A DNA stretch of 64,000 bases, taken from positions 832,001 through 896,000 of the forward strand of contig OZ244065.1 in NCBI GenBank assembly GCA_965215505.1. The letters are read 5' to 3'. Shown one piece after another: positions 1 through 64,000 of the stretch; position 1 is the stretch's first letter; every line of letters starts with the position of its first letter. A model generated the notes under the pieces. That model was not told the DNA's origin and searched no databases. It saw only the letters and a program-made list of their open reading frames with translations. The stretch comes from Capsulimonadaceae bacterium (lineage in GTDB: Bacteria > Armatimonadota > Armatimonadia > Armatimonadales > Capsulimonadaceae). Both the position numbers and the translations under genes were made by a program.

Positions 1-1176
1 TCGTCCACCCAGCCGGCCTATGGCGCGCAGGAACTTCCCGGACGGCGAGAAGACCTTGACCTGGAACGACGCGCCCCAATCGCTGACATAGACGCGGCCC
101 GCCGCGTCGGTCGTCACGTCATGCGGGGCCACCAGATCATGGTCAATCAGAGGTATGACGCGCTTGGTGGCCGGGTCCACGCGCACCACGGAGGCCCCGC
201 TGACGGCCAGCAGACTGCCGTCCGCCAGCGCGCGCAGGCCGACAGGTTTGGGGAGCGGGATTTCGCCCACCTTCTGCGCCGTGGCGGCATCCAGCACGAG
301 CAGTTTGTCGTCATAGTTCATCGCCACATAGACCCGGCCCGCCGTGGCGGCGACGCCCAGCGCACTCGTGGCCTCGCCGACATCCGTGCTGAAGTAGCGG
401 GGCTGGCCGCCGTACTTCGCCGCGTCGAAGGTCTTGTCCTTCCGCATCTCCCACAAGGGCGTGACGGCCTCGCGGTAGGGCCAAGTCGCGACGCGGAGGG
501 CGGGGTCATGCTCGGTGAAGCGCGCGGGCCGACCGGTGCGCTTGTCCAGGCAGACCAGGATGGCGCGCTCGACAGCGTTGTGCCCATTGAAGTCGCCCGG
601 CCCGGTCAGCTCAGGACCCGAATAGAGTGCGTAGAGGTAGTCCCCGCTGAGGGCCAGCGAGACGCAGCGCGGGAAGATGTCTACATGATAGCCCCACTGC
701 CGCTGCCCGTTCCTGTCCACGGCGATGAGGCCGCAGCCTTTCTCGGAGCCGGGGGCGGCCAGGAAGACCCACTGGCCGTCCGTCGCGGCCCCCTGCGGGT
801 TCGCCTCGTCACTGAGCCAGTCGCCCTTGTCGTCCGCCGTGGGCCAGGGCGGGCTGCCAGGGTTGCCCAGGGTCATCCGGTAATCCAGGCCGAGCGGGGG
901 GTGGTAGATCGCCTTGATCCGGTAGGAGCCGGCGGGGATCGGCTTCCCGTACTGGTCCAGGCCGTCCCAATGCTCCGTGTTCCGGCCCGCGCCCCGGTGT
1001 TCGCCGCGCACGATCCAGCGAAGCAGGCGGCCCGAGGGATCGAAGACGCCCAGGGTCAGGTCGCCTTCTTTCGGCATGGTGTAGGAGCAGATCAGCGCGC
1101 CTCCGGCACGCCCGGCGACAGGCGTGAGAAGCATGACAAGAGCGATCAGGCAAAGACGCCAGGAGCGGCGCAGCAT
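1..1176 (-). CDS. Secreted FlgD-Ig-like plus NHL-repeat beta-propeller protein, 3' end beyond the window edge
   Basis: Manual translation from ATG 1176: signal peptide MLRRSWRLCLIALVMLLTPVAGRA, FlgD-like segment LTLGVFDPSGRLLR...WDGLDQYGKPIPAGSY, NHL repeat PHDVTTDAAGRVYVSDWGASFQVKVFSPSGKFLRAIG. The frame is open to position 1. It is missing from the ORF track because it has no stop in the window. Confidence 0.8.
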   Translation of the reverse strand, partial: MLRRSWRLCLIALVMLLTPVAGRAGGALICSYTMPKEGDLTLGVFDPSGRLLRWIVRGEHRGAGRNTEHWDGLDQYGKPIPAGSYRIKAIYHPPLGLDYRMTLGNPGSPPWPTADDKGDWLSDEANPQGAATDGQWVFLAAPGSEKGCGLIAVDRNGQRQWGYHVDIFPRCVSLALSGDYLYALYSGPELTGPGDFNGHNAVERAILVCLDKRTGRPARFTEHDPALRVATWPYREAVTPLWEMRKDKTFDAAKYGGQPRYFSTDVGEATSALGVAATAGRVYVAMNYDDKLLVLDAATAQKVGEIPLPKPVGLRALADGSLLAVSGASVVRVDPATKRVIPLIDHDLVAPHDVTTDAAGRVYVSDWGASFQVKVFSPSGKFLRAIGRLGGR

Positions 1177-1186
1177 GAGCAATGCC

Positions 1187-1708
1187 CTATGCCTGCCGAT
1201 GCCCGTGCAGGACCGAGAGCAGGACGGCTTGGCCGCCGTGATAGGCTTCGTGGGTGAGGACATGGTGGAGGAGCCAGCGGCGGGTGAACTCGGTATCTCC
1301 TCGGGGCCGGGCGAGGGTGGGATCGTCCCAGGCCGCGACGATCTGCCTGGTGCGGGCGCGTATTTCGTCGTGCTGGGCGAGGAACCAGGAGAGTGGCCGT
1401 GCGGGCGGCTGGGGCCATGTCAAGTCGTATTGCCGCGTTTCTCGGGACAGAAGCCGCGCCAGTTCTTCCTCGGGGCGGGCTTGTCCCGCACCCACATGGT
1501 GCAGCCAGCCGGCCTCGACATCGGTGATGTGCAGGATGAGGGTGCCGATGCTATGGCCATCGGGGAACGGCTGCCAGAGGACGGTTTCGTCTGAAACGGT
1601 CCCCAATTCCTCACGCCACTCGTTTGTGCCGTCGTCCAGCATCGCCAGCAGAAGGCCCATCTGGACGTCCGCGCCAGGAATCGGCGGAACATCAACGCGC
1701 TCGGTCAT
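1187..1708 (-). CDS. DinB/DUF664-family protein
   Basis: SIGTLILHITDVEAGW and WLLHHVLTHEAYHGGQ His motifs. The ATG at 1708 overlaps the stop of the upstream gene. Confidence 0.85.
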   Translation of the reverse strand: MTERVDVPPIPGADVQMGLLLAMLDDGTNEWREELGTVSDETVLWQPFPDGHSIGTLILHITDVEAGWLHHVGAGQARPEEELARLLSRETRQYDLTWPQPPARPLSWFLAQHDEIRARTRQIVAAWDDPTLARPRGDTEFTRRWLLHHVLTHEAYHGGQAVLLSVLHGHRQA

Positions 1709-2040
1709 CCCTGGTCTTCCTCCGCGTCCACCAGGCCCTCTTCCGTGCCCACTTTGTGGATGTAGACGGGGACGTAGCCCCACGTCCGGTAGAAGCGCAG
1801 CGCCAGCTCGGCCTCATCAAAATCCGCATCCACGATGTTGCCTTGATAGACGGCGACATATTGACCGTAGAACTGGTCTATCTGGATCTGGGGCATCTGG
1901 TTGAAGGCGGTCACTTCCTTCCAGAAGGGCGCTTCCTCCAGTGTGGCGCGGCGGCGGGCCGTTTCCAGATAGGCGTCAAGTGCGGCGGAGCGGGACAAAC
2001 CAGCGACGGGCGGGTGGTTGTCATCGGCGGGTGACGACAT
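1705..2040 (-). CDS. DUF5678-like small protein
   Basis: FYGQYVAVYQGNIVDADFDEAELA motif; RBS GGAGG before ATG 2040. Confidence 0.7.
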   Translation of the reverse strand: MSSPADDNHPPVAGLSRSAALDAYLETARRRATLEEAPFWKEVTAFNQMPQIQIDQFYGQYVAVYQGNIVDADFDEAELALRFYRTWGYVPVYIHKVGTEEGLVDAEEDQG

Positions 2041-2058
2041 GGGTATTACCTCCCGCCA

Positions 2059-2087
2059 AGTATAACAAAAGCCCACTAACCTGTCAA
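2059..2087 (-). promoter_or_regulatory. sigma70-type promoter for the 2040 gene
   Basis: TTGACA-17 nt-TATACT on the minus strand. Confidence 0.7.
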
Positions 2088-2108
2088 GCGCCGACACTGA
2101 GGCGGGTC

Positions 2109-3137
2109 TCAGGGGCGGTGCGCGGCGGACGGGATGAAGTGGACCGCGAAGGCGGCCAGGGCGATGAGGAGGACGAGGGTGCCGAAGACGACGAGGAGGG
2201 TGTTGGAGAACGGCAGGTTGAGCTTGCCGGCGAGGCGGCCCGCGCCCGCCGCGTTCTCCGTCTCGCCCTCGCGCTCGGCGCGCAGGGCGGCGACATCCAC
2301 AGTGGCCGGGTCCTCCAAAGCACCGATGAGCGCGGTCATGGTCGGCCAGCGGTCCGAAGGGTTGCGCCGGATCGCCTTCATGACCGTCTCCTCCAGCGCG
2401 GGCGGGACGTCTTTACGGAACTGGTGCAGCGGCGGGGCTTTGGCGTTGACGTGCTGGTTCATCACGGCCAGCGCGTTGTCGCCCCGGTAGGGCAGGCAGC
2501 CGGCGAGGTACTCATAGAGGATCATGCCCAGGGCATAAACATCTGTCCGGCTGTCCCCCCTCCCCCCCTGAATCTGCTCCGGGGCCATGTAGTCGGGGGT
2601 GCCGACCTGCGAGGACAGGGGACCCCAGGTGACGCGCCGCGCCCCCTGCATGAACGCGATGCCGAAGTCCATCACCTTCGCCTGTCCTTCGGGGGTGATG
2701 ATGACGTTCTCGGGCTTCAGGTCCCGGTGCGCCACATGGTTCTCGTGCGCGTAGGCCAGGGCACGCGCCAGTTGCAGCCCCAGGTCAACGGCCTGCGGGA
2801 AGTCCTTCGGGTCGCGGTGCGAGCCGCGCGCATCCAGGGCATGGCGCAGGGTGTCGCCGGGCACATATTCCAGTACCAGGAACTCCGAGTGGTTCAGGGT
2901 CGCCAGCTCATGGAGGCGCTGGATGTTCGGGTGGTTCAGCAGGTGGCCGATCTTGACCTCGCGCGTGAACCGCTCGTGGGTTGCCACGTCCCCCATGATC
3001 TCCTCATGCGGGAACTTCAGGACGACCCGTTGGTCGTCCTGAGTGTCATGGGCGAGGTAGACGTTGCTCATGCCGCCGTGCCCCAGGGCGCGGATGATCG
3101 AGTAGCGGCCGAGCTGCTGCCCCGGTTCGAATTGCAT
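2109..3137 (-). CDS. Hanks-type Ser/Thr protein kinase with C-terminal TM anchor
   Basis: LGHGGMSNVY, VVLK, HRDLKPEN, DFG and GTPDYMAPE motifs; hydrophobic C-terminal helix. Confidence 0.95.
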   Translation of the reverse strand: MQFEPGQQLGRYSIIRALGHGGMSNVYLAHDTQDDQRVVLKFPHEEIMGDVATHERFTREVKIGHLLNHPNIQRLHELATLNHSEFLVLEYVPGDTLRHALDARGSHRDPKDFPQAVDLGLQLARALAYAHENHVAHRDLKPENVIITPEGQAKVMDFGIAFMQGARRVTWGPLSSQVGTPDYMAPEQIQGGRGDSRTDVYALGMILYEYLAGCLPYRGDNALAVMNQHVNAKAPPLHQFRKDVPPALEETVMKAIRRNPSDRWPTMTALIGALEDPATVDVAALRAEREGETENAAGAGRLAGKLNLPFSNTLLVVFGTLVLLIALAAFAVHFIPSAAHRP

Positions 3138-3146
3138 CGGTTCTGT

Positions 3147-4010
3147 TCACTCCTTTGGGCGGCCGCCGCCCTTTGACCATCGCAGGAACGCTTGCCACCA
3201 CGCGCCATTATTCGGGACGGCGGGCGTGTTTTCCTGTTCCACTTCCAGCACCTTCACGACCTGGACGCTGAGGTTGTCGGTCGCCTGCCGCTCCAGGCCC
3301 AGGGCGATGAGCTGCCGGCAGGCCTCGGCGGGTGCGTGGTCGGCGACGATGGCGGCGATGTCCAGGTCATCCAGAGGCTCCCACAGGCCGTCCGTACACA
3401 GGACGAAGGCATCGCCCGGTTCCAGGACCTCGACGCGGGAGGGGACTTGCAGGACGGGCTGGCTGCCGACGCTGCGCGTGATGATGTGCCGGCGGGGGTG
3501 GTGGCGGGCGTTCTCGGGCGTTAAGATCTGCATCCGCACCAGCTCCGCGACCTCGGAATGGTCGCGCGTGAGCGGCACGATGTTGGTCCGACTCCGGACT
3601 CGATAGGCGCGGCTGTCTCCGACGTGGGCGACATAGGCTTTGTCGCCGACGATTGCCAGCGCGACCATCGTGGTCTGCATGCGGAACGCGCCGGCCTTCA
3701 GGCCCAAGTCGTAAACGTGCAGGTTGGCGCGGGCGAACGCGTGGGCGAGGGCGCGGTCCGGCCGCTTGCCGCCGGCGTAGTAGTCGCTCACCAGGGTCTG
3801 TGCGGCCTCCCGGCTCGCCACGTCCCCCGCCCCGCTCCCGCCGACGCCGTCTGCGACGACGAAGAGACTGCCCTTGCGCCGCCGGACCTCGGCATCGTCA
3901 GGCATCCGGTGCGTGATGAAGTCCTCGTTACGGAACCGGACGTGCCCCTGTTCACTTGTCCCGGCATGGTCAATCATATGTTTTAAAACAGAAGGCCGGG
4001 GGCCGGTCAC
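3147..4010 (-). CDS. PP2C/PPM-family Ser/Thr phosphatase (Stp1/PrpC-like); start may be ATG 3977
   Basis: RFRNED, VADGVGG, HVGDSRAY, LCTDGLW and TDNLS motifs. Confidence 0.93.
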   Translation of the reverse strand: MTGPRPSVLKHMIDHAGTSEQGHVRFRNEDFITHRMPDDAEVRRRKGSLFVVADGVGGSGAGDVASREAAQTLVSDYYAGGKRPDRALAHAFARANLHVYDLGLKAGAFRMQTTMVALAIVGDKAYVAHVGDSRAYRVRSRTNIVPLTRDHSEVAELVRMQILTPENARHHPRRHIITRSVGSQPVLQVPSRVEVLEPGDAFVLCTDGLWEPLDDLDIAAIVADHAPAEACRQLIALGLERQATDNLSVQVVKVLEVEQENTPAVPNNGAWWQAFLRWSKGGGRPKE

Positions 4011-4041
4011 AGACCAGCCCCCGGCCGGGGAGAAGAACGGC

Positions 4042-5709
4042 CTAGCGCATGGAGACGGACTCGACGCGCATTTCCTTGTGGTCGGGTGCCAGGAACATCG
4101 GCTCCTTACGGATGCCGCTGCGGACGGCGAGGTAGGCGAACGACAGCACCATGAACGAGGCCGAGAAGATCAGGGCGACCTTGGCATCGTACTTGGAAGC
4201 GGCCGTCGCAGACGGGGCGAAGAAGGCGAAGTAGATGTCGCCAATCATCAGGCCGAAGTTCAGGAACATGCCCAGGATCGGCGCAAGCTTGGTGGTGAAT
4301 ACCTCCGCGCCTTTAACGTGCGAGAAAGCAATATAGGTCGCCAGGCACGTCATGCCGTACAGCAGGAACGTCCCCAAGTTCGAGATGATTGCCACTTTCA
4401 GCAGGTTGTCCGAGTTCAGGACGCCATAGCCACCGATGATCGCCGAGATCACGGTCAGCATGATGATCGCATTGTGCGGGGTGTTGTGCTTGCCGTGTAG
4501 GGCACCGAACGGGCCAGGCAGTTCGTCGTCCTTGCCCATGGCGTAGGAGACGCGAACGCCGGTAGACAGGCAGGAGAGAGCAGTTCCGACCAGGGCGAGA
4601 ACGACGGTGGCGGCCATGATGACCTCGAACTGCAAGCCGTGGCCGTGCAGGAGCGAGTCGCCGATGATCTTGGAGAAGTCGCCGATGGGCGCACTGGAGG
4701 CGGCGGCGGCGTCGAACCCGCGCACGATGCTCCCGCCGGCATAGGCGGTCTGGTCAATGGCGTGGTCGGTGATCGAGGTGATTTTCGGGTCGATCATCGA
4801 AAAATTCTGTCCGGCTTTGTCCAGGACGCCCGCGTAGTTCTGGCCGATGAAGTAGTTCGCGCCGAAGTATTCAAAGGAGTAGAAGATGACCGCCTGGATG
4901 ATCAGCGACAGGAGGACGCCGCGCGGGATGTCCTTCTGCGGGTTCTTCGCCTCGGCGGCCAGGGCGGTCGCCGACTCGAAGCCGACCACGAGCAGGATGG
5001 CGATGGTGGACTGGAACAGGAGCTGGCTGAAGCCGTGCGGGCTGATGACGCTCAGGCCATTAGGATGGACATAGGAAACCTCGGGATGCCCGGAGCGGTA
5101 GACGATCGCCAGGATCGTGAAGGTCAGCAGGGCGAGGATCTGGATCACGTTGATGACGACGTTCGCCATGGTCGAGCCGCTGACGCCCCGGTAGGCAATG
5201 GCCCCGGTGATGGCGGCGAAGATGACGCAGAGCGCGACCGGCTGCCACAGATGGCTCGAGTCGCCGAAGGTGGGCTTGAAGAGCTGCACGATGAAGGTCA
5301 GGATCGTCCCCATGAAGGCGACCATGACGCCCGGATATACCCAGTAGTAGAGGTGGGCGGCGCAGCCGATGATCAGCTTGGCGATTCGGGCCAGCTTGAA
5401 ATGGAAGTGCGACTCTTTCTCCAGAAATGCCGCCTCGGCATAGAAGTAGGAGCTTCCCGCGCCACCCTGGGGGTATTTTTTGGAAAGGGTGGCGTAGCAG
5501 ACGGCGGTGAGCAGGGCCACGATGGTGGCGACGGCGACGGACGCCCACATGCTGGTCGCGCCGTAGGCGCTCTGCCCCTGGAAGGTGGTCCAGAGGAACG
5601 CGCCCGGCGCGATAAGCGCCATGGCATTGATGGTGATGCCGGTCAGGCCCAGGGTGGGCTTGAGCGTCCCCCCCGTCGTGACGGCTGAAGCCGAAGTCTC
5701 GACAGCCAT
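4042..5709 (-). CDS. APC-family permease
   Basis: About 12 hydrophobic segments; GFESATALAAEAKNPQKDIPRG and RVSYAMGKD motifs; RBS GAGAGG before ATG 5709. Confidence 0.9.
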   Translation of the reverse strand: MAVETSASAVTTGGTLKPTLGLTGITINAMALIAPGAFLWTTFQGQSAYGATSMWASVAVATIVALLTAVCYATLSKKYPQGGAGSSYFYAEAAFLEKESHFHFKLARIAKLIIGCAAHLYYWVYPGVMVAFMGTILTFIVQLFKPTFGDSSHLWQPVALCVIFAAITGAIAYRGVSGSTMANVVINVIQILALLTFTILAIVYRSGHPEVSYVHPNGLSVISPHGFSQLLFQSTIAILLVVGFESATALAAEAKNPQKDIPRGVLLSLIIQAVIFYSFEYFGANYFIGQNYAGVLDKAGQNFSMIDPKITSITDHAIDQTAYAGGSIVRGFDAAAASSAPIGDFSKIIGDSLLHGHGLQFEVIMAATVVLALVGTALSCLSTGVRVSYAMGKDDELPGPFGALHGKHNTPHNAIIMLTVISAIIGGYGVLNSDNLLKVAIISNLGTFLLYGMTCLATYIAFSHVKGAEVFTTKLAPILGMFLNFGLMIGDIYFAFFAPSATAASKYDAKVALIFSASFMVLSFAYLAVRSGIRKEPMFLAPDHKEMRVESVSMR

Positions 5710-5849
5710 TGGTGTAGTCCTCTCTTGCGTATGGGAACGGTCAGACGCGGCACGACTACGGCGTCGGCAAGAGCCTCGGCAATGAGGGTATAGCGGGACT
5801 CGGCATCGAGGAAGAGCGGCGGCAGAGACAGCAGCATCTCTGCTGCTGT

Positions 5850-5878
5850 AGATTAACACAAAGTAGATGGTTTGTCAA
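5850..5878 (-). promoter_or_regulatory. sigma70-type promoter for the permease-phosphatase-kinase unit
   Basis: TTGACA-17 nt-TAATCT with extended -10 TG. Confidence 0.6.
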
Positions 5879-5926
5879 GGGAGCGGGAAAGAAAAGAAAG
5901 CATAAGACCATGACGAGAAAGCAGAA

Positions 5927-5983
5927 AGGGCAGGGAAACCCTGCCCCTACACGGTTTGCGTAGGGGCGGGGTTCCCCCGCCCT
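5927..5983. repeat. GTAG-type REP doublet (inverted pair)
   Basis: AGGGCAGGGAAACCCTGCCCCTAC ... GTAGGGGCGGGGTTCCCCCGCCCT. Confidence 0.75.
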
Positions 5984-6022
5984 CTTGTGCTCTTCTCCTC
6001 GTGCCGCTCTCCCCCGCCGTCC

Positions 6023-7501
6023 CTACAGCCCGGCGGCGAACGCCGTCGCCTCGTCCTTGTAGGTGTTGAACGGGTTCTTCAGCTCCAGGTGCAGGCGTTT
6101 GTTAATGTAGATCAAGTCCCAGTCAATGACGTAGTCGCGCGAGTTATTCGCCAGTAGCTTGTCAATGACCACGCCGCGCCCTTTGGCCCGCGTGTTCGTC
6201 GGCGGGGTCATGGTGGCTTCAAAGATGCGCCGGTCGGTGGTCGCCCGCTCGATCTGCCCGGCCTGCTCCAGCCCGTAGTACAGGCTGGTTTCGGGGTTGA
6301 CGTTGTGGTATTCCAGGTCCAGCGAGTGCAGGATGTCGTCGCCCCACTTCACGGCCCCGTTCTCGGACTCCATGAAGTCCTCCATCATCTTGCGCTTGGC
6401 GACCCAGTCAAGCTTGTCGGCCAGGAGGTACGGGTCCTTCTCCAGAGCATCCAGGCACTTCTCCCATTCGCCCAGGACGTAGTCAGTCTGCTGGTCGCGG
6501 CCCGTGTACCGTTCCTGGGCGGCTTTCAGGTACAGCCGCTGCAAGTCAACGGCCTTGATGCTGTCGCCGCCCTTGCGCCGGACCATCCACTTCCAGGTCT
6601 GGTCGCGCGAGACGCTCTTGAGGGCTTCCAAAGGGTCGCGCAGCTCCACGTCTTGCAGCAAGACTCCATCTTCAATGAGGTCAAGAACGATGCTGGTCGT
6701 GCCGATCTTCATCAGGGTGGCGTACTCGCTCATGTTGCACTCGCCGAACAGGATGTGCAGCCGGTGCAGGTTGGAGTAGTTGTAGTACGAGTCCCACTTG
6801 GGGTTGATGATGGCCCGGTTGAAGCGGACGCGCGAGCTAATCGTCTTGACGATGTGGTCCGCGCGCTGCGAGAGCTGGAACTCGACCGTCGGGTCCACCT
6901 CGACGCCGTAGAAGTTGCCGACCCACTGGTAATCCACCTCGTAGTCCGAGATGGTCATGATGTTGTTCTTCAGGCTCTTGTAATTGAGCCGGTGCCCACC
7001 GACGCGCCCCACGCCCGCGAAGATCTGGCGGGTGACGAGAAACGGCAGCAGGTAGGAAAGCGCTTCCAGGAAAAAGCGGTCATCAATGGCGACCAGGAAG
7101 TTTTCGTGGCAGCCGAACGTATGCCCGCCGAAGTGGTCCACAGAGTTCGAGTGGAACGAGACCTTGTCCTGCAAGTCCAGCTCGCGCAGGAGCCTTTGCA
7201 GGATGACGCGCCCGGCCTTGTCGTAGGCGACGGCGTCGGCGAAGTCGGTGCATTCGGGCGTCGCGTACTCCATGTGCGAGCCGACGGCGTCAATGTAGAG
7301 CCGCCCGCCCGACCGCAGGAAGCCGCCGCAGCGCGCCGGCTCGAAGGCGTAGTCGCGCGCGTGCAGATCAATCAGGCCCAGCTTGTCCTTGTAAAAGGCG
7401 TGGTCCTTGACCTGCTCGACGACCATCTCCGCCGTGCCGACCGAGTCGTCGCTGACGAGGCAGCCGAACTCGGTCTCGATCCCAAAAATCCGCTTGTCCA
7501 T
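6023..7501 (-). CDS. pafA: Pup/UBact-protein ligase
   Basis: KRIFGIETEFG, GGRLYIDAVGSHMEYATPEC, TFGCHENF, LSQRADH, RLHILFGECNMSE and KLDWVAK motifs; last gene of the proteasome operon. Confidence 0.92.
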   Translation of the reverse strand: MDKRIFGIETEFGCLVSDDSVGTAEMVVEQVKDHAFYKDKLGLIDLHARDYAFEPARCGGFLRSGGRLYIDAVGSHMEYATPECTDFADAVAYDKAGRVILQRLLRELDLQDKVSFHSNSVDHFGGHTFGCHENFLVAIDDRFFLEALSYLLPFLVTRQIFAGVGRVGGHRLNYKSLKNNIMTISDYEVDYQWVGNFYGVEVDPTVEFQLSQRADHIVKTISSRVRFNRAIINPKWDSYYNYSNLHRLHILFGECNMSEYATLMKIGTTSIVLDLIEDGVLLQDVELRDPLEALKSVSRDQTWKWMVRRKGGDSIKAVDLQRLYLKAAQERYTGRDQQTDYVLGEWEKCLDALEKDPYLLADKLDWVAKRKMMEDFMESENGAVKWGDDILHSLDLEYHNVNPETSLYYGLEQAGQIERATTDRRIFEATMTPPTNTRAKGRGVVIDKLLANNSRDYVIDWDLIYINKRLHLELKNPFNTYKDEATAFAAGL

Positions 7502-7526
7502 GGACGCTCTTTCCCCAACCCGTGCC

Positions 7527-8315
7527 CTATTTGTAGCGGGCGATCGTTTCCGTCAGCTCGCCCTCCGACAGCAGCCGGAAGCGGCTCTCCCGGTTCGTGT
7601 CGCGCTCCAGGATGCCGGCCTCAACGGTCCAGCCCTTGCCCAGATGCTCCGTGATGAACGACGAGACATCCTGCTGGCCCTCGCCGTCGGTCGAATAGTC
7701 CGCGTCAGCGCGGTCCTCGGACTCCAGGTGCTTCATGCCGACACCCCAGGCGTACAGGGCGGCGCGCAGGGCGGCGTCCAGGCTCAACGGCCCGCTCTCG
7801 GTCTCGGTCTTCAGGTGCTCGCGCATCCGGTCCTCGGCGTAGGCCGTCCCGGCGACCACGGCCATGCCGGGCGTGGACGAGAACTCGCCGTCATACGACA
7901 GCGTCATCAGCAGGTCGCGGTCCTGAGTCTTGCCGAGTTCCGCGAAGATACCCTTAACGACGATCGGCTGCGCGAACGGGTCCCCGTAGATGCGCTTGAT
8001 GGCCGGGGAGAGCTGGAAGGAGACCAGCCGCTGCACACTGACGTCATCGGGCGAACGGTTGAAGCCCTCCTGATGGGCGGCATCGATCGCGCCGCGCCGG
8101 ATCTGCTCCACGTCGCTCTGGTTGCCGATGGCGCTGAACATCAGCTTGTCATAGACCTCGTAGACCTTGCGCTGCGTCTGCCGCGCCGACAGCAGCATCA
8201 GGCCGCCGCCATAGGTCATGGCGACGACGGGGCTGCCGTCCTTGAGGCGGTCTTCAATGTATTCGTTGCGCTGCTGGATACTCTCGTTCCAGTCGTAGGG
8301 GCTGTAGGAAGGCAA
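7527..8315 (-). CDS. prcA: 20S proteasome alpha subunit (TTG start)
   Basis: YSPYDWNESIQQRNEYI, RKVYEVYDKLMFSAIG and SPDDVS resemble actinobacterial PrcA; RBS GGAG; position in the operon. Confidence 0.9.
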   Translation of the reverse strand: MPSYSPYDWNESIQQRNEYIEDRLKDGSPVVAMTYGGGLMLLSARQTQRKVYEVYDKLMFSAIGNQSDVEQIRRGAIDAAHQEGFNRSPDDVSVQRLVSFQLSPAIKRIYGDPFAQPIVVKGIFAELGKTQDRDLLMTLSYDGEFSSTPGMAVVAGTAYAEDRMREHLKTETESGPLSLDAALRAALYAWGVGMKHLESEDRADADYSTDGEGQQDVSSFITEHLGKGWTVEAGILERDTNRESRFRLLSEGELTETIARYK

Positions 8316-8349
8316 AGGGTTACTCCGGTGTCAGGCCGGCCAGGTCAGG

Positions 8350-8413
8350 AGGGCGAACACAAGGTTCGCCCCAACGGGACCGGCGGCGTAGGGGCGAACC
8401 TTGTGTTCGCCCT
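8350..8413. repeat. GTAG-type REP doublet between prcB and prcA
   Basis: GGGCGAACACAAGGTTCGCCCC ... GTAGGGGCGAACCTTGTGTTCGCCCT. Confidence 0.85.
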
Positions 8414-8442
8414 TCTTATGTTTTCAGGTCTGGACCGTCTCG

Positions 8443-9225
8443 CTATGAGCGGCCGAGCGCGGCCTTGATCTCACTCTCGGTGAAGTCGCGGATGCCCTCG
8501 GCGGTGATGTACTTGGCGGCGGGCAGGAACTTCGCCGAGCCGCCCGTGGCCGTGTCTAGATCGGCGGCGATGTCGAGGAGGGTCAGCGTCTCGCGCAGGG
8601 CGGTCTCGCGATCCATGTCGCGGAAGGGGCCTTTCGTCTTCAGGATGTACTCGAAGGCACCCTTGATCGGGGCCGAGCCGCTGCCCGCCGCGCCGTATTC
8701 GGCGGTCTCGAACTGGCCGCCCAGTACGTCATAGAAGTAGATGCGGCCCTGAGTTGTCTCCCGGTCGAACGTGGACAGGATGGGGATGAAGGCGCCAATG
8801 CCTTGCAGAGCCGCCGGGACGTTATTGGCGATGACGCGCTGAAGTTCCATCAGCTTGCCCTCCTGGGACATAGGCTGGAGCTGGGAGCGCTCGAAATACT
8901 TGAAGGCGTGGCGCAGGTAGCGGACGACTTCCACGCTCTTGGCGAACGAGCCTGAGATCGAGATCAGGGTGTAGTCGTCCAGGGCGAGTACCTTCTCGGC
9001 CTGGTCGTACATGACGGTGTAGCCCGCCGTCGCGCGCCGGTCGGCGACGTTGATCAGGCCGTCCTTGTACTTGACGGCGATGACCGTGGTGCCGTGCGTG
9101 TCCACGTCCCGCGCGCCGGGCACGTTGGGGACGGGGGTCGGCATGGGAAGGCGGTCATTGCCCAAAACTTTGTCGGCGAACAGGTCGGAAAAACCGCCCA
9201 CGCCCTCGGGTGAAAAACGCAGCAT
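8443..9225 (-). CDS. prcB: 20S proteasome beta subunit with 45-aa propeptide
   Basis: THG/TTVIA autoprocessing site (Thr1), ADRRAT, EKV and GSGS Ntn-hydrolase motifs. Confidence 0.93.
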   Translation of the reverse strand: MLRFSPEGVGGFSDLFADKVLGNDRLPMPTPVPNVPGARDVDTHGTTVIAVKYKDGLINVADRRATAGYTVMYDQAEKVLALDDYTLISISGSFAKSVEVVRYLRHAFKYFERSQLQPMSQEGKLMELQRVIANNVPAALQGIGAFIPILSTFDRETTQGRIYFYDVLGGQFETAEYGAAGSGSAPIKGAFEYILKTKGPFRDMDRETALRETLTLLDIAADLDTATGGSAKFLPAAKYITAEGIRDFTESEIKAALGRS

Positions 9226-9289
9226 AGGGTGTCAACTTCTGGTAACGTAAGTCATAGGAACGGGAAGAAAGAACGGGCAAGAAGAAAGA

Positions 9290-9315
9290 AGGGCGAACAC
9301 AAGGTTCGCCCCTAC
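9290..9315. repeat. Single GTAG-type REP
   Basis: AGGGCGAACACAAGGTTCGCCCCTAC, identical to the copies at 8350-8413, 57368 and 61195. Confidence 0.85.
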
Positions 9316-9328
9316 AGTCATCGCGGCC

Positions 9329-9517
9329 TTACTGGCCGCTGCGCTGGCGGTAGCGGCGGGCCTGGTCGGGGTCCACGCGCTTCATGCGCTTGAGCAGGTC
9401 GGAGCGGTCGGGCCGCTGGACGTCGGGCTTGCTGGGGCCGGTCTCGTCGCCCTCCTTGCGGAGCGGGTCGGCGGGGCCGGCGGGCCGCGTGGCGCGGTCT
9501 TCATCGGTCATGGGCAT
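9329..9517 (-). CDS. ubact: Ubiquitin-like protein modifier UBact (62 aa, ends RSGQ)
   Basis: DLLKRMKRVDPDQARRYRQRSGQ matches the UBact consensus (C-terminal R[S/T]G[E/Q]). It sits in the pup position between dop and prcB; RBS GGAGG before ATG 9517. Confidence 0.9.
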   Translation of the reverse strand: MPMTDEDRATRPAGPADPLRKEGDETGPSKPDVQRPDRSDLLKRMKRVDPDQARRYRQRSGQ

Positions 9518-9595
9518 TCGTTCGTTCCTCCCTCGGTATTGTTTTGATGGCAAGGCTGGATTCGACGGCGCGGGCCGGGAATCCTCTAGGAAACG

Positions 9596-11095
9596 CTATT
9601 TGCCGCGTTCGCGGAAACGGCGTATTAAATCTTCCAGAGTGTCGGCGGCCCGGAGGTCGGTCATGGCCTGCGCCACCGCTTCGGGCGTCAGATAGTCGTC
9701 CAGGTCAACCATCCACGATTCCTGTTCGGTCCGCAGGACGACCTTGTTCCAGCCAACGACGCCGATGGCGTCGGCGAACCTCTCCACGAGGTAGCCGCGC
9801 ATGGCGGCGCGGGTGGTGTCGGGCGGCCGGGTCATGGCGGCCTCGACCGTGCCGTCATCGGTCAGGCGGACCATCTCGCCGGCCTGCTCCAGGGCGTAGT
9901 ACAGGCCCTCGTCGGGGTCCACATTGCTGTAGGCTAGGTCGAACGACTGCACCGTCTCGTCGTCCCAGCCGATGCCCTCGGACTCGACATAATCGGCCAG
10001 CAGGCCGCGCTTGGCGACCCAGTCCAGCCGGTCCCCGAGCGAGAGAGGGTCGGACTCGAGGCCGTCCAGCGTTCTTTCCCACTCGCGCAGGGTCCAGTCG
10101 GTGTCCGCCCCGCGCCCCGCCAGCTTGTCCTTGGCGGCAGCCAGGAAGACGCGCTGGATGTCTACGGCCCCCATCGTGCCCGTCTCGGCCTCGACCAGCC
10201 ACTTGTAGGTCTGATCCCGTGCGATGGACTTGATCGCCTCGGTCGGCTTCTTCAAGCGTACCCAGGGCTGCCAGCCCTGCTCCAGAAGCGAGGTGACCAG
10301 ATAGGTCGTCCCGATCTTCAGGGCCGTCGCGTACTCGGACATGTTGGCGTCGCCGCAGATGACATGCAATCGCCGCCAGTCGCGCGGGTCCGTGTGCGGC
10401 TCGTCGCGCGTGTTCACCAGCGGGCGGCGGTGCAGGGTATCCACGGACGCCTCTTCCGTGAAGAAGTCGGCGCGCTGCGAGAGCTGGTACAGGCCCATGT
10501 CGCCGCGTGGCTCGATCCCCAGCTTGCCCGCGCCGGCGTAGATGATCCGGGTCGCGAAGAACGGCAGCAGGCCGGACAATAACTGCGCGAACGGCGTTTC
10601 ACGCGGGATCAGATAGTTCTCGTGGGTGCCGTAGGACGACCCGTGAAAGTCGGTGTTGTTCTTGAAGATGTGAACGCGACTCGCGTCCGGCTGCTCCGCC
10701 CGCGCCCGCGCGGCGGCCAGCACGACCCGCTCCCCGGCCTTGTCGTGGGCGACCAGGTCAAACAGCGTCGCGCACTCGGGCGTCGCGTACTCCGGGTGCC
10801 CGTGGTCGTTGTAGAACCGCGCCCCGTTCACCAGCACCCGGTCAGCGCGCTCCTCTTCCACGGGCAGCGGCTTGTAGTCCGGCGCGTCCAGCTTGGCGTC
10901 TTCGGGGTCGAAGTTCAGCCGGTCCACATGAAAGCCGCGCATGTCATTGCGCGGGTCCTCGCCCTTGTAGTACCAGGGGCAGGCGATCTTGCCCGCGTAG
11001 GCCCGGACCACGGCGCGGGACTCGACAAGCAGATCGCCCGCGCCCTTGCCGTCCACGGCGATGCCATATTCTGTTTCGGTGCCAAATAGCGGCAA
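9596..11095 (-). CDS. dop: Pup/UBact deamidase-depupylase (TTG start)
   Basis: FGTETEYG, NGARFYNDHGHPEYATPEC, KNNTD..GSSYGTHENY, NTRDEPH and RRLHVICGDANMSE motifs. Confidence 0.93.
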   Translation of the reverse strand: MPLFGTETEYGIAVDGKGAGDLLVESRAVVRAYAGKIACPWYYKGEDPRNDMRGFHVDRLNFDPEDAKLDAPDYKPLPVEEERADRVLVNGARFYNDHGHPEYATPECATLFDLVAHDKAGERVVLAAARARAEQPDASRVHIFKNNTDFHGSSYGTHENYLIPRETPFAQLLSGLLPFFATRIIYAGAGKLGIEPRGDMGLYQLSQRADFFTEEASVDTLHRRPLVNTRDEPHTDPRDWRRLHVICGDANMSEYATALKIGTTYLVTSLLEQGWQPWVRLKKPTEAIKSIARDQTYKWLVEAETGTMGAVDIQRVFLAAAKDKLAGRGADTDWTLREWERTLDGLESDPLSLGDRLDWVAKRGLLADYVESEGIGWDDETVQSFDLAYSNVDPDEGLYYALEQAGEMVRLTDDGTVEAAMTRPPDTTRAAMRGYLVERFADAIGVVGWNKVVLRTEQESWMVDLDDYLTPEAVAQAMTDLRAADTLEDLIRRFRERGK

Positions 11096-11114
11096 AAAGA
11101 TGTCTCCTGAGAAG

Positions 11115-11140
11115 GCCCCGCCGCCCGTGGGCGGCGGGGC
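11115..11140. terminator. GC-rich hairpin between arc and dop (weak terminator or mRNA stabiliser)
   Basis: GCCCCGCCGCCC-GT-GGGCGGCGGGGC; no clear U-tract. Confidence 0.45.
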
Positions 11141-11149
11141 GAGGCCAGC

Positions 11150-12895
11150 CTAAATCACGTTCCGGCGCGTCGTCTGCGTCCCCTTCTTGGGGGAAATGGG
11201 GTTCAGGCGCACGACGTTGTCCGGCTCATAGTCCAGGAGCTTGAGCCAGTCCTCAATGTTGTCGGTCTTTGGGAAGATCTCGTTTTCCTTGAACTCGGTG
11301 CGGACGGCCCGCTCCATGTCGTCCATCGAGACGCCTTCCTTGGTGCTCTTGACGTCAATGGACCGCTTGATGGCGAAGTCCTTGGCCCGCTCGACGACGG
11401 AGGTCAGCAGAGCGCCCGAGACAAGGTCCTTCCAGTAAAGCGTGTCTACGGAACCGTTCTTGAGGTAGACCTCCAGGAACTCCGTCTCGTGGGTCTTGGA
11501 CCAGATCAGCTCGGTCGTCTTGTCTATCAGGAGCCGACGCGCGCCCTCAACCCCGCCCTGTTCGTCCACCGTCTTGTAGTCGAACGGCAGATCGGCATGG
11601 AGGTAGATGCCCAGGATGTCGTTCGTACTCTTCTTGTCCGGACGGACGACCTTCACCTTGCGGTCAATGCGCTCCGGGCGGAGGATCGCCGGGTCAATGT
11701 AGTCCGGGCGGTTCGAGGTCAGCATGACCACGACGTTCTCCAGCGACACCAGGCCATCCATCTCGGCGCAGAACTGCGGCACGACCGTGTTGGAGATGTT
11801 CGTGAACCGGCCCGAGGACCGCGTCCGCAGGATGCTCTCGGCCTCGTCAATGAAGATGAAGACCAGGTAGCCTTCTTTGGCTTTCTCGCGGGCCGTGGTG
11901 AAGATCTCGCGCACCTGACGCTCGGACTCGCCGAGCCACATGTTCAGGATCTTCGGGCCGTTGATGTACATAAAGTACTCTTTGACGTCCCGCTTGGTCC
12001 GCGCCTTGTACTCCTGCGTGATGTTGTAGGCGGTCGCCTTGCCGATGAGCGTCTTGCCGCAGCCGGGAGGGCCATACAGCAGGATGCCCTTCAGCGGGCG
12101 CTTGCCGAACCGCTCGTACAGCTCGGGGTAAAGCAGGGGCAGCTCGATGGCGTCCTTGATGACGCCGATGGCCTCCTGCTGGCCACCGATCTTGTCCCAG
12201 GGGATCTCGGTGACTTTGTCCAGGAAGAAGTCCTGGTTCTCCTTGGTGGCGAAGGCTTCCAGGGCGACCCGGAAGTTCGGCTCCATGCGAACCTCCGTGC
12301 CCGCCTTGATGACCGAGTCCGTCAGGCCCGCGCCGCGCATGACGACGCGCGTGTTCTGGCCCTGCTGGTCGCCGCCGATGCGGAGGCGTCCGTCTTCCAA
12401 TGCCTCGCTGACCTTGACGACCTGGCCGTTCTGGGCCGGGCCGAGGTCGCCGACGACGGCGTAAGCCTCGTTGACCTTGACGCGCGTCCCCGCCATGAGC
12501 GTGTCCAGCTCGACGTTCGGGTCAACATTGGTGTAGAAGTCGTTATCGCCCATTGCGATGTTGGCCGTCCCGTCCTCGTTGGCGGATAGGAAAACGGCCA
12601 CACGGTTGGCGGGCGCAGTCAGCTTGTTGTAAGCCTCGTCGTACTTCGCGATCAGCTCCTGCGCCTCAGCGGACTGCTGCTCGTCCACCTCGAGCTGGTG
12701 CCGGAGCAGCAGGAGGTACTGGTAGTTCGGGTCAATCGGGTCGGTGCTTTTCAGGATCTCGTCCAGCACGAAGATCGCCCGGACCGCCGTCTCCTGGTTG
12801 CGGGGGATGCTTCCCCCGCCGCTGCCGCCGTTATTGCTTTCGCGACGATTGCCGCCGCGCTTGGTGTCGTTACGTTCGTTGCGCTCGCTCGCCAT
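11150..12895 (-). CDS. arc: Proteasomal AAA+ ATPase ARC/Mpa
   Basis: N-terminal coiled coil, OB-domain region, Walker A GPPGCGKT, pore loop NMWLGE, Walker B IFIDE, SNRPDYIDPAILRPERID, WKDLVSGA; RBS GAGAGG before ATG 12895. Confidence 0.93.
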   Translation of the reverse strand: MASERNERNDTKRGGNRRESNNGGSGGGSIPRNQETAVRAIFVLDEILKSTDPIDPNYQYLLLLRHQLEVDEQQSAEAQELIAKYDEAYNKLTAPANRVAVFLSANEDGTANIAMGDNDFYTNVDPNVELDTLMAGTRVKVNEAYAVVGDLGPAQNGQVVKVSEALEDGRLRIGGDQQGQNTRVVMRGAGLTDSVIKAGTEVRMEPNFRVALEAFATKENQDFFLDKVTEIPWDKIGGQQEAIGVIKDAIELPLLYPELYERFGKRPLKGILLYGPPGCGKTLIGKATAYNITQEYKARTKRDVKEYFMYINGPKILNMWLGESERQVREIFTTAREKAKEGYLVFIFIDEAESILRTRSSGRFTNISNTVVPQFCAEMDGLVSLENVVVMLTSNRPDYIDPAILRPERIDRKVKVVRPDKKSTNDILGIYLHADLPFDYKTVDEQGGVEGARRLLIDKTTELIWSKTHETEFLEVYLKNGSVDTLYWKDLVSGALLTSVVERAKDFAIKRSIDVKSTKEGVSMDDMERAVRTEFKENEIFPKTDNIEDWLKLLDYEPDNVVRLNPISPKKGTQTTRRNVI

Positions 12896-13703
12896 GCGTT
12901 CTTTCCTCTCGTCTTTCGCTCGCTTCTTCCCCATAAACCAAATCGTCTTTCGCTTCTGTGTTGTACCCAATTCGCCGCGCTTTGGTCGGGGCCTTGGCCG
13001 GGAGGGGCATTTTCCAGTCGCCGGTCAGCAGTTCGACCATGCGCTCGGTGTTTCCCTTTTCGAATGCGTCCACCCACTGCGCCACCGTCTCCTGCGCGTC
13101 CGGGTCGGAGGCGGCCAGGTCGCGCACGTCGGCGGGGTCGCCGCCGGAGGGGTGACGGGCCAAGGTCTGCCGGGCACGAGCCAGGGCGTTCTTGACGGCG
13201 GGCACCGTCGTCTCCAGGATGCGGGCCGTCTCCTCGGCGCTCCACCCGAGCACGTCCCGCAGGACCAGGGCGGCCCGCTGCCGGGGCGGGAGGCTCTGCA
13301 CCAGGGCGACAAACCCCAGGCGGACGTTCTCGCGCCCCTGCCCTGCCTGGGCGGCGTCGGGGGCCTGGTCACGCAGGCCGGTTTCGCCGACCTCGTCGAG
13401 CGACTGCCAGACGGGCGGGCGGCGCTGGACGTGGTTCAGGCACAGGTTGTGCGCGATCCGGTAGAGCCAGGCCCGCAGACTGGCCCGTCCTTCAAACGAG
13501 TCCAGGGAGCGGAAGGCGCGCAGGAAGGCCTCCTGCACCATGTCCTCGGCCTCGGTCGGCGTCCCGGTCAGCCGGTAACAGTACGCGATCAGCTCGCGCC
13601 GGTACGGCTCGGTCAGCTTGCCGAAGGCCTTGCGGTCGCCCCGCCGGGCGCGTTGGAGTGCCGCCGAGGCGGCATGAACAGGCGGATCGGTAATCGTGGC
13701 CAC
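12870..13703 (-). CDS. ECF sigma-70 factor (SigG/ECF56-like) with truncated SnoaL-like extension
   Basis: Region 2 AEDMVQEAFLRA...WLYRIAHNLC; region 4 LPPRQRAALVLRDVLGWS..ALARAR; extension VAQWVDAFEKGNTERMVELL; GTG start with AGGAG. Confidence 0.85.
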   Translation of the reverse strand: MATITDPPVHAASAALQRARRGDRKAFGKLTEPYRRELIAYCYRLTGTPTEAEDMVQEAFLRAFRSLDSFEGRASLRAWLYRIAHNLCLNHVQRRPPVWQSLDEVGETGLRDQAPDAAQAGQGRENVRLGFVALVQSLPPRQRAALVLRDVLGWSAEETARILETTVPAVKNALARARQTLARHPSGGDPADVRDLAASDPDAQETVAQWVDAFEKGNTERMVELLTGDWKMPLPAKAPTKARRIGYNTEAKDDLVYGEEASERREERTHGERAQRT

Positions 13704-13741
13704 GAAACAGTCTCCTGCCTAAACGGAAAAGGGTAGTTACA

Positions 13742-13769
13742 AGACGCCCTCAGCCTCGGGTTAAGTTCC
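13742..13769 (-). promoter_or_regulatory. Putative ECF-type promoter upstream of the sigma gene
   Basis: GGAACTT...CGTCT arrangement on the minus strand. Confidence 0.4.
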
Positions 13770-13845
13770 CGCTGCTGATGTGACACGGCGGGGATAAGAA
13801 AAGAACCGGTGCCGGAAAATTATTTTCCTGACTGATGTTGCGCGC

Positions 13846-14017
13846 CGATCGAGGCAGGCGAGGACGAGTGATTAAAATCACTCGCTCCGGTCGGATTTGT
13901 CCAAGGGACAAGTTGATAGCATGAGACGGTCCTTCTTCTGTCCTCGGCTCTTCTGTCCCCTGGACAGGTCCCCCTCAGCGAGTGATTTCAATCACTCGTC
14001 CTCGCCTGCCTCGATCG
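13846..14017. repeat. REPIN/MITE-like element with 41-bp terminal inverted repeats
   Basis: 13846-13886 and 13977-14017 are reverse complements with 1 mismatch. Each arm holds the palindrome CGAGTGATT-NN-AATCACTCG; inner IR TGTCCAAGGGACA/TGTCCCCTGGACA. Confidence 0.85.
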
Positions 14018-14065
14018 CCCTACTCAGTGTCGTGGCGAACCCCGCGTATAGCGTCTTTCCCGCCG

Positions 14066-16204
14066 TCACTCGCCCGTGATCTTCAGCACGTCCTCGCCGT
14101 ATTTCTCCAGCCTGCCGGGGCCGACGCCGCTGACTTCCAGCAGGTCGTCCGAGTTCTGCGGCCGGGCGCGCGCGATCTCCATCAGGGTCTTGTCGCTGAA
14201 CACGCAGTAGGGCGGCAGAGACTCGCGCGAGGCCTGCGAGGTCCGCCACAGCTTCAGGGTGGCGAGGACGTCGTCGCCGGCCGAGTCCCCGCCGCCCGCC
14301 GAAGCGTCGCGCCATCGGCTGGGGTCGCGCGGCAGCGGGGCGGCGACCGGCAGGCGGTCCGACCAGGCCGTCCGGCCCTTGGGCGTGACGGTGCAGACGA
14401 AGTAGGCGTCCTCGTCGCCTTGGTGCATCAGCCCCTCGGCGAACAAGGCCTCCAAAAACTTGTCCACGGCGGCGACGCTTGCCCCCCGGAACAGGCCGCC
14501 GAGCGGCTGGCGCGGCGTCCCGGCGTCCTTGTCCCCGAGAGTTCCGGCCCCGCGCAGCATCTTGTTCAGCCGGGCCTTGCCGACGGCGGGCCGCAGGGCG
14601 TCCAGGCCGTGCAGGACGGAGTGGATGTCGCCGGGGTCTATCTGGACCGGCATGGGAATCTGCGGCAGGCGCACGGACGCGGCGGCCTGCCCCTCGGCCT
14701 TCGGCGCGTCGCAGTTGTCGCAGCAGAAGGAGGTCGGGGGCGGCTCCTGGCGGTCGCCGAAGTAGTCCAGGACGGTCCGGCGGCGGCAGGCGGTCGTCTT
14801 GCAGTAGTCCACGATCTCGTCCAGACGGCGCAGGCGCTCCGCCCGCTGCTTGGCGAGGCCTGCCGCGATGGAACGGCGGGCGTCCGGCGGGAAATCGCGC
14901 CGGGCCAGTGTCAGGGTCACGCCGTCGCCGGTCTGGGCGACCCGCTTGACGAGGTCCGCCCGCTCCAGTTCGCCTAGCGCCAGCCGGCCCTTAATGTCGC
15001 TCCAGTCCAGGGCCATGCCCCAGGTCTTGGGCAGGCGGGCGACATTGTCCTTGTCGGCATGGCCGCGCACCTGGCCGAAAGCCTGCTCGACCGAGCCGAC
15101 GGTCAGGGCCTCGTTGTCAATGAACCACTCGCGCGTGCGCCGGTCGGCGAAGTGGTACAAGATGACGCACCGGCTGCGGCGGCCGTCGCGCCCGGCCCGG
15201 CCCGCCTCCTGGTAGTAGCTTTCCAGGCTGTCCGGGCAGGCGCAGTGGACGACGAACCGGACGTCCGGCTTGTCAATGCCCATGCCGAAGGCGTTGGTGG
15301 CGACCAGCACCTGACGCTCGCCGTCCAGCCACTCGCGCTGCATCTGGTTCCGCAGGTCGGCGTCCAGGCCTGCGTGGTACATCCCCGCCCGCTGCCCCAG
15401 GGGGGCGAGGGCGGCGTCGGCGGCCTCGAAGACCTGCTCGCACTGCTTGCGCGTGGCGCAGTAGATCAGCCCGCTGCCGCCAAGAGCCGAAAGCTTGGGA
15501 AGGGCACGGGTCAGCTTGTCCTCGCGTTCGTTTTCGCTTTTACACCGATGCACGGAAAAGTGGAGGTTGGGCCGGTTGAAGCCGCCGACCAGGACGAGCG
15601 GGTCGCGCATGCCGAGGTTGGTGACGATGGACTGCTGGACGCGCTTGGTCGCGGTCGCCGTGGCGGCCAGCAGGGGCGGACTGCCCAGCGACTCGACCAC
15701 TTCGCGAAGGCTGAGGTAGTCGGGCCGGAAGTCGTGGCCCCATTCCGAGATGCAGTGTGCCTCGTCCACGACGAACCGGGCGATCTTGACGCTCCGCAAG
15801 GCGTCCATGAACGCCCCCGACCGGAATCGCTCGGGGGCGACATACACCAGACGCAGCCGCCCCGCGCGCATCTCGCGCAACAGGTCGTTCTGCTCATCTA
15901 GCGATTGCAGCGAGGTCAGGCAGTTACACCCGATTCGGGCAAACTCGGGTCGGCGGTTCAGGGCATCCACCTGGTCTCGCATCAGGGCGATGAGGGGGGA
16001 GACGACGAGGGTGACGCCCTCAGAAAGAGCGGCGGGGAGCTGGAAGCAGAGGGACTTGCCCGCCCCCGTCGGCATGACGACCAGCACGTCGCGGCCTCCC
16101 AGGGCGGTCCGCACGGCCTCCTCCTGCTGCGGGCGGAACTCGCCGTAGCCGAAGAAGTTCTGCAAAGATCGGGACAGGTCTGATGCGGCGTCGGTGATGG
16201 TCAT
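14066..16204 (-). CDS. recQ: RecQ-family ATP-dependent DNA helicase with HRDC domain
   Basis: MPTGAGKSLCFQ, VDEAHCISEWGHDFRPDY, AFGMGIDKPDVR, YYQEAGRAGRDG, Zn-binding CRR..CCDNC, HRDC PPYCVFSDKTL. Confidence 0.93.
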   Translation of the reverse strand: MTITDAASDLSRSLQNFFGYGEFRPQQEEAVRTALGGRDVLVVMPTGAGKSLCFQLPAALSEGVTLVVSPLIALMRDQVDALNRRPEFARIGCNCLTSLQSLDEQNDLLREMRAGRLRLVYVAPERFRSGAFMDALRSVKIARFVVDEAHCISEWGHDFRPDYLSLREVVESLGSPPLLAATATATKRVQQSIVTNLGMRDPLVLVGGFNRPNLHFSVHRCKSENEREDKLTRALPKLSALGGSGLIYCATRKQCEQVFEAADAALAPLGQRAGMYHAGLDADLRNQMQREWLDGERQVLVATNAFGMGIDKPDVRFVVHCACPDSLESYYQEAGRAGRDGRRSRCVILYHFADRRTREWFIDNEALTVGSVEQAFGQVRGHADKDNVARLPKTWGMALDWSDIKGRLALGELERADLVKRVAQTGDGVTLTLARRDFPPDARRSIAAGLAKQRAERLRRLDEIVDYCKTTACRRRTVLDYFGDRQEPPPTSFCCDNCDAPKAEGQAAASVRLPQIPMPVQIDPGDIHSVLHGLDALRPAVGKARLNKMLRGAGTLGDKDAGTPRQPLGGLFRGASVAAVDKFLEALFAEGLMHQGDEDAYFVCTVTPKGRTAWSDRLPVAAPLPRDPSRWRDASAGGGDSAGDDVLATLKLWRTSQASRESLPPYCVFSDKTLMEIARARPQNSDDLLEVSGVGPGRLEKYGEDVLKITGE

Positions 16205-16294
16205 GGGTTCCCCTCCGTGGCGAAAGAACACCGAACGGATGTGTCTATTATACCCGACGCACGAACACGCCGCAAATCTTTTGTGCTTGACGGC

Positions 16295-16465
16295 CTACAG
16301 ATTGGCGTCGGGGTGCGCGACCTGGAGACGCCGGTATTCTGCCATCGCCTCCCGAAGTTTCTGCGTGGGGGGTGGAGGGTTTTCGATCATCTCGACGAGG
16401 CGGATGAAGTCTCGTTCGGAAAGCACGATACGCTCGTGGGGTTGGGGGTCCGTTGCTTCGGTCAT
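16295..16465 (-). CDS. DUF1778/TacA-like antitoxin C-terminal half (56 aa, lacks RHH domain)
   Basis: RIVLSERDFIRLVEMIENPPPPTQKLREAM motif. Confidence 0.65.
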   Translation of the reverse strand: MTEATDPQPHERIVLSERDFIRLVEMIENPPPPTQKLREAMAEYRRLQVAHPDANL

Positions 16466-16488
16466 GTCACGGTCGTGCCTTTCCCTAT

Positions 16489-16848
16489 TCAGATGCGCGG
16501 TCGCTGCGCCCCATGCCAAACGTGCAGGACGCGCACGAGGCCGCCGGTTTCCCCTTCCACTGGCTCAACGATGTAAAAAAGAATCCGGTAGGTACTTGCA
16601 CTCCGGCGTTTCCTCGACGGACCGAAGTAAAGTGCCCGGCGAACCTGGACATCATACAGGTCGTTCTCGGGGGCGACCTCGTGGCTGGCAGGGAACATGG
16701 CTAAACGGTTGATCTCCGCGAGCAGTCCATCCTGCCAGCGGTCAGCGTATTCCGGCGAAACCACCTCAGATAGACGCTCGTGTTCCGCCTCCACTTTAAT
16801 CTCGGCGGGTTCGGTCAGGCGCACGTCATAGATCGGCGGGTCAGACAT
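16489..16848 (-). CDS. RelE/ParE-family type II toxin
   Basis: YDVRLTEPAE, ADRWQDGLLAEINRLAMFP, YRILFYI and VRVLHVWHGAQ motifs; start overlaps the antitoxin stop. Confidence 0.85.
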   Translation of the reverse strand: MSDPPIYDVRLTEPAEIKVEAEHERLSEVVSPEYADRWQDGLLAEINRLAMFPASHEVAPENDLYDVQVRRALYFGPSRKRRSASTYRILFYIVEPVEGETGGLVRVLHVWHGAQRPRI

Positions 16849-17146
16849 GAGAGGCGGCCTCACGGGCGGCAGGGTCACTCTGCCGCTCCGCGCGCCGCCT
16901 CTGCACGTCGGCGGCATATTCCGCTACGGAGCGTTCACGCCCCTGTGCCGCCGCCTCTAAGCCACGCCGTATACCGCCCCGTATCTCGATCTTTTCTTCT
17001 TCCGTTAGATCATCAGGGTCGTATTCTTCTTCATCGGCGAGCGCTTTGCCGACCAACGCGTTCACAACGTCGCTGATGTCCTTCCCTTCGCGTTCAGCCC
17101 GCTCCCGGATGGTTGTTTCGATCTGTGAATTGAGAGTCACGGTCAT
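16841..17146 (-). CDS. Cognate type II antitoxin (RHH-like N-terminus, acidic C-terminus)
   Basis: MTVTLNSQIETTIRERAEREG...GIRRGLEAAAQGR; directly upstream of and overlapping the toxin. Confidence 0.8.
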   Translation of the reverse strand: MTVTLNSQIETTIRERAEREGKDISDVVNALVGKALADEEEYDPDDLTEEEKIEIRGGIRRGLEAAAQGRERSVAEYAADVQRRRAERQSDPAAREAASHV

Positions 17147-17189
17147 CGGCTTTCCTCCTGCTGTTTTGTCGTTGTTCCTGTCATATCTT

Positions 17190-17562
17190 TACCTCATTCG
17201 CGGCGTCACCGTGTACATCCTGCACATCCGGCACGGCTGGGTGCGAACGGCGTTTATGAGTAAAAGCCCTCGGCCCTGAAGCCTCCCCGGCCCTGAAGGG
17301 CCGGTATACTCTTGAGTGAAAGTGTCTGCGATACTGAGGAGGAGACGGCAGGGCAGAGGTGAGGAGGAACCGTCAAAATCCCTTACCTGCCGTCCTCGCC
17401 GTCTTCAGTCCAGCCTTCAGTGCCGTCCTCAGTCTGGTAGTCAGCTTAGTCTTCAGTCGCGGAGCGACTTTCATTCAACAGTAGACCGGCCCTTCAGGGC
17501 CGGGAACTGTTGCTCTCATAAACTTTATTCACATCCGGCACGGCTCACAAAGGCCCCTCTCG
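17190..17562 (+). pseudogene. Remnant of a ParE/RelE toxin C-terminus split by a REPIN
   Basis: YLIRGVTVYILHIRHG at 17190-17237 and HIRHGSQRPL at 17530-17559 resemble VRVLHVWHGAQRP of the neighbouring toxin. Confidence 0.55.
17252..17523. repeat. REPIN-like element (GTAGACCGGCCCTTCAGGGCCGG family)
   Basis: 40-bp arms 17284-17323 and 17467-17506 (36/40 match); outer arms GTTTATGAG/CTCATAAAC; 16-bp direct repeat CACATCCGGCACGGCT at 17223 and 17530. Confidence 0.8.
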
Positions 17563-17564
17563 AC

Positions 17565-18500
17565 CTACTGCGGCTGTTCGTAGATCCGCGCCAGCATCTG
17601 GTCGAAGCCCAGGGGGGTCAGCTTGAAGAGTTCCTTGATGTCCTGGCTGATCGTGATGTTGTCCAGGGCGAGGTTTTTGAGCTGGTCGCGCGTCACGGGC
17701 GGTTTGGTGAGGATTTTCTCCATGACGGTCGCCGCCGCATACAGGAGCGGGATGGGGGCGTGCAGCAGGGGCTTCTTCGGCTTGCCGAGCGATTTGGCGA
17801 TGCCCTTGATAAGCTCGTTGAAGGAGAGCTGGGTCGCGCCGCCGATCTCGTAGATCTGGTTGATCGTCTCGCCCATGACCAGCGACTTGACGACGCACTG
17901 GACCAGGTCTTCCACCCAGACCGGCTGGAACAGGTTGAAGCCGGAACCGGGGACGGGGATGACCGGGAACGGGGCGTTGATGGGCAGCCCGCCATGCAGG
18001 ACCAGGTCCTTCATCTGGGCAATGAACTCGCCGTCAGGGCCGATGACGAGGGAGGGCCGGAAGATGGTGTACGGGAACTCGCTGCCGATAACGATACGCT
18101 CGGCCTGGTACTTGGTGCGCGAGTACTCGGCGGCGGCATTCAGGCTGGACCCGATGGCGCTCATGTAGACCATCCGGCCGTCGAAGCCCGCCCGCTTGGC
18201 CTCGTCCACGACGTTGCGGGTGCCCTCGACGTGAACGCGCTGGAAGGTCTGCCCCTTGCGCTTGATTTCGGCGATGATGCCGACGAGGTGGATGATGGCG
18301 TCCACGTCCTTGAACATCTCGGAGGTCAGCGTCACGGCGTCGGAGATGTCCACGCCGGGGATGTATTCCACGCCCTCCACGCGGTTCTTGCGAATCGGCA
18401 CCAGGCGCGCAAGCCCGCGCACCGGATGCCCCACCTTGACCAACTCCGCGCAGACGTGCCGCCCGATAAACCCGGAGGCCCCCGTAACCAGTACCGTCAT
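17565..18500 (-). CDS. NDUFA9-like NAD(P)-dependent epimerase/dehydratase (atypical SDR)
   Basis: VTGASGFIG, IHLVGII, YSRTK, FRPSLVIG and FQPVWVEDL motifs. Confidence 0.9.
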   Translation of the reverse strand: MTVLVTGASGFIGRHVCAELVKVGHPVRGLARLVPIRKNRVEGVEYIPGVDISDAVTLTSEMFKDVDAIIHLVGIIAEIKRKGQTFQRVHVEGTRNVVDEAKRAGFDGRMVYMSAIGSSLNAAAEYSRTKYQAERIVIGSEFPYTIFRPSLVIGPDGEFIAQMKDLVLHGGLPINAPFPVIPVPGSGFNLFQPVWVEDLVQCVVKSLVMGETINQIYEIGGATQLSFNELIKGIAKSLGKPKKPLLHAPIPLLYAAATVMEKILTKPPVTRDQLKNLALDNITISQDIKELFKLTPLGFDQMLARIYEQPQ

Positions 18501-18608
18501 TGGTGCGTTTCCTATCTTATGAAAATCTTTCTGCCGCTATGATACCCCACAGCAAGCGAAAGGAGAACGCGCGGGCGGTCCTGGGGCGGCGTATGGTATA
18601 ATCAGGCC

Positions 18609-18803
18609 GTGAAGCCGCTCGCCGAGACGAACCCCTACATCCGCGACCCCGAAACGCGCCGCCGTCGCATCGCCAGAAGCGTCTATGAGTCGTCGGTCTT
18701 CGAGGGCGCACGGGGCCTGGTCCCTCCTCAGTCTCAGACATCGGTCGCCAGTCCCCGTTTCGGTAGTGGTTTCAAGGATGTTGTTGTCTCGTCCGCTGGG
18801 TAG
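18609..18803 (+). CDS. Small VbhA-like Fic antitoxin candidate; 3' end replaced by IS1 (original end 19585-19620)
   Basis: Contains SSVFEG = (S/T)xxxE(G/N) Fic inhibition motif; TATAAT 6 nt before the GTG. Confidence 0.55.
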   Translation: MKPLAETNPYIRDPETRRRRIARSVYESSVFEGARGLVPPQSQTSVASPRFGSGFKDVVVSSAG

Positions 18804-18812
18804 ACTCCGAAC

Positions 18813-19130
18813 ATGGTCATCCAAGTCCTTCACTGCGCCCACTGCCAGAGCCAGAACGTCATCCGCCACGGCAAAGACAAAGCCGACCGCCAGCGCTACC
18901 GCTGCCACGACTGCCGCCGCACCTTCCAGGACGCCCAGGAGCAGGCGAGCCGTCGCGCCCGGCGCGCGGAAACCCAAGCCCGCGCCCTCGCGGCCTACCA
19001 GGAGCGCGCCTCGATGCGCGGGGTCTGCCGCCTCTTCGGCATCGGGCGGAACACCCTGAGCGGCTGGCTAAAAAAAAGCCCGCCACTTACCGCCGCTCCC
19101 CGAGACGCTGGCCCCCGTCCGACGCGATGA
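18813..19130 (+). CDS. insA: IS1 InsA (zinc ribbon plus HTH)
   Basis: CAHC...QRYRCHDC, SMRGVCRLFGIGRNTLSGWLKK. Confidence 0.9.
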   Translation: MVIQVLHCAHCQSQNVIRHGKDKADRQRYRCHDCRRTFQDAQEQASRRARRAETQARALAAYQERASMRGVCRLFGIGRNTLSGWLKKSPPLTAAPRDAGPRPTR

Positions 19131-19131
19131 C

Positions 19132-19566
19132 GTGCTGGAACTCGACGAACTCTGGTCGTTCGTCGCACGGCGCAAGAACAAGCGGTGGGTGTGGCTCGCC
19201 CTGTGCCGCCGGACGCGCCAGGTCGTCGCCTACGCCCTCGGGGACCGGGGCGTGCGGACCTGCCGCCTGCTGTGGGAGCGCGTCCCGCGTCGGCTGCGCC
19301 AGGCGCTGACGTTCACGGACTTCTGGGGGGCGTACCAGAAGGTGGTGCCGGAGGGGCAGCACGTCGCCTGCGGCAAGGGCAGCGGCCAGACTGATCATAT
19401 CGAGCGGTTCAACAACACGCTGCGGCAGCGCCTCGCCCGGTTCGTGCGGCAGACGCTCTCGTTCAGCAAGTCGGAGGTGATGCATGAGGACTGCCTGCGG
19501 CTGTTCCTGCACCACTACAACACGCACATGGCTCCCGGCGTGGCTGCCAGCCAACAACACTCATGA
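19132..19566 (+). CDS. insB: IS1 InsB DDE transposase part (joined to InsA by a frameshift)
   Basis: LELDELWSFV, FTDFWGAY and TDHIERFNNTLRQRL motifs. Confidence 0.9.
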   Translation: MLELDELWSFVARRKNKRWVWLALCRRTRQVVAYALGDRGVRTCRLLWERVPRRLRQALTFTDFWGAYQKVVPEGQHVACGKGSGQTDHIERFNNTLRQRLARFVRQTLSFSKSEVMHEDCLRLFLHHYNTHMAPGVAASQQHS

Positions 19567-19576
19567 AACCACTACC

Positions 19577-20160
19577 CCCGTTTCAAGGCTTCCACGAAGA
19601 ATCCCGTCAAGTCATCGTAGCGCATCAAGTACCCCTTCCTGACGGCGGCCAGATAAAGCGCCCTCTTCCGTAAACGGGGTAAGACAGGCCCGCCTGTAGT
19701 GCCATCAGGTCTGTCAGCCACCGTGCTAGGCGACCGCTCCCTTCCCGGAACGGGTGAATGAGCAATAATCCGGCGTGAACCTCGGCCATGCGCCGGGCGA
19801 TCTCCGGCACCGTTCCAGGAAGGCAGGGCGTGTGCCGTCGCAGCAATCCACTCTGAAAGTACTCCATGTTCTGCGGCACGGGGGCAGCGGGCGGCCATGT
19901 AAAACCGCCTTTGGGGACATCCACCGTGCGATACCGTCCCGCCCACCCGTAGATGCCGCCCAGCCAGTCTTTGTGCATCCGGCAGAGGAGCCTCGCGGCG
20001 AAGCGGGTTTGGCTGGTCAGGGTCATCGTCGAGGCATTCTGAGCCGCGTCCAACGCTTCAGCCTCCAGGCGGTCCATCTCCCGCTTGCGCCGTATCCCCA
20101 GCCTGTTCCGCAGAACGCGCCCGCCTGAGCCGGGCCCGCGTCGCACCTCCCCCCTCGTGC
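19577..20160 (-). pseudogene. Fic/Doc-family protein pseudogene
   Basis: VLRNRLGI, WAGRYRTV and HPFREGSGRLAR (Fic motif with N to S). Frameshift near 19670 into RKRALYLAAVRKGY..; no clear start; last codons (GLATDV-stop, 18734) displaced by IS1. Confidence 0.8.
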
Positions 20161-20321
20161 CTGCACCTTTTTTCACGAATTCCCCAGCAATTTTATATAA
20201 AAGGTTGAAGTCGTGGGTATAGATATGGCACAATACCTGTATAAATTATCGCAATGCGACCGGCGTTCTCGCCAGAAGACGTCACATCCCGGCATCCGCC
20301 CCGGATGGAGGAGACCGATCC

Positions 20322-22394
20322 ATGCAAGCCGCTGTCGAAAAGATCCCGTTACACAAGTCCGACGCCCCGAAACCAAACCGAAAGAACAAGAAGCGCGATT
20401 CGCTGGCCGAGCGGCGGATGCGTCTGGCCGACGAGGAGGTGCGGGACAGCCGCAAAGAGCGCCAGGCGATGCTGCGCTTCCTGTCGTACCTGACGCCCTA
20501 CCTGCCGCTGTTCATCACCGCTACCTGTTTCGGCATCACCAACTACACCATCGGCGCGGCCGTGCCGAGCATCACCGGGTATGTTATTGACCGGATTATC
20601 CTGCACGGTGCCACCCACCATGTCGGACGGAACAACCCCCTCTACCCCGTGCTGGACCACCTGCTGAACCGATTCGTGCCGCACGCCGGGCCGGCGGGGC
20701 AGGCGAACTTCCTGCTGGGCATGGTCATCGTCGTCCTGCTGCTGGCTGGCTTCATCATCTTCCTGCGCGGGTTTTTGGTCGGCATCGGCGGGCAGCGGGT
20801 CATCTTCAAGGTCCGCAACGACCTGTACGAACACATCCAGGGGCTGTCGCTGTCGTTCTTCCAGACGAACCGGTCGGGCAGCATCGTGTCGCGCCTGACC
20901 TCGGACATCGCGCTGGCCCAGAACTTCATTGGCAACGCCTGTACGCTGCTCTGGATGGACTCGCTTTCGGTCATCGGCATCGCCATCTGGCTGTTCGTCA
21001 TCTCGCCGCGCATGGCTCTGGTTTCCCTGGCCGTGCTGCCCTTCTGGGTGTTCAGCGTCCGGTTCTTCGGCCAGCGCATCCGCAAGGCTTCCCATGCCGT
21101 CCAGGAGGGGCTGTCGGAATTGTCAGGCCAGGTGCAGGAGAAGGTGGCCGGGGCGACCGTCGTGCAGGCCTTCGCTCGGGAGAAGCGCGAGACGCGCCTG
21201 TTCCACCGGATGCACCGATCACTCTTTGACCGCCAGGTCGAGACGGTCCGCTACCAGGCGCTCAACATGGCGGCGTCCAACGTGCTGACCAGCGTTGCGC
21301 CCATCACGGTCGTTCTGTTCGGGGCGCACGAGGTCATCGCGGGGCGGATGACGACCGGCATGCTGATTACGTTCTGGACGACCCTGGGCCTGTTCTACTT
21401 CCCGCTTCAGCGGCTGACTGACATGGCCGCCGTCATCGCGAACGCCGGGGCGGCCATCGACCGCATCTTCGACATCTTCGACATCACGCCGGACATCGCC
21501 GACGCCGAGGGCGCGGTCGCCCTGCCCGCCCGCATCGAGGGCCGCGTCGAGCTTCGCAACGTCTCCTTCGGCTACGACGCGGACGTACCGATCCTGAAGG
21601 GGCTGAACCTGGACATCAAGCCGGGCGAGGTCATCGCCTTCGTCGGGCCGTCGGGCGCGGGCAAGTCCACCCTGGTTAACCTGGTCCCGCGCTTCTATGA
21701 TGTGACCGGCGGACAGATCCTGGTAGACGGCCTGAACATCGCCGATGTCAAGGTGAAGTCGTTGCGGAACAACATCGGCATGGTGCTTCAAGACAACATC
21801 CTGTTCACCGGCACCATCAAGGAGAACATCCTGTACGGGAGGCCCGGCGCGACCGACGAGGAGATCGTCGAGGCCGCCGTCGCCGCCAACGCCCACGGCT
21901 TCATCGAGGACCTGCCGGACGGCTACGAGACGGAGATCGGCGAACGCGGCACCAAACTCTCCGGCGGCCAGAAGCAGCGCCTCGCCATCACCCGCGCTTT
22001 CCTCCGAGACCCACGCATCCTGATCCTGGACGAAGCCACCTCGGCCCTGGACAGCGAGAGCGAGCAGCTAATCCAGAACGCCCTGAACCGCCTGATGGTG
22101 GGGCGGACCACGCTGATCATCGCGCACCGGCTTTCGACGGTCATGCACGCGAATGTCATTGTCGTCTTGGACCAGGGGAGGGTTGTCGAGAAGGGGACAC
22201 ACGCCGAGCTTCTGAAGAAGGAAGGGCTGTACTACCACCTCTACATGGCACAGTTCTCCCATGCCTTGGAAGTCCACGACTCCGCCAAAGCGATTTTGGA
22301 CGGCGAAGACGATGGGGACCCGAACGGGGAATACGAGAACGCCCGCGCCCTGCGAGAGCAGGCGACCGAGCGGCGGGCACTGGCGGCGCGGTAG
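20322..22394 (+). CDS. ABC exporter, fused permease and ATPase (MsbA/Sav1866-like)
   Basis: TM domain plus GPSGAGKS, LSGGQKQR, LILDEATSALD and IAHRLST motifs. Confidence 0.95.
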   Translation: MQAAVEKIPLHKSDAPKPNRKNKKRDSLAERRMRLADEEVRDSRKERQAMLRFLSYLTPYLPLFITATCFGITNYTIGAAVPSITGYVIDRIILHGATHHVGRNNPLYPVLDHLLNRFVPHAGPAGQANFLLGMVIVVLLLAGFIIFLRGFLVGIGGQRVIFKVRNDLYEHIQGLSLSFFQTNRSGSIVSRLTSDIALAQNFIGNACTLLWMDSLSVIGIAIWLFVISPRMALVSLAVLPFWVFSVRFFGQRIRKASHAVQEGLSELSGQVQEKVAGATVVQAFAREKRETRLFHRMHRSLFDRQVETVRYQALNMAASNVLTSVAPITVVLFGAHEVIAGRMTTGMLITFWTTLGLFYFPLQRLTDMAAVIANAGAAIDRIFDIFDITPDIADAEGAVALPARIEGRVELRNVSFGYDADVPILKGLNLDIKPGEVIAFVGPSGAGKSTLVNLVPRFYDVTGGQILVDGLNIADVKVKSLRNNIGMVLQDNILFTGTIKENILYGRPGATDEEIVEAAVAANAHGFIEDLPDGYETEIGERGTKLSGGQKQRLAITRAFLRDPRILILDEATSALDSESEQLIQNALNRLMVGRTTLIIAHRLSTVMHANVIVVLDQGRVVEKGTHAELLKKEGLYYHLYMAQFSHALEVHDSAKAILDGEDDGDPNGEYENARALREQATERRALAAR

Positions 22395-22421
22395 CTCCGA
22401 GAATGACAGGAATCAGGCAGC

Positions 22422-22459
22422 AAAAGGGCGCGGGCGGTTCAAACCGCCCGCGCCCTTTT
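22422..22459. terminator. Rho-independent terminator (bidirectional)
   Basis: AAAAGGGCGCGGGCGGTT..AACCGCCCGCGCCCTTTT. Confidence 0.85.
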
Positions 22460-22484
22460 CTGATTTGAAGCCGGTGCTGAAAGA

Positions 22485-22517
22485 CTTAATCTTGCCTTAA
22501 CATTGCCCCCGTATAAT
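22485..22517 (+). promoter_or_regulatory. pho-box-like direct repeat plus -10 element
   Basis: CTTAATCTTGC-CTTAACATTGC (11-bp period) in the -35 position, then TATAAT at 22512, upstream of phosphate transport genes. Confidence 0.65.
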
Positions 22518-22569
22518 GGGGTCACTCCACGAGACGCTCCGAAGGGGGCGTCCAGAAAAGGAATGACCC

Positions 22570-23193
22570 ATGCCATTCTTCGGACAAGACCCCGTCTTCT
22601 ACGATCTGCTGGAAGCGCAGGCCGAGGCCGCGCACAAGGCCGCCCAGACCTTCCAGGCGCTCTCACTGGACATGGGCCAGGCGGCGCGCTATGCCGAAGC
22701 CGCCAAGAAGATCGAGGCGGAGGCCGACGCCCTGACCCACGATCTGGTCAGCAAGGCCGACGCCAAGTTCATCACGCCGCTCGACAAGGGCGACCTGCAT
22801 GCCCTCTCCCACGCGCTGGACAACATCACCGACACCATAGAAGCGACCGTCGCCCGCGTCGCCCTGTACCGCCTGACGCAGCCGCGCCCGGACCTCGCCC
22901 CGATGACGGAGCGGCTGGTTTCCATCACCCAGGCGACGCGCGAGGGCGTGAACTACCTCCGCCACCTCAAAGACCACAAGGGCCTGTCGCCGATCCTCGT
23001 CCGCATCCACGAGATGGAGAACCAGAGCGACGAGGCTTACCGTCAGGCCCTGGCCGTCCTGCTCAACCAGGAGGAGGCGAACCCGCTGCTCGTCATCAAG
23101 TGGAAGGAGGTCTACGACCGCATCGAGGTCGTCGCCGACGAGTGCGAGAACGTCGCGGACGTTCTGGAAAGCCTTGTGGTGAAGTATGCATGA
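22570..23193 (+). CDS. DUF47/PhoU-like Pit accessory protein
   Basis: IEAEAD, FITPLDKGD, ENQSDEAYR and IKWKEVY motifs; adjacent to pit. Confidence 0.92.
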   Translation: MPFFGQDPVFYDLLEAQAEAAHKAAQTFQALSLDMGQAARYAEAAKKIEAEADALTHDLVSKADAKFITPLDKGDLHALSHALDNITDTIEATVARVALYRLTQPRPDLAPMTERLVSITQATREGVNYLRHLKDHKGLSPILVRIHEMENQSDEAYRQALAVLLNQEEANPLLVIKWKEVYDRIEVVADECENVADVLESLVVKYA

Positions 23194-24217
23194 CATCCCC
23201 ATTCTGCTGATCGTCATCGTCGCCTTCGCCCTGCTGTTCGACTACACGAACGGCTTCCACGACACGGCCAACGCCGTCGCGACCGTCATCTCGACGCGCG
23301 TCCTGCCGCCGACCTTCGCCATCGTCCTGTGCGCCGTCCTGAACTTCGCCGGGGCGTTCGCCTCGCAGAAGGTCGCCGGCACCATCGCGAAGGGGCTGAT
23401 CGAGGCCCACGCCGCGACCCAGGAAGTCATCCTGGCGGCCATCATCGGGGCCATCGCCTGGAACGTCCTCACCTGGTACTTCGGCATCCCCAGCTCGTCG
23501 TCCCACGCCCTGATCGGGGGGCTGGTCGGCGCGACAATCGTCTTCTCCGGCACCCACGCCGTGCTGTGGAAGGGCGTCGTGAGCAAAGTCGTCCTGCCGA
23601 TGGTGATCTCGCCCGTCATCGGCTGCGTGATCGCGTTCGGGATCATGATGCTGCTGTTCGCTTTGTTCGCGGACACGCGGCCCGCGAAGGTCAACGGCCT
23701 GTTCTCCTGGCTCCAGCGCATTTCGGCGGGGTTCGTCGCCCTCAACCATGGCACGAACGACGCCCAGAAGACGATGGGCGTCATCACGCTGGCCCTCGTC
23801 GCCTTCCATGTGATGCCGGGTGGTAAAGACGTCCGCATCCCGACCTGGGTGATCGCCTCGTGCGCGACGGCGATGGGATTAGGAACGCTCTCGGGCGGCT
23901 GGCGCATCATCAAAACGCTGGGGACGAAGATCATCGACCTCCAGCCGATCAACGGGTTCGCCGCCGAGACGGCCGCCAGCCTGGTCCTGTCCACGGCCAC
24001 TTACTTCGGGATGCCGGTCAGCACGACCCACATCGTCTGCGGCAGCGTCTTCGGCGTCGGCATCGCCAAGCGGCTGAACGAGGTGCGCTGGCCGGTCGCG
24101 CAGAGCATGGTGACGGCCTGGGTCCTGACCCTGCCGGGCGCGGCTCTGGTCGCCGGCCTGAGCTTCTTCGTGATCAACCTGACGACGGGGGGCCACGGCG
24201 TCGTCGCGATGCGCTAG
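23186..24217 (+). CDS. pit: Inorganic phosphate transporter, PiT family
   Basis: NGFHDTANAVAT, PSSSSHALIGG, HGTNDAQKTMG and PVSTTH motifs. Confidence 0.95.
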   Translation: MHDIPILLIVIVAFALLFDYTNGFHDTANAVATVISTRVLPPTFAIVLCAVLNFAGAFASQKVAGTIAKGLIEAHAATQEVILAAIIGAIAWNVLTWYFGIPSSSSHALIGGLVGATIVFSGTHAVLWKGVVSKVVLPMVISPVIGCVIAFGIMMLLFALFADTRPAKVNGLFSWLQRISAGFVALNHGTNDAQKTMGVITLALVAFHVMPGGKDVRIPTWVIASCATAMGLGTLSGGWRIIKTLGTKIIDLQPINGFAAETAASLVLSTATYFGMPVSTTHIVCGSVFGVGIAKRLNEVRWPVAQSMVTAWVLTLPGAALVAGLSFFVINLTTGGHGVVAMR

Positions 24218-24256
24218 AGGGGATTAGCACATAGCGGGGAACGGGGAGAATGCCGC

Positions 24257-25186
24257 ATGAACGAACAAGAACTCTTCACGCGCAGTCCCAAAAACCCGAT
24301 CCTGCAAGCGGGCAACCTGCCCTTCCCGTGCAAGGCCGTGTGCAACCCGGCTGCCTGCCTCCTAGACGGCGAGACGCTGCTGCTTTTGCGGGCGATAGAC
24401 AACGAGGACCGCTCCCACCTGGTCGTCGCCCGCTCAAAGGACGGCGTCGGCGGCTGGCAGATGCAGGACCCGCCGCTGCTCTCGCCGAACCAGGGCGCGG
24501 GCTGGTATGAGTCGCGCGGGTGCGAGGACCCGCGCATCACCTATATGGCCGATGAAGGGCTGTACGTCATCGCCTATGTCGGCTACTCTGATCAGGGCGC
24601 GGGCGTGTGCCTGGCGACGACGAAAGACTTCCAGAGCGTGTCGCGGCTCGGGCTGGTCATCCACCCATATAACAAGGACGCGGCCCTGTTCCCGCGCAAG
24701 ATCGGGGGGCGCTACCTCCTGCTGCACCGGCCCACGGCGGGGCCGCTGGAAAACGTCTGGCTGTCGGAGAGCGACGATCTGCGGCACTGGGGCAGCCCGA
24801 TCTGCGTCTTGCAGGAGGACCAGCAGCCCGGCTGGGACAGCGGCAAGGTGGGAACGGGGCCGACTCCAATCGAGACGCCGGAGGGCTGGCTGCTGATCTT
24901 CCACGGGGTCGAGCATGAGGAGAAGGGCTGGCTGTACCGCGTCGGTCTGGCCCTGCTGGACCTCGATGACCCGAGCCGGATCATCGCCAAGGCGCACAAC
25001 TGGGTCTTCGGGCCGACGGAGCCATACGAGCTGCGTGGCGAGCAGCCCGGCATCGTCTTCCCGACCGGGGCGGTGGTGGAGGACGGCACCCTGCGGCTCT
25101 ACTACGGCGCGGCGGACGTGAGCGTCGCCGTCGCGACCGCGCGGATGGACGATCTGCTTCAAGTGCTGCGGGACAACCGGATGTAG
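24257..25186 (+). CDS. GH130 glycoside phosphorylase/hydrolase
   Basis: NPAA, GCEDPRIT, NKDAALFPRKIGGRY..HRP, VFPTG and YYGAAD motifs. Confidence 0.9.
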   Translation: MNEQELFTRSPKNPILQAGNLPFPCKAVCNPAACLLDGETLLLLRAIDNEDRSHLVVARSKDGVGGWQMQDPPLLSPNQGAGWYESRGCEDPRITYMADEGLYVIAYVGYSDQGAGVCLATTKDFQSVSRLGLVIHPYNKDAALFPRKIGGRYLLLHRPTAGPLENVWLSESDDLRHWGSPICVLQEDQQPGWDSGKVGTGPTPIETPEGWLLIFHGVEHEEKGWLYRVGLALLDLDDPSRIIAKAHNWVFGPTEPYELRGEQPGIVFPTGAVVEDGTLRLYYGAADVSVAVATARMDDLLQVLRDNRM

Positions 25187-25290
25187 CCACAGATGGATGT
25201 AGGCGGGCGGGATCGGAGAAGAGGGCGGGGTCCCCCCACCCTCTTTCGTCTCCCTCGCCCCGGTCCCTCCGTCTGCCTCTTGCACAGTCT

Positions 25291-26436
25291 CTAAGCGCCA
25301 GGCCGGAGCGCGTCCAGCAGACGCACCTCGCCGGTCGCGCGGTCCTGATAGAGCCACGTCGTCCAGCCGTTCGCGGAGGGCAGGCCGAGGCAGGCGGCGG
25401 CGACCTTATGGATGGAGCCGCGATGCCCGCCCGCCGTGACCGTGCCGTCGGCATGAACGGCGGCCTCGACCGACGTGCCTTTGAGCCGCAGGACAGTTCC
25501 GACGGGTAACTGCCCGCTCTCGATGAGGCTGACGAACGGGAGGCGCGGCTTGGGGCTGCCCAGCAGGACGCCGTTTTCGTCTTCCGAGGTTAGTAGGGCC
25601 GGGGAGATGTTCGCTAACCGCTTCTCCGCGAGCTGAACGTAAGATTCTTCCCGGTCGATCGTGATGTAGTCCCGGCCCAGGCGCTTGGCGACGGCGGCTG
25701 TGGTCCCCGTCCCACAAAAAGGGTCCAGCACCAGGTCTCCCGCGTTGGTGGTGGCAGCGATGACCCGGTGCATCAGCGCCTCGGGCTTCTGGGTCGTGTG
25801 CGCTTTTTTGCCGTCCTTCTTCTCCCGCTCCCCGCCCGAGCAGATGGGAATGTACCAGTCCGAGCGCATCTGCTTGTCGTCGTTCCCCGCCTTCATCTCC
25901 CGATAGTGGAACGTGTACTTCTTCTGGTCAATGGATTTCTTCGCCCAGAGCAGAGTTTCATGGGCGTTGCAGAAGCGCGTCCCTTTCATCTGGGGCGTCG
26001 GATTTGACTTGATCCAGCACACATCGTTCAGCACCCAGTAGCCGACGTCCATCATCACGGCCCCGACCCGGTAGATGTTGTGATAGCTGCCGATGACCCA
26101 GAGCGTGCCGGTGTCTTTGAGGACACGGCGGCAGGCGGTGAGCCAGGCGCGGGTGAAGGCGTCGTACTCGGCGAACGACTTGAACTTGTCCCACGGGTCG
26201 GTGACGGCGTCCACCTTGGTCATGTTGGGCCGCCACAGGTCGCCGCCGAGCTGCATGTTGTAGGGGGGGTCGGCAAACACCAGGTCGGCGCACTTGGCCG
26301 GGAGCGCGTTCATCACCTCGACGCAGTCGCCGAGGAGGACTTGGTTGACGGGCGTGCCGTCCGGCGTCTTGTGCGCGGGAGTCCGCCGGGCGCTCGGCAG
26401 CTTGGGTACGGGGTTTTGGGGAGGCTGGGTGGTCAT
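25291..26436 (-). CDS. Orphan adenine DNA methyltransferase, CcrM/M.HinfI family (beta class)
   Basis: FADPPYN, WVIGSYHNI, GTRFCNAHET, QMRSDW, HTTQKPEAL, LDPFCGTGTT and C-terminal GSIHKV..NGWTTW segment. Confidence 0.9.
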   Translation of the reverse strand: MTTQPPQNPVPKLPSARRTPAHKTPDGTPVNQVLLGDCVEVMNALPAKCADLVFADPPYNMQLGGDLWRPNMTKVDAVTDPWDKFKSFAEYDAFTRAWLTACRRVLKDTGTLWVIGSYHNIYRVGAVMMDVGYWVLNDVCWIKSNPTPQMKGTRFCNAHETLLWAKKSIDQKKYTFHYREMKAGNDDKQMRSDWYIPICSGGEREKKDGKKAHTTQKPEALMHRVIAATTNAGDLVLDPFCGTGTTAAVAKRLGRDYITIDREESYVQLAEKRLANISPALLTSEDENGVLLGSPKPRLPFVSLIESGQLPVGTVLRLKGTSVEAAVHADGTVTAGGHRGSIHKVAAACLGLPSANGWTTWLYQDRATGEVRLLDALRPGA

Positions 26437-26485
26437 AGGCAGGCTATTGTACCACGGCGGACTCAGGAAAACAATGGCTTCGGAC

Positions 26486-27493
26486 TCAGGGGGCCGTAAA
26501 GTTTTCCCGGTATTTTTGCAGAAGTTCGGCCTCGCGTTCCTGGCTGAGGCCGACTTTGCGCGGGGCGTCGGCAGGCCGGGAGTTGTCCCAGGTCAGGGTG
26601 TCGTTGACGGTATCGGCCAGCGGGCGGAAGGTCAGGCCGGCGGTGACGGCCTTCTCGATGCTCGCCGCCATGATGCCGCCCGAGCTGGAGGAGGCGGGGA
26701 TATAGAAGGGCAGCAGGCTGAAAGTATCCGCCTGGTTCTCCTTCAGGAACTCGTCCCCGACCCAGACGAGCCGCGCGCCGCTGTCGCTGACCGACTTGCA
26801 GGTCTGGAGGACCTCGCCCAATGTCAGGGCGTAGTCGGGGCCGGTGGCGTTGTAGACGCCGGTCGCGCCCTGCTCGATCAGCCGGACCGTCCATTCGGCA
26901 AGGTCGCGGCCGTCAATGATCTGCATGGGCTGGTCGGGACTGCCCGGCGCGAGTACGTCGCCCCCAAGCGCGACCCGGTGCGGCCAGTAGGTGAACCGGT
27001 CGGTGGGGTCGTGCGGGCCGACGATGAAGCCGGGCCGGATGATCAGAGCGCCGTCGGGGAATGCCGACTGGACCGCCTGTTCGCACAGGGCTTTCAGCGG
27101 CCCGTAGGTGTCGCCGGCGATCTCCTCGGTGGTCGTGTCTTCCAGCGTCCCGACCGGGCCGTCCTCGTCCACGCCGGGCGCGCTGACGTCGGCGTAGACC
27201 GAGATGGAGGAGATGAAGACGTACAGGGAGGCCGACCCGGCGAGCATCTCGGCGGACTGCCGGACGACGCGCGGGACGTAGCCGCAGGTGTCAATGACTA
27301 CGTCCCAGGAGCGGCCCGAAAGCGCGTCCAGGTCACCCCCGATCCGGTCCCCACGCAGCTTCTCGACGCTCGGGAACAGGTCGGCGTTCTGCCGGCCCCG
27401 GTTGAAGAGCGTCACCTCATGCCCGCGCGCCTGAGCCGCCTCGACGAGATGCCGCCCGACAAAGACGGTCCCGCCCAAAATCAGTATCTTCAT
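26486..27493 (-). CDS. NAD-dependent epimerase/dehydratase (isoflavone reductase-like)
   Basis: ILGGTVFVG, FNRG, YGPLK and IRPGFIVGPHD motifs. Confidence 0.9.
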   Translation of the reverse strand: MKILILGGTVFVGRHLVEAAQARGHEVTLFNRGRQNADLFPSVEKLRGDRIGGDLDALSGRSWDVVIDTCGYVPRVVRQSAEMLAGSASLYVFISSISVYADVSAPGVDEDGPVGTLEDTTTEEIAGDTYGPLKALCEQAVQSAFPDGALIIRPGFIVGPHDPTDRFTYWPHRVALGGDVLAPGSPDQPMQIIDGRDLAEWTVRLIEQGATGVYNATGPDYALTLGEVLQTCKSVSDSGARLVWVGDEFLKENQADTFSLLPFYIPASSSSGGIMAASIEKAVTAGLTFRPLADTVNDTLTWDNSRPADAPRKVGLSQEREAELLQKYRENFTAP

Positions 27494-27501
27494 TGCACCC
27501 C

Positions 27502-27536
27502 CCGTAACACTTCCGTAACACAGACTTTGGTATAAT
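27502..27536 (+). promoter_or_regulatory. Direct repeat plus -10 element for the carbonic anhydrase gene
   Basis: CCGTAACAC twice at an 11-bp period, then TGGTATAAT 6 nt before the ATG. Confidence 0.55.
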
Positions 27537-27542
27537 GCTCCT

Positions 27543-28103
27543 ATGAGCGTTCTAGATGATGTCCTCCGCGCGAACGGCGAATTCGTGCGGACCTATGACC
27601 CCAGCCGGGCGACGGCCCCCGTCACCCGCAAACTCGCCATCCTTGCCTGCATGGACTACCGCATCGCGCTGTTCGAGGCCTTCGGGCTGAAACAGGGCGA
27701 CGCCTACGTCCTCCGCAACGCGGGCGGCATCGTGACCGAGGATGTCATCCGGTCCCTGCTGGTCGCCCACTACCGCCTCGGGGTGGAAGAAGTCCTGATC
27801 GTCAACCACACCGAATGCGGCATGCAGACGTTCCGCGACGAGGACCTGCGGGACGACATCCGGCAGCGGCGCGGCACGGACACCATCGCGCCGGAGCAGT
27901 TCCACGCCTTCAAGAGCCTGGAGGAGAACGTCCGCCAGCAGATCCAGCGCGTCAAGTCCCACCCGTGGATGCCGGGCCACATCCCTGTCAACGGCTGCAT
28001 CTACGATGTCCACACCGGCAGGCTCTCGGTGGTGTCGCTGGACGGTGCCTCGACGCAGGCCCTCCCCACGCTGCCGCCGCTCGCGCCGCTGAAGCCGGCG
28101 TGA
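27543..28103 (+). CDS. Beta-class carbonic anhydrase
   Basis: CMDYR, RNAGG and HTECGM zinc-ligand motifs. Confidence 0.92.
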   Translation: MSVLDDVLRANGEFVRTYDPSRATAPVTRKLAILACMDYRIALFEAFGLKQGDAYVLRNAGGIVTEDVIRSLLVAHYRLGVEEVLIVNHTECGMQTFRDEDLRDDIRQRRGTDTIAPEQFHAFKSLEENVRQQIQRVKSHPWMPGHIPVNGCIYDVHTGRLSVVSLDGASTQALPTLPPLAPLKPA

Positions 28104-28130
28104 GCCAGAGTCGCACAGGCTATGTTCCCG

Positions 28131-29156
28131 TTAATCCACGGGGACGCTGTATAGCGTGTCCTCCAGGGTGAAACTGACATGCCTGCCGTCGGGGTTCCAC
28201 CGGACAGAAGCAGGGTAACTCGTCTTCCGGCCGCGCCAAGTGCCGACATGCTTTGGAGGGGTGCCGTCTAGATGACAGACCCAAACGTCCAAAGACATCG
28301 TGCTCTCATACCAGTTCCCCGTCCATGACGAAAGCCATTCGTCCGTGGCTGAGGACTCCTGAGAAACATTGATCCAAAGCAGCCGGTCGCCTTGCGGCGA
28401 AAGGAGGATGCTGCAATCCAGTCCGGCCCTGGGATGAGGCACCGAAAGCCGGCGACCCGTGGCACGGGGGCAGGTTAAAGAAACTTCTGCCAGCGAGAGT
28501 GGGAAAGCCGGCTGCCCCGGCCGCTCTTCCAAATCTGAAAAGAAGCTCACGATGACATGACCACGGGTGTTCACGCCCAGAACATCGCCCATCAGCCAGG
28601 ACCCAGGATCGGAACAGAGAGGTAGCCTAAGACCGGGATGATCCACATCGTGTAAGTCAAGGCCCATCCAGCGGCGGCTGTCCGGCAGCCAGAACCCTTT
28701 TTGTGAGTTGGGCCAGCGGACTGTTTTGCCGTCCCTCCGCCGGGTCGCAGCCCAGGAGGCGGGGGGGCGGTTGTCCCTCTGCGTGTGCCAAAGCACGTTG
28801 TCCTTTTGCGTGTGCCAAAGCACCCACTGACCATCCGGTGAGGCGGAAGCGACCCGACCCGCCTGCACGGCGTTTAGTCTCGGCTCCGGCACATCCTTGT
28901 GTGTCTGCGTGTCATAGGAAAATGCCTCCGTGCCGCGCGGGGTGTTCTCGAAGTGGAGCAGCTCATGGTCGGTCAGCCACAGGTAGGGTTCCCCTGACAG
29001 CACATCGCCGTATCCTCGCTGCCAGCCCCCCACCGAAACGAGGGGTGTGATCCGGCGTGACTGATACTGCTTCTGGCCGTCCCAGAAGGCGAGGCAGAAA
29101 ACGGCCCCGGCCACCGCGAGTCCTAGCGCGATTTGCAGGGATCGTTTTCGCATCAT
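28131..29156 (-). CDS. Membrane-anchored hypothetical protein with TolB/WD40-like repeats
   Basis: N-terminal TM; ASPDGQW, WLPDSR, LSPQGDR and WNPDGR repeats. Confidence 0.65.
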   Translation of the reverse strand: MMRKRSLQIALGLAVAGAVFCLAFWDGQKQYQSRRITPLVSVGGWQRGYGDVLSGEPYLWLTDHELLHFENTPRGTEAFSYDTQTHKDVPEPRLNAVQAGRVASASPDGQWVLWHTQKDNVLWHTQRDNRPPASWAATRRRDGKTVRWPNSQKGFWLPDSRRWMGLDLHDVDHPGLRLPLCSDPGSWLMGDVLGVNTRGHVIVSFFSDLEERPGQPAFPLSLAEVSLTCPRATGRRLSVPHPRAGLDCSILLSPQGDRLLWINVSQESSATDEWLSSWTGNWYESTMSLDVWVCHLDGTPPKHVGTWRGRKTSYPASVRWNPDGRHVSFTLEDTLYSVPVD

Positions 29157-29157
29157 G

Positions 29158-30411
29158 TCATTCAGCCGCGAGTATCAGGCACTTCAGGTACTCGGACTCG
29201 GGCGCATCAAGCAGGACGGGGTGGTCGGCGGGCTGGCCGCGCTGCTCGATGAGTTTCAGCACCCTGCCCGAGTCGCGGGCCGCGCCCTCCACGACCTCGC
29301 GGAACTCGGGGGCGGACAGATGGTGCGAGCAGGAGCAGGTGACGAGGACGCCGCCGGGCCGCAGCAGACGCAGGGCGACGCGGTTGATCTCGTTGTAGCC
29401 ACGGATCGCGCCGTCGCGGCTCGCCCGGTTCTTGGTGAAGGCGGGCGGGTCCAGGATCACCATGTCCGTGCGGTAGGACGAAGCCTCCAGCGACCGGAGG
29501 TAGTCGAAGACGTTTTCCGTCACGCCGGAATGGGGGATGGAAACCCCGCTGCGCTCCCACTGGCGGCCCGCAAGGGCGACGAATTCAGGGCTGATCTCGA
29601 CATCGGTGACGCTCTTGGCCCCGGCAAGGGCCGCGCGCAGGCCGAACAGGCCGGTGTAGGCGAAGCAGTTCAGGACGTCCCGCCCGTGCGCCTGCTTGGC
29701 GGCGGCCTTCTGGTTCTGACGCTGGTCGAGGAACAGGCCTGTCTTCGCCCCGGTCTTCAGGTCCGCCAGGACCGTCATGCCTTCGTCGTCCAGGGCGAGT
29801 TCGTCGGGCGGGGCCTCGCCCGCCAGCACGCCGACGCGCTCCTCCAGCCCTTCCAGGCGGCGGACGGCGCTGTCCGACCGCTCGTAGATGCCGGCGGGGG
29901 CCAGTGTGTCTTGCAGGGCGCTGACGATGGCCTCTCGCCAGGGTTCCAGGCCGAGGGCGAGGAACTGGACGACGATGAACGGGCCGTAGACGTCAACGAT
30001 CAAGCCCGGCAGGCCGTCCGATTCGCCGTGGACCAGGCGGTAGGCGACGGGGAGGGCGTTCCCTTCCAGATAGTGCGCCAAGCGGAACTCATGGGCGTGG
30101 ACGATGCGCGACCGCCAGAAGGCATCGTCCACGGGGACATCGCCCCGGCGGGTGAGGTAGCGGACGGCGATCTTGCTGCGCGCGTTGAGGTAGCCCGCGC
30201 CGAGCGACTTGCCGCGCGCGTCCACGATGCGGACGATGCCGCCGTTCTCGAAGCCGTCGGGCGGGCCGGTCGCGATCTCGTTGTCGTAGACCCACGGGTG
30301 CCGCAGGCGGTCGGGGCGCTGGGGCCGGAGTTTGATGGTCGGTAACTTGAATGCCGGCGGCTTGCTTGTCGCTGCTGACTTAACGGCGGGTTTGACGGTG
30401 GGTGCTGCCAT
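29158..30411 (-). CDS. rlmI: RlmI-like SAM-dependent rRNA methyltransferase
   Basis: HPWVY, GESDGLPGLIVD, KTGLFLDQR, LNCFAYTG, ILDPPAF and TCSCS motifs. Confidence 0.88.
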   Translation of the reverse strand: MAAPTVKPAVKSAATSKPPAFKLPTIKLRPQRPDRLRHPWVYDNEIATGPPDGFENGGIVRIVDARGKSLGAGYLNARSKIAVRYLTRRGDVPVDDAFWRSRIVHAHEFRLAHYLEGNALPVAYRLVHGESDGLPGLIVDVYGPFIVVQFLALGLEPWREAIVSALQDTLAPAGIYERSDSAVRRLEGLEERVGVLAGEAPPDELALDDEGMTVLADLKTGAKTGLFLDQRQNQKAAAKQAHGRDVLNCFAYTGLFGLRAALAGAKSVTDVEISPEFVALAGRQWERSGVSIPHSGVTENVFDYLRSLEASSYRTDMVILDPPAFTKNRASRDGAIRGYNEINRVALRLLRPGGVLVTCSCSHHLSAPEFREVVEGAARDSGRVLKLIEQRGQPADHPVLLDAPESEYLKCLILAAE

Positions 30412-30454
30412 GGCGCTATTGTACCTGATGGCGTGACATGTAGGGGTGTTCCTT

Positions 30455-31603
30455 ATGGATTACGAAGACGGCGGCGTATTGACCGGCATTGATGTTCTCG
30501 TCCGTGACGGATTCGGGCTGCTGCGCGGCAGTCGGGTCGGGCTGGTGACGAACCACACCGGCCTGACGCGGGACGGCCAGGCCACGATTGATGTCCTGCA
30601 TGGGGCATCTGACGTTTCGCTCCAAGCCCTCTTCGGGCCGGAACACGGCATTCGCGGTGAGCAGGACGAACACGTCGCGGACGGCAAGGACGACAAGACG
30701 GGCCTGCCGGTCTGGTCGCTGTTCGGATCGCGGATGCGGCCCGCGCCGGATCAGCTCGCCGGATTGGAAGCGCTGGTCTTTGACATCCAGGACATCGGCT
30801 GCCGGTTCTACACCTACCTCAGTACGTTGGGGCACGTCCTTGAAGCGGCAAGCGAGGCAGGCCTGCGCGTGGTCGTCTTGGACCGGCCCAATCCCATCGG
30901 GGGCCGAGCCGCCGAGGGTCCGATGGCGGACGCCGACGCGCTCTCCTTCGTCGCCTACCACCCGGTCCCGGTCCGTCACGGCCTGACACTAGGCGAGATG
31001 GCGCGGCTGCTCCACGCCGAGAAGTCGCTGACCGGCCCGCTGGAAGTCGTTGCCTGTGAAGGCTGGCATCGGGGCGACTGGTACGACGCGACCGGCCTTG
31101 TCTGGACCAACCCCTCCCCCAACATGCGGCGTCTGACGGCGGCCACTCTGTACCCCGGCGTGGGCCTGCTGGAGTTCACGAACGTCTCCGTCGGGCGCGG
31201 CACGGACACGCCGTTCGAAGTGTTCGGGGCACCCTACATCGCCCCGCGCGACTTTGCGGGCGCGCTGAATTCCGAGGCGACTCCGGGCGTCCGGTTCATC
31301 CCCTGTCACTTTACGCCAAACGCCAGCGTTTTCAGCGGCGAGCCTTGCGGCGGGGTACAGATGTTAGTCACCGACCGCGACCGGCTGAATGCCGTTCAGG
31401 TCGGGCTGACGCTTGCCGTTATCTTGCGCCGCCTTTATCCCGACGCCTGGCAGCCCGACAAGATGCCGACGCTGCTGGTGAACGCAGAGGCGCAGGAAGC
31501 ATTGCTGGCGGGCGCGAGCTACGCAGACATGGCGGAAGGCTGGGCCGGAGCATTGCAGGAATTCGGCGAGCGGTCGCGGGCCGTGTGGCTGTACGAGGAG
31601 TAG
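30455..31603 (+). CDS. DUF1343/NamZ-family exo-beta-N-acetylmuramidase
   Basis: GLVTNHTG, FGPEHG, FDIQDIGCRFYTY, LDRPNP, PSPNM and GRGT motifs; no signal peptide. Confidence 0.9.
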   Translation: MDYEDGGVLTGIDVLVRDGFGLLRGSRVGLVTNHTGLTRDGQATIDVLHGASDVSLQALFGPEHGIRGEQDEHVADGKDDKTGLPVWSLFGSRMRPAPDQLAGLEALVFDIQDIGCRFYTYLSTLGHVLEAASEAGLRVVVLDRPNPIGGRAAEGPMADADALSFVAYHPVPVRHGLTLGEMARLLHAEKSLTGPLEVVACEGWHRGDWYDATGLVWTNPSPNMRRLTAATLYPGVGLLEFTNVSVGRGTDTPFEVFGAPYIAPRDFAGALNSEATPGVRFIPCHFTPNASVFSGEPCGGVQMLVTDRDRLNAVQVGLTLAVILRRLYPDAWQPDKMPTLLVNAEAQEALLAGASYADMAEGWAGALQEFGERSRAVWLYEE

Positions 31604-31616
31604 CGAGGGGGGAACC

Positions 31617-31934
31617 GTGTTCAAACGAGGCACTGTGAGCGGGGCGCTGCTGACGATAGCGGTTTCGGCGGCGGCATTCTTCGGCACGCTCCGGCTCGTT
31701 CCGCTCATCCCGGAAAGCTACTTTGTGCATAGGCCCGACTGGGTCTATCTGCCGCCGGTCATCCAGATCCCCATACTCGTCGTCGTGGGCGCTTCCGTGC
31801 TGGGCGGAGCGTGGGGCCTGTTGCAGATTGTCCTCATTCTGATGGCTCGGCTGAAGCGCCGCAAGCCTGCCTCCGCCGCAGCCGATCCCGAGGGGGTATG
31901 GCCGCCCGCTCCAACGCTGCCCTGGCCTAAGTGA
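31617..31934 (+). CDS. Small two-TM membrane protein ending EGVWPPAP
   Basis: Two hydrophobic segments; GTG start with GAGGGG RBS. Confidence 0.6.
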   Translation: MFKRGTVSGALLTIAVSAAAFFGTLRLVPLIPESYFVHRPDWVYLPPVIQIPILVVVGASVLGGAWGLLQIVLILMARLKRRKPASAAADPEGVWPPAPTLPWPK

Positions 31935-33018
31935 AAGCGGGAATGGTCACGGCCTCGCCTTCGCGCAGGGCGGACTCATGAGCGCAAAGGCCGGGGGCGG
32001 TCCAATTCGCGGCCCTCACGGCGTCTATGGCTGGGGGGCGGCCCTCCACGATGCTCCGCACGAACTCGTGTGCCAGGTGCGGGTGCGAGCCGCCGTGGGC
32101 ACCATCAGTCTCGTACTGCGTGAATTCCCTGATCTCCGGGGGCAGGCGGTCGGCGTAGTCGGGGAGGGTGACGCGGGCCGCATCCACAGGACGGCCGTAA
32201 GGAGTGCGCTCGTCGCCCAATGTAAACAGTGTCGGTCTGTCGCCGTGCAGGTGGCTCCACTCGAAGCCCCGCTTCGTGCCGTAGACGTGGAAGCCTTCGA
32301 TATAAGAGCGGGCCGTTTCAAACCAGGAGCGGGTGACTTCGGCGGCGACGGGTGGGTCTTCCAGGCGGAACAGGGCGGTTTCCAGCCGGAACGGGTTCGC
32401 GCCGGGCTGACGCAAGTGTGGCGGGAGCAGGCCGGAACCGAGGCAGTGGACGCGGGTCGCCCGCGTCCCGGTCAGCGCGAGAAGGGGCGCGACGGCATGG
32501 GTGGCGTAGTGCATCGGCGGGACGGACTGCCAATAAGCGTCGCGCCCCTCCACGTCCTGGAAGTAGATGCCGCGCAGGAAGGTCAGGTCGCCCAACTCGC
32601 CCCGCTCGTAGAGGTCCTTGACGAAGAGGAATTCGCGCGAGTAGACGACGGTCTCCATCATCATGTAGTTTTTGCCGCTGCTGCGCTGTGCGGCCATGAC
32701 GGCGCGCAGTTCGTCGAGGGAGACGCCCATCGTCACCGCGCTGGCGCAGTGCAAGCCGGAATTGAGGGCGCGCACGGCCTGTTCGGCGTGGAGGAGCAGG
32801 GGCGTGAGCAGGTGGACGGCGTCAACGCCGGGCGCATCCAGGAGGGCGTCAAGTGAGGCGAAGCGGCGGCGGACGCCGTAGCGGTCACCCACCCGGCGCA
32901 GACGCTCGGCGTCCGGGTCGCACAGGACGACCTCCTGCACGTCCGGATGACGCTGATAGATGGGTACGAACTGTTCCCCGAAGCCCAGGCCGACGACGGC
33001 GATGCGGAGCTGATTCAA
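31927..33018 (-). CDS. Gfo/Idh/MocA oxidoreductase (TTG start)
   Basis: IAVVGLGFG, PPMHYATH and HGGSHPHL motifs; start overlaps the upstream stop (TTGA). Confidence 0.88.
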   Translation of the reverse strand: MNQLRIAVVGLGFGEQFVPIYQRHPDVQEVVLCDPDAERLRRVGDRYGVRRRFASLDALLDAPGVDAVHLLTPLLLHAEQAVRALNSGLHCASAVTMGVSLDELRAVMAAQRSSGKNYMMMETVVYSREFLFVKDLYERGELGDLTFLRGIYFQDVEGRDAYWQSVPPMHYATHAVAPLLALTGTRATRVHCLGSGLLPPHLRQPGANPFRLETALFRLEDPPVAAEVTRSWFETARSYIEGFHVYGTKRGFEWSHLHGDRPTLFTLGDERTPYGRPVDAARVTLPDYADRLPPEIREFTQYETDGAHGGSHPHLAHEFVRSIVEGRPPAIDAVRAANWTAPGLCAHESALREGEAVTIPAFT

Positions 33019-33593
33019 AGTGGCCGCCGGTCGCCCAAGCCTTGCATGGCCGCCTCTCGGATATTCGGGGCTGGGTCGTTCAGCAGGAGTCGGAGCGCAC
33101 CGGTGCTCTCGGCGTCTTTCGAGTGTGACAGGAACCGCGCGCCTTCCAGCCGGACCATGGGCGGGGGCGTCCGGCTCAGAATGGACACGCACGCCGCAGT
33201 CGCCGCTTGAGTCTGGTCTGAGGAGAGGAAACCGGTACGCCGGGCCAAACCCAGCACATCCAGCGCCTCGCTCTGCGAAAGCTCGTCCACGGGGCCGTTC
33301 AGGCAGGCGATGGCCTGGCGGGCTTGTGTGGGGGAGAGGTGCCTGGGTTGGCCGCGCACGATGGCGCGCTGGACACTGTTTTTGAGGACGATCATGTCGG
33401 CCATCCGCATGTTTGGAGGCTCGCCCATGCCCTCAGCCCCCGAGTCCCGAAACTCGTCGAGACTGCGCTGCCAGGAGGACTGATGCGGGGTACGATGAGC
33501 CGCAAGGCCCACCCAGGCGAGGGCGACCAGAAGCGCGGCCGCGAACGGCCAGCGGCGGCGCGTGCCTGGAACGACTTCAAGGGGATCATTCAT
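33015..33593 (-). CDS. Membrane-anchored HEAT-repeat protein
   Basis: N-terminal TM; LLNDPAPNIREAAMQGLG. Confidence 0.65.
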   Translation of the reverse strand: MNDPLEVVPGTRRRWPFAAALLVALAWVGLAAHRTPHQSSWQRSLDEFRDSGAEGMGEPPNMRMADMIVLKNSVQRAIVRGQPRHLSPTQARQAIACLNGPVDELSQSEALDVLGLARRTGFLSSDQTQAATAACVSILSRTPPPMVRLEGARFLSHSKDAESTGALRLLLNDPAPNIREAAMQGLGDRRPL

Positions 33594-33625
33594 GGCGCAT
33601 CACACAGCACAAGGGTCCTGTCCGA

Positions 33626-33982
33626 TCAGTGCATCTTGAACGGGCCGCCGTGGGGTTCGGAGGCCATGTCTGGACGGGTAGAGTCCTGGATGACCTCGTG
33701 CAGTTCCAGCACGTTCGGCTGGAAGTAGGCGTCTTTCGGCAGGGAACCCGATTGGGCATGGCCTTTGACGAAGGCGTCCGAGCGAATCCAGCCCATGAAG
33801 TCCTCCCTGGAGGCCCAGAAGGTCAGGATGATGTACGGATCCCCCTCGTTGACAGGCCGAAGCACCTGATTGGAAATGAAGCCCGGCATCCCGTCCACCA
33901 GGCCGGCCCTCTCCCGGAAGACCTTCTCAAATGCCTCCGCGTGTTCCGGCCTGACATAGATTCGATTGGCGACTGTGATCAT
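33626..33982 (-). CDS. ABM-family monooxygenase (IsdG/MhuD-like)
   Basis: NRI, RAGLVDGMPGF and W..SDAFVKGH motifs. Confidence 0.85.
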   Translation of the reverse strand: MITVANRIYVRPEHAEAFEKVFRERAGLVDGMPGFISNQVLRPVNEGDPYIILTFWASREDFMGWIRSDAFVKGHAQSGSLPKDAYFQPNVLELHEVIQDSTRPDMASEPHGGPFKMH

Positions 33983-35460
33983 GGCGTTTTTTCCTCGTTT
34001 TCTTCGTCTATGATACCACCCTGCGGACGGCTTTGCGCGAAGTCATTGGTGGCGGAGCGGGTGATGTTGCGGTGGCCGTCGGTCCAATGATCGCGATACC
34101 AGGTGCAGCACTCGAGGCGGTCATTCAGGCCCGCCATCCTGGCGGCAAGAGCCAAGCGGAACCGGTCGCGGGTCGCGGCGTGCGATGGGTCCTCGCATAA
34201 GTTGTTCCTCTGGAACGGGTCGGCCTGGTTGTCGAAGAGGAGTTCCTTGCCGTCCACGCGGTAGACAGCATAGGTGTAATGCTTGTCGCGCAAGGCCCGC
34301 CACTCGTGGCCGTCTTCCCAGGCAGCCGTCGCGCCGCAGATCTGAAGGAAGGCCGCTTCCGGCTCCGGCCCCGGCGTCCCGAGGGCGCAGTGGCTCAGGT
34401 CCATCCCCTCGACATCTTCCGGGCAGGGCAGCCCGAGCAGGGCGAGCAGGGTCGGCATCAGGTCCACCGTCCCGAGGCAGACATCGGAGACAAGCCCGGC
34501 GGGGAGACGGCCCGGCGCGCGCAGCAGCAGCGGGATGTGGCAGGCTTCTTCATAGAAAATGTTTTTGGCCCGCCGCCCCTGCGCGCCGAACATCTCGCCG
34601 TGGTCGGACGTGAAGACGACGATGGTGTCGCCCGACGCCCCACACTCCGCCAGCCCCGCCAGGAGACGACCGAGACTCTCGTCAATGCTGGTCACCTGCG
34701 CGTAGTAGCCGCGCCGCCATGACTCCAGTTGTGTTCGCTCGGCTGCGCTCAGAGTCGCCCAGGCGTCGGCGTAGGGGACGTCATTCTCCGCGCGGTAGTT
34801 GGGCGGGTCGGGGAACGAGGTCGCGGCATGCATCCGCCAGAAACGCGCGGGGACGTTGTCCGGCCCCCACGGGTCGTGCGGCGGTCCCCAGGAGAGGAAC
34901 AGGGCGAACGGCTCCGGTTCCGCCGAGGCGCGGCGCAGGAAGTCTATGGCGAAGTCGGTCTGCGCGTCCGGCTCGTACACGCCCTCGCCGTAGAAGACCT
35001 TCTCGGTCGTTTCCGTGTGGTAGTACGCGCCGTAGTTGTCGTGGTGGAAGTTGTACGCCTTCCATTCGCCGTCAAAGCCCAGCCGGTCCGGGCCGCGCGG
35101 GACGAACGAGTTCCGGGGGTCGTCATGGTGTCCGAGTTCATTGGCGTAAAGATGCCACTTGCCGATGTATCCCGTCCGATACCCGGCGTCGGTGAGGACG
35201 TGGCCGAAGCAGCGCTGGTTGGAGTTCATCCGCAGCTCGTTGATGACCATGCCGTGAGAGGTCGTGTGCTTGCCGGTCAGGAGCGACGCCCGGTACGCCG
35301 TACAGACCGGGGACGAGGCCACGGCGTTGGTGAAGTTCACACCGCCGGCGGCGAAACGGTCAATGTGGGGCGTAATCGCCTTCTCGTCGCCCGCGTATCC
35401 CATTGACTGGTAGCGCAGTTGATCCGCGAAGACATAGACCAGATTAGGTCGCTGGCGCAT
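33979..35460 (-). CDS. Formylglycine-type sulfatase
   Basis: PNLVYVFADQ, CTAYRASLLTG, GKWHL, PPHDP and FTSDHG motifs. Confidence 0.92.
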   Translation of the reverse strand: MRQRPNLVYVFADQLRYQSMGYAGDEKAITPHIDRFAAGGVNFTNAVASSPVCTAYRASLLTGKHTTSHGMVINELRMNSNQRCFGHVLTDAGYRTGYIGKWHLYANELGHHDDPRNSFVPRGPDRLGFDGEWKAYNFHHDNYGAYYHTETTEKVFYGEGVYEPDAQTDFAIDFLRRASAEPEPFALFLSWGPPHDPWGPDNVPARFWRMHAATSFPDPPNYRAENDVPYADAWATLSAAERTQLESWRRGYYAQVTSIDESLGRLLAGLAECGASGDTIVVFTSDHGEMFGAQGRRAKNIFYEEACHIPLLLRAPGRLPAGLVSDVCLGTVDLMPTLLALLGLPCPEDVEGMDLSHCALGTPGPEPEAAFLQICGATAAWEDGHEWRALRDKHYTYAVYRVDGKELLFDNQADPFQRNNLCEDPSHAATRDRFRLALAARMAGLNDRLECCTWYRDHWTDGHRNITRSATNDFAQSRPQGGIIDEENEEKTP

Positions 35461-35997
35461 CTATTCCCCCGTGGTTTCTGTAGACAGGGACAAGGCGGCG
35501 ATGGTCTTGGCCCACTCCCAGAGCGCCCCCTGCGAGTGGCGGGCGCCATACTCGCGGAACAGGACAATGCCCTCGTCCCGAAGGATGCCGCCCTCGATGC
35601 GGGGGAGGCGGTAGTTGGGGAAATCCTCTTCCTTGCGCTGCCAGCCGCGCACCAGGGAGACGGCCCCGTCGCCGGGGCATTCGTGGCCGTAGTAAACCGC
35701 GCCGAGGAAGAAAGAGAGGGCGGCACCCAGGCACATCAGGCACGGCTCACCCGTCACGAACAGCGCGGCGTCGCGGCGGCTGCCGGGAAAGGGGCGCAGC
35801 CGGTCAGCGGCTTCCAGAGCCAGCAGGTCGGCGTGGACGAGGAGCCGTCCCTGCGCCCGCTCCTCGGTGTGTGCGGCGGCGATGACCCGACCATCAAGCA
35901 CGACGACCGCCCCGATAGGCAGCTCGCCGTTGTCCAGGCCGACTTGGGCCATGTCCAACGCCTGGCGCATGAAGCCTTCGACCTGGTGCTGGTCCAT
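35461..35997 (-). CDS. Nucleoside/tRNA deaminase-like protein (TadA/CDA fold)
   Basis: ELPIGAVVV, HAD (in place of HAE) and EPCLMC motifs. Confidence 0.8.
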   Translation of the reverse strand: MDQHQVEGFMRQALDMAQVGLDNGELPIGAVVVLDGRVIAAAHTEERAQGRLLVHADLLALEAADRLRPFPGSRRDAALFVTGEPCLMCLGAALSFFLGAVYYGHECPGDGAVSLVRGWQRKEEDFPNYRLPRIEGGILRDEGIVLFREYGARHSQGALWEWAKTIAALSLSTETTGE

Positions 35998-36000
35998 GAT

Positions 36001-36498
36001 CTACTCCGCGTCCCCGTCCGGCCCATGAAGATCGCCCACTGTAGCCTGCGTCACGCGGACGAGGTCGGCAGGCGCGAGGAGTATCTGCGTCCCCCGAACG
36101 CCCGCGCTGATGCTGATCTCTTCATGCTTCAGGGCGGGCCGGTCGAGGTAGACCGGCAGGCGCTTCCTGGTGCCGAGCGGCGAAACGCCCCCGCGCACAT
36201 AGCCGGTGATGGGCTGGACCTCTTTCAGCGGTAGCAGGTCACAGCTCTTGTTCCCCGAAACGGCCGCCAGCGCCTTCAGGTCGAGGCCCGTCCCCGCCGC
36301 GACCAGTGCGAGCAGGACGCCGGACTTGTCGCCGCGCACGGCTAATGTCTTGAAGACCTGGGCATCGGGCAGGCCGATCTTGCGGGCGACCGTCTCGGCG
36401 GACAGGTCGGCCTCGTCAACCTCGTAGTGCGCGAGCCGGTAGGCGACATGGGCCTCGTCCAGCAGGCGCACGGCGTTGGTCTTAGCGGCGGCCTTCAT
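36001..36498 (-). CDS. ybaK: Cys-tRNA(Pro) deacylase
   Basis: KTNAVRLL, QVFKTL, TGYVRGGVSPLG and SAGVRG motifs. Confidence 0.92.
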   Translation of the reverse strand: MKAAAKTNAVRLLDEAHVAYRLAHYEVDEADLSAETVARKIGLPDAQVFKTLAVRGDKSGVLLALVAAGTGLDLKALAAVSGNKSCDLLPLKEVQPITGYVRGGVSPLGTRKRLPVYLDRPALKHEEISISAGVRGTQILLAPADLVRVTQATVGDLHGPDGDAE

Positions 36499-37934
36499 GC
36501 CGTCGACGGCATGAACAGCCGCCGGTACAGGTTCGTCTGGAGCAGGTTCTCCGGGTCGCACTCGTGCTTCAAGGCCAGGAACTTGGCGACGCGCTCCTCG
36601 CCCAAGGCTTCCGCCAGCGACGAGCGGTGCAGGGCGCTGTCTTTGGCGAAGTAGAAGCGGCCCCCGGCGTCCAGCACAAGCCGGTCCATCTCGGCGGCGA
36701 GGCTCATCAAAGCGCCCTGCCGCGCGGGCACGACGGCGAAGTCGAGGGCGAACGAGTAGCCGTCTACGGCGTGGGTCATCAGGAAGTCGTCCGGACGGTG
36801 CCGCTTGAAGACGCCGAGGTAGGGGACGACGCCGTAAGCCTGGGCAAGCTTGATCTGGGCCGAGAAAACGGCCTGGGCCTTCTCCTTGGGGACGAAGCTC
36901 TGGTACTGGATCAGGCCGCCCGGTTTGTAGGCGTGTTTCCAGTTCGGCACATAGTCCAGCAGGAACGCGAAGCCCGCGTGGGACTGCGTATGCACCTTCC
37001 CGTCGCCGAGTTTGGCCGCACTGAGGGACTTGGCGAGGTTGATGGCGCGCATCCCCGGATCGTTGACGAACGGCTTCATGAAGCGCCACATGAGGGACTT
37101 GGGAACGACGCCGAACAGGCTGTCGGGCAATTCCTGGTTCTCGACGCGCAAAGTCTGGGCGGGGGCGGGGTCCTCGCCCGGCGCGAGGTAGTTGGCCTGA
37201 TGGACCTGGCCGCGCCCCAATGCATCCCCCGTGGCGAAGCAGTCTATCCATCCCACCAGATAGTCGGACTTCGTCAGGCGCTCCTCGAAGACGCGGAACA
37301 GGTCGCCAAAGCTGCGGTGCGCGATGGGCGTCACGTTCAGCAGGCCCGAGTAAACCTTCTTGAGCTGCAAGTCGAGCCGCGTGATGACGCCGAGCATCCC
37401 GAAGCCGCCGATGGCGGCGTGGAACAGGTCGGCGTTCTCGGAGCGGGAACACACCTTCGTCTCGCCCGCCGGGGTCATGATCTCGAACTCCTGGATCCAG
37501 TCCCCGATCGGGCCGGCCTTCCAGTTATTCTTGCCGTGGATGTTCATCGCCGCCGCGCCGCCCAATGTCGGGAACATCGTCCCGGACACGACATTAGGCC
37601 ACCAGCCGTCCTCGATGGTGTACTGCCAGAGCTGCTGGATGGTGACGCCCGGCTCGACTCGGATGAGTCCCGTCTGCGGGTCCCAGGCCAGTATCCGCTT
37701 CATGCGGGTCAGGTCCAGGCTGATGCCCTCGGCGTTCAGCGAGGCGTCGCCGTAGGAGCGGCCCGCGCCGCGCAGGCCGACCGAGCGACCCGAGCGCCGG
37801 GCCTGGTCGAAGACGGCGCAGACGCCGTCGGTCGTGCTGGGCCGGTAGACGTAGCTCAGGGAGGCGGAGGACATCCCCCACCCTTCCAGGCGCTCCAGGT
37901 GGTCGGCGGGCAAGGTTGTCTGCGGCTGAGGCAT
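36495..37934 (-). CDS. FAD-binding oxidoreductase, DprE1-like
   Basis: RGAGRSYGDAS, GTMFPTLGG...NIHGKN, LGVFK, GYSFALDF and GGRFYFAKDS motifs. Confidence 0.85.
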   Translation of the reverse strand: MPQPQTTLPADHLERLEGWGMSSASLSYVYRPSTTDGVCAVFDQARRSGRSVGLRGAGRSYGDASLNAEGISLDLTRMKRILAWDPQTGLIRVEPGVTIQQLWQYTIEDGWWPNVVSGTMFPTLGGAAAMNIHGKNNWKAGPIGDWIQEFEIMTPAGETKVCSRSENADLFHAAIGGFGMLGVITRLDLQLKKVYSGLLNVTPIAHRSFGDLFRVFEERLTKSDYLVGWIDCFATGDALGRGQVHQANYLAPGEDPAPAQTLRVENQELPDSLFGVVPKSLMWRFMKPFVNDPGMRAINLAKSLSAAKLGDGKVHTQSHAGFAFLLDYVPNWKHAYKPGGLIQYQSFVPKEKAQAVFSAQIKLAQAYGVVPYLGVFKRHRPDDFLMTHAVDGYSFALDFAVVPARQGALMSLAAEMDRLVLDAGGRFYFAKDSALHRSSLAEALGEERVAKFLALKHECDPENLLQTNLYRRLFMPSTA

Positions 37935-37965
37935 TGGCTTACTGCGGCTGTCTAATCATGTCTGT

Positions 37966-38703
37966 CTAGATGTTCAGGTGCTTGAAGATCGGGGCGGGGA
38001 TGGCGCGGATGACGGCCATGATCGGCTTCCACTTCGCGGGGACATAGGCCACGCGGACCCTGTCTTTGGCGGCCAGCAATATCTCGGCGGCGGCCTGCTC
38101 GGCGGAGATCATGCCGGGCATCTTCAGGCCCTCGGTCATCGGCGTATCCACCGGGCCGGGCTTGATGGTCACGACGAACGCGCCGCGCCGCTCGATGCGG
38201 TTGCGGAGCGACTCCAGGTACGCATTCAGGGCGGCTTTTGAAGCACCGTAGACGGGGTTCCCGCGCCGCCCCCGGTCACCGGCCACGCTGGAAATGCCGA
38301 CGATGGTGCCCGCCTTGGCCTTCTCGAATCGCCGCGCCGCCTCGTTTAGCCAGGCGACCGCGCCGGTGAAGTTGGCGGCGATGGTCTGCGCGTCCTTCCC
38401 CGTAGCATACTCCTCCGGGCCGACGGCGGGCATGACGCCTGCCGCGTAGATAATCAGATCCAGCCCACCCAGGTCGCGCGTGATGGTTTCAAACAGGGCC
38501 GGGACGGCCTCGGTGTCTGTGACATCGTGGGCATAGACCAAAGCCCCGGCGTCGGCACCGAGCGCCTGCGCCAGCGCGCGCAGGCGCTCTTCACGCCGGG
38601 CGACCAGGGCGACTCGGCAGCCGTCGGCGGCCAGGGCGCGGGCCAGGGCCTCGCCGATGCCCGACGAGGCCCCGACGACGATCGCACGCTTCCAGTGTGG
38701 CAT
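37966..38703 (-). CDS. SDR oxidoreductase, DprE2-like
   Basis: GASSGIG and SSVAGDRGRRGNPVYGASK; adjacent to the DprE1-like gene. Confidence 0.85.
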   Translation of the reverse strand: MPHWKRAIVVGASSGIGEALARALAADGCRVALVARREERLRALAQALGADAGALVYAHDVTDTEAVPALFETITRDLGGLDLIIYAAGVMPAVGPEEYATGKDAQTIAANFTGAVAWLNEAARRFEKAKAGTIVGISSVAGDRGRRGNPVYGASKAALNAYLESLRNRIERRGAFVVTIKPGPVDTPMTEGLKMPGMISAEQAAAEILLAAKDRVRVAYVPAKWKPIMAVIRAIPAPIFKHLNI

Positions 38704-38705
38704 GG

Positions 38706-39455
38706 CTAGCTCTTCTTGGCCACCCAGAGGACGGCGTTATGCAGGACGCGGCGGACGTTCGGGTCGAAGTAGGTGGGGTACGTCTCGTGGCCGGGCCGGA
38801 AGTAGAAGACCCGCCCCACCCCGTAGCCCTGCCCCTTGCCGCCGCCCGGCCCGCTCGTGAAGGCGGGGTCAATGCCCGCGCCGACCGTCGCCGTGAAGGA
38901 GGGGAAGTATTCACCGCCGAGCGGGAAGTAGGACTGGAAAACGACCGTCTGCGGCGGCGGCACGTCGAACGGCGAGCCGTACATCTCCTCGGCGGGCAGG
39001 GAGAAGTCCTCGACCCCCTGGGCGATCGGGTGCTTCGGGGCGCAGACGGTGATCTCCTCGGTGTCGGCGGGGTTTTCGGCCTCGCGCCAGCCGCCCTTGA
39101 GGTGCCCGGTGCAGCCCAGGATGCCCCGGAAGGTCTTGGAATAGTGGGCGGAATGCAGGGCGATAAAGCCCAGGCCGCCCTGCGCGGCTTTAATGACCTT
39201 GGCCGCCGTCTCGTCCGTGACCTCGCCGTGTCGGGCATGGCCCCACCAGATGATGGCGTCAATGCCGGACAAGGCTTCCTCGGTGATGCCCTGGTCCGGG
39301 TCATCGAGGTTCGCGGTCGTGGCGACGATGCTGCCGCCGCCCATCTCGTTCAGTCCGTCGGCGATGGCACCGTTCAGGCTCTTCGGATAGATCTCTTTGG
39401 GGGCATGGCGGGGCGCTTCGTCCCAGACCAGCACGCGCACGGGGTTGTCGGGCAT
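38706..39455 (-). CDS. ThuA-like (trehalose utilisation) protein
   Basis: WWGHARH, LHSAHYSK, EEMYG and FYFRPGHETYP motifs. Confidence 0.88.
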   Translation of the reverse strand: MPDNPVRVLVWDEAPRHAPKEIYPKSLNGAIADGLNEMGGGSIVATTANLDDPDQGITEEALSGIDAIIWWGHARHGEVTDETAAKVIKAAQGGLGFIALHSAHYSKTFRGILGCTGHLKGGWREAENPADTEEITVCAPKHPIAQGVEDFSLPAEEMYGSPFDVPPPQTVVFQSYFPLGGEYFPSFTATVGAGIDPAFTSGPGGGKGQGYGVGRVFYFRPGHETYPTYFDPNVRRVLHNAVLWVAKKS

Positions 39456-39466
39456 TTCTTGTCTCC

Positions 39467-40876
39467 TTATTCGCCGCCGGCACCGACGCCGGGTTCGGTC
39501 ATCTTGCGGGCATCCAGCAGGTCATCAAGCTGCTCGGCGGGCAGGATCTGCTCGGACACGCAGAGGTCGCGGACGGTCCGGCCCTCGTCCACGGCCCGCT
39601 TGGCGAGCTTGGCCGCGTTGTCGTAGCCGATGACCGGGGCGAGACTGGTCACCATGCTCATGGACCACTCCACCAGACTCTCCGCCCGCTGCGTGTTCGC
39701 CGTCAGCCCGGCGACGGCCTTGTCGGTGAAGACCGTGACCGAGTTCGCCAGGAAGGTGAGGCTCTCCAGCACGTTCCGCGCGATCACGGGGAGCATGACG
39801 TTCAGGTCAAGGTTCCCATGCGTGTTGGCGACGGTCACGGTGACGGCGTTGCCGATGACCTGGGAACAGACCATCATGAGCTGTTCGCACATGACCGGGT
39901 TGACCTTGCCGGGCATGATGGAGGAGCCGGGCTGGACGGCGGGCAGCGAGATCTCGCCCAGGCCGCAGCGCGGGCCGGAGGAGAGCCAGCGCACGTCGTT
40001 GGCGACTTTCAGCAGCGAAGCCGCCACCGTAGACAACTGGTTCGCAAGCTCTACGGAGGCGTCCTGGCTGCCCTGCGCCTCGAAGTGGTTCTCGGCCTCA
40101 ACGAAGGGCAGGCCGAAGCGTTCGGCGAGCTTCGCCGAAACGGCGGCCCCGAAACCTTCCGGCGAGTTAATCCCCGTCCCGACCGCCGTCCCGCCGATGG
40201 CGAGTTCCATCAGGCGCGGCTTGACGCCCTCCAAGCGGGCGATACTCAGTTCCACCTGCCGCGCCCAGCCGGAAGCCTCCTGGCCGAGACGGATGGGAGT
40301 CGCGTCCATCAGGTGAGTCCGGCCGATCTTGACGATCTCGTCCCACTCGCCCGCCTTGTCGGCCAGGGCGGAATGCAGGGCGCGGAGGGCGGGCAGTAGC
40401 CGACCCTCCAGTTCGGTCGCCGCCGCGATGTGGATGGCGGAGGGGATGACATCATTGGAGGACTGGCTCTTGTTCACATGGTCGTTGGGGTGGACCGGGG
40501 ACTTGGAGCCGATCACGCCGCCCATCAGCTCGATGGCGCGGTTAGAGATCACCTCGTTCGTGTTCATGTTCGTTGACGTCCCGGACCCGGTCTGGTAGAT
40601 GTCCAGGACGAACTGCGCGTCCAAAGCGCCCGCGATCACCTCATCGGCGGCCTGGTAGATGCCTTCGGCGGTGACCGTGTCGAGCAGGCCCATCTCGACG
40701 TTCACCTCGGCCGCCGCCCGTTTGACCGCCCCCATCGCCTGGATGAAGGGCCGGGGGAAGCGGACGCCGGAGACGGGGAAATTGGCGACCGCACGGGCGG
40801 TCTGCGCGCCGTAGTAGGCGTCGGAGGGGACCTGGAACTCGCCCATCGAGTCCTTTTCGGTGCGTGTGTTTGTCAT
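39467..40876 (-). CDS. fumC: Class II fumarate hydratase
   Basis: QTGSGT, HPNDHVN, GRTHLMDATP and GSSIMPGKVNP motifs. Confidence 0.93.
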   Translation of the reverse strand: MTNTRTEKDSMGEFQVPSDAYYGAQTARAVANFPVSGVRFPRPFIQAMGAVKRAAAEVNVEMGLLDTVTAEGIYQAADEVIAGALDAQFVLDIYQTGSGTSTNMNTNEVISNRAIELMGGVIGSKSPVHPNDHVNKSQSSNDVIPSAIHIAAATELEGRLLPALRALHSALADKAGEWDEIVKIGRTHLMDATPIRLGQEASGWARQVELSIARLEGVKPRLMELAIGGTAVGTGINSPEGFGAAVSAKLAERFGLPFVEAENHFEAQGSQDASVELANQLSTVAASLLKVANDVRWLSSGPRCGLGEISLPAVQPGSSIMPGKVNPVMCEQLMMVCSQVIGNAVTVTVANTHGNLDLNVMLPVIARNVLESLTFLANSVTVFTDKAVAGLTANTQRAESLVEWSMSMVTSLAPVIGYDNAAKLAKRAVDEGRTVRDLCVSEQILPAEQLDDLLDARKMTEPGVGAGGE

Positions 40877-40888
40877 ACTGTTGTCGAA

Positions 40889-41551
40889 TTACCTGTGCGT
40901 GTCGCTGGAAAGATGGTAGGAGAGGACGGCGAGTTCCTGTAAGAAAGAGACGTTGCGGACGACCACCCGCGCCGGCACCCTTAAAATGATCGGGGCGAAG
41001 TTCAGGATCACGCGCACGCCCGCGAGGATGGCGTCGTCCGCGACATGCTGGGCCACCGAGGCGGGGACACAGATGATCGCGATGCGCGCGTTTATCTCGG
41101 CATTGGTCTGCCTGAGCCGCGCCCCATCCTGGATGACCAGATCGCCCTGCGGCCTCCCCACCTTGCCGGGATCGTTGTCAAAGGCGGCGGCGATGTGGAA
41201 CTTGTGTTCGCGCAGGCCGGGGTATCCAATCAGGGCGCTGCCAAGGTTGCCCGCGCCGATGACGATGATCGGCTGCATCTGGTCTATCTTGAGGATGCGC
41301 GCGATGCGCGTCTGAAGCTCAACGACGTTGTACCCGACGCCGGGCTTGCCGAACTCGCCGAAGTAGGAGAGGTCCTTGCGGAACTGGGCGGCGTTGATCC
41401 CGGTCTGTTTCTCCACGTCGGTGGAAGAGATCGTTTCGACTTGTGACGCCTCAAGGTCAATCAAATAGCGGAGGTAGGTGGCGAGCCGTTCCAGGGTTGG
41501 AATCGGGACCTTCGGGCTGCTGTTCACGGGGAGTTTCTCTTGCCATTCCAC
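40889..41551 (-). CDS. rex: Redox-sensing transcriptional repressor Rex
   Basis: RLATYLR, FRKDLSYFGEFG..GVGY, GAGNLG and ILNFAP motifs. Confidence 0.95.
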   Translation of the reverse strand: MEWQEKLPVNSSPKVPIPTLERLATYLRYLIDLEASQVETISSTDVEKQTGINAAQFRKDLSYFGEFGKPGVGYNVVELQTRIARILKIDQMQPIIVIGAGNLGSALIGYPGLREHKFHIAAAFDNDPGKVGRPQGDLVIQDGARLRQTNAEINARIAIICVPASVAQHVADDAILAGVRVILNFAPIILRVPARVVVRNVSFLQELAVLSYHLSSDTHR

Positions 41552-41603
41552 CGCCTGCCGTCATCGCCCAGGCTGTTCGGTCCGTCTCTTCAGTCTCTTC
41601 TGC

Positions 41604-41652
41604 TTGTGAAATCTATCACAGGTATTATACTGCCGCCGGGGAGCGGCGTCAA
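41604..41652 (-). promoter_or_regulatory. rex promoter with overlapping Rex operator
   Basis: TTGACG-17 nt-TATAAT (41652-41624); TTGTGAAATCTATCACAG at 41604-41621 against the consensus TTGTGAAnnnnTTCACAA. Confidence 0.8.
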
Positions 41653-41663
41653 GCCCCTGCCCA

Positions 41664-42716
41664 TCAGTCAGCCAGACCCTGCGGCGACCACCAGGGGTCG
41701 GTGAAGAGGGCGGCGACCTGGTCGTCGTCCGCCGGGGCCGTCCCGGCGGCGGGCAGCGCGCTCTGGGCCAGGTCGCCGACGAAGACCAACGTGCCGCCGC
41801 CGGTCGCGGGCGCGGTCGTCAGGGCACGGAGCGTGAAGGCCGTGGCGGAGGGGCTAGCGGCGGCCCCGGCCTGGGCCGCCCGCAGCGCGCCCCGCAGCAC
41901 CGACGGGCGGGTCAGGCCGCTGCCCGGCGGCAGGCTGATGGCGATGGTCATGCGGGCCGCGCGTGGGTCGAACTGGACATCGGCCACGGTGACGCCCGCC
42001 GCGCTCAGGTCACGGGAGCCACGCAGGGTGCCGAGGACCGCCTGCTCCGCCGCGTCCCGCAAGGCGCCGTCGGCCCCGGCAGGGTCGGCCAGCGCACGAA
42101 CCGGGGCGACCTCGACGGGGGCGGCCTGGACCTCCGGCGTCGTTCCGAAGCCTAAAGAGGCGAGCGCGGCCCGGCGGTGGACGGAGGCATAGGCGAACGC
42201 GATGACCAGGCACACGAGCAGGGCCGCCGCCAGCGCGCCCGCGCGCAGGGCGGCTTCGGGGTCCCGTGTCAGCCGCCCCCAAAGGCGGGCGGAAACCGCC
42301 GGTCCGGCGGCACGCTCGCCGCCCGGCACGGCCTCCACGGCGCGCTCCCGGTCGGCACGCCCGCCCGGCGTCTGCCGCTGGAGCAGGCGGTCCAGCTTCA
42401 GCCGGTCGGCGGGGCCGTCGGGGCTGGCGTCCAGCGCCATCCGATACCACTGGATCGCGTCGTCGAAGCGGCCCTGGTTCTCGTAGATGTCTCCGAGCAG
42501 GCTCTGGGCGGCGGAGCTGTCCGGGGCGAGGCGCAGGGCGGCCATGCACTGGCCCACCGCCTCCTCCCAGCGGCCCCGCATCCTCAGCAGGTTCGCCTGG
42601 GCCAGCAGGGCGTAGACCTCGCGCGGCAAGCCCCCCTCCTCGCGGGCGGGCAAGGCCGGGCCACTCCCAGTCGGCCTGTCACTCCTCCTGACGATGTCCG
42701 GTCGATCCGAAGCCAT
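41664..42716 (-). CDS. TPR-containing membrane protein
   Basis: [33 protein letters not shown], then one TM helix. Confidence 0.75.
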
Positions 42717-43146
42717 TCTCACCTCTCGGCGTCGGCGGCAGGGTGCCGGACGCCGTTTCTTCCCATTCGACGCGCAGGACGGGCGCGACCACGAGCTGGG
42801 CGATGCGGTCCCCGCGCCCGATGCGGACCGGCTCCCGGCCCAGATTGATCAGCAGGACGCCGACCTCGCCCCGGTAATCGGAGTCAATGGTCCCCGGAGC
42901 GTTGACCATTCCAAGGCCGTGCCGGAGGGCCAGGCCGCTGCGCGGGCGCACCTGCGCCTCGCAGCCCCCCGGCAAAGCGATGCGGATGCCGGTCGGGATG
43001 AGGACGCGCTCGCCCGGTGCCAGGTGCAGATCCTCCGTGACGGCGGCGTGGAGGTCCATCCCCGCCGATCCGGCCGTCGCGTAGCGCGGCAGCGGCAGGT
43101 CTTCGGCCCCTGCATCGCGCACGATGGAGACGCGCACCGCGCTCAT
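42679..43146 (-). CDS. dut: dUTP diphosphatase
   Basis: [25 protein letters not shown] and [10 protein letters not shown] motifs. Confidence 0.95.
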
Positions 43147-44927
43147 GAGGACGCCCGACGCACCGGCAGGACCACGAGGAAGGTCGTCCCCTTCCCCGGC
43201 TCACTCTCTTCCACAGACACCTTCCCCCCGTGCGCCTCGGCGAGCGCTTTGACCAGGGCCAGGCCGATGCCGGTCCCGCCGACCTCCCGGTTGTCGCGGT
43301 TATCCACCCGGTAAAATCGCTCGAAGACTTTGTGCTGATGCTCGCGCGAGATGCCCATGCCCTCATCGGAAACGCGCAGCGCGACCGAATGGACCGGGTC
43401 GCCCAGGACACGCCCGGAGACGCGCACGCTCCCGCCTTGCAGCGAGTATTTTATGGCGTTGTTGACCAGGTTGGTCAGGATCTGGTCCAGCTTGTCCGGG
43501 TCGGCCTCGACGAGCGGGAAATCCGGGGGGAAGTCCAGAAGTAGAGCGTGTTCCTTGGCATAGGAACGCTGGGCGGCGATGACCTTCTCCGCCAGGGCGG
43601 TCACGTCCACCGGCTTCCAGTTCATCTGCATCGCGCTCCCCTGCTCGATGCGCGAGATGTCCAGCAGGTCCTCGATCAGCCGCTTCAGCCGGTCGCACTC
43701 CGAGTTGATGATGCCGTAGAACTCGCGCCGGGTCGGCTCATCGTAGTAGCCTTCCTCGTCCGTCAGCAGGGTGGAGATGAAGCCCTTGATGCTGGTCAGC
43801 GGGGTCCGCAGCTCGTGCGAGACGGTGGAGATGAAGGCGGTCTTCATCTGCTCGACGCCGCGTATTTCGGTGATGTCGTTGAAGATCGCCACGATCCCCG
43901 CCGGTGCCCCGTCGTCGTCCCGCACCGTCGCGCATTGCACCTGGTAGATGCGCTCCTGGAACTGGTCCTCCGGGGCGGCATCGGGGACGGGGAAGGCGAC
44001 CTCGTCGGCCACCTCGGCGTGGCCGGAGGAGAGCGCGCGGGCCAGGATGGCGCGGACGCGCGGGTCCGTGATGGCCCGGTCGTAAGGGACGTCGATCAGC
44101 GGCAGGGAGGGCGCGATGCCCAAGATGGCGCGCGCCGACGGGTTGATCTGGAGCAGACGGCCGTTGTTTCCGACCATGAGCAGGCCCGCATATAAGCTGT
44201 CAATGGTGTGGAGCAGCTCCTGCTTTTCCTGCACGACCTCGCGGTACATCTGGGCGGAGGCGATGACGGCCGCGCCCTGCTTGGCGAGCTGTTCCAGTAG
44301 CCGGACGTCCTCCTCCGCGAAGACGCCGCCATATTTCTTGTTGAAGACGTGCAAGACGCCGACCGTGGTCCGGTCCACGACACGGTTGTCCTCATCGCGC
44401 TTCTCCACGATGAGCGGGACGGAAACGGCATTGCGGATGCCCAGCCGTGCCAGTCCCTCCGCCGCCGCGCGCGGGTCGAGCGCGGCATCGTAGGTGATCA
44501 GGGAGGAGTTGGCCCGGAAGACCTCGTTGGAGACTCCCTCCTCGGCCACGCCCCGCTCCATGGCCGTCAGCTCCTCGCGCGTCAGTCCCACGGCGGGGTG
44601 GGTGGCGTACAGGGTCGCGGCGCTGGTATCATGGAGCATGAACACGCACTTCTGGGCCTGGAGGATCTTGGCGATCTTGTCCACCAGCCGCTTGAGGATG
44701 TTTTCGAATTCGCCCGGCGCGGGCAGGGGCAGGGCGGAAGGAGTCAGGGGGGGGCCGGGCGGCTGAAGCGGGCCTTTCGTCTGGACCTCGTGGATGCGCT
44801 GCTCTAGGTCCAGGTTGGCCTTCTCCAGCCGCTCGATGTACAGCCGGCGGTCCTCATATACGGACGGCAGCGGGTCGTTCCCGCCGTTGTCTGCGGGGCC
44901 GGGCGGAGGGGGCGTGTTCTGCGACAT
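43143..44927 (-). CDS. Cytoplasmic GAF-PAS sensor histidine kinase
   Basis: [31 protein letters not shown] and GTGIGL motifs; own TTGACG-17-TATAAT promoter near 44950-44980. Confidence 0.92.
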
Positions 44928-44998
44928 CGTGAGCGGCGTACCTCAAGGCATTATAGCACACCGTTCGGAAGCGCGTCAATCGCGCCCATGCAGGCACG

Positions 44999-45712
44999 TC
45001 ACGGCATGAGGAGCCGGCCGCAGTTCTCGCAGGTCTGCATCTGCGTCCCCTCCTTGACGGCCTTGATCGAGGTGGAGGACAGCGTCATGCGGCACCCGCC
45101 GCAGGAGTTGCCTTCGACGCGGGCGATGCCGATGCCGCCCTGTTTCGCCCGGAGGGCGTCATAGCGCTTCAGGGCGGCCTTGTCCTCGACGGCAGGCTCC
45201 GCCGCCAGCCGCTGCCGGGCGAGGTCGGCAAGCTCCAGCTCCAGCGCCTCGTGGCGGGACCGGAAGGCGGCGACCACCTCGGCCCGGTGTCCGTCCGCCT
45301 GCCGCGCCCGCTCGTCGGCAACGGTCAGGGCGGCCTGCGCCTGCTCGGCCCCGTCCATTAGCTCCAGGACTCGCCCGTCCAGGTCCGACTGCTGCCGCCC
45401 CAGCGCCTCGATCTCCTTCTCGATGTTCGCCAGCTCCTTCGGGTTGGTGACGGTGCCCTGGTAGAGTTTCCCCTGGTAATTCTTGCGCTTGGTCTCGACC
45501 GCCGCTAGTTTCAGCTCGCTGTCCTTCAGCTCGCCCGCCATCTTCTGCCACTCGCCGCGCCGCGCCTGCGCCTCGGCGTGAGCGGCGGCGGCGGCGGCGG
45601 CGGCAGCGGTGCCGTTGTCAAGGGCGGCCTGCACCCTTTTCGCCCTCTGGATCTGAGTATCTACGAGCTGCAAGGCGTATAGCGCGTTCAGCGTTTCGGG
45701 AACGGTTGGCAT
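44999..45712 (-). CDS. Coiled-coil protein with C4 zinc ribbon (DUF164/CT398-like)
   Basis: LYALQLVD, long coiled coil, CGGC...CENCGRLL. Confidence 0.88.
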   Translation of the reverse strand: MPTVPETLNALYALQLVDTQIQRAKRVQAALDNGTAAAAAAAAAHAEAQARRGEWQKMAGELKDSELKLAAVETKRKNYQGKLYQGTVTNPKELANIEKEIEALGRQQSDLDGRVLELMDGAEQAQAALTVADERARQADGHRAEVVAAFRSRHEALELELADLARQRLAAEPAVEDKAALKRYDALRAKQGGIGIARVEGNSCGGCRMTLSSTSIKAVKEGTQMQTCENCGRLLMP

Positions 45713-45808
45713 GGGAAAGGACTCCTCACGGGGACGCATCGCGATGACGGGGTGACGCCTGATTCTAGCAGAAACGGGCGGCCCTGTCAAATCAGGTACA
45801 ATAAAGGC

Positions 45809-47197
45809 ATGGCGAAAGCGCAAACACGATTTGTCTGTCGGCAGTGCGGCCACGAAAGCCCCAAGTGGCTCGGCAAGTGCCCCTCCTGCGACGAATGGGG
45901 GACACTGGAGGAGACGGTCACGGCCGCGACGCCCAAGTCATTGACCGCCCGCACCTCGCTCCCGACGTCCTTCATCGGGAAGAGCAAGCCGCAGCGCCTC
46001 AGCGACGTCCCCTCCCCGAGCGAGGAGGGACGCATCCTGAGCGGCATGGGCGAGTTCGACCGCGTCCTGGGCGGCGGCATCGTGCGCGGCGCGCTGACCC
46101 TCATCGGCGGCGATCCGGGCGTGGGCAAGTCAACGCTGCTCACTCAGGTCGCGGGCCAGCTCACGAATCGGGGGGGAAAGACCCTTTACGTCTCCGGCGA
46201 GGAGTCGGCGACGCAGATCAAGCTGCGGGCGGAGCGGCTGGGCATCACCGGCGGGGACCTGCTGCTGCACAATGAGACGGACGTGACCCAGATCGCGGCG
46301 ACGATCCAGGCCGAGCGGCCACTGTTCGTCATCATTGACAGCATCCAGACGATGCACCACCCCGAAATCGAGTCGGCGGCGGGCAGCGTCTCGCAGGTGC
46401 GCGCCGCCACCGCCCAACTCGCCCAGGTGGCGAAGGGCGAAGGAATTCCCATCTTCCTGGTCGGGCACGTCACTAAGGACGGCGCGCTTGCCGGGCCGCG
46501 CGTCCTGGAACACATGGTGGATACGGTGCTGACCTTCGAGGGCGACCGGCACTACACCTACCGCATCCTGCGGGCGGTGAAAAACCGTTTCGGCTCGACC
46601 GACGAGCTGGGGCTTTTCGAGATGCACGAGGAGGGGCTGGTCGAGGTCCCCAACCCCTCGGAGATGCTGCTGGCCGAGCGGACCCAGAACAGCGCCGGCT
46701 CGGCCGTGCTGGCGACGGTAGAAGGGACGCGGCCCCTGCTGATCGAGGTGCAGGCGCTGGTCGCCCCCTCCTATCTTTCCAACCCGCGCCGGACCGTTTC
46801 GGGCGTTGACGTTAACCGCGTCAATCTCATTCTCGCCGTGCTGGAGAAGCGCGTCGGGATCAGCCTCGCGAACCAGGACGTGTTTGTCAACCTTGCCGGG
46901 GGCGTGCGCGTGGAGGAGCCGGCCGCCGACCTCGCGGTCGCCGTGGCCGCCGCCTCCAATTTCCAGGAGCGGCCCGTGGACTCGACCACGATCTTCGCCG
47001 GGGAGGTCGGGCTGGGCGGCGAGGTGCGCGCGGTCGGCCACATGGACCTGCGGCTGCGCGAGGCCGCCCGCATGGGCTTCCGCCAGGCCATCATCTGCGC
47101 GCGCAACGCGGCGGGGCTGCGCCGGACGCCCGACATCAAGGTAATCGGCGTGGACACCGTCCGCCAGGCGCTGGAAGTCGCCTTGACCCGCCCATGA
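45809..47197 (+). CDS. radA: DNA repair protein RadA/Sms
   Basis: C4 zinc finger, GDPGVGKST, KNRFG and Lon-like C-terminus. Confidence 0.97.
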   Translation: MAKAQTRFVCRQCGHESPKWLGKCPSCDEWGTLEETVTAATPKSLTARTSLPTSFIGKSKPQRLSDVPSPSEEGRILSGMGEFDRVLGGGIVRGALTLIGGDPGVGKSTLLTQVAGQLTNRGGKTLYVSGEESATQIKLRAERLGITGGDLLLHNETDVTQIAATIQAERPLFVIIDSIQTMHHPEIESAAGSVSQVRAATAQLAQVAKGEGIPIFLVGHVTKDGALAGPRVLEHMVDTVLTFEGDRHYTYRILRAVKNRFGSTDELGLFEMHEEGLVEVPNPSEMLLAERTQNSAGSAVLATVEGTRPLLIEVQALVAPSYLSNPRRTVSGVDVNRVNLILAVLEKRVGISLANQDVFVNLAGGVRVEEPAADLAVAVAAASNFQERPVDSTTIFAGEVGLGGEVRAVGHMDLRLREAARMGFRQAIICARNAAGLRRTPDIKVIGVDTVRQALEVALTRP

Positions 47198-49152
47198 GGC
47201 GGCTCTGCCTGTCCCTCGGCCTGCTCTTCGGCCTGCTGCTGGGGTCGTCAGCCCACGCGCGGCAGCCGCCCCTCGTCGTCGTCGTGCTGCCGGGAACAAG
47301 CCTGCGCGGCTGGCAGGACGCCGACGCGCCGTACCTGCACCGGCTCATGGCTTCGGGCGCGCTGGCCGTGATGAACACGCGGACGGCCCGCCTGCCGAAC
47401 GACCACACGCGCGAGACCCCCGAAAGCGCCGCCCTGACGCTGGGCGCGGGGGCGCGGGCGGCGGGCGGCCCGGAAGCGGAGGAGTTCCTTGCGCCGTCGG
47501 CGCTGACCGACGTCGGGATTCCTGCCGGCGAATTGTACACGCGCCGCTTCGGGCATGTGCCGCCGCTGAACCGATCCGTCAACAACTCCTGGCCCGCCCT
47601 GACTCGCGCCAATGAAGGGCTGGGCTATCGCCTCCGGCTCGGCAGTCTCGCCGACGCCCTGACGGCCAAAAGGGTGACGATCTCGGCGGGGGGCGGCCCA
47701 TCCGCAGACTGCGTCGCAGCCGCGAGTGACGGCACGGTCAATAAGTCTGAAACCCTGACGGCGGCGGACGGGCAGTGCGTGGTCTGGGACGCCGGGCCGG
47801 ACATCGCCGCCGCCGACGGCCTCCTCGGGAGGGCGGCGGCCCAGGTCGCCCGCCTGCATGGCCGCCTCCTCGTCCTGTCCCCTTTCGCCGGTGATGTGGG
47901 CTACGCGCGGGGGGAGCGGCTGACGCCCATTCTGGAGTGGGGCGAGGGCGTCCCGACGGGGCTGCTGCGCTCGCCGTCCACGCGCCGGGCCGGGCTTGTC
48001 GTCAACACCGATTTCGCGCCGACCCTCGCCGCGTACTACGGCATCCGCCGGGAGGACTTCACGGTCCGCCCGTTCGGGGAGGTCTGGACCGTGACCGCCG
48101 CGCCCGACGCCGAGCGGCAGGTGAGCGCACTGGACGGGCAGGCGGTGCGGCAGGCCGGGGGCATGAAGGTCCTGCCCTACCTGGCGGTCGCGCTGGCCCT
48201 CTGGATGATCGGCGGGACGGCGCTTGCCTTGTGGAGCCGACTGCCTCCCTGGTGGCCTATCGTTCCCCCGGCCCTACTGGTCGCACTCGTCTTCAGCACG
48301 TCGCTCCAATCGCTCGCCCTCTGGTTCGGCGTCCTCCTGGCAGCGTCCTTCGTCCTGGCACATTGGGTCGGACTTCGACCGGCCCTCCTGCTGCTGCTGG
48401 TCGTCCTGGCTGCGGCCCTGGCTGGGGACATGCTGACCGGCAGCCGATTGATGCAGCGTGGGCTGCTCGGCTACTCTGCCATCGAGGGGGCGCGCTACTA
48501 CGGCATTGGCAATGAGGCGATGGGGGCGCTTCTGGGGGCGCTCCTCGTGGTCGCGGCCCGCCTGTGGCGGCCCTTCGGACGCTGGCGCGGTCTGCTCCTG
48601 CTTCTGCTCGGAATCGTGTCCTTGCTGCTCGGGTCGGCGGGCGCGAAGGCGGGCGGCCTGCTTGTCTCGCTGGCCGCATTCGGGACTCTAGGCTTTGGCC
48701 TGCGGGGCAGGCGGTGGACGGCGCGGGCGGTCCTGCTCCTTGGGGCCGGTGCGGTCACGGTGCTGGCGCTTGCCGCCCTGGCCGACGCGGCCGGACAGGC
48801 CGGGGCGCACTCGCACATGGGGGAGGCCGTCCGGCGCATCGGGGCCGGGGGCTGGTCCGAGGCCGGGGACATCGTGGCGCGGAAGCTCGCAGTGGACGGG
48901 CGGCTTGCGGTCCACAGTGCCTGGGCTTTGCCGCTCTGGGGCGGGCTGCTCTGTCTCGCGCTGACATGGCGCAGGGCAGCCGCGGGGACGACGGAGGGGC
49001 GGGCGCTCCGAGCCGCCGGGATGGTCGGCGTCGCCGCCTGCGTGGCACTTAACGATGCGGGGGTCGTCGCCGGGGCGCTCTGCCTCATCCCGCTCTGGTG
49101 CGACAGCGTCGCGCACCTGACAAACAGAAAGCCCCTGCGAACACGGGTGTGA
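47194..49152 (+). CDS. Membrane protein with exported N-terminal domain and multi-TM C-terminus
   Basis: Signal peptide; GARYYGIGNE and NDAGV motifs; about 9 TM helices; ATGA coupling to radA. Confidence 0.7.
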   Translation: MRRLCLSLGLLFGLLLGSSAHARQPPLVVVVLPGTSLRGWQDADAPYLHRLMASGALAVMNTRTARLPNDHTRETPESAALTLGAGARAAGGPEAEEFLAPSALTDVGIPAGELYTRRFGHVPPLNRSVNNSWPALTRANEGLGYRLRLGSLADALTAKRVTISAGGGPSADCVAAASDGTVNKSETLTAADGQCVVWDAGPDIAAADGLLGRAAAQVARLHGRLLVLSPFAGDVGYARGERLTPILEWGEGVPTGLLRSPSTRRAGLVVNTDFAPTLAAYYGIRREDFTVRPFGEVWTVTAAPDAERQVSALDGQAVRQAGGMKVLPYLAVALALWMIGGTALALWSRLPPWWPIVPPALLVALVFSTSLQSLALWFGVLLAASFVLAHWVGLRPALLLLLVVLAAALAGDMLTGSRLMQRGLLGYSAIEGARYYGIGNEAMGALLGALLVVAARLWRPFGRWRGLLLLLLGIVSLLLGSAGAKAGGLLVSLAAFGTLGFGLRGRRWTARAVLLLGAGAVTVLALAALADAAGQAGAHSHMGEAVRRIGAGGWSEAGDIVARKLAVDGRLAVHSAWALPLWGGLLCLALTWRRAAAGTTEGRALRAAGMVGVAACVALNDAGVVAGALCLIPLWCDSVAHLTNRKPLRTRV

Positions 49153-49175
49153 TCGCAGGGGCCTGAGAGCGCCGA

Positions 49176-50450
49176 CTACTGAGCAGGCGCGGGAGCCGGC
49201 GTCGCGGGCGTGGCCGGTGCGGCGGGCGTCGTGGTGTCGGTCCCCGCAGCGGGGGTGGTCGCGTCCATCGGCGGCATCAGCACCCGGTTGATGATGTGGA
49301 TGACGCCGTTGCTGGCCTGGATGTCAGCTTTGGTGACGGTGGCGTCGTTGACCTGCAAGCGGCCGCGGCGGCCCTTCGTGACCTGGAGCGTCGCGCCTTC
49401 CACGGTGGGAGGCGAGGTCGGGCTGGTCATCGCCATGGCGTCGGCCGCCATGACCTTGGCCGGGATGACGTGGTAGGTCAGGACCATCTTCAGCTTGGCG
49501 GGGTCAGCCATCAGGGCGTCGAGCGCGCCGGCGGGCAGGCGGGAGAACGCCTGGTCGGTCGGGGCGAAGACGGTGAACGGGCCGGCACCCTTCAGGGTGT
49601 CAACCAGCCCGGCCTGCTGCAAGGCCTTGACCAATGTCGTCAGGTTCTTAGCCGCCATGGCGGTGTCCACGATGTCGAGCGTCGCCGGGGCGGCGTCCGC
49701 GCCGCCGCTCGTCGGGGCCGGGGCAGGCGTCGGGGCGGGAGCGGGCATGGGCATCGGGGCCGAAGACATCGGCATGGTGCCCGAGTCCGCGCTTGCCATC
49801 ATGCCGCCGCCCATGCCATTCTTGGTGCCGATAGATTCATAGGTGGAGATGTAGTCGGCGATCTGCTGCTTCTCTTTATCGTTGCTGTAGACGTCGGCCA
49901 GCTTCAGGTTGTACTCACCCGCCAGCGAGGCGAAAGTCTGACCGCGCTCGACCGCGCGGGCCACGATGCCGAACGGCGTGAAGCCCTCTTCGGCGATCTT
50001 GGCGACCGTCGCGATCTGGCTGTCCGACAGGCCGCGAGCCTTCGCCTGCTTCAAGTCGATGTAGTCATAGGTCGGGTTGCTCAGGATGGAGTAGTCCATC
50101 GTGCCGCTGGACATCGAGCTGCCGGACATGGACCCACTGGCCGTCGAGCCGCCGCTCATGCCGGCGCTCATGCCGGTAGACGTCGAGCCGCCGCTCATAC
50201 TGCCGGAGCCGCTTCCCGTCTGGGTCGCGCTCGGGGCGCTGCCGCCGACGCCGGTGCCTGGGGCGCCGGAGGTTCCGGGAGGAGTCACCGCGCCGGTCGC
50301 GGAACTGTCGGGGACGGTCGTCGTCGTGCCGGGGCTGGTCGTCGGGTTGGCGTTCGTGTTCTGGGCATGGACGCCGGCCGTGGAGGCCGCGAGCATGGCG
50401 GCGACCGCACCGGCGATGGCCCAAGTCTGGGTTGTCTTTCGGGTCTGCAT
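49176..50450 (-). CDS. Secreted fasciclin (FAS1) domain protein with low-complexity linkers
   Basis: Signal peptide; FTVFAPTDQAF, LTYHV and ASNGVIHIINRVL motifs. Confidence 0.9.
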   Translation of the reverse strand: MQTRKTTQTWAIAGAVAAMLAASTAGVHAQNTNANPTTSPGTTTTVPDSSATGAVTPPGTSGAPGTGVGGSAPSATQTGSGSGSMSGGSTSTGMSAGMSGGSTASGSMSGSSMSSGTMDYSILSNPTYDYIDLKQAKARGLSDSQIATVAKIAEEGFTPFGIVARAVERGQTFASLAGEYNLKLADVYSNDKEKQQIADYISTYESIGTKNGMGGGMMASADSGTMPMSSAPMPMPAPAPTPAPAPTSGGADAAPATLDIVDTAMAAKNLTTLVKALQQAGLVDTLKGAGPFTVFAPTDQAFSRLPAGALDALMADPAKLKMVLTYHVIPAKVMAADAMAMTSPTSPPTVEGATLQVTKGRRGRLQVNDATVTKADIQASNGVIHIINRVLMPPMDATTPAAGTDTTTPAAPATPATPAPAPAQ

Positions 50451-50652
50451 AGTAGGAAATGCTCCTTTTCTCGGGATGGTCTTCAGAATGTTCACGGGCT
50501 GAACCGACTCCCACCCGCTCTACCGATGTGCGGTCAAGGGGAACTGCGGGGCTTGCGGGGCGTCGGTGCCGTCCGCTACCTTATACCTCAGACCCTCGCG
50601 CCTCAAACCCGGCGTCTGCTCCGTAACCGAATATTTATCAGCAAGGAAACTC

Positions 50653-52653
50653 ATGCCAACGCGCCCCTATTTATCGCGCTACTTCGGCGAGCAGGGCATC
50701 CTGAAGCGCGCCCTGCCCGGCTTCGCCGTCCGGGCACAGCAGCAGACCGTCGCGTCCGCCATTGACGCCGCCCTGGCGGCGCGTGGCGGCGTTGCGCTGA
50801 TCGAGGCCGGGACGGGGGTCGGCAAGACTCTGGCCTACCTGATCCCCGCCTTGCAGCGCGCCAAGCCCGACTGCCGCATCGTGATCTCGACGCACACCCT
50901 GGCCCTGCAAGCGCAACTCGCCGAGAAGGACGTGCCCCTGGTGCAGTCGGTCTGGCCTTCGCCCGTGGAGGCCGCCGTGGTGAAGGGGCGCGGGAACTAC
51001 CTCTGTCTCCAGGACATGGACGCCGCCCGGTCCGACCTGTGGACGGCGGGGGACCCCGAGTTCGCCCGGATCGCCGCCTGGAGCGGGATTTCGGAGCGCG
51101 GGGACGTGGCCGAGCTGGACTTCACTTACCCCGGCTGGGCGGACATCCGGGCGAACGCCGACACCTGCAAGAAGCAGGAGTGCCGCTTCTTCGACCGCTG
51201 CTTCTACTACCGGATGCGGCGCGAGGCGCAGGAGGCGCGCATCCTGCTGGTCAATCATGCGCTCTTTTTCAGCGACCTGGCCGTCCGGCGCAGCGGCGAG
51301 CCGGACGCGAAGCTCCTGCCGGACTACGACTTCGTGGTCTTCGACGAGGCGCACCACTTGGAGACGGCGGCGGCGGCGGCCTTCGGCGTCGCCTTCTCGT
51401 CGTCCCGCCTGCCGGTCCTGGTGGACAAGCTGCGCCGCGTCGCCCGGCAGCTCGACATGAACATGGACCGGCTGAAGGCGGTCGAGTCCCAGTCCCAGTC
51501 GCTCTTCGAGCCGTTCCTGCGCGGCGGGCGGCCCGAGTTCTTCGTCGCCGACATCCTGCGGGGCGAGGCCGCGCTGGACGCCGCCCGGTTCCAGACGGCG
51601 GCCGTCAGCCTGCTGCTGGACGGCGTCGCGCTGGAACTCCTCAAGCAGGACTCGGGGGGCCATCCCGCCCTGAAGGACCGCATTGACGGCCTGCGCCGGC
51701 AGTGCGTCCGGGCCAAGGAGGAGCTGACGCTGGCCTTCGGCGGCGACGACACGAACTTCGTCCGCTGGGGTTCACTCGGGCGGGCGGGCCGGCGCGGGCC
51801 GACGGCGACGGTCCACTGGACTCCGATCTCCGTCGCCCCGATCTTGCAGGCAGCCTTGTGGAAAGAGCCGCGCACGGTCGGCGCGGCCCTGGTTTCGGCG
51901 ACGCTCTCCACCGACGGCGGCTTCGGCTACGTCCGCAAGCGGCTGGGCATCCCCGAGGCGGACCCGCGCGTCACCGAAACCGTCGTCGGTTCGCCCTTCG
52001 ACTACGCCCGGCGCTGCCTGCTGTACGTCCCCCGGCACCTGCCGGTGCCCTCGGACGATCCGGGCTACGCCTACGACTCGGCGAACGAGATGCTGGCTCT
52101 GCTGGAAGCCTCGCGCGGCGGGGCCTTCCTGCTGTTCACCTCGTACCGCGCCCTGAACGCCGCTTACGAACACCTGACGCAGTCCGACCTCCCCTACCCG
52201 CTCCTGCGCCAGGGGGAGATGCCGAACGGCAAGCTTGTCCAGACCTTCAAGGCCGAGAAGAACGCCGTCCTTTTCGGCACGCAGTCCTTCTGGGAGGGGG
52301 TGGACGTGCCCGGCGCGGACCTGCGGCTGGTCATCATTGACCGGCTCCCCTTCGCCGTGCCGGACAGCCCCCTGCACAAAGCCCGCGTAGACGAGATCAC
52401 GGCCCAGGGCGGGGACTGGTTCGGCGACTTCGCCTTGCCGCAGGCGCAGCTCCGGCTCAAGCAGGGCTTCGGCCGGCTGATCCGCACGAGTGAGGACCGG
52501 GGCGTCGTCGCCATCCTGGACACGCGGCTGGTCCGCAAGGCGTATGGCGAGCGGTTCCTGCGCTTCCTGCCGCCCGCCCGTCGCGTCTTCGACATCGCCG
52601 AGGTAGAAGCGTTCTTCAACGAGGAGGATTCCGAAGGCCCGCCCGCGAACTAA
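50653..52653 (+). CDS. DinG/YoaA-family Fe-S helicase
   Basis: EAGTGVGKT, KGRGNYLC, Cys cluster, DEAHH, SATL, FWEGVD and QGFGRLIR motifs. Confidence 0.92.
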   Translation: MPTRPYLSRYFGEQGILKRALPGFAVRAQQQTVASAIDAALAARGGVALIEAGTGVGKTLAYLIPALQRAKPDCRIVISTHTLALQAQLAEKDVPLVQSVWPSPVEAAVVKGRGNYLCLQDMDAARSDLWTAGDPEFARIAAWSGISERGDVAELDFTYPGWADIRANADTCKKQECRFFDRCFYYRMRREAQEARILLVNHALFFSDLAVRRSGEPDAKLLPDYDFVVFDEAHHLETAAAAAFGVAFSSSRLPVLVDKLRRVARQLDMNMDRLKAVESQSQSLFEPFLRGGRPEFFVADILRGEAALDAARFQTAAVSLLLDGVALELLKQDSGGHPALKDRIDGLRRQCVRAKEELTLAFGGDDTNFVRWGSLGRAGRRGPTATVHWTPISVAPILQAALWKEPRTVGAALVSATLSTDGGFGYVRKRLGIPEADPRVTETVVGSPFDYARRCLLYVPRHLPVPSDDPGYAYDSANEMLALLEASRGGAFLLFTSYRALNAAYEHLTQSDLPYPLLRQGEMPNGKLVQTFKAEKNAVLFGTQSFWEGVDVPGADLRLVIIDRLPFAVPDSPLHKARVDEITAQGGDWFGDFALPQAQLRLKQGFGRLIRTSEDRGVVAILDTRLVRKAYGERFLRFLPPARRVFDIAEVEAFFNEEDSEGPPAN

Positions 52654-52720
52654 AAGCTAAGGCCCCGCATTAGTACGGGTAAGCCGAACGAATTGAAGAC
52701 CAAAGAAGGAGTCACCCCCG

Positions 52721-53335
52721 ATGGCATTTGAAGTCCCGCCGCTCCCCTATGCGTATGACGCACTGGAGCCGCACATTGACGACCAGACCATGCACCTGCA
52801 CCACGACAAGCACCACCAGGCCTATGTCACCAACCTGAACGCCGCCATCGAGAAGCACCCGGAGCTTGCCGGAAAGTCGCCGGAAGAACTGATCAAGGAC
52901 CTGAACGCCATCCCCGAGGACATCAAGGCGGCCGTCCGCAACAACGGCGGCGGCCACGTCAACCACTCGATGTTCTGGGAGATCATGGGGCCGGGCGGCG
53001 GCGGCGAGCCGACGGGCGCTCTGGCCGAGGCGATCACGACGACCTTCGGCAGCCTGGACGCCTTGAAGGCCGCCGTCAACGACGCGGGCGTCAAGCGCTT
53101 CGGCAGCGGCTGGACCTGGCTGGTCAAGACGGCGGACGGCAAGCTGGCCGTGGTCAGCACCGCCAACCAGGACAACCCGATGAGCGAGGGCCACTTCCCC
53201 ATCCTCGGCAACGACGTCTGGGAACACGCCTACTACCTGAAGTACCAGAACAAGCGGCCTGACTACCTCGCCGCCTGGTGGAACACGGTCAACTGGGAGG
53301 CCGTCGGCAAGCGGTTCGAGCAGTCCGGCTACTAA
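52721..53335 (+). CDS. sodA: Mn/Fe superoxide dismutase
   Basis: [17 protein letters not shown] and DVWEHAYY motifs. Confidence 0.95.
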
Positions 53336-53348
53336 GCCCATAGACAAG

Positions 53349-53380
53349 AAAAGCCCCCGGCATCCTGCCGGGGGCTTTTT
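53349..53380. terminator. Rho-independent terminator (bidirectional)
   Basis: AAAAGCCCCCGGCA-TCC-TGCCGGGGGCTTTTT. Confidence 0.9.
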
Positions 53381-53398
53381 TAGGCAGTCAAACGTCCC

Positions 53399-54399
53399 TC
53401 ACCCCTTGACCTGCACCGTGTTCCCGGCGTGGCCCGTGACGCGCCCGCCGGTCAGCGTCAGCAGGTCCGAGAGGGCCCTCACCGGCTCCCCGGCGTCTTT
53501 GGGCACCGGCACCGCCAGCGCCGCCGCCTTGGCCCCGCCGACCGTCGCCGTACTGCCCGCCGTCAGGGCAACGGCCTTGCACCCCGCCCCGGTGAGGGTG
53601 AGCGCGCCTGTTTTAGCGTCCCAGCCGCTCGTCAGGCCCATCGCCTTGGCGAACTCGCGCACGGGAACGTAGCTCTGCCTGCCCACGAGGAGGGCGTTCT
53701 GGGGCAGCGCGTGGCCGTTGACGGCGAGGCGTGTGTTCTGGGCGGTGCCGCCAGTCAGCTTCGCCTGCTGGGAGGCGCGGAGCAGGATTTGGTAGGCGAC
53801 CGCTTCGACCGCCGCTTTGGGGAACCTCGGGAAGTTGCCTCGGCGGCTCGCAAGGAAAGAGCGCCTCCCTTCAATCAAAAATGCTACTCTTCCTTTACGC
53901 CCGATAAGTGTGCTATATCCGCTCGGGTTGAACCAGGACTCGTCTCCGAGCGCGGATGCGCCGCTGAATGTCCCCTGCTGAAAGCGCGTGGAGCAAGCCT
54001 GAAGGAATTCCTGCACTTCCAAATGGGCCGTCTCTGGCGCGTCGCAGATGTTCATCGTCAGGACAAGATGAAACTCGCCGTCCTCGGAGTAAAGGGACCT
54101 TACGATCTGGCTCATCCTGCCATCTTGGTCTGGGAGCGTAATCCAGCCGGGGTGATACTCATCTTCCCGCCCATCCAGGACGACCTGGTCCTCGACAACT
54201 CCCACTCGTGAACTCCCGTCCGGACCGGTGAACTCCCCGAGAGGGCGGACGCGGGTGAACCCTTGTAGGTCCTGCTGGTCAGGGATCAGTGTTTGTAGTT
54301 GCTGCTGTGTCTCCTGTGGGTGAGCCGGGCCTCCAGAGGCGATGGAACCGGCCAAGAGAAAGGCGAGGGACCCATCATGATTTTCTTCACGACTAACAT
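53399..54399 (-). pseudogene. Secreted protein with C-terminal copper-amine-oxidase-N/stalk-like domain; 1-bp frameshift in the signal peptide
   Basis: MLVVKKIMMG (ATG 54399) and LAFLLAGSIASGGPAHP lie in different frames; span is 1001 nt; C-terminal YVPVREFAKAMG..WD motif. Confidence 0.6.
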
Positions 54400-54757
54400 T
54401 GTGGAACTTTCCTGATTCGGGTTGACATCAGTTTGAACGATCAGCGTGAATGCCGCTGCGCCTGGGAGGAGTGGCTGGGACGGCTCCCATACAGGTATTA
54501 GATACTCTAACCTTGGAACCGTTGGTTCCGACAGGGCAAGCCACCCCGGCACAAAGGAGGACCCGCCGCGCATCGGCGGCAGGTCCTCTTCACTGTCTCC
54601 TTCCGCCCCTTGGCCCCGCTAGGCACGGCTTCGACATTGCCGAATTGGGGGCATTCCCCGCGAGGAGGATTCCGGCGGGCCGCCCGCGAACTAAAGGCCA
54701 CGGCCGCGGATTGACACGGACAGGCCGAACAAGTTAAAGACCCAAGCAAGAGATCCC

Positions 54758-56020
54758 ATGCCAACCGACCCCAGCATCATCCCGGCCATCGCCGCCGCCG
54801 TCGAGGGCAGCCCCGACAACGTCCCCCTGCGCCTGCACCTGGCGACACTGCTGCTGGACGCAGGCCGTCCCGCCGAAGCATTGGAGCAGTGTGCGACCGT
54901 TCTGGGGCGCGAGCCGGACAACCGAGAAGCCTTGCACAAGGCCGCCGACGCCGCCTTCAAGACGGGCGATACAGTGCGGGCGATCAGCTACGGCCGGCTC
55001 CTGGACGCGCTCGGCTCTCCCCCGCTTGACGGCGAGGATCTCCCGGCCTTGCCCCGCCCGCCGGACGCCGCGCCGCCCCGCGTCCCCACCCTGGAAACGG
55101 CCATCCCCCTCTCGGCGATGGAGGAGGACGGCGAGCCGGGCGAATGGGAGGTGGAGCGGCCCTCGCTCACCCTCGCCGACGTGGCCGGCATGGAGGCGGT
55201 CAAGCGGCGGCTGAACCTGGCGTTTCTGGCCCCCATGAAGAACCCGGACCTGCGGAAGCTCTACGGGAAGTCCCTGCGCGGCGGCCTGCTGCTCTACGGC
55301 CCGCCCGGCTGCGGGAAGACCTTCATCGCCCGCGCGACGGCTGGCGAACTGGGCGCGAAGTTTCTCGCAGTCGGCCTGTCCGACGTGCTGGACATGTGGA
55401 TCGGCAGCAGCGAGAAGAACCTGCACCAGATCTTTGAAACGGCCCGCCGCAACAGTCCCTGCGTCTTGTTCTTCGACGAGATAGACGCGCTCGGCCACAA
55501 GCGAAGCCAGATGCGTAACAACGCGGGCCGCAACGTGGTCAACCAATTACTGGCCGAGATGGACAGCGTGGAGGGCGACAACGAGGGCGTCTTCATCCTG
55601 GCCGCCACCAACCACCCCTGGGACATCGACACGGGCCTGCGCCGACCGGGCCGGCTCGACAGGACGCTGCTGGTCCTGCCGCCCGACGCCCCCGCCCGCG
55701 AGTCGGTGCTGCGGCTGCATTCCAAGGACCGGCCCCTGGAAGGCGTGGACTTCGCCGCACTGGCCGCCCGGACGGAAGACTACTCCGGGGCAGACCTGGC
55801 CCACATCTGCGAGGCCGCCGCCGAGCTTGCCCTGGAAGATTCGCTCGCGACCGGCAAGGTGCGCTCCATCGGCATGAACGACTACAAGCGCGCCCTGAAA
55901 GACGTCAAGCCGAGCGTCCGCCCCTGGTTCGAGACGGCCCGGAACTACGCCCTATACGCCAACGAGGGCGGGGTCTATGACGAGCTGATCGAGTACCTGA
56001 AAACGCGCCGCATCCTCTGA
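54758..56020 (+). CDS. AAA+ ATPase with N-terminal TPR-like domain
   Basis: GPPGCGKT, pore loop MWIG, FFDEID and ATNHPWDID..RRPGRLD motifs. Confidence 0.92.
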   Translation: MPTDPSIIPAIAAAVEGSPDNVPLRLHLATLLLDAGRPAEALEQCATVLGREPDNREALHKAADAAFKTGDTVRAISYGRLLDALGSPPLDGEDLPALPRPPDAAPPRVPTLETAIPLSAMEEDGEPGEWEVERPSLTLADVAGMEAVKRRLNLAFLAPMKNPDLRKLYGKSLRGGLLLYGPPGCGKTFIARATAGELGAKFLAVGLSDVLDMWIGSSEKNLHQIFETARRNSPCVLFFDEIDALGHKRSQMRNNAGRNVVNQLLAEMDSVEGDNEGVFILAATNHPWDIDTGLRRPGRLDRTLLVLPPDAPARESVLRLHSKDRPLEGVDFAALAARTEDYSGADLAHICEAAAELALEDSLATGKVRSIGMNDYKRALKDVKPSVRPWFETARNYALYANEGGVYDELIEYLKTRRIL

Positions 56021-56052
56021 CCGCTTCCCTTTATTAGACCGCCGACTGCCCT

Positions 56053-57312
56053 ATGAACGACAACCTCAGCCGCGCACATCTACTTTTCGACCAGGGCCGC
56101 TACCCGATGGCGGCGGAGGAGGCCGGGCGGCAGCTCGCCTCGGACCCCGACGACCCGCTCGCCCACTGCCTGCTCGCCCTCTGCCTTTCCAAGATGGAGC
56201 GGCACGAGGAGGCGATCCGGGAGGCGCAGACCGCCGTCCATCTCGCGCCGGACTTCCCCAACGGCTATGCCGTCCTGGGGAGCGTCCTGGATGATGTCGG
56301 GCGACTGCGCGAAGCCGAGGCCGCCGCCCGCGCGGCCCTGCGGCTGGACCCGGACGAGGCGAGCCACTACGCCCTCCTTGCCAGCATCCGCATCCAGCAG
56401 CGGCAGTGGGCGGACGCCTTGGAGCAGGCGGACCGGGGACTCGCCATTGACCCGGACCACACCGGCTGCGCGAACCTGAAGGGGATCGCCCTGGTGAACC
56501 TGGGCCGGAACCAGGAGGCGGGCGCGGCCATCCAGACCAATCTCGCCAAGGACCCGGAGAACGCGGCCACCCACGCCAACCAGGGCTGGGCCTTGCTGCA
56601 CCAGGGGGACCACAAGGCGGCGATGGACCACTTCCGCGAGGCCCTGCGGCTCAAGCCGGACATGGAATGGGCGCAGCAGGGCATCCTGGAAGCCCTCCGC
56701 GCCCGCAACCCGGTGTACGGGCTGATGCTCCGCTATTTCCTCTGGATGTCCCGCTTCAGCGGCAAGATGCAGCTCGGCATCATCGTCGGGGCGTATGTCG
56801 GCTACCGCTTGATACGCGGCCTGGAGAGTTCCCACCCCGCGCTCGCCCCGTTCCTGCTGCCGGTCATCATCGCCTATGTCGCCTTCGTGTACCTGAACTG
56901 GACCGCTCGCCCGCTGTTCAACCTGCTATTGCGCCTGGACAGGTTCGGACGTCTTGCCCTGACGCGCGACCAGGTTGTCGCCTCCAACTGGTTCGGGGCA
57001 TCGCTGCTGGCCGCCCTCGCCGCGCTCGGCGGGGCTTTGGAAACCGGCCGCGGCTCTCTCTGGTTCCTCGCCGCCGCGTTCCTGATGCTGACGGTCCCGA
57101 TCTCCGCCACGTTCGCGCGCAAGCCGGACAACGGCCGGCTGTGGATGGCGGTCTACACCGTCGCCCTGACGGCCCTCGCCCTCATCGCGGCGGGCGTCTG
57201 CTTTTTCCAGGGGACGCGGGCGGCGGACACCCTGTTCACCGCCTTCTTCTACGGCTTCGCCGGTTTCCTCTGGATCGCCAACCTCTCCGGCGCGCGGCGG
57301 GAGTACCGCTAG
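56053..57312 (+). CDS. TPR-repeat protein with C-terminal multi-TM domain
   Basis: About 6 TPR units followed by about 6 hydrophobic helices. Confidence 0.85.
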   Translation: MNDNLSRAHLLFDQGRYPMAAEEAGRQLASDPDDPLAHCLLALCLSKMERHEEAIREAQTAVHLAPDFPNGYAVLGSVLDDVGRLREAEAAARAALRLDPDEASHYALLASIRIQQRQWADALEQADRGLAIDPDHTGCANLKGIALVNLGRNQEAGAAIQTNLAKDPENAATHANQGWALLHQGDHKAAMDHFREALRLKPDMEWAQQGILEALRARNPVYGLMLRYFLWMSRFSGKMQLGIIVGAYVGYRLIRGLESSHPALAPFLLPVIIAYVAFVYLNWTARPLFNLLLRLDRFGRLALTRDQVVASNWFGASLLAALAALGGALETGRGSLWFLAAAFLMLTVPISATFARKPDNGRLWMAVYTVALTALALIAAGVCFFQGTRAADTLFTAFFYGFAGFLWIANLSGARREYR

Positions 57313-57557
57313 GAGGGGCGCGATTCATCGCGCCCTCGTGTCCTGCCGCGCCCTCGTGCCCTGCCCCGTAGGGGCGAACCTTGTGTTCGCCCTTCCTGTT
57401 CCTGCTCGCCCTTCCTGTTCCTGCTCGCCCTCCTCAATCTAGGAAGGATGGGTGCAATAAGCGCCCACGGAAACACGAAGCCCGCCCGGCGCATCTGCGC
57501 CGGACGGGCTTCTCACGGACGGGCTTCTCACGGACGTGCCTCTCACGGACGTCCTTA
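57313..57557. repeat. Composite repeat cluster (REP palindromes plus short tandem repeats)
   Basis: GGGGCGCGATTCATCGCGCCC; GTAGGGGCGAACCTTGTGTTCGCCC; duplicated CTTCCTGTTCCTGCTCGCC; 15-bp unit CGGACGGGCTTCTCA x3-4 at 57501-57557. Confidence 0.8.
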
Positions 57558-58802
57558 CGGAGTAGCCTTAGTCGGCAAGGGTGCCAGGAACTGAGCGCGG
57601 AGGAGGTCTACCTTCTCCTGATGCTCAGTGGCCCACTTCTTCCAGAACGAGACGTACTTGTCTTCCTGAGCCTGGAAGGACGCCGTATCAGGATGATCCG
57701 GCGTGTTGGTGGCCGCGTACAAAGCCGACACGATGGAGTACCGGGCGTCAGGGTCGGAGTCGTCCAGGTGTTCCAGTAGCGAAGGGACGGCCACAGGGTC
57801 AGCCAGTTGGCGGAGGGCAGCCGCCGCCTGCGATCTTACATTCGGGTTGCTATCGCTAAGGAGGCCCACTAGCGGCCTCGTCGCAGCCGGGTTGCGGTAG
57901 AAGGTGAGGAGAGAGACGGCCTCCCCAGTTTCCTCCAGCTTATACTGCCTGTCGGCGATCTTGGCAAGCATCGGGATCATAGCCACGTCCTGAAGCCTGC
58001 CCAGGGTGAGGATGGCTCGCTCGCGTACTTCGGTGCTGCCGTTCATCGTCTGCATCAGCACTGTCGGCAGGACGCGGCTCTTCACGAAGCCTTCTAAATC
58101 CGTCGCCGCAGACTGCGGCGTCGAAAAAGGTTCCCCGAAAACTAAACGGTCTGTGACCGCGTAGTCGAAGCGATCGCCATCCGGCTTGGCGTTGAGAAGG
58201 TAGCCGACCTCCCCGAGACGCTTAAGGCACTCCAAGCGAATCGCGCCATCCGGCACCTCCAGCGCTCGCACCAGGGTCAGGATGACTCGGCGCAGGGGCG
58301 TAGCGGGGGCGAGCACGCCCTCCAAAGAAGCGTTGCCAATGGGGACAAGCGGGGCGGGCAGGGCAAAAGGCGAGTAAAGCGCGAATGCCTCCGAGCCGCC
58401 GTCCTGTGGGCGGGGCGACCGGCGCAGGAAAAAGAGCGCCCTTTCCCCAGCCACGACCTGCGGGTAGTGGCGATAGTTGGATGACATGCGCGGGGGAGAA
58501 GGAGGCGCCGGATACAGGAAGTGAAGGTGGGTCCCTGGGAGGCTGCCTGACAACACGGCTTCGACCGAGACTTCTGCGCTTTCGACCTGAGCGTCTGCGG
58601 TGTAGCCCGTCCCGGAGTCAAACAGTCCGTGTCCGAGTTCGCCCACGCTTTTGATGGTGCCGACACAGATTACCTCGGATTTGGGTATGGCGGAACTTAT
58701 CTCCCCGTTCGGCACAACGCCTGCGCCTGCCGGTTGCATCAGGGCAAAAAGCAGGGCGGACCACAGCCATGACCGGCATCGCTGAATTGTTTGAGTTTTC
58801 AT
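57555..58802 (-). CDS. Secreted HEAT-repeat protein
   Basis: Signal-like N-terminus; LSDSNPNVRSQAAAAL and LDDSDPDARYSIVSAL repeats. Confidence 0.75.
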   Translation of the reverse strand: MKTQTIQRCRSWLWSALLFALMQPAGAGVVPNGEISSAIPKSEVICVGTIKSVGELGHGLFDSGTGYTADAQVESAEVSVEAVLSGSLPGTHLHFLYPAPPSPPRMSSNYRHYPQVVAGERALFFLRRSPRPQDGGSEAFALYSPFALPAPLVPIGNASLEGVLAPATPLRRVILTLVRALEVPDGAIRLECLKRLGEVGYLLNAKPDGDRFDYAVTDRLVFGEPFSTPQSAATDLEGFVKSRVLPTVLMQTMNGSTEVRERAILTLGRLQDVAMIPMLAKIADRQYKLEETGEAVSLLTFYRNPAATRPLVGLLSDSNPNVRSQAAAALRQLADPVAVPSLLEHLDDSDPDARYSIVSALYAATNTPDHPDTASFQAQEDKYVSFWKKWATEHQEKVDLLRAQFLAPLPTKATP

Positions 58803-58876
58803 TGTTTGTGACGTTTCCCCCATTTTATGTACCACGGGCGGAGTGAGTGTTTTGGTCGTCTAGCAAGGCGGCTTAG

Positions 58877-59710
58877 TTATTGGTTCTCCCCCTGCTTGTG
58901 TTGGTGTTCTCGGTTCTCTTGCCGCCAAGCCCGCGCGAAGGCGGCGGGCGGCATATACTTCAAGCTGCTGTGCGGGCGCTCCTCATTGTACCAGCGTCGC
59001 TGGGTTTCCAGCCGCACCTGCGCCTCGGGGACGGTGGCGAAAACTTCGCGGTCCAGAAGCTCATCGCGCAGTTTGCCGTGGAAGCTCTCCTGGAACCCGT
59101 TCTGCCACGGGCAGCCAGGGTCGATGTAGTGCGGCGCGGAGCCGCTTTCTCGCAGCCAGCTTTGGACTTCGGCGGCGATGAACTCAGGGCCGTTGTCGCT
59201 GCGGACGAAGCGCGGGATGCCGCGTGAAGCAAACAACGGCTTCAAGGCCATCACCACCGCCTGGCTGGTCAGGGACACGCCCACCGTCACGGACAGCCAC
59301 TCGCGGGTGAACTCGTCGAGCACGCTCAGGATACGCAGCTTACGCCCAGACAGCAGCCCATCCGCCTGGAAATCGTAGATCCAGACATGATTAGGATGCT
59401 CCGCCTGGCACGGAACGCCACGCCCCGTCCTGATCTTGCGCTTCTTGGGACGCTGCGGCACTTGAAGCCCGTGCTTGCGCCAGACGCGCTCCACGCGCTT
59501 ATGGTTAATGACCTGCCCGCCTGCCCGCAACAAAGCGTGGGCGCGTGGGACGCCGAAGCGCGGGTATTTGTGCTTGATCTGCTCAAGCTGCTCCCTGAGC
59601 GCCTGATCGTCACGCGGATGTGCCTGGTAGCGGGCACTGGATCGGGCTAGGGTTGCCAGGCGGCAGGCTTTGCGCTGAGACAGCCCGCGCTTCGTCGCCT
59701 GCGAAACCAC
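58877..59710 (-). CDS. IS3 transposase OrfB (DDE integrase core)
   Basis: PNHVWIYDF, LDEFTRE, RSDNGPEF, PWQNGFQESF and YNEERPHSSL motifs. Confidence 0.93.
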   Translation of the reverse strand: MVSQATKRGLSQRKACRLATLARSSARYQAHPRDDQALREQLEQIKHKYPRFGVPRAHALLRAGGQVINHKRVERVWRKHGLQVPQRPKKRKIRTGRGVPCQAEHPNHVWIYDFQADGLLSGRKLRILSVLDEFTREWLSVTVGVSLTSQAVVMALKPLFASRGIPRFVRSDNGPEFIAAEVQSWLRESGSAPHYIDPGCPWQNGFQESFHGKLRDELLDREVFATVPEAQVRLETQRRWYNEERPHSSLKYMPPAAFARAWRQENREHQHKQGENQ

Positions 59711-59745
59711 CGCGCGCCCCTCGGCCAGCGGGTCGGCGGCCTCGG

Positions 59746-60012
59746 CTACTTTTTTTGCAGGATCTCCTTGATGATGTCGACCTCCAGGTCGCGCTCGGCG
59801 AGCAGGCGTTTCAGTCGGGCGTTCTCTTTTTCGAGTTCACGGACGCGGGCGGCTTCACTGGTGTTCAGGCCGCCGAAGCGTGAGCGCCAGCGGTAGAAGG
59901 TATTTTCGGCGATGTTGTGCTGACGGCAGACTTCCGCGATGGTCTGCTCGCTCTTCTCGGCTTGCTGCAAGATGGCGACGATCTGCTCGTCGGTGAACTG
60001 GCTCTTCTGCAT
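59746..60012 (-). CDS. IS3 transposase OrfA (HTH)
   Basis: KSQFTDEQI, TFYRWRSRFGG and ELEKENARLKRLLA motifs. Confidence 0.93.
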   Translation of the reverse strand: MQKSQFTDEQIVAILQQAEKSEQTIAEVCRQHNIAENTFYRWRSRFGGLNTSEAARVRELEKENARLKRLLAERDLEVDIIKEILQKK

Positions 60013-60059
60013 TCGAGTATTCTACCTTTCGGGTCAATACTCACTTCGCAAATGGTATA

Positions 60060-61006
60060 GGTTTTGGGGGAAAGGTCAACAGCAGTGCTGATCTTAGGCT
60101 CGTGAGAGGTGATGGCAAACGCGGGGCTGGACGCGGATACTCCATTCAGCGTGTATGTCACCACCGCACTGGCCCTCCCAGACCCTGTTGAGCGGTAGGT
60201 TACATTCGGTGTCGTTCCGCCATCAGTTACTATCGCCGCGCCAGTGATAGACCAGCTATAGGTAGTATTTGCCGGCTGACCGACGGCGGCAGTCAGATGA
60301 CCTATCTCATCTGGCGACAGAGGAGGATTCTCCGTGGGGTAGTCGCAGTAGTAGCGTACATCCTTGGTGCCTGTGGGATCAATGGGTCCACCAATCACAT
60401 AAACTTTATGGTCTTGGAGAGGTATCCCGACATGCTGCCGACGGCCCCATTAGGACCCTTGGCTTTGTAGGTGACGGCACAGGTCACGGACACGACATAG
60501 CCGTCAGTCCGAGCAGGACTAGTTTCAGCGACGGTGACAGTCGTCGTGGCGTCGTTCGGCGGGGAGAAGGTGTCGGAGAGGGTGTTGGCCGGGGGCGTCT
60601 GCGGCTGGCTGCCGCGGGCGTCTGCGGTCGCGGTCCACAGATAACCCGGAGGACCGTCGGCGACCCACCCCGGCATATCGGGATCGGGTTGGGGGGTTCC
60701 TGCGCTTGCCGTGGCCGTGAACGTAACCGGCGTATTGACAGGGGTTGTCACACAAGGGCCACCATTAGTATCAACACCATCAGCACTCGTCGTGATAGTG
60801 GTGCCGGTGACGGTCCCCGCGATTATGGCACTCTGTCCCCCCGGCCCCCCGCCTGGGGCCGGGGCCTGAGCCGGCTTCGCCCCCAGGAGGACCGCAAGCG
60901 TACAGCACAGCAGGACGGCCACCACGGCAAGAGGAGCGAGACTAGCGATTAGGCGCGGGAAGATGGGCGCGGGAAGATTGGGACAGCATCCGATCACTCC
61001 ATTCAA
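60060..61006 (-). pseudogene. Thr-rich secreted Ig-like protein gene, frameshifted near 60398 and truncated by IS3
   Basis: Signal-like hydrophobic stretch and beta-rich repeats in ORF 60395-61006; continues in another frame (VIGGPIDP...) up to the IS end. Confidence 0.6.
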
Positions 61007-61168
61007 CGCAAAGGTCAGGAAAGGGAGAGGGCGCTACAATACGCCGGTGAGCCTCGGTACGGACGTGAGGAGGAACATAGGGATTGTATGCGGGTATTGC
61101 GACAAAGTCAAGGGTTTGGGAAACTGATTTATTGCGGCAGTGACGGCGAACAGGCGGTCAAAAAGGCA

Positions 61169-61274
61169 AACAGGAAGGGCGAGCAGGAACAGGAAGGGCG
61201 AACACAAGGTTCGCCCCTACGTCTTTGCGTTTATCATGTCTGCGTGCCGCATAGGGGCGCGGTGAATTGCGCCC
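61169..61274. repeat. REP cluster; 53 bp are the exact inverted copy of 57367-57419
   Basis: AACAGGAAGGGCGAGCAGGAACAGGAAGGGCGAACACAAGGTTCGCCCCTACG plus TAGGGGCGCGGTGAATTGCGCCC. Confidence 0.85.
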
Positions 61275-61299
61275 TCCCCTCCTGCCGCGCCCTCGTTCC

Positions 61300-62376
61300 T
61301 TATCGCGCTCCTACCACATGCCCAAAATCCTGTGCCGAGGCCAGCCGCTTCTGGCCGACCTCCCAGGTGTGTTCCCAGGGCCGCTTCGCCTGTGCCAGCT
61401 CCTCGTAGCGCCCGCTGTAAGGCTCCATCTTCCAGCCCATGAAGGCCCAGCCGACGTAGTTGCCGACGTCCCAGATCTTCTCCGAGGGGAGCTGCCCCTT
61501 GAACTGCGGCATCGCGCTGCCGGGGATGCCGTAGAGGACGACGTAGTAGATGACGCCGTTCGAGATTGAGCTGACCTCGTTCTTGCGGTAATCGTAGTGG
61601 TAGCCCGGCTGTCCGCCCTGCGTGCTGGCACCCGAGGCCTGCACCAGGGTAAAGTCCATCGGCGGCGGGTTCAGATACGGCTTGGATGGGCCGCGCCCGT
61701 CCCCGTGTTCGCCGTGGCAGCCCGCGCAATAGGCGACGTACAGGACACGCCCGCGCTCGATGGAGCCTTCCGTCACCGGCTCCGGGTTCGGCATGACCAG
61801 CCAGGAACTCGGCATGGTCGAGTTCAGGTAGGGCAGGTTCTCGGCAGGCCCCTTCTGATAATACTTGATCAGATTGACCTTGAGGTCGCGCTGCTGCTGG
61901 GCGCGCTTGATGCCGTCCTTGCCGCCGAGGCACTGGAGGTAGGCGATCAGGTTGACGCGGTCCTGGCCGACGATGTAGCTGAAGGACGGCATGAACGACT
62001 GGGGCCGGGTATAGCGCGGGTTCTGGAAGTGCGCCATGTGCCAGTCGTCGGTGTGGTAGCCGGCCTCGCGCATCAGGTCGGGGCCGTTGCGGGAGGAGCC
62101 GACCAGATGCGGGGAGTCATAGGCGTAGTCGCCGGGCTGGGCGGCCAGGCCGCTGCCCATGCCCCAGTCCATCGGGCGCGTGTCCTGCGAATGGCAATAA
62201 ACACAGCCGTTCTGGACATAGATGTCGCGGCCCTTCAGCTCCTGCGCCGTATACTGGTGCGCGTTCGGCGACGGCTGCGGGTTGAAGACGACTGTCGGCG
62301 TCAGGGCGATGGCGACGATGATGGTGAACGCGACCAGGAACGAGCCGAACAGGACTGTCAGCGGTGTCATTTTCAT
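61300..62376 (-). CDS. ccoO: cbb3-type oxidase subunit II fused to a second cytochrome c domain
   Basis: GRDIYVQNGCVYCHSQ, GSSRNGPDL and SFMPSF motifs; second heme site CAGCHG...GSAMP. Confidence 0.88.
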   Translation of the reverse strand: MKMTPLTVLFGSFLVAFTIIVAIALTPTVVFNPQPSPNAHQYTAQELKGRDIYVQNGCVYCHSQDTRPMDWGMGSGLAAQPGDYAYDSPHLVGSSRNGPDLMREAGYHTDDWHMAHFQNPRYTRPQSFMPSFSYIVGQDRVNLIAYLQCLGGKDGIKRAQQQRDLKVNLIKYYQKGPAENLPYLNSTMPSSWLVMPNPEPVTEGSIERGRVLYVAYCAGCHGEHGDGRGPSKPYLNPPPMDFTLVQASGASTQGGQPGYHYDYRKNEVSSISNGVIYYVVLYGIPGSAMPQFKGQLPSEKIWDVGNYVGWAFMGWKMEPYSGRYEELAQAKRPWEHTWEVGQKRLASAQDFGHVVGAR

Positions 62377-62396
62377 GGCGGGACGGTTTTGCTTTT

Positions 62397-64000
62397 CTAA
62401 TCTACAGCAACGGCGCGGTCGTCAAACTGCGAGGCGGGCGCAGGCAGTTCCTGCAAGTCGGCAATCTCCTTGCGGCGCTCCCCGGCTTGGTCCGTCGGCG
62501 TGTGGCGGATCGTCATAATCAGATTGATGAGCATCATGATGACCGCAACCACGATCATGCCCCCGGCCGCCGAGCGCAGGTAGAAGTACGGCTTCACGAC
62601 GGGGTAAGCCTTGACCACCTGCTCCCCGAGCGACACCCAGGCGCTGGCCTGCGCCAGACCCGCCCCCGTGATGGCCCAGAAGTAGAGGTTGATGCCGAGC
62701 AGCATCAGCCAGTACTGCGTGTCGCCCAGGTTCCGGCTCCACAGGTGCTTGCGGACGATCTGCGGCACCATGTACAACATGGCGCCCGAGGCGATGAACC
62801 CGAACGCCCCCAGCAGGGCTAGATGCGCGTGCGCGATGGTCCACTGCGAGAAGTGCAGGAAGCGGTTCACCGCCATTAGCGACTGCACCGAGCCTTGGAA
62901 CGAGGCCGTCAGATAGAAGAACGCGCCGGTCAGGATGAACCGCAGCGGGATGTTTTCGAGGATCTGCCCCCACTCGCCGCGCATCGTCATGTAGATGTTT
63001 ACGCTGAAGGAGAACACCGGGATGATCAGCGCAATCGAGCCGATGATCGAAAACACCTTGAGCCAGTTCGGGATCGGCGCTTGCAGCAGGTGGTGCATGC
63101 CGGTGTTGGTGTAGAACAGGGCGATGGACCAGAAGCCGATCAGCGACAGCATGTGTGAGTAGAGCGGGCGTCGGGTCAGTTTGGGCACCATGTAGTAGAC
63201 GATGGCGATGCCGCCCGTCGTGATGTACAGGCCGAAAACATTGTGGCCGTAGAACCAGTTGAACACGGCATCATCCAGGCCCGTCAGGGACCCGGTGCGC
63301 TGGAAGTTGGTGACGCCGTCCGGAATGCTCCCCACGGCGTTGTTCCACAGGATGTGCTTGTGGCCGTCCGCCGAAAGGTAGGTCGTGAACGGGTGCCACA
63401 TGACGTGCCCGATGAAGAACATCATGGCGATCCAGACCACGCTGCCGCCGATATACCAGAGCGAGACATACAGCTTCGGCTCGCGGCGAGCGGCGATGGT
63501 CTGGAAGATGATGACCGCGTTGACCCCCATCAGGATGAGGATCGGCCAGTCGATGTACATCGGGTACTCGGCGTACTCTTTCCCCTTCGTGTCGCCCCAC
63601 ATGACCGCAAGCGCCCCAACTAGGACGCCGAGGTTCCACAGGACGAGCAGGATGTTCGCCGCCCGGTTGGACCGCAGGGGCGTTTTGCACAGGCGCGGGA
63701 CGATGAAGTACCACGCGCCGAAGAAGGCGGTGGAAAGGAATCCGAACAGCACGATGTTGACGTGCGCGGGCCGCAGGCGGCTGAAGACGAGTTGGGCGAT
63801 GCCGGCGAAGATGTCCGGGGTCGTCAGCTCGTCCGACATGATCAGGCCGAGCAAGGTGCCGATGACGAACCAGACGGCCCCGGACATCAGGCCGTGCAGG
63901 GCCGCCGAGTCGGGCCGGTCCAGGCGCTCCCACAAGGTGTCGCGGGCGGGCGCATCAGGCGCGGGGTCTGAGGGACGCGAGGGCAGCAGGGATGTGAATG
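62397..64000 (-). CDS. ccoN: cbb3-type oxidase subunit I; frame open to the window edge, so probably 5' partial
   Basis: RLRPAHVN, KEYAEY, WFYGHN, LYSHML, Y..GMHHL and WTIAHAH motifs. Confidence 0.92.
   Translation of the reverse strand, partial: FTSLLPSRPSDPAPDAPARDTLWERLDRPDSAALHGLMSGAVWFVIGTLLGLIMSDELTTPDIFAGIAQLVFSRLRPAHVNIVLFGFLSTAFFGAWYFIVPRLCKTPLRSNRAANILLVLWNLGVLVGALAVMWGDTKGKEYAEYPMYIDWPILILMGVNAVIIFQTIAARREPKLYVSLWYIGGSVVWIAMMFFIGHVMWHPFTTYLSADGHKHILWNNAVGSIPDGVTNFQRTGSLTGLDDAVFNWFYGHNVFGLYITTGGIAIVYYMVPKLTRRPLYSHMLSLIGFWSIALFYTNTGMHHLLQAPIPNWLKVFSIIGSIALIIPVFSFSVNIYMTMRGEWGQILENIPLRFILTGAFFYLTASFQGSVQSLMAVNRFLHFSQWTIAHAHLALLGAFGFIASGAMLYMVPQIVRKHLWSRNLGDTQYWLMLLGINLYFWAITGAGLAQASAWVSLGEQVVKAYPVVKPYFYLRSAAGGMIVVAVIMMLINLIMTIRHTPTDQAGERRKEIADLQELPAPASQFDDRAVAVD

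Follow-up and report, generated by a model that had tools for sequence, protein, structure and literature searches.

Conjugation-proteasome loci built around the modifier UBact were reportedly described in Gram-negative phyla by Lehmann, Udasin, Livneh and Ciechanover in 2017, and the locus analyzed here agrees with them in family models, gene set, gene order and phylum, with nothing of substance that differs. An older survey (Iyer, Burroughs and Aravind 2008, PMC2588565) reported tags resembling Pup and ending in G[EQ], adjacent to proteasome genes and PafA paralogs, from nitrospirae and the verrucomicrobia-chlamydia clade; Armatimonadota do not appear in its relevant passages, and the tags counted there as orthologues of Pup, whereas the models built since then give UBact a family of its own. 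The type of system is already known from these genome analyses of 2008 and 2017, and the present copy is no new kind; we regard the locus type as ordinary because it has been published, Pfam and NCBIfam models exist, and GenBank records of the phylum carry the UBact name. The initial annotation had described the conjugation chemistry and substrates of UBact as little or not characterized experimentally, and our literature searches indeed turned up no experimental study of any UBact system.

Here, we examined a 64,000-nucleotide stretch of a Capsulimonadaceae genome (the window). Compared with the actinobacterial Pup-proteasome system, the locus has the same six functional parts in the same order, along with the Dop loop, the Dop active site and the alternation of Gln and Glu at the end of the tag, and the likeness appears to extend to the Mpa-like domain set and the predicted Thr1 chemistry of the proteasome. 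Unlike Pup, UBact ends in SG[EQ] and has no detectable match to the Pfam Pup model or to solved chains; unlike the actinobacterial system, the ligase candidate falls outside the PafA clade and the ATPase ends in RRNVI instead of GQYL. All of the enzymes score under the equivalog cut-offs of the actinobacterial families. In the searchable literature, we came across no mention of the separate ligase clade, of an ATPase tail lacking tyrosine or of the REP insertions.

Results

The arc-dop-modifier-prcB-prcA-pafA arrangement that the initial annotation proposed, in the actinobacterial order, is present, with all six ORFs intact, co-directional on the minus strand and at unchanged coordinates (6023-12895; Table 1). 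Read along that strand, the genes encode an Mpa/ARC-like ATPase, a Dop-like enzyme, UBact, the beta and alpha subunits of the proteasome (prcB and prcA) and a PafA-like enzyme, without frameshifts or internal stops. The six proteins match their Pfam families far beyond chance, and five of them miss the NCBI equivalog cut-offs of the actinobacterial families. Searches of the genome found these two PF03136 genes only, and a single UBact gene. The pathway had been called intact, which is supported by the family models, the catalytic residues and a gene order kept in relatives. The locus is a six-gene operon for predicted UBact protein tagging and proteasomal degradation, a correct but ordinary copy.

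An ECF-type sigma factor gene, the last 26 bases of which overlap the start of the ATPase gene, lies directly upstream of arc in all 26 loci of the closest relatives (L004-L032 group) that reach that far. At the other end, a terminator-like hairpin follows the PafA-like stop at a distance of 75 bases and is the probable end of the operon. The operon is covered by contigs from RNA libraries; these stem from relatives with about 90% identity and cannot prove transcription here.

Table 1. Features of the UBact-proteasome operon and its flanks, by position in the window
Feature	Coordinates	Strand	Details
Terminator-like hairpin	5926..5948	-	10-pair stem, 7 G-C pairs, T-rich tail
PafA-like second Pup-ligase-family enzyme, presumed UBact ligase	6023..7501	-	492 aa; PF03136 421 bits
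Proteasome alpha (prcA)	7527..8315	-	262 aa; TTG start; PF00227 29.3 bits (cut-off 22.4)
Inverted pair of the REP-like palindrome	8351..8412	.	prcB-prcA spacer
Proteasome beta (prcB)	8443..9225	-	260 aa; PF00227 81 bits; TIGR03690 146.9 (cut-off 191.9, missed)
REP-like palindrome	9291..9312	-	Hairpin with T-rich tail directly after UBact stop; scored terminator-like
UBact modifier	9329..9517	-	62 aa; PF20513 and NF033388; C-terminus RYRQRSGQ
Dop-like deamidase/de-UBactylase (predicted)	9596..11095	-	499 aa; TTG start, AGGAG 7 nt upstream
Mpa/ARC-like AAA ATPase	11150..12895	-	581 aa; ATG start; AAA, Prot_ATP_ID_OB_N, Prot_ATP_ID_OB_C
ECF-type sigma factor	12870..13703	-	Sigma70_r2 and Sigma70_r4_2

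The modifier itself was borne out as annotated, a 62-residue frame starting at ATG with GGAGG upstream, and the suggested HMM check confirmed its family, as both curated cut-offs were passed (PF20513, about 81-82 bits [81.4], E 3.9e-23, cut-off 27.8; NF033388, 82.2 bits, cut-off 35). A 74-aa frame from a TTG was considered as the UBact form and rejected, since it is not what relatives show; lengths of 62 aa (55) and 61 aa (35) predominate among 120 cluster representatives. The encoded protein has its terminal Gly-Gln behind a basic stretch. The gene sits between the Dop-like gene and prcB, a position conserved in related loci, and its closest homologues in GenBank, from Armatimonadetes, Capsulimonadaceae and Chthonomonadaceae, are named 'ubiquitin-like protein UBact'. 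We found 253 homologues in all; 120 listed ones end in SGE (75) or SGQ (45), and among all 80 related loci, 43 have a tag with a terminal Q and 37 one with a terminal E. In 74 of 76 loci UBact has Dop as a neighbor, whichever of the two residues ends the tag. None of 44 UBact sequences matched the Pup family at E values up to 10, a search in which the HMMER filters drop most weak matches, and the UBact profile gave no match to PDB chains at E up to 10. Under the Pup paradigm, the terminal Gln of this copy implies a deamidation step.

The enzyme placed to carry out such a step has the full signature of its family. The Dop-like protein matches PF03136 (Pup_ligase) with an E value of 1e-153, and Dop is still its best family although it scores 448.6 bits against TIGR03688, below the cut-off of 492.3; its score against the PafA model (347.4 bits) is 101 lower, and among solved structures it comes closest to Dop 4b0r (357 bits). 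In an alignment with AcelDop, all 12 mapped active-site and loop residues are kept (E7, E9, W41, R93, Y95, D97, H98, E102, H158, H234, H244 and W449, equivalent to E8, E10, W47, R90, Y92, D94, H95, E99, H155, H231, H241 and W453); in AcelDop, E8, E10, R90, Y92, D94, H95, E99, H155 and H241 are metal-binding or catalytic (PMC8599861). The Dop loop is present with its conserved Trp (W41), and 90 residues separate GxExE from the catalytic Asp, a spacing of 77-115 in classical Dop vs 44-50 in six core representatives of the PafA clade. UBact-type Dop forms an 11-row clade (support 100), which together with classical Dop makes up a 21-row group (SH-aLRT 90), and FastTree likewise puts it beside classical Dop.

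For the last gene of the operon, the label pafA holds for the position but not for the family assignment of the protein, which keeps the catalytic core. The protein matches PF03136 (E 8e-126) and reaches 305.4 bits against the PafA model TIGR03686 (cut-off 551.3; representatives of canonical PafA reach 657 and 693 bits) and 288.6 bits against the Dop model, also under its cut-off. It falls in an 11-row clade of its own (SH-aLRT 99), and canonical PafA makes up a separate clade (95), in agreement with FastTree; the tree does not settle how the four main groups of the family branch from one another. Among solved chains, Dop scores above PafA (227 vs 193 bits), and a fold search did not separate Dop (TM 0.80-0.82) from PafA (0.79). 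Residues common to Dop and PafA are replaced (Thr-Thr by Val-Arg, Arg by Lys), the DEPH stretch reads WDSY, three of nine PafA-type alpha-loop positions are matched (only His and Ser-Ser), and the alpha-loop region of the AlphaFold model has no helix and low confidence. An Arg-to-Ala change at that shared Arg inactivated M. smegmatis PafA; Gemmatimonadota members of the PafA-like clade keep the standard NTRDEP motif.

The missed equivalog model, the higher score of solved Dop, the lost motifs and the unsettled backbone of the tree would all suit a different distribution of the tagging chemistry, in which the PafA-like protein could serve as another hydrolase or in regulation and the Dop-like or an unlinked enzyme would conjugate UBact. 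We think this unlikely, as one of the only two PF03136 genes in the genome already carries the Dop signature and the conserved operon would be pointless for a tag without a ligase. Moreover, the PafA-like protein is without the Dop loop (62 residues from GxExE to the catalytic Asp vs 90 in the Dop-like enzyme) and has, beside that Asp, the sequence D71-A-V-G-S-H76; its YIDAVGSHMEY, with one extra Ala, compares with YLD-VGSHPEY in C. glutamicum PafA, and Val-Gly-Ser next to the catalytic Asp is listed as PafA-specific in Table 1 of Hecht et al. (2020). Its core residues G7, E9, E11, R67, Y69, D71, H76, E78, H132, E133, N134, R213 and H249 are invariant in 44 sequences.

Structure prediction also argues for the PafA-like protein as the UBact ligase. 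Its predicted complex with UBact 25-62 gave ipSAE values of 0.85, 0.85 and 0.84, with 0.01 for the best of three controls, although part of this pass may be due to likeness, since a Pup-PafA complex has already been solved. Of 80 solved complexes, 58 attain this ipSAE mark, vs 2 of 110 mismatched pairs. The runs had at least 79% of contacts in common, with a partner pLDDT of at least 66, and UBact 39-61 was modeled against PafA-like residues 372-416, reaching E11 and D71-H76, so that the UBact tail is predicted to lie in the active site.

The ATPase has an N-terminal helical pair and, after a Pro-Ala-Asn hinge, a double OB domain followed by an AAA domain; its last residues are ...TRRNVI, the N-terminal helices are conserved, and translation might instead begin at a TTG at 12970, which would lengthen the protein by 25 aa. 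It scores 450.7 bits against TIGR03689, under the cut-off of 504.75, and M. tuberculosis Mpa is the solved protein closest to it (315 bits over residues 77-575). Mpa requires its C-terminal GQYL for 20S gate opening (PMC8142254). Neither a GQYL end nor a Tyr in the last three ATPase residues occurs in any of 66 related loci, all of which have a [VI][IV] tail, preceded in 61 by a basic residue at the third position from the end. Downstream, the beta subunit has a 45-residue propeptide and a predicted Thr1 at T46, which lines up with the first residue of mature beta chains from Rhodococcus and M. tuberculosis, and Asp17 and Lys33 would be D62 and K78, as read off the sequence. The alpha subunit, which misses the cut-off of TIGR03691 (67.4 bits; cut-off 139), is the most divergent part of the operon, with 43-53% identity to Chthonomonadales orthologues.

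A tail with neither Tyr nor GQYL, together with the two related Fimbriimonadaceae loci (L075 and L078) that hold together only dop, UBact and prcB, could mean that UBact tagging is chiefly regulatory or leads to a fate other than proteasomal degradation and that the ATPase does not dock on the 20S core as Mpa does. This would be less likely still, given that all components, from the tag and its two enzymes to the ATPase and the two 20S subunits, stay together in one operon of the same six-gene order in 41 of the 51 related loci with enough flank, that the strong conservation of the tail fits a docking role, and that the beta subunit keeps its catalytic residues.

Two spacers of the operon carry REP-like elements. 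The palindrome after UBact is one of 108 copies in the genome and is skipped in relatives' contigs (joint 9230>9321), and in the spacer between prcB and prcA, relatives' contigs have 8 bases where 115 stand here (joint 8327>8443, 4 of 4 runs). That the operon is a decaying, non-working remnant of a horizontally acquired Pup system, as these insertions and the scores under equivalog cut-offs might hint, is hardly credible beside unbroken reading frames, conserved active-site residues, REP copies that lie between genes and never inside them, and amino-acid conservation that is high across families of the phylum. Between orders, identity is 59-69% for the PafA-like vs 47-59% for the Dop-like enzyme.

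Discussion

Gene content, intact frames, a modifier of the UBact family, catalytic residues and gene order are all in place in this genome, and we consider it likely that they make up a functional operon of an Armatimonadota bacterium for UBact tagging and proteasomal degradation, with a mode of action like that of the actinobacterial Pup-proteasome system. Its chemistry, its substrates and the degradation outcome are what we infer by homology. UBact would be synthesized with a C-terminal Gln, which the Dop-like enzyme would deamidate to Glu; the PafA-like enzyme would then use ATP to activate the side-chain carboxylate of this Glu and join it to lysines of the targets. The Mpa-like hexameric ATPase would recognize the disordered tag through its N-terminal helices, unfold the substrate and feed it to the 20S core of alpha and beta subunits, and the Dop-like enzyme might also remove the tag.

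A broader proposal, which we put forward tentatively and hold to be possible rather than probable, is that the Armatimonadota UBact system, together with its Gemmatimonadota-type ligase relatives, would be a deep sister lineage and not a recent copy of actinobacterial Pup. The ligase would then represent a third branch of the Pup-ligase/deamidase family, in which ligase activity was reached or kept by a different alpha-loop solution, and 20S gate opening by the unfoldase would rely on a basic-hydrophobic tail without tyrosine in place of GQYL.

The host genome is a complete single contig of 6.18 Mb, which would be helpful if the strain is in culture. For biochemistry, the locus raises the questions of whether a non-canonical ligase works with Lys in place of an essential Arg and how an ATPase docks without GQYL, and UBact systems are the main case of proteasome-coupled ubiquitin-like tagging outside Actinobacteria.

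Gene content of the operon

The minus strand from 6023 to 12970 carries six ORFs, all intact and co-directional, in the arc-dop-modifier-prcB-prcA-pafA set and order that the initial annotation had read from the sequence. The modifier frame opens with ATG, has GGAGG upstream and encodes 62 residues ending in RYRQRSGQ, as had been described, and its proposed place in the UBact family was borne out by profile searches, which scored above the cut-offs of both PF20513 and NF033388. The earlier observation is confirmed and its interpretation supported; judged by its sequence, the locus is an intact, ordinary example of a system already described and recognized by databases, with a predicted function. 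In the genome, a single contig of 6.18 Mb, the only PF03136 genes are the two of the operon and the only UBact gene is this one, while the three PF00227 matches are prcB and prcA of the operon and a 192-aa ORF elsewhere.

Features of the UBact operon and associated elements
Feature	Position	Strand	Details
Mpa/ARC-like ATPase	11150-12895	-	AAA and both proteasomal-ATPase OB domains; TIGR03689 450.7 bits
Dop-like	9596-11095	-	Pup_ligase PF03136, E 1e-153
UBact	9329-9517	-	PF20513 81.4 bits (cut-off 27.8); NF033388 82.2 bits (cut-off 35)
prcB	8443-9225	-	Proteasome PF00227
prcA	7527-8315	-	Proteasome PF00227
PafA-like	6023-7501	-	Pup_ligase PF03136, E 8e-126
ECF-type sigma factor gene	12870-13703	-	overlaps ATPase start by 26 bases; C-terminal extension of ~95 aa
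G+C-rich hairpin	11115-11140	-	11-pair stem, 3-base loop, read from sequence
Terminator-like hairpin	5926-5948		3' of last gene
REP-like palindrome	8351-8372, 8391-8412, 9291-9312, 57371-57392, 61196-61217		5 exact copies in the window, 0 expected

The Dop-like protein matched Dop best among solved structures (357 bits, PafA 241), and its NCBIfam score of 448.6 bits lies under the Dop equivalog cut-off (492.3) and 101 bits over the PafA model. It retains the residue set given by Cui et al. 2021 (PMC8599861, consulted in part), namely both Glu of GxExE (E7, E9), the Dop-loop Trp (W41), the Arg-x-Tyr-x-Asp-His around the catalytic Asp (R93, Y95, D97, H98), a Glu (E102), three His (H158, H234, H244) and the C-terminal Trp (W449). 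Because the mature beta chains of Rhodococcus and M. tuberculosis align with the beta subunit from residue 46, we predict a 45-residue propeptide with Thr1 at T46, Asp17 at D62 and Lys33 at K78.

The alignment of the ATPase with M. tuberculosis Mpa spans residues 77-575, and the N-terminal helices are conserved and followed by a Pro-Ala-Asn hinge. Its C-terminus is TRRNVI, whereas Mpa ends in GQYL, which is required for 20S gate opening in the account of Yin et al. 2021 (PMC8142254, seen in part). All 66 related loci share the [VI][IV] tail, 61 of them have a basic residue at the third position from the end, and none has Tyr among the last three residues.

The presumed ligase

The second Pup-ligase-family enzyme, called PafA-like for its position, is the least canonical part of the operon. 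Its NCBIfam scores for PafA (305.4 bits) and Dop (288.6) are both far below the cut-offs, and against solved chains Dop (227 bits) exceeded PafA (193 bits). At the diagnostic positions taken from Table 1 of Hecht et al. 2020 (PMC7947786, consulted in part), the Dop loop is missing (GxExE and the catalytic Asp are separated by 62 residues, versus 90 in the Dop-like protein), and a PafA-type Val-Gly-Ser with an additional Ala adjoins the catalytic Asp. PafA-type residues (His, Ser, Ser) fill only 3 of the 9 alpha-loop positions, Val-Arg and the Lys of an NPK motif stand in for the Thr-Thr and Arg common to Dop and PafA, the DEPH stretch reads WDSY, and roughly 20-40 additional residues precede the QLSQRAD strand. 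According to the same source, changing that conserved Arg to Ala inactivates M. smegmatis PafA. The protein shows signs of a working enzyme: the catalytic columns did not vary in 44 aligned sequences, and identity across orders was higher (59-69%) than for the Dop-like protein (47-59%).

A search of 1.84 billion representatives returned 5037 relatives, from which two trees were built, a FastTree of 124 rows (111 of the 150 representatives listed, 420-640 aa, plus both window proteins and 11 orthologues from related loci) and a quick IQ-TREE run of 59 rows picked clade by clade among the 124; we verified the clade labels against NCBIfam for 10 representatives and against source names. In both, the Dop-like protein fell in a UBact-type Dop clade next to classical Dop. 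The PafA-like protein formed its own clade (support 99), apart from canonical PafA (95), in unrooted trees that do not resolve the order of the main groups. From these trees we claim neither orthology to PafA nor a separate origin. The closest outside relatives include Gemmatimonadota proteins of the "PafA2 family", which keep the standard NTRDEP motif.

The AlphaFold model of the PafA-like protein had a pLDDT of 88, and Foldseek against the PDB gave TM scores of 0.80-0.82 for Dop and 0.79 for PafA, too close for a ligase-or-hydrolase call from the fold, which we dropped. No helix was modeled in the alpha-loop region, an absence that weighs little given its low confidence (pLDDT 61-63 in blocks 221-240). 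When the protein was predicted together with UBact residues 25-62, with our own alignment supplied for each chain, ipSAE values were 0.85, 0.85 and 0.84, and the best of three controls reached 0.01. Solved complexes attained the same mark in 58 of 80 cases and mismatched pairs in 2 of 110, counts that apply only approximately here because our own alignments were used. The runs had at least 79% of contacts in common and a partner pLDDT of at least 66, and they place UBact 39-61 along residues 372-416 of the enzyme, reaching E11 and D71-H76 in the active site. The structure of the Pup-PafA complex has been solved, so likeness to it may contribute to the prediction; the UBact profile itself had no match among solved chains. 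Taken together, the models support UBact binding by the PafA-like protein and are not proof of it.

Distribution and conservation

We found 253 UBact homologues. Among the 120 listed, the organism names were all Armatimonadetes, Capsulimonadaceae, Chthonomonadaceae or Chthonomonadales, and the NCBI protein name is "ubiquitin-like protein UBact". A scan with one genome per species gave 205 UBact-encoding stretches, the best 80 of which had Armatimonadota-type titles except for seven labeled "bacterium" or "uncultured bacterium" and one Janthinobacterium lividum MAG, probably a binning error. In the nearest locus, L004, UBact is 100% identical and the ATPase and PafA-like protein 97%.

Flanks sufficed for all six genes in 51 of these 80 loci, and 41 of the 51 had the arc-dop-UBact-prcB-prcA-pafA-like order. 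The ten exceptions comprised three lacking the last gene, two Fimbriimonas-type dop-UBact-prcB trios, two dop-UBact-prcB-prcA-pafA arrangements and one each of dop-UBact-prcB-prcA, UBact-prcB-prcA and UBact-prcB-prcA-pafA. The terminal residue of UBact is Gln in 43 of the 80 loci and Glu in 37; irrespective of that residue, 74 of the 76 loci whose upstream flank measures 1.8 kb or more have a Dop-like gene. Among the 120 cluster representatives listed, the tag ended in SGE in 75 and SGQ in 45.

The operon is split in some Armatimonadota lineages (loci L033-L036, L059, L064, L075, L078). No pafA-like gene follows prcA in L033, L034 and L036 despite 10 kb of flank; none was seen in L035 either, but its contig stops 2.3 kb past prcA. 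L059 and L064 have no arc or dop match beside UBact, with only 1.3 kb upstream in L064, and Fimbriimonas-type loci retain only dop-UBact-prcB. In the Armatimonas locus L083, a second, shorter UBact-like match (5596-5908, 53% identity) directly follows the first and may be a tandem partial duplicate.

Intergenic elements and expression

One copy of a 22-base REP-like palindrome directly follows the UBact stop and an inverted pair lies in the prcB-prcA spacer, so that three copies fall within operon spacers. Genome-wide there are 108 copies with at most two mismatches, frequently as inverted pairs (reversed control, 0). Contigs of relatives skip both operon sites, which are therefore lineage-specific insertions. 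The G+C-rich hairpin lies within the 54-base spacer that separates the ATPase stop codon from the start of dop; it lacks a T-run and therefore escaped the terminator scan.

A sigma-70 scan of 5800-14200 returned one site versus 0.9 expected, a chance level at which no promoter can be named. The ECF sigma gene keeps its upstream position in all 26 of the closest related loci (group L004-L032) that extend far enough and is not the upstream neighbor in Chthonomonadales loci. Through this gene the operon may be tied to a stress regulon. In every RNA-labeled run the share of the sampled words present was 7% or less. Contigs from two metatranscriptomic runs of one study (88% likeness) span pafA-like, prcA, prcB, the UBact region and arc; they derive from related organisms, could stem from DNA carry-over, and reveal neither level nor ends. 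That dop is sparsely covered agrees with its lower conservation and does not indicate silence.

Other genes in the window

Downstream of the operon, a Ser/Thr protein kinase and PP2C phosphatase gene pair (2109-4010, minus strand) is separated from it by an amino-acid permease gene (4042-5859). The gene at 25291-26436 (minus strand) encodes a RAMA-domain DNA methyltransferase (N6_N4_Mtase). On the plus strand, 54758-57312 contains the gene of a TPR-AAA ATPase, of the classical AAA type with lid_3, and after it a 419-aa ORF rich in TPRs; paralogy of these two was rejected, as they have only TPR repeats in common. Four candidate ORFs of 309-652 aa in high-GC DNA (17316-18542, 28131-29156, 38697-39626 and 47194-49152) matched no Pfam family at E values up to 1e-5.

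Discussion

The name UBact reportedly comes from Lehmann et al. 2017. Literature searches on UBact and non-actinobacterial pupylation found no experimental study of it, and the six papers citing its identification include none that is experimental judging by title. Pup-like tags outside Actinobacteria that end in G[EQ] and lie next to PafA paralogs and proteasome genes had been predicted in the portions consulted of Iyer, Burroughs and Aravind 2008 (PMC2588565), and Hecht et al. 2020 (PMC7947786), also consulted in part, mention sporadic Dop/PafA homologues in Armatimonadetes. None of five terms for non-actinobacterial systems occurs in a 2025 minireview (PMC12288473). The remaining interest of the locus lies in its non-canonical ligase and in the tail of its ATPase.
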